Of a stretch of DNA of 32,000 nucleotides, positions 1 to 32,000 are shown piece after piece (the stretch's first letter is position 1; each line of letters starts with the position of its first letter). The stretch spans positions 630,001 through 662,000 of the forward strand of contig OY969114.1 of the NCBI GenBank assembly GCA_963698035.1, written 5' to 3'. The position numbers and the translations under genes are program-made. The notes beneath the pieces were generated by a model. The model was not told where the DNA came from. It ran no database searches and saw nothing but the letters and a program-made list of their open reading frames with translations. This stretch comes from Candidatus Saccharimonadota bacterium (lineage in GTDB: Archaea; Micrarchaeota; Micrarchaeia; Micrarchaeales; Micrarchaeaceae).

Positions 1-2469
1 GGGAGTCTGATTGAACAGCCCGTTGTACGAAGAGGCTAGCGGCCAATAATCTACCGGCGTTATCCCGTTAACCGTATTGTTCTGGTAGAGCTGCTCCATC
101 TGTCCAGTCGAAAGCGGGGCATTGTATAGTTGCACGTCTGCCATTTCACCTATGAAATTTCCATCACCGCAGTATGCTTGGCCAAGCCCTATCCCTATCC
201 CATTAGCGGTTGAGAAGCTGTTTGTGTTTATGACGGTTTGCTGCTGACCATTAAGCTGGAAAAGGTAGTTGCCAGTTGCAGGTGTCACAGACAATGCAAC
301 AAACATCCAACTGTTCAAATTGCTCGGTGTGACTGCAGGGGATGCCATTGTGTCTGCAGAGGTGCACCGATGGATAAACAAGTTCCCATTACTGCCTTGC
401 GCAGCAAGACCAAATGATTGGTAACCGGTCCAGGAGAAAAGGGATTCTACATCATTTGAACCGAAGTTAAATGCTGTGGGGTCAATCCACATCGCTATTG
501 CGAATGGATAGTTACTGCCTGAAAGGCTCGATACAGTGTTAATAATGCCATTTCCATTGAAGGAGATGCCCTGCGGCACTATCCCATTATAGAGACCTAG
601 GGCGCCGGTCTCATTTAGCACTATCCTATTGGAGACGGCAAGCGCCCTGGATCCAAGGTAGAGGTGGCTGTAGGAGCTGTTCCCGCACTGCTGCAGGTTC
701 GCGCAGTTGAGCACCCCCTTCACAGCGCTTGAGTTGTAGCCGTTCAGCAGGTTGTGGAATATCGGGTCCATCGTATAGCCCTGCAGGTTGTAGTATACTA
801 CGTTTGTAGGTGTGCCGTTGATGTTGTATCCCGAATAGTCATTCGCGTTTCCGTTCAGTGGATACCAGGCAACGAGCGTAGAGTTGAATATTGGTGGGCC
901 ATAGAGCCCACTAGTATATAGGCTCGATACCTGCGCAGGCGAGAGCGATGTGCTGTAGACTTGAACGTTTGCGATTGAACCGCTATAATAGTCCCCCGAG
1001 TCGCCCCCTATGGTGAAAACGCTATTCCCACCCAGGGTAAAACTGCCCGTACCCTCATTATTGCCATTTATATAAATGTAGGCTTTCCCCGAATTATATA
1101 CCCCAACTACCTGATACCACGTGTTTGCTGCTAAGGGTATAGTTGCGCTAAGTCTACCATGCCCGACACATCCAAAATATATGACCCCAGGACCGTCTTC
1201 TCCCGCTCCAAGCCCAGTCACGCCCGCGATATTGCAGCCACCTTCTCCGGCAATCTGTGTTATGCCGGATAGTGTAGCCAAGTTAACCCAGGCTGAAATC
1301 GTAAATTGTTGGAGTGTATTTGATATAATGACTGTGTTTGTGTTAATTTCGCTTATTCCGTTGAAGCTGGCATCCTGCCTGTTCAACAGGTTGAAAGAGA
1401 AGAGTCCGCCAGGCCCTTCCTTGGTGGTCGACTGCTGTACGTTTTGCAGGTAGTTCGGGGAGTAGTTGGATGCAAAGTAGTAGCCGTTCTGTATCGCTGT
1501 CTGCAGCGGCGTCAGGTCCAAAAGCGAGAGCGAGGCTCCATTGAGCAGCGCAATCGTCCCGTTGGGTATCACGTTCGCGGAGAGCTGGTTCGCGGTGTAG
1601 ATTAGATAGGACACAGTGACTCCGCTGGCCGGCAGCGCATTCGTCACAAGGCCTATCGCACCACAGGCCGTCAGCCCCAGGTTCGCTGCGTTAGGTGTCA
1701 CCAGTATGAAGGAATTTGCCGGCAACGTCGGCATATTGGAGCATGATGTGGGCGTCCCTCCTAGGTAAACTAGAGTGCCGTATGCGAACATGAAGGGGCT
1801 CCTACTTCCAGCTATAGCAAGAGAATTGGCTATCAGGATTGGGTAGGGATATTTAGATATGCTTTTTATCGTGCTGGGGTTGTCGCTTTCAGCGCCATAT
1901 ATGTCCTGCGTTCCGTTTATGCTCACATTCGCAACCGCCGATATTCCATAGGTAACATAGCCGTAGCTCGAGTTGAGCGTGGCGAGCCCGGTCAGCTTTG
2001 CGGTCACCACGAACGGGTTTGTCTGGTATACGCTTATGCTGAGGTTGCTCAGGGTGAGCACTCCCTGCTGCGCCCCAGGGCTGTTAAGCACCGCGCTCAC
2101 ATATTGGGCCAGTGTTGCGCCGCCCATGTAGCTCGACATGTTTGTGCCGTAAATAGTCCCGTTCGTCATCAGGCTTTCAAGCCCATACTGTGTGTTGTTC
2201 ACGAAGGTGGAGTACCTGAGGCTCGGCGTTCCCTCATAAATCGCGAGTGCATTGAGCGCATTGTTGAGGCTCGATGACAGGAACGCTGATGACCCGGAAT
2301 TAAGGAGGCTTACCAGACCCGCCGAGCTTAGGGCAGCGCTTCCGTTCGCTCCCAGCTGGTCGTAGCTTATGCCAAGCACTATATATGTTATGAGCTCCCC
2401 GAGCATCAAGACGAAGAGCACTATCATGGTAAGTGTCAGAAGAACGCCTTTCTTTGTCTTCGGTTTCAT
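1..2469 (-). CDS. Pilin-like (class III signal) surface protein with tandem LamG/ConA-like lectin modules. The 5' end is complete; the 3' end runs off the left window edge (at least 823 aa).
   Basis: Absent from the ORF track because no stop occurs before position 1. I translated the minus strand by hand from ATG 2469..2467 to position 1: 823 codons, no stop. The N-terminus is MKPKTKKG/VLLTLTMIVLFVLMLGE (basic stretch, Gly, hydrophobic helix). LamG-type modules end in IANVQVYSTSLSPAQVSSLYTSG (about 905-975) and MADVQLYNAPLSTGQMEQLYQNN (about 80-150). Each is followed by a W[WY]PL linker: AWYPLNGNANDYSG at 829-870 and DYWPL at 37-51. The start overlaps the upstream stop (ATGA at 2466-2469). 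Confidence 0.8.
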   Translation of the reverse strand, partial: MKPKTKKGVLLTLTMIVLFVLMLGELITYIVLGISYDQLGANGSAALSSAGLVSLLNSGSSAFLSSSLNNALNALAIYEGTPSLRYSTFVNNTQYGLESLMTNGTIYGTNMSSYMGGATLAQYVSAVLNSPGAQQGVLTLSNLSISVYQTNPFVVTAKLTGLATLNSSYGYVTYGISAVANVSINGTQDIYGAESDNPSTIKSISKYPYPILIANSLAIAGSRSPFMFAYGTLVYLGGTPTSCSNMPTLPANSFILVTPNAANLGLTACGAIGLVTNALPASGVTVSYLIYTANQLSANVIPNGTIALLNGASLSLLDLTPLQTAIQNGYYFASNYSPNYLQNVQQSTTKEGPGGLFSFNLLNRQDASFNGISEINTNTVIISNTLQQFTISAWVNLATLSGITQIAGEGGCNIAGVTGLGAGEDGPGVIYFGCVGHGRLSATIPLAANTWYQVVGVYNSGKAYIYINGNNEGTGSFTLGGNSVFTIGGDSGDYYSGSIANVQVYSTSLSPAQVSSLYTSGLYGPPIFNSTLVAWYPLNGNANDYSGYNINGTPTNVVYYNLQGYTMDPIFHNLLNGYNSSAVKGVLNCANLQQCGNSSYSHLYLGSRALAVSNRIVLNETGALGLYNGIVPQGISFNGNGIINTVSSLSGSNYPFAIAMWIDPTAFNFGSNDVESLFSWTGYQSFGLAAQGSNGNLFIHRCTSADTMASPAVTPSNLNSWMFVALSVTPATGNYLFQLNGQQQTVINTNSFSTANGIGIGLGQAYCGDGNFIGEMADVQLYNAPLSTGQMEQLYQNNTVNGITPVDYWPLASSYNGLFNQTP

Positions 2470-4619
2470 CTCCATATCACCACCCCGACTTTGTAGAGTT
2501 TGCTTACGTTTCTCAGGCTGAGCGGGAACGAGGCAGCGCTGACCTCGTACGAATTGATGAGCGGTATCGGGCTGAAGGGCATGCTCACATAAACCACGTT
2601 AGATGGGTAGCCAACATTGCCGAATCCGCTGTAGTCATTCGCGTCGCCGTCGAGCGGATACCACGCAATAATAGAGACCAAGCTGGTGTTCTGGACAGGC
2701 ACGGCCGCCATGCCGCCACGATACTTGCTCTCAATCTGGCTGCCGTTCAGCGCCCCATCGTATAGCTGCATGTCCGCTATCACCCCGTTAAAAGGATGCC
2801 CATTAAGACCTGTCTGCTCCCCAGCTCCTATCTGTGCAGTAACAGTGTTCGAAATAAGGCTGCCTGGCCTTGATGAGGTTCCCGCAAGGGCACCATCTAC
2901 GTAAATGCTTAATGTATTCCCATTCCATGTGCACGCCGTGTAATACCAGGTATTTGGCTGCGCGATTATACCACTGCTTGCACGTGGCTCAACTGAACCG
3001 TCTGATAATTTGACCCAGCAATTAATTTGATTTTCTACTCCCGAGGCACCACCCTCCAAACGCAAAAAGACTTGGTTGTTGTTGAATAATTCTTGAGCGA
3101 CTCCATTACTAGTAGTTGGCCTGCGTGTATTGAACCATGTACTTACTGTTAGCGCTGTTGGCCATGTTGGTTCACTGTCTAAGTTTATGTGGCTGTTCTT
3201 CCCGTTGAAGCTTGCCACTCCCAGAGACGGGGCGTAACTCCCATTTATGAATATCCCAAGGTTGCTAGACCTGTATGAGCTGTTGAGGAGCTGCGTTGCG
3301 CATCCTCCCTCCCCATTCAGGTACATCGCCCCTATCGCCTGCAGTATGCTCTCGCCGCCCGGCGCGCTGCACGTGCCGAACGCATATAGGGTGCTTCCGC
3401 CCGTCAGGTAAGCGTTGCCGTATGCGAGCGGCACGTCCTGAAAGGCGAGGTTTGTCGACGCTGGAAGCGTTATGCTCCAACGCTGCAGGTCGCTGCCGGT
3501 GATGTTGTACGAGACGAAATTTGTAAGACCGGCAACCGTGTAGAGCTGCGTCTGCGTCGTCGATGGTATCACATTGGCAGTGGCAGGTATGGAAAATTCA
3601 TTTGTTGCACAGCCACAGCTGAAGTTTATCTCCCATATAATGTTACTGAAGGTGTAGTATGCATTGCCGCCAAGTATCGAGCCGGCGCCGGTGATACTTC
3701 CGGTGGATATGGTGTCTATCCACCGGGTGCTGCCTCCAGTTGTCATTGCAAAAATCTGGTTCCCACTGCCGACCAGTATCATGTTGCCTGTTGCCGATGG
3801 GCTCACCGTAGTCCCAGTGGCGAGTGCCCTCTGCCATGCCTGCGTTATTCCTGCGCTGTTCAGCGAGAATGCATACAGGTAATTCTGGCCTGCCGTTGAG
3901 GTGCTCACAATCAACTCCCCCGAAATATAAGCCGGCACGGTAGCCTGTGCAGCAAGAGGGAGCGTCGATATAATGTTTCCATTGAGCGGGCTGGCCACTA
4001 TGACATTGCTGCCAGAGCCAAACGCGATGTAGTTATTTGCAATAGTGAGCGGTGTGCTCGCCGCCAATGAGAGCACACTCGATCTCCAGATGACGTTGCC
4101 GTTTTTCTGAATGGCTGTTAGGTAGCCTGTAGAGTTAGCATAGATTACGGACCCCTTGTAGATTATCGGGTAAAGAACGCTCCCGGATATGCCCTTGCTC
4201 AGTATCTGTTTTCCTGTGGTCGCATTCACCAGGTATATCGTGCTTCCTGTCCCAAATACCGCCATGCCGGAATCAACCGACACCGGCGTGCTTATCGGCG
4301 CCGCAGCGCTGAACTGAAAGAGGAGCATCGGCAGCATCGGTCCGCTCGCGGATGTAGCCGCAAGAGGGCCGCCTCCCGCGAAATAGGGCCAGGTTGCATA
4401 TGCTGCGCTCGAATTTACCGCGGCGACTGCATACTGCGACGCAAAGCTGGCCAGATTTGTCTGCATCAGTGTCTGCGCCACGCTGTACGCTTCCGATGTC
4501 GTAACCTGGAAACTCGCCGGCTCTGTGAAATTTGCGTAGACGAGTATCCCTACGGCCGCGGTCGCCACTATCAGTGAAAAGACCGCATCGACCGTGAATA
4601 TGAATCCCTTTATTTTCAT
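2466..4619 (-). CDS. Pilin-like (class III signal) protein with a beta-propeller-like repeat region and a C-terminal LamG/ConA-like domain.
   Basis: 717-aa ORF. The N-terminus is MKIKG/FIFTVDAVFSLIVATAAVGILV (Lys-Gly, then a hydrophobic helix). The middle roughly 330 aa consist of recurring short beta-strand/turn units (e.g. GSTIYLVNATTGKQI, GSVIYANSTGYLTAIQKNGNVIWRS, GNQIFAMTTGGSTRWI, GSTLYAFG) resembling PQQ/BamB-like propeller blades. The C-terminal module runs SFNGKNSHINLD...TWYYTACTWNGNTLSIYVDGAL...NGVIADMQLYDGALNGSQIESKY and matches the LamG pattern. It is followed by AWYPLDGDANDYSGFGN. Confidence 0.75.
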   Translation of the reverse strand: MKIKGFIFTVDAVFSLIVATAAVGILVYANFTEPASFQVTTSEAYSVAQTLMQTNLASFASQYAVAAVNSSAAYATWPYFAGGGPLAATSASGPMLPMLLFQFSAAAPISTPVSVDSGMAVFGTGSTIYLVNATTGKQILSKGISGSVLYPIIYKGSVIYANSTGYLTAIQKNGNVIWRSSVLSLAASTPLTIANNYIAFGSGSNVIVASPLNGNIISTLPLAAQATVPAYISGELIVSTSTAGQNYLYAFSLNSAGITQAWQRALATGTTVSPSATGNMILVGSGNQIFAMTTGGSTRWIDTISTGSITGAGSILGGNAYYTFSNIIWEINFSCGCATNEFSIPATANVIPSTTQTQLYTVAGLTNFVSYNITGSDLQRWSITLPASTNLAFQDVPLAYGNAYLTGGSTLYAFGTCSAPGGESILQAIGAMYLNGEGGCATQLLNSSYRSSNLGIFINGSYAPSLGVASFNGKNSHINLDSEPTWPTALTVSTWFNTRRPTTSNGVAQELFNNNQVFLRLEGGASGVENQINCWVKLSDGSVEPRASSGIIAQPNTWYYTACTWNGNTLSIYVDGALAGTSSRPGSLISNTVTAQIGAGEQTGLNGHPFNGVIADMQLYDGALNGSQIESKYRGGMAAVPVQNTSLVSIIAWYPLDGDANDYSGFGNVGYPSNVVYVSMPFSPIPLINSYEVSAASFPLSLRNVSKLYKVGVVIWR

Positions 4620-4623
4620 AGCA

Positions 4624-5187
4624 TCAACTCACTGAGCCCGTACTGCTGCTCCAGACGAACACCTCTATCTGTACAGGCGCTCCGTTAAGGAACGCGCTCC
4701 TTCTGCTTAAAAATGTTGTAACCGCGCCGTTCATAGTGGGATTCTCCCCAAGCGTAATATTAAGCGAGCTTCCAGATATGGTTATGTAATAATTGTATGT
4801 TGTTCCGAGTGCCTGTCCGGCGCCGGAGTAGTTGTAGTTCACCATAGACTGCAGGGCATAGAGCTTCGCCCCGGAGAGGCTCGAAGAGCCCGGCGAGGAG
4901 GCCAGCCCTATTCCAACACTAGTCCAAGCGCTTACCGAGTGCAGTACCACTATCGCCTGCCAGTTGGATGGGCTTCCTGCAGAGAGCAGGTTCTGCGCCA
5001 CCCCCTGCGCCTGCAGCTGCATTATGTACGAGGTGCCACCCGAAGCTATTGAGAGCTGGTTGCTCACATCGAGCCACGCTATCGACAGTATGGTTATCGC
5101 TGACATGAATATTATTATGGCGAAGATCGCGTCGAAGCTCCAGAACTGCGCCCCGAAGCCCTTCCCGATGTATCTTTGGCGGTCCAT
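4624..5187 (-). CDS. Small pilin-like protein (class III signal peptide, about 150-aa globular domain).
   Basis: 187-aa ORF with ATG at 5187. The N-terminus is MDRQRYIGKGFGAQ/FWSFDAIFAIIIFMSAITILSIAWL. It shares the F-x-[ST]-x-D-A-[VI]-F-[SA]-[LI]-I motif with the downstream gene (FTVDAVFSLIV). A 4-nt spacer separates it from both neighbours. The size and Ser/Gly/Asn-rich body are typical of archaeal pilins. Confidence 0.6.
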   Translation of the reverse strand: MDRQRYIGKGFGAQFWSFDAIFAIIIFMSAITILSIAWLDVSNQLSIASGGTSYIMQLQAQGVAQNLLSAGSPSNWQAIVVLHSVSAWTSVGIGLASSPGSSSLSGAKLYALQSMVNYNYSGAGQALGTTYNYYITISGSSLNITLGENPTMNGAVTTFLSRRSAFLNGAPVQIEVFVWSSSTGSVS

Positions 5188-5191
5188 GCAA

Positions 5192-7897
5192 TCATCCTAC
5201 CGATGCGTTTGTTATCGTAGGCGTTGGGAAACCCTGCTGGTAGAGTTGCTCTATCTGCCCGTTGGTGAGCGATGTGTTGTAGATTTGAAAGTCTACGATT
5301 GAATATGGGGGCACAGAACCACTAGGTTTGCCTATAATAAAAGATGGCGAGTTGTAAGAAAGAGTAGCTGGAATGGGCGATCCCACTCCCTGTCCGTTTA
5401 CGTAAAAATACATATCTGACCCGTTAAACGTTCCTGCAAGGAAATACCAAGCACCAGCGGAAATACCTCCAGCGCTTATCTCGTACCTAGTTCCACTATT
5501 CCAGATATTCCAATCGAAATAGCCATGGTCCAAAATCATATCGTAACAACCGCCAAAATTACACCCATCATTGACAAAGTTACCTGCCCATAAACTACTT
5601 TCATAAACCCACATTGTTAGTGTTACTGTGTTTGTTGGTTTAAGAGTGCTTACTGCAGGTAACGAAATGTAGTTGCTTACTCCGTTGAAGAGGGGGAGGA
5701 GGGTGGGGCTCTGTGCACTGGGCGAGCTAGAGTATACAACAGAGTTGTAAACTACCCCTGTGGACGTTATCGAGTACGGGCTCTGCAGTGCGGCGTAGTT
5801 GGCGCCGCTGCCTGTCATCGGCCACCATCCAACCAGCCCTTCGTTTGGCACAGGTGTCCCGATCATCCCCTCAGAATACAGCTCGCTTATCTGCGATGCC
5901 GATAGCGTTGTGTTGTATATTTGTACGTCCGAGATGTTCCCTGTCCAATAGGTGGAATAACCCGAGCCGATGGTGAGCGAATTCGATGATGAGCTGAGTG
6001 CCCCCGAGACAACGGAATTCGACGTTCCAATGAGCTTCCCATTCATGTATATTGATATCGTGTTTGTCGATGACTGGTAGGCGGCAGCGCCGAAATACCA
6101 GGTGTCTGGCGATATGGCTGTGCTTGCTTGATAGTAACTGGTGCCGCTAGAGGTGGTTAGCCTAGAACCTAAGAAGGTACTAGAGGAATATAGGTCATAA
6201 TCATCCCCTTTTCCTACAGTTATAGGCTTCGCAACGATCCTCTCGCTGCTCGTCGTGGTCGGCTCGAACCATGCAGCTATGGTTACGTTTGTCGGGCTCA
6301 GTCCAGGCGCGTTCGCAACCGAGATGGAACTGCTTGCCCCGTTGAACTGCGCCGTCAGGGTGGCGCTCTCATTCGGGAGGTAGCCATATGCGCCCTTGGT
6401 GAATGTTCCGTTGTCGCCGCTTCCGCTGTAATCATATATGGTATTAGAGTTGCCTATGTCAAGCGGCCACCAGCCCTTCAAATTGTATGTTGTCGTAAGG
6501 TTGCCGTTGAAGTATATTGATTGCGCCTGGAATCTTCCCGAAATGCCGTTAGAGACGAGCAGGGTATCCTGCAGCCCGTTGCTTCCTGTCGTTGTTGCAA
6601 TCGAGTTGTAGCTGCCGAGCAGGCCGTTCGTGCTCCAGAAGCCGAGAGGCACGCCAGAGAGGGGATACCCGCCGAAGCTGCTCACCCTCGCCTGCAAGGC
6701 TATTACCGATGTGAGCGGAGCATTGTACGGTGTGCCGGTGTTGCCTTTGCCGCTATAATCGTTGAAGTTCCCATTGAGAGGCCACCACCCAACAAGTCCG
6801 CTAACCAGATTGGTAGGAGCAGAAGAGGGGCCGTTTGAATATATGGCCGCAATCTGCTGCTGCGAGAGCGATGCGTTGTAGACCTGCACGCCAGATATGT
6901 AGCCGTTGAAGTAGGTCCCGTTCGCAGGCGCCCCACCTATGGTGAGGTTCGAAGGCCCCTCAAAACCTCCCACCGAGAAGGTGTTCGATGCGACCGGATT
7001 CCCGTTTATGTAGATTGTGGCGGTTGAGCCCGAGCTGTTGTATGTCGCTGCTATGTTGTACAAGATGTTCGTGGACAACAGGTCGGGGCTGCCCTGCAGC
7101 ATCTTGTTGCCGTCATTTGTCACAAAGGAGGGCGCCCCATAGTTTGTCACGGCGAGCATGAAAGGCTGGGACGAATGCCCAAATTCACCCACTATTGGGT
7201 TCGCCACGTTGACCTGGCCAGTGGCAGGGTACGCCTGTATGGTGCTCATGTATACCCACGCATCAAGGGTTATGCTGCTGGGCACCTTCAACGTCGGGGA
7301 ATTCGCAACTACCACGACGCTGCTGCTGCTCGCTGTAAAGTGCGGCGCGTTGATGCTAGCCTGCTGGAAGAGAGAGAGGTTCTCTGCAAGCGAAGGCAGC
7401 GAGGGCATCAGCTTGTCTATGTAGATAATGCCGCCTGCGTTTGTGATGGTCAGGTATCCAGCATATAATGGCAATACATAGAGGACTATGCCGTTAGCGC
7501 TTGAAACCGGCGTCCCATTGACTGCGAGGTTCCTGGCGCTGCTGGCCGCCTCGCCCACTATCCTCTCCTTCCCTACGGTTGTGTTGGCGAAGATCAGCCC
7601 CGTGGTCGATACCGATATATTATATGGTATGTAACCTATGCCTGCACTCAACGGTGCAATTATGGAGTAGCCACTCCCCGCCTGCAACGCCTGGTTGATG
7701 TAGCCTGCCACGCTCTGCGCTATGAGCTGCATCAGCACCGACTGCTGCTGCGCAAGCGATACCGACCTCTCATTTGCTATCACCGCGAAGACTACCACAA
7801 AAATTATGAGCACGATGGAGTACACTATCATGAATTCGAGCGCGATCTGCGATCGCGCCACCGGTCTGTCAGAATTCTTCTTCTCTCCCCCCATCAA
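5192..7897 (-). CDS. Pilin-like (class III signal, QxAxEF type) surface protein with three LamG/ConA-like lectin modules.
   Basis: 901-aa ORF starting at TTG 7897, with ATG one codon later at 7894. The N-terminus is ...DRPVARSQ/IALEFMIVYSIVLIIFVVVFAVIANE, which matches the archaeal prepilin Q-x-[SA]-x-E-[FY] pattern. Three modules lie at aa ~186-356, ~515-677 and ~733-889. Each ends in [VF]Q[VI]YN[AT]SL[ST]..QI..[IL]Y..G. Linkers are GWWPLNGNFNDYSGKGNTG (6746-6790), KGWWPLDIGNSNTIYDYSG (6422-6478) and GWWPMTGSGANY (5795-5830). Confidence 0.8.
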   Translation of the reverse strand: MMGGEKKNSDRPVARSQIALEFMIVYSIVLIIFVVVFAVIANERSVSLAQQQSVLMQLIAQSVAGYINQALQAGSGYSIIAPLSAGIGYIPYNISVSTTGLIFANTTVGKERIVGEAASSARNLAVNGTPVSSANGIVLYVLPLYAGYLTITNAGGIIYIDKLMPSLPSLAENLSLFQQASINAPHFTASSSSVVVVANSPTLKVPSSITLDAWVYMSTIQAYPATGQVNVANPIVGEFGHSSQPFMLAVTNYGAPSFVTNDGNKMLQGSPDLLSTNILYNIAATYNSSGSTATIYINGNPVASNTFSVGGFEGPSNLTIGGAPANGTYFNGYISGVQVYNASLSQQQIAAIYSNGPSSAPTNLVSGLVGWWPLNGNFNDYSGKGNTGTPYNAPLTSVIALQARVSSFGGYPLSGVPLGFWSTNGLLGSYNSIATTTGSNGLQDTLLVSNGISGRFQAQSIYFNGNLTTTYNLKGWWPLDIGNSNTIYDYSGSGDNGTFTKGAYGYLPNESATLTAQFNGASSSISVANAPGLSPTNVTIAAWFEPTTTSSERIVAKPITVGKGDDYDLYSSSTFLGSRLTTSSGTSYYQASTAISPDTWYFGAAAYQSSTNTISIYMNGKLIGTSNSVVSGALSSSSNSLTIGSGYSTYWTGNISDVQIYNTTLSASQISELYSEGMIGTPVPNEGLVGWWPMTGSGANYAALQSPYSITSTGVVYNSVVYSSSPSAQSPTLLPLFNGVSNYISLPAVSTLKPTNTVTLTMWVYESSLWAGNFVNDGCNFGGCYDMILDHGYFDWNIWNSGTRYEISAGGISAGAWYFLAGTFNGSDMYFYVNGQGVGSPIPATLSYNSPSFIIGKPSGSVPPYSIVDFQIYNTSLTNGQIEQLYQQGFPTPTITNASVG

Positions 7898-7982
7898 ACC
7901 TGATATAAATCAATCGTAATTTATTTATAATGTCCCAGCGGCCCTGTAATAGCAATAAATAGTTTGAGTACGGTATAATGGC
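7898..7982. promoter_or_regulatory. Divergent promoter region between the pilin/LamG operon and hel308.
   Basis: 85-nt AT-rich spacer. AATAAATA at 7954-7961 lies 22-29 nt upstream of the hel308 ATG (7983). TTATAAAT on the minus strand (7923-7930) lies 26-33 nt upstream of the operon start (7897/7894). The spacing fits archaeal TATA boxes driving leaderless or short-leader mRNAs. Confidence 0.45.
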
Positions 7983-10097
7983 ATGAACCCGAGCTCCCTA
8001 AAGGGCAGGATGCCCTTTGAAATAATAGAGTCCCTGGAGAAGAGGGGCATATTGAAACTCACCCCTCCGCAAGAGCTGGCTGTAAAGGCAGGCCTTCTGG
8101 ACGGTGCAAATCTCGTAGTGGCTGCGCCGACCGCCAGCGGAAAGACCCTAATAGCCGAGATCGGCTGCGTCAACGCGATATTATCAAAGAGGATGAAGGC
8201 GGTATACGTTGCGCCGATGCGTGCCATTGTCTCTGAAAAGTACAGCGAGTTTAGGGCAGCGTATCCGTACATAAAGTGCGCAATGTCGATAGGGGACCTC
8301 GACTCTGCAGACCAGTGGCTTGCCGATTACGAGATGGTATTCGTGTCTACAGAGAAGTTCGACAGCCTGATAAGGCACGGGGTCGATTGGCTCGCCAATA
8401 TAGGCTGCCTCATCTTCGACGAGGTGCACATGCTCGGCGACATGTCGCGCGGTCCGACCCTCGAGATACTTATAACGAAGCTGATGTCCTCGTGCAAGGC
8501 CCAGATAATCGCGCTCAGCGCCACGATAGGCAACGCCAAGGAAATATCGAAGTGGCTGGATGCCAAGCTCATAGAGAGCGACTACAGACCGGTCAAACTC
8601 ACAAAGGGAATAATCTGCAACAGCACGGTCTATTACGGAGAGGACGCACCCGAAATGAGCTCCATACTCAACGGAAGCAGCAGGATACCGGAAATAAGAA
8701 TTGCCGAGGATACCCTCTTACAGAAGAAGCAGGCGCTGATATTCTACTCGACAAGAAGGAATGCGGAGGCAGGCGCGCAGAGGATAGCCGCTGCCCTAGG
8801 GGATACCGTATCCAAGGGCAACAGAGCCGAGCTAGAGAGTGTAAGCAAGAGCGTCCTCGAGGTTCTTGAGAGGCCGACGGACCAGTGCATTAAGCTCTCG
8901 AAGCTCGTAAAGTCGGGCGTTGCGTTCCACCACGCCGGCCTGCTGAACGTGCAGAGAGGGATAATAGAGGATGCATTCAAGTCGAACATGATAAAGGTGA
9001 TATGCTCTACTACGACTCTTGGCTTCGGCGTGAATCTCCCTGCGCACACCGTTCTTGTAAGGGACATACACAGGTATGAGAACTCAAGCAGCGGCATGAT
9101 GGGCGTCAACGAGGTGACGCAGCTCTTCGGCAGGGCGGGGCGCCCCAAGTACGACACCGAAGGAAGGGCGCTGCTGATAGCCAGCAGCATGGATAGGATG
9201 CGCGAGCTCTACAGGGATTACATAATCGCGAAGCCGGAGCCGGTCGACTCGAGCCTTGCCGTGGTGCCAATCCTCAGGTCGCACATACTCTCGCTGATCG
9301 CGACAGGCTTTGTTAACAGAGCCGAATCTCTTGAGAAGTTCTTCTCGAGGAGCTTCTATGGGGTGCAGTACGGCAACATGCAACATTTGAACAGGGTAAT
9401 AAGTGAGGTCCTCCAGGACCTCGGGAGATGGGAGATGATAACCGAAGAGGACGAGATCTATGCTGCGACAAAGCTCGGCAGCAGGGTCAGCGAGCTCTAC
9501 ATAGACCCGCTGTCGGCGAAGTGGATGGTTGATTCATTGCCAAACGCGGTAGACACAATCGGCATGCTCTTCACGATATCGAATACGCTCGAGATGAGGC
9601 CGTACGTTAGGGTCACCCCGGAGGCGGAGGAGATGCTCGCAGCATACATGCACACCCACAGGAAGCTGATGCTCAGGGAGTTCAACTCCATAGACTACGG
9701 CAACTACGCCCCCGAGGGCGCATTCAGCACCGCGATGATGCTCAACGACTGGATGGAGGAGATGAAGGAACCCGACATAGTCAGGAAGTACTCTTCTACA
9801 CCGGGCGCCCTCTACACAAAGATAAGCAACGCAGACTGGCTAATATACTCCGCTATAGAGCTCGCCAAGATAGTCAAGGTATCAACCAGAAAGATTGTTG
9901 AGACAAGAGTGAGGCTGAGGTACGGCATAAAGGAAGAGCTGCTGGACCTCGTCAGGCTGCAGCAGATAGGAAGGGTCAGGGCGAGGATGCTCTACTCGAA
10001 CGGCATAAGGGACATAGAATCCATAAGGCAGAACAGGACGAAGGTCGCCAGCATACTCGGCAAGGAGATCTCGGAGAAGGTCTTCTCCCAGCTATAG
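7983..10097 (+). CDS. hel308: Ski2-like DNA helicase Hel308/Hjm.
   Basis: 704-aa ORF. SF2 motifs are present: AAPTASGKT (I), DEVH (II), SAT (III) and QLFGRAGRP (VI). The length and the C-terminal helical domain are typical of archaeal Hel308. Confidence 0.85.
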   Translation: MNPSSLKGRMPFEIIESLEKRGILKLTPPQELAVKAGLLDGANLVVAAPTASGKTLIAEIGCVNAILSKRMKAVYVAPMRAIVSEKYSEFRAAYPYIKCAMSIGDLDSADQWLADYEMVFVSTEKFDSLIRHGVDWLANIGCLIFDEVHMLGDMSRGPTLEILITKLMSSCKAQIIALSATIGNAKEISKWLDAKLIESDYRPVKLTKGIICNSTVYYGEDAPEMSSILNGSSRIPEIRIAEDTLLQKKQALIFYSTRRNAEAGAQRIAAALGDTVSKGNRAELESVSKSVLEVLERPTDQCIKLSKLVKSGVAFHHAGLLNVQRGIIEDAFKSNMIKVICSTTTLGFGVNLPAHTVLVRDIHRYENSSSGMMGVNEVTQLFGRAGRPKYDTEGRALLIASSMDRMRELYRDYIIAKPEPVDSSLAVVPILRSHILSLIATGFVNRAESLEKFFSRSFYGVQYGNMQHLNRVISEVLQDLGRWEMITEEDEIYAATKLGSRVSELYIDPLSAKWMVDSLPNAVDTIGMLFTISNTLEMRPYVRVTPEAEEMLAAYMHTHRKLMLREFNSIDYGNYAPEGAFSTAMMLNDWMEEMKEPDIVRKYSSTPGALYTKISNADWLIYSAIELAKIVKVSTRKIVETRVRLRYGIKEELLDLVRLQQIGRVRARMLYSNGIRDIESIRQNRTKVASILGKEISEKVFSQL

Positions 10098-10111
10098 GAT
10101 TTTATAATCCT
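10096..10111 (+). promoter_or_regulatory. Palindromic TATA-like element AGGATT-TTAT-AATCCT upstream of the histone gene. It overlaps the hel308 stop codon.
   Basis: Perfect 6-nt inverted arms flank a TTAT core. TTTATAAT lies 28-35 nt upstream of the histone ATG at 10136. It could also act as a hairpin at the hel308 3' end. Confidence 0.4.
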
Positions 10112-10135
10112 TCTGCCCACTAATATGTGGTTTAC

Positions 10136-10333
10136 ATGTACGTATCAGACGGTACGGCGAGGAAGATACTGAAGGAGGCAGGGGCCACGAGGGTAAGCGC
10201 AGACGCAACGCAGGAGTTCCAGAAGTGCATAAACAGGTACGCGTTCGAGGTCGCGCAGAAGGCTGTGAAGTTCGCCAAGCACGCGAAGAGGAAGACCGTT
10301 GAAGGCTCGGACATAAGCCTTGCTGCATACTAG
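10136..10333 (+). CDS. Archaeal histone (HMf-type histone fold).
   Basis: The track ORF is 10127..10333 (GTG); I prefer the ATG at 10136 (65 aa). The sequence ARKILKEAGATRVSADATQEFQKCINRYAFEVAQKAVKFAKHAKRKTVEGSDISLA follows the archaeal histone helix-strand-helix pattern, including the conserved RKT...DI motif. Confidence 0.85.
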   Translation: MYVSDGTARKILKEAGATRVSADATQEFQKCINRYAFEVAQKAVKFAKHAKRKTVEGSDISLAAY

Positions 10334-10416
10334 ATAGGTATGTTGAAGAGCTTCAGTACTATCATCGTGCCCACCGCGGAAGCCCGAAGAGCACAGTCGA
10401 CATGTGGCATCGCAAG

Positions 10417-10424
10417 TTATATTA
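10417..10424 (+). promoter_or_regulatory. TATA box for the RNase P RNA gene, embedded in the palindrome AAGTTA-TAT-TAACTT (10414-10428).
   Basis: TTATATTA lies 26-33 nt upstream of the inferred RNA 5' end at 10450. Confidence 0.45.
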
Positions 10425-10449
10425 ACTTGAAAATCCAATATAATTCATT

Positions 10450-10685
10450 GGTGGCGGGTGAGCAGCTAACCGAAAGGAGGAAGCTCCTCCCATACAGAGC
10501 GCATATGGCTTAAGGTCTTATCCGGAACAGAAACGAGACCATGAACGTGCACAAAGCAATGACACTACGAGCGCACGGGAATGGATGAAACGCGCCGGGG
10601 AAATGCGCAGTGAGTATGCAAGGCGTTATCGCCGCTCAGTCTAATGCTGCATAAAACAGAAGGAGGGCTACGGCCCGCCACTAAC
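10450..10685 (+). ncRNA. rnpB: RNase P RNA, compact form of about 236 nt.
   Basis: The terminal helix P1 pairs GGUGGCGGG (10450-10458) with CCCGCCAC(U) (10674-10682). The CR-I-like sequence GGAGGAAGCUCCUCC spans 10476-10490. ACAGAA (10656-10661) sits immediately before GGAGGGCU (10662-10669). AGC[U]CCUCC pairs with GGAGGGCU as 3 bp, a bulged U, then 5 bp. This reproduces the universally conserved P4 helix architecture (E. coli: AAG[U]CCGGG with ACAGAA-CCCGGCUU). GAUGAAAC and GUGAGUAUGCA resemble the CR-II/CR-III elements. Confidence 0.75.
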
Positions 10686-10748
10686 ATCAAAATAAGAAAG
10701 TGACGGCTACTTATAAGTTATCAAGAGACTCCTTGCTGAACTGGCCCG

Positions 10749-11168
10749 TCAATCCTGTGGCGGATGTCTCATTGCAAACATCCTGGAAAACCTGTTGAAC
10801 TCTGGTGGTGCAAACCCTTTCATCTGTATCCTACTGGCTTCCACCACCCCCGTTGAAAGCGGAGTCGTCATAATTCTTCTTAGAAGGTCACGCGACGCCT
10901 CTTCCCCAATCTTAATATCTCTAACTCCCCTATCCAACAGTAGGGCAACATCTCGCTCTTCTTCCACTACTCTTCTCTCTGCCTCCTTTTCTGTCCACCC
11001 ATGGCTTACCAAATCTCCCACGTCTCTTTTATGCGCTGCCACATACGACTTAAAGAGACGGTCATAACCCCATCTCATAAATTTTCGCACCTCCTCTACC
11101 TCTGATACATTCGGAGTGATTTTTGGTGTGGGAACTGATTGAGTTGTAAAGCTACCCATTATAATCAC
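10749..11168 (-). CDS. Hypothetical protein.
   Basis: 139-aa ORF starting at GTG 11168, with an alternative ATG at 11159. It is charged and helical (EKEAERRVVEEERDVALLLDRGVRDIKIGEEASRDLLRR). I recognise no family. Confidence 0.45.
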   Translation of the reverse strand: MIIMGSFTTQSVPTPKITPNVSEVEEVRKFMRWGYDRLFKSYVAAHKRDVGDLVSHGWTEKEAERRVVEEERDVALLLDRGVRDIKIGEEASRDLLRRIMTTPLSTGVVEASRIQMKGFAPPEFNRFSRMFAMRHPPQD

Positions 11169-11229
11169 GCATCAGTATATCTTCATTCCAGATATTTAAC
11201 AATATCTAATGCCTATTACGCCTGTCTAA

Positions 11230-12009
11230 CTACTGGCCTTGTATCCTCTTGAAGAGGACGAAGGCGATGCCAATAAATATGAATGCGCAGACGAAGGTCG
11301 CCAGCATGTCGACTGTTACAGAGTAGGTGGAGAAGTGGAGCAGCGCCCCCCGCATGCCATCTGTCGCGTAGAAGAGCGGGTCTATGTGCGCGAGCCCATT
11401 CAGCCATGCGGGCAGGCTTGCGCTTATTGGGAAGAGCGCGCCCGACAGGAAGAAGAGTGGCATCATAAGGAAGTTTATCAGGACCTGGAAGCTCTCTATG
11501 TTATTTATAAGCGCAGCTATTATCAGACCCATGGCCACGAATGTGGCAGACGCAAGCACCATGAAGAGCAGGGTCTCCACAATGCCCAATACGGAAATGT
11601 AGGAGAGCGGCAGTATCCCAAACACTAGCACTATGACGAGTATCAGCAACGCGGTCAGTACCGATATGGTGGAGCTGCCTGCCGTCTTCCCGAGGACTAT
11701 TGCCGCCCTGGATATCGGCGCAACGAGTATCTCCTTCAGGAAGCCGAACTGCTTGTCCCATATTACGCTCACGCCCGCGAAAATAGAGCTGAAGAGTATG
11801 GTCATGCTGATTACGCCGACCGATAGAAAGGTGAGGTAGGGTATCCCATTGCCTGCCGTCAGCGCGAATGCGGAGCCTAGGCCAACCCCGACTATAGCGA
11901 GCCAGAGGAGCGGCTGCCCGCCGCTGCCCACCATCCTTGACTTCGACTTCAGGAATCTCTTCATCTCCCTGAGCCATATTGTGTATATCGCTTCGAATGT
12001 ATTGGTCAT
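11230..12009 (-). CDS. ABC-2 type transporter permease.
   Basis: 259-aa ORF with about six hydrophobic spans. The start overlaps the stop of the upstream ATPase gene (ATGA at 12006-12009). The layout is typical of ABC-2/DrrB-like exporter permeases. Confidence 0.75.
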   Translation of the reverse strand: MTNTFEAIYTIWLREMKRFLKSKSRMVGSGGQPLLWLAIVGVGLGSAFALTAGNGIPYLTFLSVGVISMTILFSSIFAGVSVIWDKQFGFLKEILVAPISRAAIVLGKTAGSSTISVLTALLILVIVLVFGILPLSYISVLGIVETLLFMVLASATFVAMGLIIAALINNIESFQVLINFLMMPLFFLSGALFPISASLPAWLNGLAHIDPLFYATDGMRGALLHFSTYSVTVDMLATFVCAFIFIGIAFVLFKRIQGQ

Positions 12010-12992
12010 CTCCTACCACCGAACCTGGTCCGGCCGGCAGCTGAGCTGTCCGCCTCCTCCTCCCTTATCTCCCTGCCTGTAAGGCTTATGAAAACATCCT
12101 CCAGGCTTGGCCTCTTAACAGTCGCATAATCTATGGCCAGCCCCTTTGAATCAGCTATCTTCGTTATCTTCGGCAGCGCCTTCGCACCGTTCCGGGTTGT
12201 TATCTCAAGGCCATCTCTCGTCTCCTTCATCGCCTTTATGAACGGCTTCTTCTTAAGCAGCTCGTAGAGATCCTTCTTCTTCTCAACGCCGATCCTGACC
12301 ACATCCCCTCCTAGCGAGCTCTTCAGCCCCTCGGGGGTGCCGAACTTTATTATTTTCCCGTGGTCTATTATTGCCAGGCGGTCGCAGAGCAGATCCGCCT
12401 CCTCAAGGTAATGGGTCGTAAGTATTATTGTGAGCTTCTGCTCCCTGTTGAGCTTCGTTATGTAGTCCCAGATCTTTCTCCTCGTCTGAGGATCCAGCCC
12501 CAGGGTCGGCTCGTCGAGGAAGAGCACCCTTGGACGGTGTATGAATCCCCTAGCTATCTCAAGCCTCCTCTTCATTCCACCGGAGAAGGTCTTCACCTGG
12601 CTATTCGCCCTGTCCTCCAACTCCACGAGCTTCAGCACATTCTGAATTATCTCCTTCTTGTTCTTTTTCACGCCGTAGAGCCTCGCATGGAAGTCAAGGT
12701 TCTCCCGGGCTGTGAGCTCGTCGTCAAGCGAAGGGTCCTGGAAGACTATGCCTATCATCTGCCTCGCACGGTTCTTGTCCTTCAGCACGTCTATGCCGTA
12801 CACCTTTATCGAGCCCGATGTGTGGCTGAGTGTCGTGGTTATCATCGATATGGTAGTCGTCTTTCCGGCCCCGTTCGGCCCCAAAAGCCCGAATATCTCG
12901 CCTTCCTTGACCTTGAAGGAGATGCCGTCCACTGCGGTGAACTTCCCGAACCTCTTGACCAGCTTGGTAACTTCTATAGCATTTGCAACCAT
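12006..12992 (-). CDS. ABC transporter ATP-binding protein (ABC-2/DrrA-like exporter ATPase).
   Basis: 328-aa ORF. It has Walker A GPNGAGKTT, the signature FSGGMKRRL, Walker B VLFLDEPTLGLD and an H-loop TTHYLEE. Confidence 0.9.
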   Translation of the reverse strand: MVANAIEVTKLVKRFGKFTAVDGISFKVKEGEIFGLLGPNGAGKTTTISMITTTLSHTSGSIKVYGIDVLKDKNRARQMIGIVFQDPSLDDELTARENLDFHARLYGVKKNKKEIIQNVLKLVELEDRANSQVKTFSGGMKRRLEIARGFIHRPRVLFLDEPTLGLDPQTRRKIWDYITKLNREQKLTIILTTHYLEEADLLCDRLAIIDHGKIIKFGTPEGLKSSLGGDVVRIGVEKKKDLYELLKKKPFIKAMKETRDGLEITTRNGAKALPKITKIADSKGLAIDYATVKRPSLEDVFISLTGREIREEEADSSAAGRTRFGGRR

Positions 12993-13079
12993 GTTTTCAC
13001 TGGGCGCCCAATTTATGGATAAAATTATGATGCAGAATGTTTATATTTATTCGATTTTATAAGCTGCTGGTGTAATGGA

Positions 13080-14567
13080 ATGCCCCAAGACAGCCAGGAG
13101 AAGACGCTCTTCATATACAATACTCTTAGCGGGAAGAAGGAGAGGTTTAGGCCGATAAACGACAGCGAAGTTGGAATGTATTCCTGCGGCATCACAGCGT
13201 ATTATTCACCGCACATAGGCAACATGAGACGGTATCTGGAGGATGACGTGCTGAAGAGGCTGCTGGTCCACGATGGTTATACAGTAAAGCATGTAGAGAA
13301 CATCACAGACGTCGGACACTTGGTCAGCGATGCTGATACGGGGGACGACAAGCTCAGGCTTGCAGCGGAGAAATCACACAAGAGCATGAAGGAGGTTGCG
13401 GATTTCTATACAAGGATGTTCATCAACGACTCAAAGCTGCTGAATATAATACCTCCAGATATAATGTGCAGGGCTACAGATCACATACCAGAGATGCTGG
13501 CCCTGCTTGACAAACTTGATAAAGGGGGTTATCTCTACAAGGCAGAAAATGGGATATACTTTGACACATCCAAATTCAGGAGCTACGGAATGCTTACAGG
13601 AATGACCCTAGAGAGGCTGAATGCGGAGCTGAAGGAGGGTGCAAGGGTTGAGAAGGTGGAGGGAAAGAGGCACGCGACAGACTTTGCGGTGTGGAGATTT
13701 GCAAGCCCCGACCAAAAGGAGATGGTCTGGGACTCGAAGTGGGGGCGGGGATTCCCAGGATGGCACCTCGAGTGCAGCGCAATGAGTATGAAATATCTAG
13801 GCAATCATTTTGACATACACACCGGAGGGATAGACCATCTGCAGATACACCACCCTAACGAGATAGCGCAGTCGGAGGCTGCCACCGGCGAGAAGTTCGT
13901 TAACTACTGGGTGCACCACAGATTCCTTGAGGTCGACGGCAGAAAGATGTCGAAGTCGGCCCAGACGCTGTACGACCTGCAATACGTCCTTGGCAAGGGC
14001 TACTCCCCAATGGGCGTCAGGTTCTTCCTGATATCTGGAAATTACAGGCAGGCGCTCAACTTCACATTCGCGGCGCTCTCGAATGCGGAGAAGACGTTGA
14101 ACGGCATCTATTCTTTCGTAGAGAGGCTATCCGAGAACACTAACAAAGGCGACGCCGACGACGCAAAAGAGTTCAAGAAGGGGATCGGCACGCTAAAGAA
14201 GGAATTCTTCAAGGAGATGAACAACGATCTCACTATGCCCGAGGCGCTGGCCAAGATGCATGCCATAATAACCGCGACGAACTCTAGAAGCAAACTGAAC
14301 AGAAAGGAGGCAATGGCGGTGATAAAGGCATTGCTGGAGATAGACGAGATACTCGGCCTTAGGTTCGGGGAGCATGTAAAGGTTAAGAAAAGGCCTCTAG
14401 ATAAGGAGATAAAGCAGATGATAGATGATAGGGAGGCTGCAAGAGCCTCCAAGGACTTCAAGAGAGCTGATGAGCTGCGCAGGCTGCTTAAAGAGCGCTA
14501 CCACGTAGCGCTTGAGGATACCCCCGACGGGCCGAAATGGTACACCGACCGCGGTGGCAAACAATAG
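13080..14567 (+). CDS. cysS: Cysteine--tRNA ligase.
   Basis: 495-aa ORF with class I synthetase motifs HIGN (HIGH) and KMSKS. It also has the CysRS-typical segments CGITAYYSPHIGNMR and GWHLECSAMS. Confidence 0.9.
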   Translation: MPQDSQEKTLFIYNTLSGKKERFRPINDSEVGMYSCGITAYYSPHIGNMRRYLEDDVLKRLLVHDGYTVKHVENITDVGHLVSDADTGDDKLRLAAEKSHKSMKEVADFYTRMFINDSKLLNIIPPDIMCRATDHIPEMLALLDKLDKGGYLYKAENGIYFDTSKFRSYGMLTGMTLERLNAELKEGARVEKVEGKRHATDFAVWRFASPDQKEMVWDSKWGRGFPGWHLECSAMSMKYLGNHFDIHTGGIDHLQIHHPNEIAQSEAATGEKFVNYWVHHRFLEVDGRKMSKSAQTLYDLQYVLGKGYSPMGVRFFLISGNYRQALNFTFAALSNAEKTLNGIYSFVERLSENTNKGDADDAKEFKKGIGTLKKEFFKEMNNDLTMPEALAKMHAIITATNSRSKLNRKEAMAVIKALLEIDEILGLRFGEHVKVKKRPLDKEIKQMIDDREAARASKDFKRADELRRLLKERYHVALEDTPDGPKWYTDRGGKQ

Positions 14568-14575
14568 GCGTATCT

Positions 14576-14692
14576 TGGAGGGGGCGAGATTTGAACTCGC
14601 GGTCTCTAGATTTCTCGTCATAGCACAGGGCTCGTCACTCATAATGCTTTGCATATGAGTCTAGCGCTCTAACCAGGCTGAGCTACCCCTCC
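14576..14692 (-). tRNA. tRNA with CAU anticodon (elongator Met or Ile2) and a 42-nt intron at the canonical 37/38 position.
   Basis: Minus-strand read: GGAGGGG UA GCUC AGCCUGGUUA GAGC G CUAGA CUCAUA[intron]A UCUAG AGACC GCGAG UUCAAAU CUCGC CCCCUCC A. All four stems pair. The intron segment UAUGAGU pairs with exon ACUCAUA, forming the extended helix expected for a bulge-helix-bulge splice site. G1-C72 and a CUAGA anticodon stem exclude an initiator tRNA. Confidence 0.9.
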
Positions 14693-14715
14693 TGCAAAAT
14701 AGATTGGTGTGAAGG

Positions 14716-14723
14716 ATTAAAAA
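14716..14723 (-). promoter_or_regulatory. TATA box for the tRNA(CAU) gene.
   Basis: The minus strand reads CTTTTTAATCC. The TTTTTAAT core lies 24-31 nt upstream of the tRNA 5' end (14692). Confidence 0.45.
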
Positions 14724-14736
14724 GATGATAGAGGCG

Positions 14737-16897
<2,161 letters not shown>

Positions 16898-16998
16898 TGG
16901 GATCACCCCTCCAGAAATAGGAAAGCCGCATTATAATGTGGCGCAAACATCTTTAATAGCTTGCCGGGCGGGCATGAAGAGAATGCCAGTCATTGCGC

Positions 16999-17211
16999 TC
17001 ATTCCTCCGTCTCGTCCTCTTCGTCGTCCTCGTCGTCTTCCCAGTCTTCCTCCTCTCCATCGTCGTCCCCGTCGTCCCCCTCTCCTTCTTCAGCCAAATT
17101 CAGTATATATAGCATCGGCGTTATCATTTGCTCACATCTGCATACACGGTGGTATGCCTTTTCTCTTATTAACAGATTGGTATAAAAACCTTTCGACAAA
17201 TCTGGAGTCAA
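16999..17211 (-). CDS. Possible small protein with a 30-residue poly-acidic C-terminal tail.
   Basis: 70-aa ORF from TTG 17211, or 42 aa from ATG 17127. The tail is EEGEGDDGDDDGEEEDWEDDEDDEEDETEE (17002-17091). The tract keeps strict in-frame GAN/GGN triplet periodicity, which favours coding over a random purine tract. I recognise no family, and the N-terminal part is unconvincing. Confidence 0.3.
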   Translation of the reverse strand: MTPDLSKGFYTNLLIREKAYHRVCRCEQMITPMLYILNLAEEGEGDDGDDDGEEEDWEDDEDDEEDETEE

Positions 17212-17454
17212 CGGCGTGGCTTTGCAGAAGCAAGCCGCAGTGACAGAATTGCATTATTGCACAAAGCCGAGGTTTTGGGGCATGCGGCTGCGATGCAGCT
17301 CTGATTCCCCCCAACGACGCTAACTTTATATATTTGATGGTGGAAAATACTATATGCGTCTTTGACGCTGCGTCGCAGAGGCTATTGCTTAGTCTATGAC
17401 GGCAAAGTGAGTGCAAGCTCACTCTTAGGAAAACACACTAATCTAGATGATAAG

Positions 17455-18722
17455 ATGGCAGACAAACCACACATGAACCTGATCTTTATAGGTCACGTAG
17501 ACCACGGAAAGTCTACAACGGTAGGCAGGCTTCTATACGCAACAGGAGTAATAACTGACAGGGACATCGCAAGGTACAAAGAGGCGACCGCCCAGTTCAA
17601 CAGGCCCACATTCGAGTTCGCGTTCGTCATGGACAACCTCAAGGAGGAGAGGGAGCGCGGAATAACGATAGACATACAGCACAGGGACTTCCAGACAGCG
17701 AAGTACTACTTCACTATAATAGACGCGCCGGGCCACAGGGACTTCGTAAAGAACATGATAACGGGGGCGAGCCAGGCAGACGCTGCCGTTCTTGTGGTCA
17801 GCGCAAAGGACGGGATCCAGGCGCAGACAAGGGAGCACGCGCAGCTGATAAACGTCCTTGGTGTGCAGCAGGTCATAGTTGGTATAAACAAGATGGATGA
17901 GGTCGAATACAGCAAGCAGAAGTACGAGGAGGTGAAGAAGCAGGTCGGCGACATGCTCAAGACTATGGGATTCAAGATCGACAAGGTACCATTCATACCT
18001 TACTCTGCACAGCTTGGAGATAACATAAAGGATAAACCAGAAAAGATGGCATGGTACAACGGGCCTACGCTGCTCGCAGCGCTCGACATGCTCAAGGTGC
18101 CAGAGAAGCCGGTGGACAAGCCGTTGAGGCTTCCGATACAGGACGTGTTCAGCATATCAGGATTCGGGACCGTGCCGGTAGGCAGGGTCGAGAGCGGCGT
18201 AATGAAGGCAGGAGACCAGATAGTCATAATGCCGAGCGGCATCAAGGCCGAGGTCAAGAGCATAGAGATGCACCACCAGCAGCTGCAGAGGGCAGAGCCT
18301 GGCGACAATATCGGGTTCAACATAAAGGGCATAGAGAAGAAGGACATAAAGAGGGGAGACGTGGTAGGCCCGGTGGGCAACCCGCCAACAGTTGCGACAG
18401 AGTTCACGGCGCAGATAGTGGTGCTGCACCACCAGAACGTGATAGCAAGGGGCTACACTCCCGTATTCCACATACACACGGCGCAGATCGCATGCACATT
18501 CGAGGACATTCTAGAAAAGAAGGACCGAAGACCGGTCAGACGGTCGAGAAGAACCCGCAGACCATAAAGACAGGAGACGTCGCAATAGTCAAGATAAAGC
18601 CGACAAAGCCCGTAGCGTGCGAGAAGTTCAGCGACTTCCCGCCGCTGGGAAGGTTCGCAATAAGGGACATGGGAGAGACAATCGGGGCAGGCATCATCCT
18701 AGAAATAACCCCAAGGAAGTGA
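17455..18722 (+). pseudogene. tuf: Translation elongation factor aEF-1alpha. As sequenced, it is interrupted by a 1-nt deletion-type frameshift near 18525.
   Basis: The true start is [21 protein letters not shown] at ATG 17455; the track start at 17362 is upstream read-through. G motifs are [16 protein letters not shown] and NKMD. The frame is lost after ...FEDILEKKD (GAC ending at 18525). The conserved C-terminus [29 protein letters not shown]...GRFAIRDMGETIGAGIILEI continues in the -1 frame (track ORF 18051..18722). A third C in the CC run at 18525-18526 restores a 422-aa protein. Confidence 0.85.
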
Positions 18723-18726
18723 ATCG

Positions 18727-19035
18727 ATGGGCACTGCGATAATCAAGCTCATCAGCACAAAGGCCAAGGACATCGACACCATTGCACAGCAGATAAAGAG
18801 CATAGTGCAGTCCCTAAACATAAAGTGCAAAGGGCCCGTTCCTCTTCCTACCAAGGTCATATCGCAGACCACAAGGAAGTCTCCATCCCACCAGGGCAGC
18901 CACACCTATGAGAAATGGGAGATGCGGTTCCACAAGCGGCTTCTTGAGATAGACAGCAGCGAGCAGGCGCTCAGGCAGATAATGAGAATACCGGTGCCGG
19001 ACACAGTCCAGATTGAGATGAGCCTGACCGGCTGA
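18727..19035 (+). CDS. rps10: 30S ribosomal protein S10 (uS10).
   Basis: 102-aa ORF. GPVPLPTK...TTRKSP...WEMRFHKRLLEIDSSEQALRQIMRIPVPDTVQIEM matches the S10 family pattern. It sits in the conserved position directly after the EF-1alpha gene. Confidence 0.9.
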   Translation: MGTAIIKLISTKAKDIDTIAQQIKSIVQSLNIKCKGPVPLPTKVISQTTRKSPSHQGSHTYEKWEMRFHKRLLEIDSSEQALRQIMRIPVPDTVQIEMSLTG

Positions 19036-19038
19036 TCA

Positions 19039-20796
19039 TCATCTCGCATTCTTTTTTATCTCTGATATGGTCTTTAGGAGGTCCACCTCCTCGTCGTTTA
19101 TCAGCTTTTCGAACTCCCCTCTAAGAAGCCGCTCGTCCTCGTCGGTCACCCTAGTATAGAGCGCTTGCCCTTCCCTTACCTGGCGGCCGAATGTAGGCTC
19201 GTCCATCGATATCGCGACGTTGTCTCCCTTTTTCGCCATCTCCAATGGCGCCTTCTCGGTCTGTATTCCCTTTATTTTGCCGATTACCTCTCCGATATCG
19301 TTCATGAGTAGGCATCCAACCTTCACCCTGCCGGCAAGCACGCTTATCCCGAATATCGCGGGGTGCGACACCCTGAAGCAGCTGTTCGGGAGGACCTCAA
19401 TCTTACCGGGGAAGATTATCCTGCCCTCCGCCTTGCTGATCGTGCTCTTCTGCCTCTGCTCCACGAAGAGCTTGTAGTCGTCAAGCAGCTTGTATATTAT
19501 GTCCCCGCCGATTATCTGTATGCCGCTGTCGAAGGAAGCCTCCGAAGCGTCGTTCGCCACCTGTACATTGAACTCCAGCACCACCGCGTATGTGGGATTA
19601 ACGGCAAGCTGCGAGAACGCATCCACCACGTCCCGCTTTGTCACGTCGCCCAATCCCTTCTTGCTTATCGTAAATCCCGCAGCCTCCATAAGCCTCGATA
19701 TCGCTTCGAGGCTGCCAATAGAATCCGCTTTGAGGACAACCCCCGTCCTGTCGGTTCTGAAGACCTCTCCGATCTCTGCGGTTATCTGCGTTGAATAACT
19801 GCCATCCTCGGTTACCTGCACAACCGGCAATCCAGGCATCGCATCCTCGAGACCGTTCCCGCTTATCTTAACCCCGCAGGACGCGCTCACCTCGTCCACA
19901 TAGGTGAACTTGCTGGTGCTATCCCTTATCTCCTGCAGGGGCTTTGCCTTGAGCAGCGCCTTTATCTTCGCGGTCGCTATGCCCGTTGGCGTTGCAAATG
20001 CTATGGTGTCATTCGTCTTCAGCATCCCGTCGTAGAGTATGACGTCTATTGTGGTCCCGAGCCCCCTGACCTCCTTCTTCTCCAGTATGCTGCCCCTTCC
20101 GGGTCCGCTCACTTCTATGTTGAGCCGCATCTCAAGATATCTCTGCGAGAGGCCTGTCGCCACCATCAGCAGCTCAGCGATCCCCTCGCCGGTCTTGGCG
20201 CTTAGCGGTACTATCGCAATCTCCCTCTGGAAGTTCCTCACCCTGTCGAACCTCTCGGCGTTGAACCCAAGTTCGCTAAGCTTGCCTATAAACTCGAAAA
20301 CGCTATTCTCAAGTGCAGCCGCCACGCCCTGGTTCTGCTTGGAGAGCGCCTCTAGGAAGCTCTTCGACTTCGTGTTGAGCCATCCAGTTATCAGGTCTAT
20401 CTTGTTAGCTGCGATTATGAACGGCGTCTTGTACTCCTTAAGTATCGCAATCGATTCAATCGTCTGCGGCTCGAATCCCTTCGTTATGTCAACAACGAGT
20501 ATCGCCAGGTCTGCGACGCTGCCGCCCCTCTTTCTGAGGTTGGTGAAAGCCTCGTGCCCTGGCGTGTCTATGAAAAGAAGGCCTGGAATGGTTATGTTGG
20601 TGCCCGTCGCATGCAGCATGGGCCCGCAGATTCTCTCTACCGTATCTATCGGAACCTCGCTGGCGCCGATATGCTGGGTGATGCCTCCGACCTCGCGCGC
20701 AGCTATGGCACTGTTGCGTATCCTGTCAAGTAGCGAGGTCTTGCCGTGGTCTACATGACCCATAACCACTATTATAGGCTGCCTTATCATCTCCAT
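19039..20796 (-). CDS. infB: Translation initiation factor aIF5B (IF-2 family GTPase).
   Basis: The track ORF is 19039..20799 (GTG); an ATG lies at 20796. It has RQPIIVVMGHVDHGKTSLLD, DTPGHEAF and NKID G-motifs. The roughly 585-aa length is typical of aIF5B. Confidence 0.9.
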   Translation of the reverse strand: MEMIRQPIIVVMGHVDHGKTSLLDRIRNSAIAAREVGGITQHIGASEVPIDTVERICGPMLHATGTNITIPGLLFIDTPGHEAFTNLRKRGGSVADLAILVVDITKGFEPQTIESIAILKEYKTPFIIAANKIDLITGWLNTKSKSFLEALSKQNQGVAAALENSVFEFIGKLSELGFNAERFDRVRNFQREIAIVPLSAKTGEGIAELLMVATGLSQRYLEMRLNIEVSGPGRGSILEKKEVRGLGTTIDVILYDGMLKTNDTIAFATPTGIATAKIKALLKAKPLQEIRDSTSKFTYVDEVSASCGVKISGNGLEDAMPGLPVVQVTEDGSYSTQITAEIGEVFRTDRTGVVLKADSIGSLEAISRLMEAAGFTISKKGLGDVTKRDVVDAFSQLAVNPTYAVVLEFNVQVANDASEASFDSGIQIIGGDIIYKLLDDYKLFVEQRQKSTISKAEGRIIFPGKIEVLPNSCFRVSHPAIFGISVLAGRVKVGCLLMNDIGEVIGKIKGIQTEKAPLEMAKKGDNVAISMDEPTFGRQVREGQALYTRVTDEDERLLRGEFEKLINDEEVDLLKTISEIKKNAR

Positions 20797-20863
20797 CACA
20801 AAAGCAGAATTAGATATACTTAAGGCTCAAAGATATAAAAAGATGGGTGGCGGGCGGCTGCGT

Positions 20864-21838
20864 TCACGGCTGCGTTGGTATCCGGTGCACTGGGGCATCC
20901 AAGCGCGGGTTCCTATGATAATTCACCCTTCCTATGGGCCACTTTTCCCCCGCGGCGCCCAATTTCTTTGCAAAGAGCGAGTCTGGGTTCCGTTCACTAA
21001 TACTCTCTATTTTGGCGCGCAACTCAGGCTCCAGGGCGTAGTAACACATGCCAAAGCAGCCGCCAGCAAATCCTGCCAATCCCGAGTTCGGGTTCCTGCC
21101 AAACTCCTCAAGCAGAACTCCCTGGTTCTTGCTTCCTATATTCCGGAAGTTGGGCAGCACGCCACCCCTCAAAATAACATTTAGGTTAGATGCGGGGCGC
21201 TCCCCTACCTGCTTCACGACCCAGAAGAGCGCACTCTCCGATAGGTCTTTGAACTTCTCCGGAAGTGCGAGGAGGGCCACCGCAGAGAGCGTGGACTTGG
21301 GGTTACCCTCAACCAATTCTAGGAAGTCAACTTGGTCTTCCGTGCTAAAATGCCTAAGGCTGTGGCTGAGCAGTCCACCGACAAACTGCTTGGCAAATGG
21401 CGACTTGTTCATCTGAGGCTTGGTGAGAACGCTCTGCATATATGCACCTTTCTCTTCCTTAGTCAGAGCGTGAAAGACCCTTCCCACATGCACCGCCGCC
21501 TGGTGCGCAAATGTGGAATAGGTATCCTGCTCCACAGACTTCAGCAGTTTCGTGTAGAAACCTGGCAACGCTACAGGCGCCTCGCGCTCCGAAAGCACCC
21601 TCCCAAACGCCTCTCTGAACCTCCAGTCTTCTGTCACTCTCTCGAAAATTGCAGGAAGTTCCTCTTCCTTCACACTGTCTATCAAAATGCCGGTTCTCTG
21701 GCCAGCGTACGCCGATCTATCAATGTAATGTGGTTTCAAGCTTCGGGTCTCCTGCTCCTCGCCAGCCTCCTTTCCATGCCTCAGGCTTGGCATTTGAGGA
21801 ATCTCCCCCCTCTCTTCCAAGCTTTTTGATGCCCTCAT
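20864..21838 (-). CDS. Hypothetical protein (helical, no recognisable family).
   Basis: 324-aa ORF with codon usage similar to its neighbours. I saw no motifs, transmembrane segments or signal peptide. Confidence 0.5.
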   Translation of the reverse strand: MRASKSLEERGEIPQMPSLRHGKEAGEEQETRSLKPHYIDRSAYAGQRTGILIDSVKEEELPAIFERVTEDWRFREAFGRVLSEREAPVALPGFYTKLLKSVEQDTYSTFAHQAAVHVGRVFHALTKEEKGAYMQSVLTKPQMNKSPFAKQFVGGLLSHSLRHFSTEDQVDFLELVEGNPKSTLSAVALLALPEKFKDLSESALFWVVKQVGERPASNLNVILRGGVLPNFRNIGSKNQGVLLEEFGRNPNSGLAGFAGGCFGMCYYALEPELRAKIESISERNPDSLFAKKLGAAGEKWPIGRVNYHRNPRLDAPVHRIPTQP

Positions 21839-21965
21839 CAGATTACCGATTATCCCCTAAACTACTCGCTGTCCAGATATTTATAATTTTCCCAGCATAA
21901 TCAAGATTGCCGGCATGAACTTAATATGATATTAATCTTTGCATACAATTCTGAAGGGTGCTGTC

Positions 21966-22529
21966 ATGATTGAGAGGACTCTAGTGCTAATTAAACCGGA
22001 GGGCGTCCAGAGGGCGCTCGTAGGCAGGATAATCTCTATTCTAGAAGATGCCGGAATAAAGGTGATAGCAATGAAGATGGTAAGACCCGACAAAAAGCTC
22101 ATTGAGCTCCACTATCCGCTTGATATGGAATGGGCAAAGAACCTCTGGAGCAACACAAAGAAGGGGTACGAAGCACGTGGCCAGAAGTTTACCGATACTC
22201 CCCTGCAGGTGGGCAGAAGGGTGAGGAACAGACTTATGCGCCATCTGGCAAGCGGCCCCGTAATCGCTTTGGTAGCGGAGGGCAACGATGCTGTCGCATC
22301 GGTGCGCAAGATGGTTGGGGTACCATCCCCAAATAGGGCCGACCCGTCGACAATAAGGGGAATGTTTTGTACGGATTCATACGAGCGCGCAGACGAGCAA
22401 GACAGAATCACCTTCAGCATCGTCCATGCATCAGACAGCACCAAGACCGCAGAAAGAGAAATCAAAGTGTGGTTCAGGCAGCCAGAGATAACCGAATACA
22501 AGAGGGCAGACGAGAAGCTGCTCTACTAA
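21966..22529 (+). CDS. ndk: Nucleoside-diphosphate kinase, long form with insertions.
   Basis: The ATG at 21966 is preferred over the TTG at 21939. It has ERTLVLIKPEGVQRALVG, SGPVIALVAEG, PSTIRGMF and the catalytic-His segment SIVHASDS. It has about 28 and 10 extra residues relative to the roughly 150-aa canonical form. Confidence 0.8.
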   Translation: MIERTLVLIKPEGVQRALVGRIISILEDAGIKVIAMKMVRPDKKLIELHYPLDMEWAKNLWSNTKKGYEARGQKFTDTPLQVGRRVRNRLMRHLASGPVIALVAEGNDAVASVRKMVGVPSPNRADPSTIRGMFCTDSYERADEQDRITFSIVHASDSTKTAEREIKVWFRQPEITEYKRADEKLLY

Positions 22530-22819
22530 TTCCTGTACTTCAGCTCGTCGCTCATCATCTCCGGAGTCCACATCGGGTCCCAGGCGAGATCCACCTCCAC
22601 CTTTCCTACGTTCGGCAGAGCCTCGAGCCTGAGCTGGACGTCAGCAAGTATTATGCTCGTAACAGGGCACATCGCGCTTGTCATAGTCAACGTCACCTTG
22701 ACCTCGTTGTTCTGAGAAAGCTTTATTCCCTGTATGAGGCCCATCGACACTATGTCGGCTCCCAACTCGGGGTCCAGGCACTGGGAGAGCGCCTGCACAA
22801 TATCATTTTTCGTCAACAT
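22526..22819 (-). CDS. DUF59/MIP18-family Fe-S cluster assembly protein (SufT/PaaD-like).
   Basis: 97-aa ORF. IVQALSQCLDPELGADIVSMGLI...VKVTLTMTSAMCPV matches the DUF59 pattern, including the conserved Cys. It overlaps the ndk stop by 4 nt in convergent orientation. Confidence 0.75.
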   Translation of the reverse strand: MLTKNDIVQALSQCLDPELGADIVSMGLIQGIKLSQNNEVKVTLTMTSAMCPVTSIILADVQLRLEALPNVGKVEVDLAWDPMWTPEMMSDELKYRN

Positions 22820-22866
22820 GCTCCTCTAGTATCTCTCTGCAGCCAAATTATTTATAGCTATCTCGG

Positions 22867-22887
22867 CTGCCGCCTGCCGCCTGCCGC
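22867..22887. repeat. Short tandem repeat (CTGCCGC)x3 in an intergenic spacer.
   Basis: Three perfect consecutive 7-mers, read directly from the sequence. Confidence 0.7.
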
Positions 22888-23033
22888 CTAAGCCAGCTGA
22901 AGTTTTGCGCAAGGCTTTTTAATCTTGCGCCCCAAGTATATATGTGCAAAGGTCTTATTCTACAAAGAATTGCGGCCTTTAAAACAGATTTGCTCTCTAG
23001 TTAAAGCAGCAGATGTAATAGACAAGTGATTGA

Positions 23034-24377
23034 ATGACAGGTTTTGACAAGTTCAACTTGAACAAGGAGATAGCGGACGCGCTGACAGAAATGAAGTTTG
23101 ACACCCCGACAGAGGTGCAGGATGAAATCATACCCCTGGTGCTGCAGGGAAAGGACGTTGTGGTCAGATCCAAGACAGGATCCGGCAAGACCGGAGCTTT
23201 CATGGTACCGATCTCGCAGATGCTATGTCATCTGCATGCAGCAGGCGTGGGCGCTCTGATAATTGCGCCGACAAGGGAGCTCGCGCTTCAAACAGAGCAC
23301 GTAGCAATGAAGATAACGAAGTTCACAAGGCTGAAGGTCACAGTGGTCTATGGAGGGGTTTCAATAAGGCCACAGACTGACAGGCTAAGGCAGGGGGCCA
23401 ACATAGTTGTCGGCACTCCGGGCAGGATAATAGACCTGATGGAGAGGAACGAGCTCGACATAAGCAAGATAAAGTTCCTCGTGCTCGACGAGGCGGACAT
23501 AATGCTCGACATGGGATTCATAGATGACATAAAGTACATAATAGGGCAGACCCCGCGAACCAAGCAGACCATGCTCTTCTCGGCGACGATACCGAGAAAG
23601 ATAGTTGAAATCGCAAACGGCTACATGAAGGACCCTGTCAGCATAGGGGTGGGAGGGGAGGAGCAGCTCGCAGTCACCTCCATAGAGAACCTATACGTGG
23701 TGGTGGACAACTCCTTCAAATTCTCCACACTGCTTGCTTATCTGGCCGAATACAAGCCCAAGAAGTCGATCATATTCTCGAGGACGCAGAGGAGCTCCGA
23801 CATATTATACCGCTTGGTGAAGGATCAAGGATACAATCCTGTGCTGCTCCATGGAGGCGTCACTCAGGCAAAGAGGGAAATCGCTATGGGCAACTTCAGG
23901 AAGAACCAGAACGGCATGCTCATAGCAACAAACGTTGCGGCAAGGGGAATAGATGTAACCGACATAACCGATATAATAAATTTTGACGCACCAGAGGAGC
24001 CTACTCTCTACATACACAGGATCGGCAGGTCTGCAAGAATGGGAAGGAACGGTCGCGCATTCACCATATTCGGGAGAGACCAGCACGGTCTCATAGGTGC
24101 GATAGAGAGGTTTGCAGGAGTGGAGCTCAAGAAGGTAAACATCGACAGCAGGAAGTTCAGCAATATAAACTTCGGCGAGTACATACGCTCATCTAGGGGC
24201 GAATACGACAGGGGACCGCCCAGGAGATGGGGTGACCGCAGTGCGCAGCATGGTAGAGGGAGCGGATCGTATAGCGCACAGCATGGAAGCAGTGAGAGAT
24301 ACGGGCCAAGGCACGATAGAGCAGGCTTCAGGCCGAAGCATCAGAGGCGCCAAGGCCACTTCGAGCCATCCAGCTGA
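23034..24377 (+). CDS. DEAD-box ATP-dependent RNA helicase with a basic Arg/Gly/Ser-rich C-terminal tail.
   Basis: 447-aa ORF with Q motif FDTPTEVQ, motif I SKTGSGKT, Ia PTRELA, Ib TPGR, II DEAD, III SAT, V ARGID and VI HRIGRSAR. The tail is RGEYDRGPPRRWGDRSAQHGRGSGSY... Confidence 0.9.
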   Translation: MTGFDKFNLNKEIADALTEMKFDTPTEVQDEIIPLVLQGKDVVVRSKTGSGKTGAFMVPISQMLCHLHAAGVGALIIAPTRELALQTEHVAMKITKFTRLKVTVVYGGVSIRPQTDRLRQGANIVVGTPGRIIDLMERNELDISKIKFLVLDEADIMLDMGFIDDIKYIIGQTPRTKQTMLFSATIPRKIVEIANGYMKDPVSIGVGGEEQLAVTSIENLYVVVDNSFKFSTLLAYLAEYKPKKSIIFSRTQRSSDILYRLVKDQGYNPVLLHGGVTQAKREIAMGNFRKNQNGMLIATNVAARGIDVTDITDIINFDAPEEPTLYIHRIGRSARMGRNGRAFTIFGRDQHGLIGAIERFAGVELKKVNIDSRKFSNINFGEYIRSSRGEYDRGPPRRWGDRSAQHGRGSGSYSAQHGSSERYGPRHDRAGFRPKHQRRQGHFEPSS

Positions 24378-24439
24378 TTGTAAAATCAACATTTTATTGT
24401 CCTTACACCAAGCCCGTTTGCCACCATCGCCCGAACTTC

Positions 24440-25369
24440 TCATGGCACGATAACGGTGCCTGTGCCACCCCCCACTGCCTTGTCGGCATCCTCCAATGAG
24501 GCTATCACAGCCTTGTTGCCGGTCAACTTGACAAAGTTCACGGCTGCCTGGACCTTGGGTTTCATTGTGCCGTTCTCGAACTGGTCCGCTGCAAGGTATT
24601 CCTCGCACTGGCGCACGTCTACGCGCGTAAGCATCTTCTGGGTCTTTTTCTTATAATTGAGGAAGACATGGCTGACGTCCGTAAGTATCATGAACATGTC
24701 GACTTTCAGCTTTCCTGCGAGCAGGGACGACGCAAGGTCCTTGTCGATGACTGCGTCAACGCCATTCAAGGACGATCCACTCCTTATGACCGGCACGCCT
24801 CCGCCGCCGGCGCATACGACCACCTTGCCTTCCGACACAAGACGCTGTATGGTGTCGAGCTCTACGATTTCCATGGGGGTCGGCGATGGCACCACCCTCC
24901 TATATTTGCCGCCCTCGCGGACCAGCGTCCATCCATATTCCTTAGCCAGTTTGTCGGCAGCACCCTTCTCATAAAACGGACCTATCGGCTTCGATGGGTT
25001 CTTGAAATGCGGGTCGTTGCCGCTGACAACGGTTCTTGTCAGTACGCATGCCACATCCTTCCGGATGCCCGCGCTCCCCAACCCGTTCGTTATCGCCTGC
25101 TCTATAATGTAGCCTATCATGCCCTGGCTCTCCCCACCGCACACGTGCAGGGGCATCACCGGCATCTGCGCCTTCGCAAGCTCATAGCGCAGCAGTATGT
25201 CGCCCACCTGCGGGCCGTTGCCGTGAGTTATCACTATGTTGTGACCTTTTTTTATTATCTTTATGATACGCCTTGCGGTGTTAATGATGTTTGCCTGCTG
25301 CTCCTCGAACGTGCCCTTCTCGTTCGCCCGCAGTATCGCGTTGCCGCCCAAGGCGATAAGTATGTTCAT
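24440..25369 (-). CDS. arcC: Carbamate kinase.
   Basis: 309-aa ORF. ALGGNAIL, ITHGNGPQVG, RRVVPSP, GGGGVP, DAVIDKD and MILTDV closely follow the carbamate kinase family pattern. Confidence 0.9.
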   Translation of the reverse strand: MNILIALGGNAILRANEKGTFEEQQANIINTARRIIKIIKKGHNIVITHGNGPQVGDILLRYELAKAQMPVMPLHVCGGESQGMIGYIIEQAITNGLGSAGIRKDVACVLTRTVVSGNDPHFKNPSKPIGPFYEKGAADKLAKEYGWTLVREGGKYRRVVPSPTPMEIVELDTIQRLVSEGKVVVCAGGGGVPVIRSGSSLNGVDAVIDKDLASSLLAGKLKVDMFMILTDVSHVFLNYKKKTQKMLTRVDVRQCEEYLAADQFENGTMKPKVQAAVNFVKLTGNKAVIASLEDADKAVGGGTGTVIVP

Positions 25370-25376
25370 AGAGACA

Positions 25377-26309
25377 CTACCTCGGCTTCTTGCCGTTTAT
25401 GGTGATGTCGAGGACCGCTGCAGCGCCGTACAGCTTGTTCTCCGCCTGCTGCCACACGACAGATTGCTTGCCCTCCATCACGTCGTCCGTTATCTCAAGG
25501 CCGCGGTGGGCCGGCATGCAGTGCATCGCTATCACGTCCTTCTTTGCGTGCTCGAGCAGCTTTGCGTTTATCTGGTAGCCCTTAAATGCTTTCATGCGCC
25601 TTTGCGTCTCGCTTTCCTCGCCCATGCTCACCCACACGTCCGTATACAGCACGTCCGCGTCATCTGCCGCCTCCTTCGGGTCGTGCACCACGCCTATTCT
25701 GGAGCCTGTCCTTTTTGCAAGCGCCTTGGCCTGCGACACGATTGCGGCATTAGGCTCGTATCCCTCCGGGCAGGCAATCGTCGCATTGGCGCCTCCGGTC
25801 GCAGCAGCTAGCAGCAGGCTGTTAGCAACGTTGTTGCCGTCTCCTATGTAGACGATGTTAAGGCCCTTTATCCTTCCCTTCACCTCGTATATCGTAAGCA
25901 TGTCGGACACGAGCTGCGTCGGGTGCTCCAAGTCACTAAGACCGTTTATGGTAGGTATGCCGGAATACTTGGAAAGCTGTTCGACAGTATCATGGGCGAA
26001 TACGCGCGCCACTATGGCGTCAAAATAGCTGCCGAGCACGCGCGCAGTGTCCTTGACGGGCTCGCCCCTCCTGAGCTGGAGCTCGGACCCCGCAAGGTAC
26101 ATCGGGCTGCCGCCTAGGCGCAGGACCGCCGTCTCGAACGACGCCCGCGTGCGGGTTGATGGCTTCTCGAACAGCAGTCCCACTACCTTGTTGTCAAGAA
26201 GGTGCAATCTTTTCCCGGACTTTATCTCCGCCTTTAACCCCTTCGCTCGGTCCAGCAGCGGATAAAATTCCCCAACGGGAATATCCGCAAATGATATTAT
26301 TGATTTGAT
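25377..26309 (-). CDS. argF: Ornithine carbamoyltransferase; the start codon is uncertain.
   Basis: It has FEKPSTRTR, HPTQ, DVWVSMGEE and HCMPAHRG (HCLP-type), which are diagnostic for OTCase rather than ATCase. The track start (TTG 26207) removes about 34 conserved N-terminal residues (IKSIISFADIPVGEFYPLLDRAKGLKAEIKSGKRL). That region is open in frame back to TGA at 26319-26321 but contains no ATG, GTG or TTG. An ATC at 26309..26307 lies 3 nt after SD GAGGTGAT (26313-26320). Confidence 0.8.
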   Translation of the reverse strand: MKSIISFADIPVGEFYPLLDRAKGLKAEIKSGKRLHLLDNKVVGLLFEKPSTRTRASFETAVLRLGGSPMYLAGSELQLRRGEPVKDTARVLGSYFDAIVARVFAHDTVEQLSKYSGIPTINGLSDLEHPTQLVSDMLTIYEVKGRIKGLNIVYIGDGNNVANSLLLAAATGGANATIACPEGYEPNAAIVSQAKALAKRTGSRIGVVHDPKEAADDADVLYTDVWVSMGEESETQRRMKAFKGYQINAKLLEHAKKDVIAMHCMPAHRGLEITDDVMEGKQSVVWQQAENKLYGAAAVLDITINGKKPR

Positions 26310-26434
26310 ATAATCACCTCATTCGTATTACTTACTATGATACTAAGAAGTTGAATTCTTAATTATTCTCTTTTCAATTTTCAAATGTCAATAAAACCTG
26401 CAGAAAAGCAAAAGGGATCGTACTTTCGCCTGTT

Positions 26435-26508
26435 TAGCCTCGGGAGGGATTTGAACCCCCGACCTACTGCTTACGAAACAGTCGCTCTACCCCTGAGCTA
26501 CCGAGGCT
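26435..26508 (-). tRNA. tRNA-Thr (CGU).
   Basis: Minus-strand read: AGCCUCG GU AGCUC AGGGGU AGAGC G ACUGU UUCGUAA GCAGU AGGUC GGGGG UUCAAAU CCCUC CGAGGCU A. The cloverleaf is complete, the anticodon is CGU, and there is no intron or encoded CCA. Confidence 0.9.
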
Positions 26509-26529
26509 ATGATAATATTTTACGCATAC

Positions 26530-26537
26530 TATTAAAA
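26530..26537 (-). promoter_or_regulatory. TATA box for tRNA-Thr; possibly shared with the divergent surface-protein gene.
   Basis: The minus strand reads GGTTTTAATAG. The TTTTAATA core lies 22-29 nt upstream of the tRNA 5' end (26508). The same AT-rich element lies 25-32 nt upstream of ATG 26562 on the plus strand. Confidence 0.4.
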
Positions 26538-26561
26538 CCTTAAGGAGCTATCATAAAGGTA

Positions 26562-29546
26562 ATGGCGATGTTTAATTTGGCAGGGCAGGCACTATATGCA
26601 CAGATACCCGGCGATCTTGCACCCCAGCCCGGAAGTGCGATTCCTGTGGCTCCGCAACCTGAACCGCCGGTATTCAGCGTGTCCCAGCCTCTTCCGTCAC
26701 CCTCCAAGGCGGGGCCCAAGATCACGCTTCGCAGGCCGAGGCATGCAACCCTGATAATCGTCGCAATAGTAATCGTTGTGGCACTGGCTGCCACGGCCGT
26801 CCTCTTCACAAAGGTGCTGCTTCCGCCAACCACCACAACCACCACAGTATCACAGTCAAACAGGAACATGATAAGCGCATGCGGCACCATAAGTTCGCCA
26901 GGAAGCTACACCTTTGCCTCCAACATATCCACCAGCATAGGCTCTGGTGCATGCATAAACGTTACCGCGAGCAACGTCCAGATATTCTGCTCCGAGGATT
27001 CGCTCCGCGGCTCAGGTCCATACTCCGGCGTGCCCCCATTCACGTACGGCATAGAGCTATCCGGCAATTATGATACCGTGAATGGCTGCACCATAGGCAA
27101 CTTCTCATACGGGATATTCGCAAAGCAGTCCTCGAACCTGACAATATCGGGCGACAGCCTGTTGTACAACTACGTCTCGAACATATACCTCAATGGCGTC
27201 AAGAACAGCCAGGTGTACAATAACAGACTGTCTGGCGCGGTCAGCCTTCAGGGCGGTCTATACATTACCAATGGCGCGACCTTAGACGACGTGTACAACA
27301 ACACGCTGCTCTCCAACAAGATCTACGGCATCGTAATAAACGCGAGCGGCAACTCCTTCTACAACAACTACCTAAACGGGAGCTCATATTCATTCTACTG
27401 CAGCGTAAACAGCGGATTGCGAGGCAGCAATAAGGCATCCGGCAACACCTGCTTCAACAACTCCGGCTGCAGCTTCCTCGAATGTCATGGCGTCAACGTT
27501 CCGACGAACCTATCTCAGATATCATTATCAGGCAACGTCAGTAGCTGCGGCTCGATAAACTCCCCGGGCACATACAATCTGCAGCGGGGCATAAACGTGG
27601 GCCAGTTTATAGACGTGAATAGCGCCCGCGCGGGAGGCTATTCGGTCCCGTGCATACGCATAAACTCCGGCAACGTAACTCTCAACTGCAACGGCTTTGC
27701 CATAACCAACGCTCTGGTCGGCATAATAGCCTCAAAGGAGGACAACGTGACGCTCAACGGCTGCAGGATATATGCATCAGCATCAGGAATAGAGCTCTAC
27801 AACATGACCGACTCCTCGCTCAACAACATCTACGCCAATGGAGCCGCAAGCGGAATACTGCTTGACAACTCAAGCGTAGACTTCCTCACCAACATAACCA
27901 TTATCAATGACAGCTACGGGCTCTACATGCTCAACTCAACCACCGACACAATAAACAAGTTCAACGCGCTCAATGACAGCTACGGACTCTACGTGGCGCA
28001 CTCAACAGGCAACATCTTCAACAACGGCAGGGCGCTGAACAGTAGCTCGTTCGACATCTATGCTACCGTAGACTCGGCCAACACTGCATACAACCTCATG
28101 ACGTCGACCACCTGCGGCTACACGAACGCCGTCTGGGCGCCGTGCACGAGCCACATAACAGCCAGTCTCATTTATACCCCAGTGACCTCCTGCATGACAA
28201 TAACCAGGCCCGGCAACTACTCGCTTACAAGTTCGATAGTCACGACCTTCTCATCATGCATAAAGATAGCGTCGAACAATGTCATGCTCAACTGCAGGGG
28301 ATACAGGATAGAGCCCGCGGCCGCCGCCCAAGGCTACGGCATAAGCATAGTCAACGCCACAAATGTAACGGTGCACGGCTGCGACATAGACGGCTATGCG
28401 TACGGGATAAACGCGTCCAATTCCAACAGGGTCACCATAACCAACATAACAGAGCAAACGGGCATCTCCGGAACGGTCTTCAGGGGCGTCAACAGCTCCA
28501 TCATATCTAACATAAACGTGACAGGTGTCTCCGCATTCGGCATAGCCCTGATCAACTCTGGCAGCGACACGCTGGTGGGGGACAATACATCGCATTCGAC
28601 GCAGCAGGGAATAGGCATACTGCTCAACGGTTCCGGGCATAATCTTCTGAGTAACGATTTCGGCAGCGACAACGACTTCGGCCTCGTCCTGCTCGGCAGC
28701 TCGATAAACAACACCATCTACGACAACATCGAGACCGGCAGCGGCACCTACGACTACGTCTGCTCCTCTGCAAGCAGTGCGATCAACGCCGAGTACGGGG
28801 GTGTCAACTACGGAGCAAACAAGCAGGGCTGCAACTGGCTCGCGGTGCTGACGCCGCTATCAAACATGCAATGCTCCGCATCGTTCTCTTCAAACCTCTT
28901 CTCGTTCAGCGCCGACCAGGTCTACAGCTTCGGGGCAACCTGCTATACAGTTTATGGCAACGCAACAACGATAAACTGCAATGGCCACACGGTCATCGCA
29001 ACGAACGGGGGCATCCTCGTCTCCGCCAACAACGCTACAGTAAAGATCGAAAACTGCCTGCTCAAGGGCTTCTACGGCATAGTGCTCTCTAGAAACTCAA
29101 CCGGCGTATCGCTGGTGAACGACACGATCGACATAAACTCGAGCAGCTCCTATTATACCCCGATAAACGTCACAGGCGGCATAAACCCGCTGATAAGTTA
29201 TGACAACATAAGCTCGCCATACTACGGCGTCTACCTATCCTCAACGCGTTTCGGCGCGCTCAGCAACAACAGGGTCTCAGGTGGCTCAGCCGCATACGCC
29301 CTCTCCAACGTCTCCGGCCTCTCTATTACTGACAACCTGGCGCTGCCCGGCAGCGGCATAGGCATGCTTATAAACAATTCAGCAGACACGAGCTTCCAGA
29401 ACAATCTCTTCAACGGTACGCTCTTCGGGATCGAGTGCCTAGGCAGGTCACAGTCTGGCAGCGCGGCGTATGACAATGGTGGCAACGTGTGCTCCTCGGA
29501 ATTCATGTGCGGCTGGATAAGTGCGTCGAGCGCAACCTGCCACTAG
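26562..29546 (+). CDS. Large membrane-anchored surface protein with four right-handed parallel beta-helix (PbH1/NosD-like) modules; a candidate S-layer protein or adhesin.
   Basis: 994-aa ORF. It has a Pro-rich N-terminal segment of about 60 aa and then RRPRH followed by a transmembrane helix ATLIIVAIVIVVALAATAVLF (about 26745-26810). A PPTTTTTT stalk follows at about 26826-26852. Four modules each open with C-x-[ST]-I-x-x-PG-x-Y...C-I-x-[IV]-x-[AS]-x-N-V-x-[LI]-x-C, starting near 26880, 27547, 28186 and 28930. Each is followed by 20-25-residue Asn/Gly/Ser-rich coils typical of beta-helix turns. I hand-counted about 40 N-x-S/T sequons. Confidence 0.75.
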   Translation: MAMFNLAGQALYAQIPGDLAPQPGSAIPVAPQPEPPVFSVSQPLPSPSKAGPKITLRRPRHATLIIVAIVIVVALAATAVLFTKVLLPPTTTTTTVSQSNRNMISACGTISSPGSYTFASNISTSIGSGACINVTASNVQIFCSEDSLRGSGPYSGVPPFTYGIELSGNYDTVNGCTIGNFSYGIFAKQSSNLTISGDSLLYNYVSNIYLNGVKNSQVYNNRLSGAVSLQGGLYITNGATLDDVYNNTLLSNKIYGIVINASGNSFYNNYLNGSSYSFYCSVNSGLRGSNKASGNTCFNNSGCSFLECHGVNVPTNLSQISLSGNVSSCGSINSPGTYNLQRGINVGQFIDVNSARAGGYSVPCIRINSGNVTLNCNGFAITNALVGIIASKEDNVTLNGCRIYASASGIELYNMTDSSLNNIYANGAASGILLDNSSVDFLTNITIINDSYGLYMLNSTTDTINKFNALNDSYGLYVAHSTGNIFNNGRALNSSSFDIYATVDSANTAYNLMTSTTCGYTNAVWAPCTSHITASLIYTPVTSCMTITRPGNYSLTSSIVTTFSSCIKIASNNVMLNCRGYRIEPAAAAQGYGISIVNATNVTVHGCDIDGYAYGINASNSNRVTITNITEQTGISGTVFRGVNSSIISNINVTGVSAFGIALINSGSDTLVGDNTSHSTQQGIGILLNGSGHNLLSNDFGSDNDFGLVLLGSSINNTIYDNIETGSGTYDYVCSSASSAINAEYGGVNYGANKQGCNWLAVLTPLSNMQCSASFSSNLFSFSADQVYSFGATCYTVYGNATTINCNGHTVIATNGGILVSANNATVKIENCLLKGFYGIVLSRNSTGVSLVNDTIDINSSSSYYTPINVTGGINPLISYDNISSPYYGVYLSSTRFGALSNNRVSGGSAAYALSNVSGLSITDNLALPGSGIGMLINNSADTSFQNNLFNGTLFGIECLGRSQSGSAAYDNGGNVCSSEFMCGWISASSATCH

Positions 29547-29558
29547 CTTGGTGAAACC

Positions 29559-31334
29559 ATGCTCTTCAAGGAGCTCTCAGAGTACTATGAAAGGCTTTCC
29601 GCCATCTCGTCGAGGTTGAGCATGATAGACCTGATGGCCGAGGTCTTCAAGAAGGCCATGGAGGACGAGATAAAGAACATAATCTACATAACCCAAGGGG
29701 TGCTCGCTCCTCCATATGAGGGTGTCGAATTCGGCATGGCAGAGAAGATGGTCGAAGAGGCAATAGCAATAGCCACAGGATTCTCAAAGGAGGAGGTCAC
29801 GAAGGAGTACAGGAAGAAGGGTGACATGGGCCTCGCCGCAGAGGAGATAAAGGGAAAGACGAAGCTAAGGAGCATGAGGGACAACAAGCTCACGGTCAAC
29901 TCGCTCTACGAGGCGATGAGAAAGATCGCCACAATCTCAGGAGCGGGCAGTAAGGAATCAAAGATAAAGGCCCTCGCCAGCGTAATCGCGGCTGCAACTC
30001 CCATAGAGGCAAAATACGCAGCAAAGTATCCCGTTGGTGCCCTCCGCCTCGGGCTTGGCGATGCGACAATGCTGGAGGCGCTATCGCTCGCATACTGTGG
30101 CAGCAGGGAGAAGAAGGCTGCACTAGAGAATGCTTACAACCTCTGCAGCGACCTTGGAATGGTTGCAGAGACAATCGCCACAAAAGGGATAGCTGCCATA
30201 GAGCGGTTCAAGGTGACCCTCTTCAAGCCGATAAGGCCGGCTCTCGCGGAGAGGCTGCCTACCGCTGAGCAGATACTTGAGAAGATGCACGGCAAGGCCG
30301 CGGTGGAACAGAAGTATGACGGATTCAGGTGCCAGATACACAAGGATGGGAAGAAGGTCAAGATATTCTCAAGGAGGCTTGAGGACACAACAGAGATGTT
30401 CCCGGATCTTGTCAAGGCTGTGATAGGAGAACTGAAAGCAGACCGCCTTATACTCGATGGTGAGGCGCTCGCTTACAGCGAGACCACAGGAGAGTTCCTG
30501 CCATTCCAGGAGACGATACAGAGGAAGAGAAAGCACGGGATAGAGCAGAAGGTGCTCGAGCTGCCGCTCCACCTCTTCGCGTTTGACATAATGATGCTCA
30601 ATGGTGAGGAGCTGATGAGCGAGCCCTACCACAAGAGAAGGGAGGTCCTGGAGAAGATCCTCAAGAGCACCACGGTCATAAGGCCCTCCACTAGGATAAT
30701 CGCGACGGAGCCAAAGCAATTGGAGGAGTTCTTCGAGAAATCGGTAGAGAACGGCTTAGAGGGAATAGTGGCGAAGGAACTTGACTCAAAGTATATAGCA
30801 GGAGCAAGAAAATTCTCCTGGATAAAGCTGAAGAGGAGCTACAGAGGAGAATTGAACGACACCCTCGACCTCGTAATAGTCGGCTATTATCTCGGAAAGG
30901 GGATGAGGAGCGAGTTCAAGTTCGGCGGGCTGCTCTGCGCGGCGTACAATCAGAAGAGGGACCTCTTCGAGACCGTGTCAAGACTGGGCACAGGGTTCAG
31001 CGAGAAGCAGATGGTGGAGCTGGAGAAGACGCTGAAGAAGCAGGTTGTGAAGACGAAGCCTGCGAGGGTTGACTCGGTAGTCGAGCCAGACTTTTGGGTG
31101 TATCCAAAATATGTGGTAATGGTAAGAGCAGATGAGATAACAGTGTCACCAATGCACACCTGCGGGCGTAAGCAGCAGAAAGACGGCACAGAAGCAGGAT
31201 TCGCACTGAGGTTCCCCAGACTGGCAAGCGACGAGGCGATAAGAAGCGACAAGAGCCCAGAAGAAGCTACCACAAGCAAGGAAGTAGAGGAAATGTACAA
31301 CAATCAGAAGAGGGTCAGGGTGGAGGATAGCTGA
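29559..31334 (+). CDS. lig: ATP-dependent DNA ligase.
   Basis: 591-aa ORF with the adenylation motif I EQKYDGFRCQIH, plus LDGEALAY, EGIVAK and FSWIKLK. The length is typical of archaeal Lig1-type ligases. SD GGTGA lies 4 nt before the ATG. Confidence 0.9.
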   Translation: MLFKELSEYYERLSAISSRLSMIDLMAEVFKKAMEDEIKNIIYITQGVLAPPYEGVEFGMAEKMVEEAIAIATGFSKEEVTKEYRKKGDMGLAAEEIKGKTKLRSMRDNKLTVNSLYEAMRKIATISGAGSKESKIKALASVIAAATPIEAKYAAKYPVGALRLGLGDATMLEALSLAYCGSREKKAALENAYNLCSDLGMVAETIATKGIAAIERFKVTLFKPIRPALAERLPTAEQILEKMHGKAAVEQKYDGFRCQIHKDGKKVKIFSRRLEDTTEMFPDLVKAVIGELKADRLILDGEALAYSETTGEFLPFQETIQRKRKHGIEQKVLELPLHLFAFDIMMLNGEELMSEPYHKRREVLEKILKSTTVIRPSTRIIATEPKQLEEFFEKSVENGLEGIVAKELDSKYIAGARKFSWIKLKRSYRGELNDTLDLVIVGYYLGKGMRSEFKFGGLLCAAYNQKRDLFETVSRLGTGFSEKQMVELEKTLKKQVVKTKPARVDSVVEPDFWVYPKYVVMVRADEITVSPMHTCGRKQQKDGTEAGFALRFPRLASDEAIRSDKSPEEATTSKEVEEMYNNQKRVRVEDS

Positions 31335-31345
31335 ACATCCTATAA

Positions 31346-31672
31346 CTATTCCTGTATTACCGACTCTATTATGCCGGCGAGCCTCTGTACGCTCTTAACA
31401 ACATCCTTCATCTTTGGATTGAGCCTGTAGCCAAGCCCGTATCCTTTCTCTGTTCTTATATGGGTGGGCTGTATCACGTTGAAATCCAGTGAGAGCTCCC
31501 TGAGTGTTATTATGAGCGTCTTCCTGGTGAAGCGCTTCTCGAGCACCGAGTAGAGTTCTCTTGTTGTCCTTGGCGACTTCTTCAGGAGGAGTTCCATGAC
31601 TGCGTAGTTCGGGCGCGTTATCGCCTTCCTGAGCGCCCAGATTTCATCCTTCGGTTTCTCCCCCTTCGCCAT
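31346..31672 (-). CDS. Small putative winged-helix DNA-binding protein.
   Basis: The track ORF extends to 31756, but the ATG at 31672 (MAKGEKPKDE...) lies about 30 nt downstream of TTTATAAA on the minus strand, which would give a leaderless mRNA. ITRPNYAVMELLLKKSPRTTRELYSVLEKRFTRKTLIITLRELS looks like a helix-turn-helix followed by a beta wing (GYGLGYRL). The family was not identified. Confidence 0.45.
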   Translation of the reverse strand: MAKGEKPKDEIWALRKAITRPNYAVMELLLKKSPRTTRELYSVLEKRFTRKTLIITLRELSLDFNVIQPTHIRTEKGYGLGYRLNPKMKDVVKSVQRLAGIIESVIQE

Positions 31673-32000
31673 ATCTGAATCTTCATAATAAAGGTTTATA
31701 AACATTTGTAGTAAAGCCAGTTTCTTGCCCCAATATACACAAACTGATAATTCCATACAATGCTGGTGGCATGCTTAAAAAGCCCATCTTATTTACACAT
31801 GTGGATTTATGTATACCAAGATATAAATATATTTACCGTAATAAATATATTACACGGATAGTATATAGACTGGCATTCGGAAACTGCACAATCTCGCTCA
31901 GCCTTCTTGAAAAGCTGCGCAGGAGGCAACAGCGTGACAAACTGCGGTATCCATCCCATACAGGAAGCCTTTTATATCTAATTATACATAGTTACACTAA

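Follow-up and report, generated by a model that had tools for sequence, protein, structure and literature searches.

Four pilin-like genes with LamG and propeller modules as a probable minor-pilin/adhesin set of a type IV pilus-like system in Micrarchaeota

Four consecutive genes with prepilin-like starts and lectin-type domains raise the question of whether their products belong to a type IV pilus and whether they could attach a small archaeon to its host. The genes, here called A, B, C, and D, are closely spaced on the minus strand and fill positions 1 to 7897 of the window, by which we mean the whole 32-kb stretch of DNA that was analyzed; all features given below are on the minus strand. 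The source organism is a Micrarchaeota (DPANN) archaeon, which agrees with the small-genome episymbiotic archaeal host guessed in a sequence-only reading that preceded this analysis. Gene A (5192..7894) encodes 900 aa from an ATG, which is the existing gene call, or 901 aa from a TTG at 7897, three bases upstream. Its product starts with a class III-like N terminus and a pilin-like domain of some 115 aa, after which come three LamG modules. The product of gene B (4624..5187, 187 aa), in which Pfam recognizes no domain, is the size of a pilin and is the signature of the cassette. Gene C (2466..4619, 717 aa) encodes a class III-like N terminus, an 8-bladed propeller, a helical linker, one LamG module, and a C-terminal beta segment. 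Gene D (1..2475) is cut by the window edge and encodes at least 825 aa: a class III-like N terminus, an N-terminal region of about 340 aa in which no family was detected, and two LamG modules.

The A/B and B/C spacers are 4 nt apiece, as the sequence-only reading had it. That reading also described an ATGA overlap between C and D. The two genes do overlap with either candidate start of D, but the start is most likely the ATG at 2475 (MEMKPK...), which gives a 10-nt overlap, because an M-[EA]-[ML]-K start is kept in the orthologues and the gene call in locus L001 agrees. The start at 2469, which would place the overlap at ATGA, is less likely. The operon was further said to run past the left edge, and this is true only of about 35 codons of D, a shortfall estimated from the orthologue in locus L003, which is 855 to 857 aa long. 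At the other end, 85 nt (7898..7982) separate gene A from the divergent Hel308 helicase gene. Reading this sequence directly, we found A+T-rich TATA-like elements at 7921-7930 (TTATAAATAA) and 7901-7910 (ATTTATATCA). The region is presumed to be the promoter of the four-gene operon, and the mRNA would then be leaderless or have a short leader. All four products have an extracellular-type composition: 2 to 3% K+R, about 40% S/T/N/G, and 1.1 to 2.1 N-glycosylation sequons per 100 aa, compared with 12 to 16% K+R and 0 to 0.8 sequons per 100 aa in cytoplasmic proteins of the same window.

All four proteins begin with a short basic N terminus, [KR][GAS], and about 20 hydrophobic residues. With a slash at the predicted cleavage site, these N termini are ..VARS/QIALEFMIVYS.. 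for A, ..GKGFGA/QFWSFDAIFAIIIF.. for B, MKIKG/FIFTVDAVFSLIV for C, and MEMKPKTKKG/VLLTLTMIVLFVLMLGE for D. We scanned the window in six frames for [KR][GAS] ahead of 22 hydrophobic, uncharged residues close to the start of an ORF. The scan returned genes A to D and two matches inside other ORFs and nothing else; no candidate for a major pilin was found in the 32 kb. In the window, A, C, and D have the [KR][GAS] leader and, directly after it, some 20 hydrophobic residues that would be retained on cleavage. The window's own B has G-A at -2/-1, with Gly rather than Lys or Arg at -2, and its family consensus is [KR][AG]. The motifs are kept across 66 to 72 orthologues per family: [KR][AGS]/QIALEF in A, [KR][AG]/QFWSFD in B, [KR][GA]/FIFTxDAxFAL in C, and [KR]G/[IVL]L[LF]TL in D. 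Thus, the class III-type N termini that had been noticed on all four genes are present as quoted and conserved in some 70 orthologues each. Cleavage of B after the Q, as proposed at the time, is disfavored; B is more likely cut before the Q, because the family consensus has a basic and a small residue immediately ahead of it. The best-conserved part of every family is the first 25 mature residues, where the majority fraction is 0.68 to 0.78, versus 0.33 to 0.57 further on, and the hydrophobic stretches bear fixed polar positions (Q+1, E+5 or D+6). At -1, both A and B change to Leu in one sublineage, and C retains Gly or Ala. The Pfam class III signal model (PF04021), which had been expected to match, gave no match to A to D at an E value of ≤0.1. 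Of the four, D alone would be a strict fit to the FlaFind pattern.

The ectodomains of A, C, and D contain LamG modules, exactly six by our in-house LamG profile, which bears out the earlier count of six or more. Pfam Laminin_G_3 (PF13385) matches A at 9.8e-57 (191.8 bits, three stretches), C at 9e-23 (81.5 bits), and D at 1.5e-28 (100.3 bits, two stretches), and all three pass the gathering score of 27.6 bits. The modules of A, numbered from the TTG at 7897, lie at 6782..7297 (aa 201 to 372; in-house profile, 1.6e-69; best Pfam stretch, 194 to 350), 5822..6334 (aa 522 to 692; 6.6e-70), and 5201..5668 (aa 744 to 899; 2.4e-38). The module of C is at 2670..3230 (aa 464 to 650; Pfam, 9e-23; in-house profile, 3.7e-71). 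Those of D, numbered from the Met at 2469, are at 862..1359 (aa 371 to 536; in-house profile, 3.2e-65) and 73..516 (aa 652 to 799; 4.9e-32). The single beta-propeller that had been read in the cassette is also there. Pfam PQQ_2 matches C at 9.2e-11 (42.3 bits against a cutoff of 27.6), and the AlphaFold2 (AF2) model of C (pLDDT, 76.9; helix at low confidence) has eight blades. Together with Foldseek, the Pfam match and the AF2 secondary structure place an 8-bladed PQQ/BamB-like propeller at 3360..4337 (approximately aa 95 to 420). In Foldseek, the model matches BamB, YxaL, and Tako8 at E values of 1e-13 to 1e-15, and target-normalized TM-scores against these 8-bladed structures reach 0.83, with 0.75 to 0.83 for BamB and Tako8. 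Domain searches of A to D detected neither a catalytic glycosidase family nor a DNA-binding domain.

The product of gene B models as a pilin-like lollipop. Its AF2 model (pLDDT, 81.9) has a helix at residues 12 to 67 (56 residues) and, after it, an alpha/beta head whose sheet has four strands. When this model was compared with solved structures by Foldseek, no pilin was returned at an E value of <0.01, and the best match (E value, 0.013) was ribosomal protein uS3. Sequence profiles reach further. The distant archaeal type IV pilus locus L089 encodes class III proteins of 132, 162, 131, and 278 aa in the same gene order as A-B-C-D. A profile of 66 Micrarchaeota A N termini matches the 132-aa protein among the L089 ORFs at an E value of 3.8e-16 over profile positions 1 to 115, and the B profile finds the 162-aa protein (2.5e-15), a free-standing homologue of the whole of B. 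For C, the one link to the L089 set is through its helix (6.4e-4), and D gave no significant match to the 278-aa protein. The first approximately 115 mature residues of A, a hydrophobic alpha-1 helix plus head encoded at 7505..7849, thus correspond to a free-standing pilin-like protein at the same position in a distant pilus locus, and this supports the idea that adhesin domains are fused directly to pilin anchors. Within the cassette, the A N terminus matches the B family over the helix (HHalign E value, 2.6e-4), and the N-terminal helices of B and C are homologous (HHalign, 92%; E value, 6.7e-7). The B profile search returned 690 representative relatives at an E value of ≤1e-3. The distant ones sit in other type IV pilus-like loci with two T2SSF genes and a T2SSE gene, to which L089 adds KaiC and MinD. 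A few distant B relatives weakly match ComGE or ComGG.

No ATPase, platform gene, or prepilin peptidase lies in the 32-kb window, as had been stated before. A comparison of synteny in related genomes, which the sequence-only reading proposed as a check, shows where the machinery is in relatives. The A-B-C-D cassette was found in at least 80 species-level genomes, the cultured "Ca. Micrarchaeum" A_DKE among them, and all four genes are present in 54 of 82 related loci. Past D, the relatives have two TadC/T2SSF platform genes, a small uncharacterized gene X, a FlaI/T2SSE ATPase gene, and a coiled-coil gene. Of the 60 related loci in which D is complete, 54 have the convergent T2SSF-T2SSF-X-T2SSE block after it; therefore, the machinery in relatives sits just past the point at which the window, which itself ends inside D, has its left edge. 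The ATPase of the relatives matches NCBIfam FlaI at 6e-77 (about 260 bits; cutoff, 550). The platform genes (330 aa and 380 to 422 aa) match Pfam T2SSF and, weakly, UpsF and ArlJ. In the related loci whose Pfam annotation was listed, no gene was a prepilin peptidase, and neither an EppA peptidase nor a FleN/MinD gene was present in the annotated Micrarchaeota loci. In some related loci, extra canonical pilin-like genes (Q[ST][AS][IV]E[FY]) adjoin the cassette. We read A to D as the locus-encoded minor-pilin/adhesin (pilin-like) set of an archaeal type IV pilus-like system conserved throughout Micrarchaeota and put the probability of this reading at roughly 0.6.

The same machine might instead build a bindosome-like structure. 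In that case, the ATPase/TadC machine would insert the class III proteins into a surface raft or a short pseudopilus close to the cell, a lectin-studded patch at host contact comparable to the Sulfolobus Bas system. In Sulfolobus, it is established that surface proteins other than pilins can bear class III signals (cited in PMC4858521), and the cassette resembles Bas in carrying such signals on large nonfilament surface proteins and in its dedicated FlaI/TadC-type pair. Moreover, a major pilin gene is absent from the cassette and the window, three of the four proteins are far bigger than filament subunits, and the ATPase of the relatives matches NCBIfam BasE at 5e-42. However, this match amounts to 144 bits against a cutoff of 1000 and is weaker than that to FlaI (259 bits), and the Bas cargo consists of sugar-binding proteins of ABC transporters, whereas here it would be LamG and propeller proteins. 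On the BasE score and the lack of a solute-binding-protein cargo, we rejected the cassette as a member of the Sulfolobus bindosome itself. In addition, major pilins of archaeal type IV pili are typically encoded by stand-alone genes elsewhere in the genome, small ones in clade 1 (PMC4858521), thin pilus-like filaments have been seen by cryo-electron tomography (cryo-ET) on Micrarchaeum cells (PMC11329633), and some loci have the canonical pilin-like genes beside the cassette. A pseudopilus or raft is thus an unlikely explanation of the locus.

The system could also be a DNA-uptake (competence) pilus, a counterpart of the Epd pilus that mainly imports DNA or nucleotides, which the cell cannot make itself; the LamG proteins would then contribute to pilus biogenesis and not to host recognition. 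In Methanococcus maripaludis, a transposon screen linked transformation defects to insertions in epdA, epdC, epdF, epdH, epdI, epdJKL, eppA, and the DUF2341 gene of the epd pilus locus (PMC10133366). Like the epd locus, the Micrarchaeota loci combine an ATPase gene and a pair of TadC genes with a gene for a large ConA-like protein, and pilus-mediated DNA import has been proposed for DPANN archaea (PMC9563170). However, A to D have no detected DNA-binding domain, and six lectin-type modules plus a propeller, in numbers that vary by species, fit ligand recognition better. We consider a role mainly in DNA uptake quite improbable, and we note that DNA uptake and host recognition are not mutually exclusive. 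What the PF04021 result and the failure of Foldseek to tie B to a solved pilin would favor is a third explanation: that A to D are surface or S-layer-associated proteins, either lectins or glycoside hydrolase-like, which are exported by Sec and anchored by their N termini, and that their pilus-gene neighborhood is fortuitous. DPANN genomes are rich in LamG proteins, which are usually annotated as Sec secreted (PMC9563170). A fortuitous neighborhood is hard to reconcile with a cassette and a convergent T2SSE/T2SSF block that occur together in 54 of 60 informative species-level loci. Likewise, in each family no part is better conserved than the hydrophobic N terminus with its fixed polar positions, distant type IV pilus loci have pilin-sized homologues of A and B at the corresponding places, and no catalytic glycosidase family was detected. 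Simple Sec anchoring is therefore very improbable.

How does a minor-pilin/adhesin set compare with known systems? In bacterial tip complexes (FimU-PilVWX plus PilY1 of type IVa pili and GspH-I-J-K of type II secretion), a set of roughly four pilin-like proteins from one transcript primes assembly and occupies the tip of the filament. These complexes, with their large non-pilin or pilin-fused adhesin that has a beta-propeller (PilY1), are our working mechanistic analogy, one that was also used by Makarova, Koonin, and Albers in 2016 (PMC4858521). No homology to them was detected: A to D gave nothing above noise against PilY1/Neisseria_PilC or the bacterial minor-pilin Pfam families. PilY1 is also absent from the top 50 Foldseek matches of the C propeller, which are headed by BamB, YxaL, and designed 8-bladed propellers. 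We therefore rejected C as a homologue of PilY1/PilC-type tip adhesins.

The kind of locus is not categorically new, and the earlier statement that no characterized system has this architecture goes too far (PMC4858521, PMC5498576, PMC10133366). Golyshina et al. in 2017 described a type IV pilus locus of eight consecutive genes, MIA14_0170-0177, in "Ca. Mancarchaeum acidiphilum" Mia14, together with an expansion of LamG genes, some of them linked to type IV pilus loci, and one FlaK-like peptidase, MIA14_0570 (PMC5498576). Mia14 belongs to the same phylum, and the gene list fits ATPase-X-TadC-TadC-D-C-B-A position for position, with orthology taken from gene order only, as the Mia14 sequence is not among the 80 related loci that were retrieved. 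On the question of a clade-1 ATPase (arCOG01819), the assignment for this presumably orthologous locus comes from the same paper. In that paper, the large LamG proteins are not called pilin-like, the four-gene cassette and its phylum-wide conservation are not described, and no experiments are given.

The clade-1 archaeal pilus model, drawn from Methanococci, Methanothermobacteria, and Thermococci in a study that did not include DPANN genomes, contains at least five minor pilins, and the role of a PilY1-like tip adhesin is given to two large DUF2341 (ConA-like) proteins (PMC4858521). The Micrarchaeota loci share with it an ATPase, two TadC-like platform genes, and several locus-encoded class III minor pilins, and a small major pilin encoded elsewhere would be a further likeness; the two TadC genes of the related loci are a clade-1 feature that is also found in clade 2. 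The large ConA-clan proteins of the cassette have Laminin_G_3 arrays and a PQQ-type propeller, and PF10102/DUF2341 is only a faint match in one D orthologue. Clade 1 also has EppA and FleN/MinD, neither of which is seen in the annotated Micrarchaeota loci, and MinD and KaiC occur in the distant L089. The sole experimentally studied system of this general layout is the Epd pilus of M. maripaludis, with EpdA-E pilins, EppA peptidase, EpdJ/K platform, EpdL ATPase, and a DUF2341 protein. In both systems, two TadC-like proteins make up the platform and the pilin locus encodes a large ConA-like protein, and several Epd minor pilins are needed for piliation (PMC4858521, PMC10133366). The likeness is one of layout, and the Epd minor pilins, unlike A, C, and D, are not known to be fused to lectin arrays. 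The roles known for Epd pili, in a methanogen that lives free and not as an episymbiont, are attachment to surfaces and DNA uptake. We know of no structural or biochemical study of the large proteins of the Mia14, clade-1, or Epd systems.

Since A to D adjoin the type IV pilus assembly motor in relatives, they are, judging from sequence, good candidates for a Micrarchaeota host-attachment device. As a minor-pilin/adhesin set, they would sit at the pilus tip and bind the host. The basic leader would be removed after [KR][GAS] by a membrane prepilin peptidase whose gene would lie in another part of the genome, and the four hydrophobic alpha-1 helices would assemble as a small complex on the TadC/ATPase platform. 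This complex would prime and then cap or decorate a filament of a small major pilin encoded elsewhere, and the LamG arrays and the propeller would thus be held away from the cell. Their ligands may be glycans or other molecules on the surface of the host, which for known Micrarchaeota is a wall-less Thermoplasmatales archaeon, and species variation in the appended modules would tune specificity. A bolder version, which is possible but doubtful, is that A to D form a four-subunit pilus-initiating and -capping complex with lectin-type modules built into the pilins, that this complex is the primary host-recognition organelle of Micrarchaeota, and that gain and loss of modules between species encode host range. 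If true, a host-attachment device would be defined at the molecular level for the first time in a DPANN archaeon. The arrangement, in which the adhesin is fused to the minor pilin, would then also be an archaeal solution that differs from the bacterial one of minor pilins with a separate PilY1. Across species, A ranges from 721 to 1318 aa in full-length copies, C from 375 to 933 aa, and D from 412 to 1547 aa, and the LamG and propeller modules differ in both number and kind.

Genes A to D are four neighbouring minus-strand genes, each with a class III-like (type IV prepilin-like) N terminus. According to the ORF listing and translation, gene A runs from 7894 (or from a TTG at 7897) to 5192 and encodes 900 or 901 aa, gene B runs from 5187 to 4624 (187 aa), and gene C runs from 4619 to 2466 (717 aa). 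Gene D runs from 2475 to <1 and is cut by the window edge after at least 825 aa. The A/B and B/C junctions are both 4-nt gaps (TGA ttgc ATG and TGA tgct ATG, respectively). At the C/D junction, which reads ggggtggtgatATGGAGATGAaa, the sequence-only reading had proposed coupling through an ATGA overlap. The genes do overlap, but the ATGA form is less likely: the start M-[EA]-[ML]-K is conserved among D orthologues, and a separate gene call concurs, so we place the start of D most likely at 2475, which gives an overlap of 10 nt. An 85-nt A+T-rich spacer with TATA-like elements lies 5′ of A, and a Hel308 helicase gene diverges from A across it. In the closest full-length relative, D is 855 to 857 aa long. 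By this measure, the D of the window is short by only ~35 codons, and D is the last gene of the operon, so the earlier statement that the operon runs past the left edge holds for those codons and not beyond.

We scanned the 32-kb window in six frames for [KR][GAS] before an uncharged, mostly hydrophobic stretch of 22 residues, at most 35 codons from a start codon. This returned the four genes A to D and two matches inside other ORFs. Across related loci the motifs are nearly invariant (a slash marks the predicted cut): [KR][AGS]/QIALEF[LMI]IVYS in A, which is the euryarchaeal Q+1 ... E+5 pattern; [KR][AG]/QFWSFDxIFA in B; [KR][GA]/F[IV]FTxDAxFAL in C; and [KR]G/[IVL]L[LF]TL...LMLGE in D. Conservation in every family is highest over the first 25 mature residues, with a majority fraction of 0.68 to 0.78 versus 0.33 to 0.57 beyond. 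We conclude from these alignments that the N termini of A to D are not due to chance, and all four pilin-type N termini of the sequence-only reading were recovered. The Pfam Class_IIIsignal model, which had been expected to hit, gives no match on A to D. HHalign shows homology between the B and C helices (92%, E = 6.7e-7), and A and B are weakly related (HHalign E = 2.6e-4).

For B, the class III-type N terminus stands, but the cleavage site had been put after Q. Because the family consensus has a basic and a small residue immediately ahead of Q, cleavage is predicted before Q; the window's own B has Gly at −2. In one sublineage of related loci (L057, L067, L068, L074, L076, L077, L080, and L081), A and B both begin M[KR]L/Q, a three-residue leader with Leu at −1 in place of Gly, Ala, or Ser, and C still has Gly or Ala at −1 (K-G/A). 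This covariation is what one processing enzyme common to A and B would predict, and it points to a shared peptidase of changed specificity.

B is the sole domain-free member of the cassette, and we used it as the signature gene. With the B alignment as the query against one genome per GTDB species, 124 genomes matched, and the 80 loci listed are almost all labelled Micrarchaeota, Micrarchaeia, or Micrarchaeaceae. The cassette is found in at least 80 Micrarchaeota species and in the complete genome of the cultivated "Ca. Micrarchaeum sp. A_DKE" (L056; NZ_CP060530.1, ~419.4 to 428.0 kb). A Micrarchaeota cassette also occurs in L013, L018, L031, L042 (labelled Marsarchaeota), L046 (Acidiferrales bacterium), and L047 (Methanothrix), with the typical Hel308 flank also in L018 and L046; these contigs are probably mis-binned or mislabelled.

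A synteny survey in related genomes had been proposed, and our BLAST-based survey of 82 loci showed that the cassette recurs. All four genes were labelled and in order in 54 of the 82, and Hel308 lies upstream in 30 loci, as in the window. In 54 of the 60 loci with a complete D, a convergent block of machinery genes directly follows D on the opposite strand, in the order TadC-type platform gene (T2SSF, ~330 aa), a second T2SSF (310 to 450 aa), unassigned acidic protein (~190 to 270 aa), FlaI-type ATPase (T2SSE, ~500 to 545 aa), and coiled-coil protein. Pfam confirmed T2SSF, T2SSF, and T2SSE in two related loci with the block. The nearest NCBIfam model for the ATPase is FlaI (6e-77), and the platform genes have weak matches to UpsF and ArlJ; the two TadC genes do not tell clade 1 from clade 2. 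Among the genes of the window itself, no pilus ATPase, platform, or peptidase was found, as had been stated.

The acidic and coiled-coil genes of the block, for example the L003 gene pair at 17599 to 18288 and 19842 to 20567, are conserved without a family assignment. The acidic protein is Gln/Glu-rich and lies between the ATPase and TadC genes; the coiled-coil protein (430 to 480 aa) is encoded upstream of the ATPase and has weak SMC-like matches. In some Micrarchaeota, extra class III proteins of 169 to 953 aa with a Q[ST][AS][IV]E[FY] motif flank the cassette (L006/L017/L018, ~2150 to 3050; L013, 11625 to 12555; L020, 15705 to 16695; L037, 15763 to 18622; L062, 6676 to 7183), and none lies in the window. 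These may be further pilins or adhesins.

The giant proteins carry lectin-type modules. Pfam matches Laminin_G_3 (LamG) in A (9.8e-57, three stretches), C (9e-23), and D (1.5e-28, two stretches), and PQQ_2 in C (9.2e-11). Using a LamG profile made from the window's own modules, we delimited them at aa 201 to 372, 522 to 692, and 744 to 899 of A, aa 464 to 650 of C, and aa 371 to 536 and 652 to 799 of D. For what the window shows of these genes, the earlier count of at least six LamG modules and one propeller is exact. The AF2 model of C (20-sequence alignment, pLDDT 76.9, pTM 0.79) consists of an N-terminal helix, ~32 strands (residues 98 to 415), a helical linker, a jelly-roll, and a C-terminal beta segment. 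Foldseek matched its propeller to 8-bladed BamB, YxaL, and Tako8/Cake designs (E = 1e-13 to 1e-15; target-normalised TM-score, 0.7 to 0.83). PilY1 was absent among the top 50 Foldseek matches, and we rejected a PilY1-like assignment. Pfam and NCBIfam gave no family for the N-terminal regions of A and D. A weak Pilin_GH match in D (E = 0.047) and TafC matches confined to the LamG part were discarded as uninformative. Between species, full-length A varies from 721 to 1318 aa, C from 375 to 933 aa, and D from 412 to 1547 aa, and some C copies in related loci lack the propeller; B is steady at 174 to 217 aa.

No Pfam or NCBIfam family matched B, and only 19 of 5.8 billion clusters are close relatives of it. 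Its AF2 model (pLDDT 81.9) has an N-terminal helix of 56 residues and, after it, a small alpha/beta head whose sheet has four strands; this layout is that of a pilin "lollipop." Foldseek of the model returned no solved pilin and only weak matches to the ribosomal uS3 alpha/beta domain, which speak neither for nor against a pilin fold, and a PDB sequence search with the B profile found nothing (best E = 0.48). A profile search of 1.84 billion representatives gave 690 relatives at E ≤ 1e-3. DUF7287 was matched weakly by 24 of the 106 distant relatives scanned, and ComGE or ComGG minor pilins by a few; these matches are suggestive only.

Two distant relatives of B with readable context lie in type IV pilus (T4P)-like loci, each with two T2SSF genes and one T2SSE gene. 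In one, the distant archaeal locus L089 (GCA_053533215.1, 7829 to 17009), which also has KaiC-like and MinD-like ATPase genes, there are five consecutive class III genes, of 594 aa (KRG/QGATEL), 132 aa (RRA/QISVDF), 162 aa (KKG/QLFSLD), 131 aa (RKG/LFFSLDA), and 278 aa (RKG/FIFTV). In both order and motif, the last four correspond to A, B, C, and D. A profile built on the N-terminal 195 residues of Micrarchaeota A matches the 132-aa protein at 3.8e-16 over profile positions 1 to 115, and the B profile finds the 162-aa protein (2.5e-15). For C, the match to the 131-aa protein covers the helix only (6.4e-4), and the profile search gave no significant match of D to the L089 cassette proteins. From the match to the 132-aa protein we infer that, at least for A, the Micrarchaeota giant is a pilin-sized protein with an acquired C-terminal LamG array. 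The contig with P0062 also has small class III proteins (176, 154, 213, 172, and 690 aa) in an A-B-C-D-like order, with T2SSE and two T2SSF genes.

The products of A to D contain 2 to 3% K+R, 3 to 4% D+E, and ~40% S/T/N/G, with 1.1 to 2.1 N-glycosylation sequons per 100 residues. For six cytoplasmic proteins encoded in the window, the values are 12 to 16% K+R and 0 to 0.8 sequons per 100 residues. We read the charge-poor, sequon-rich make-up of A to D as that of exposed proteins; possibly it also reflects an acid-dwelling organism.

The adhesion-pilus interpretation is supported in its testable parts. Its basis is the class III-like N termini, the ATPase/TadC linkage in relatives, the pilin-like B, the pilin-sized ancestors or relatives of A and B, the lectin-type and propeller ectodomains, and the extracellular composition. 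In the proposed mechanism, the leaders would be cut off by an A24 peptidase encoded elsewhere; Mia14 encodes one (PMC5498576). The four helices would then assemble on the platform as an initiating complex, and the filament would be extended by a small major pilin whose gene lies elsewhere, the usual arrangement in archaeal systems of this type (PMC4858521). The LamG and propeller modules would be displayed and would bind host surface glycans. Cryo-ET of a cultured relative showed thin filaments "that could represent archaeal pili" (PMC11329633). It is unlikely that the proteins instead form a bindosome-like short pseudopilus or surface patch. Somewhat less probable again is a pilus for DNA uptake like that of M. 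maripaludis, in which transformation defects resulted when transposons inserted into the DUF2341 gene of the epd locus (PMC10133366). The least likely alternative is that A to D are plain Sec-anchored lectins, because the cassette is syntenic with pilus machinery.

The observation as a whole was confirmed; small corrections concern where D starts, where B is cleaved, and how far the operon extends. Its claim to novelty was overstated, as large ConA-like adhesins in archaeal T4P loci are already in the literature. The clade-1 archaeal T4P model of Makarova et al. (2016) comprises an ATPase, two TadC genes, at least five minor pilins, and stand-alone major pilins, with two large DUF2341 (ConA-like) proteins proposed as PilY1-like tip adhesins; DPANN genomes and LamG are unmentioned there (PMC4858521). 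Golyshina et al. reported an expansion of LamG genes, with some of them linked to T4P loci (PMC5498576). The eight-gene T4P span of Mia14 listed there agrees at every position with the order ATPase–X–TadC–TadC–D–C–B–A, which suggests that the locus is orthologous to the cassette plus machinery. Makarova et al. (2019) described DPANN T4P "dark matter" islands, whose uncharacterised signal-bearing proteins were predicted as pilins, and Krause et al. (2022) do not mention pili or LamG in their paper on the A_DKE co-culture. Systems of this kind are therefore already known through comparative genomics and, in part, through genetic work in Methanococcus. Our analysis adds that the four genes form a unit found across the phylum, that the LamG giants explicitly have pilin-type N termini, that the cassette is linked to small-pilin cassettes elsewhere, and that a cultivated strain carries it.

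For the attachment of DPANN episymbionts to their hosts, cryo-ET has revealed filaments and nanotubes but has put no protein names to them. Because the cassette is conserved across Micrarchaeota and present in cultivated A_DKE, it offers four concrete, testable candidates for host attachment. It also suggests a route of modular evolution: within a single phylum, lectin arrays and a propeller were added to the small minor pilins of an ancestral four-gene cassette. The value lies in specific candidates and a comparative picture rather than a new principle, and a specialist would not be surprised.

The remaining window is archaeal housekeeping: Hel308, an ABC-2 transporter, CysRS, aEF1A, S10, aIF5B, NDK, a DEAD helicase, a carbamate kinase-like protein, OTCase, DNA ligase, tRNA-Thr, and an intron-containing tRNA. 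On the plus strand, 26562 to 29546 encodes a 994-aa NosD/right-handed beta-helix protein that is charge-poor like A to D. Its N terminus is Pro-rich over ~60 residues and leads into a TM anchor, and the protein contains 28 Cys, with a sequon density of 3.9 per 100 aa. The window scan found no [KR][GAS] class III motif in it; it is a probable further surface protein. A Cdc48/VCP-type AAA ATPase gene on the minus strand (14737 to 16906) is split into at least four ORFs: CDC48_N (16906 to 16502), AAA D1 (16305 to 15670), the first half of D2 (15637 to 15020), and the end of D2 plus the lid (15183 to 14737). G+C rises locally to 0.56 to 0.58 in this region, and the broken gene indicates either a pseudogene or assembly indel errors. 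Directly downstream of the CysRS gene, a 117-nt Rfam tRNA match (14576 to 14692, minus strand; 61.6 bits), not reported by ARAGORN, is probably an intron-containing archaeal tRNA.
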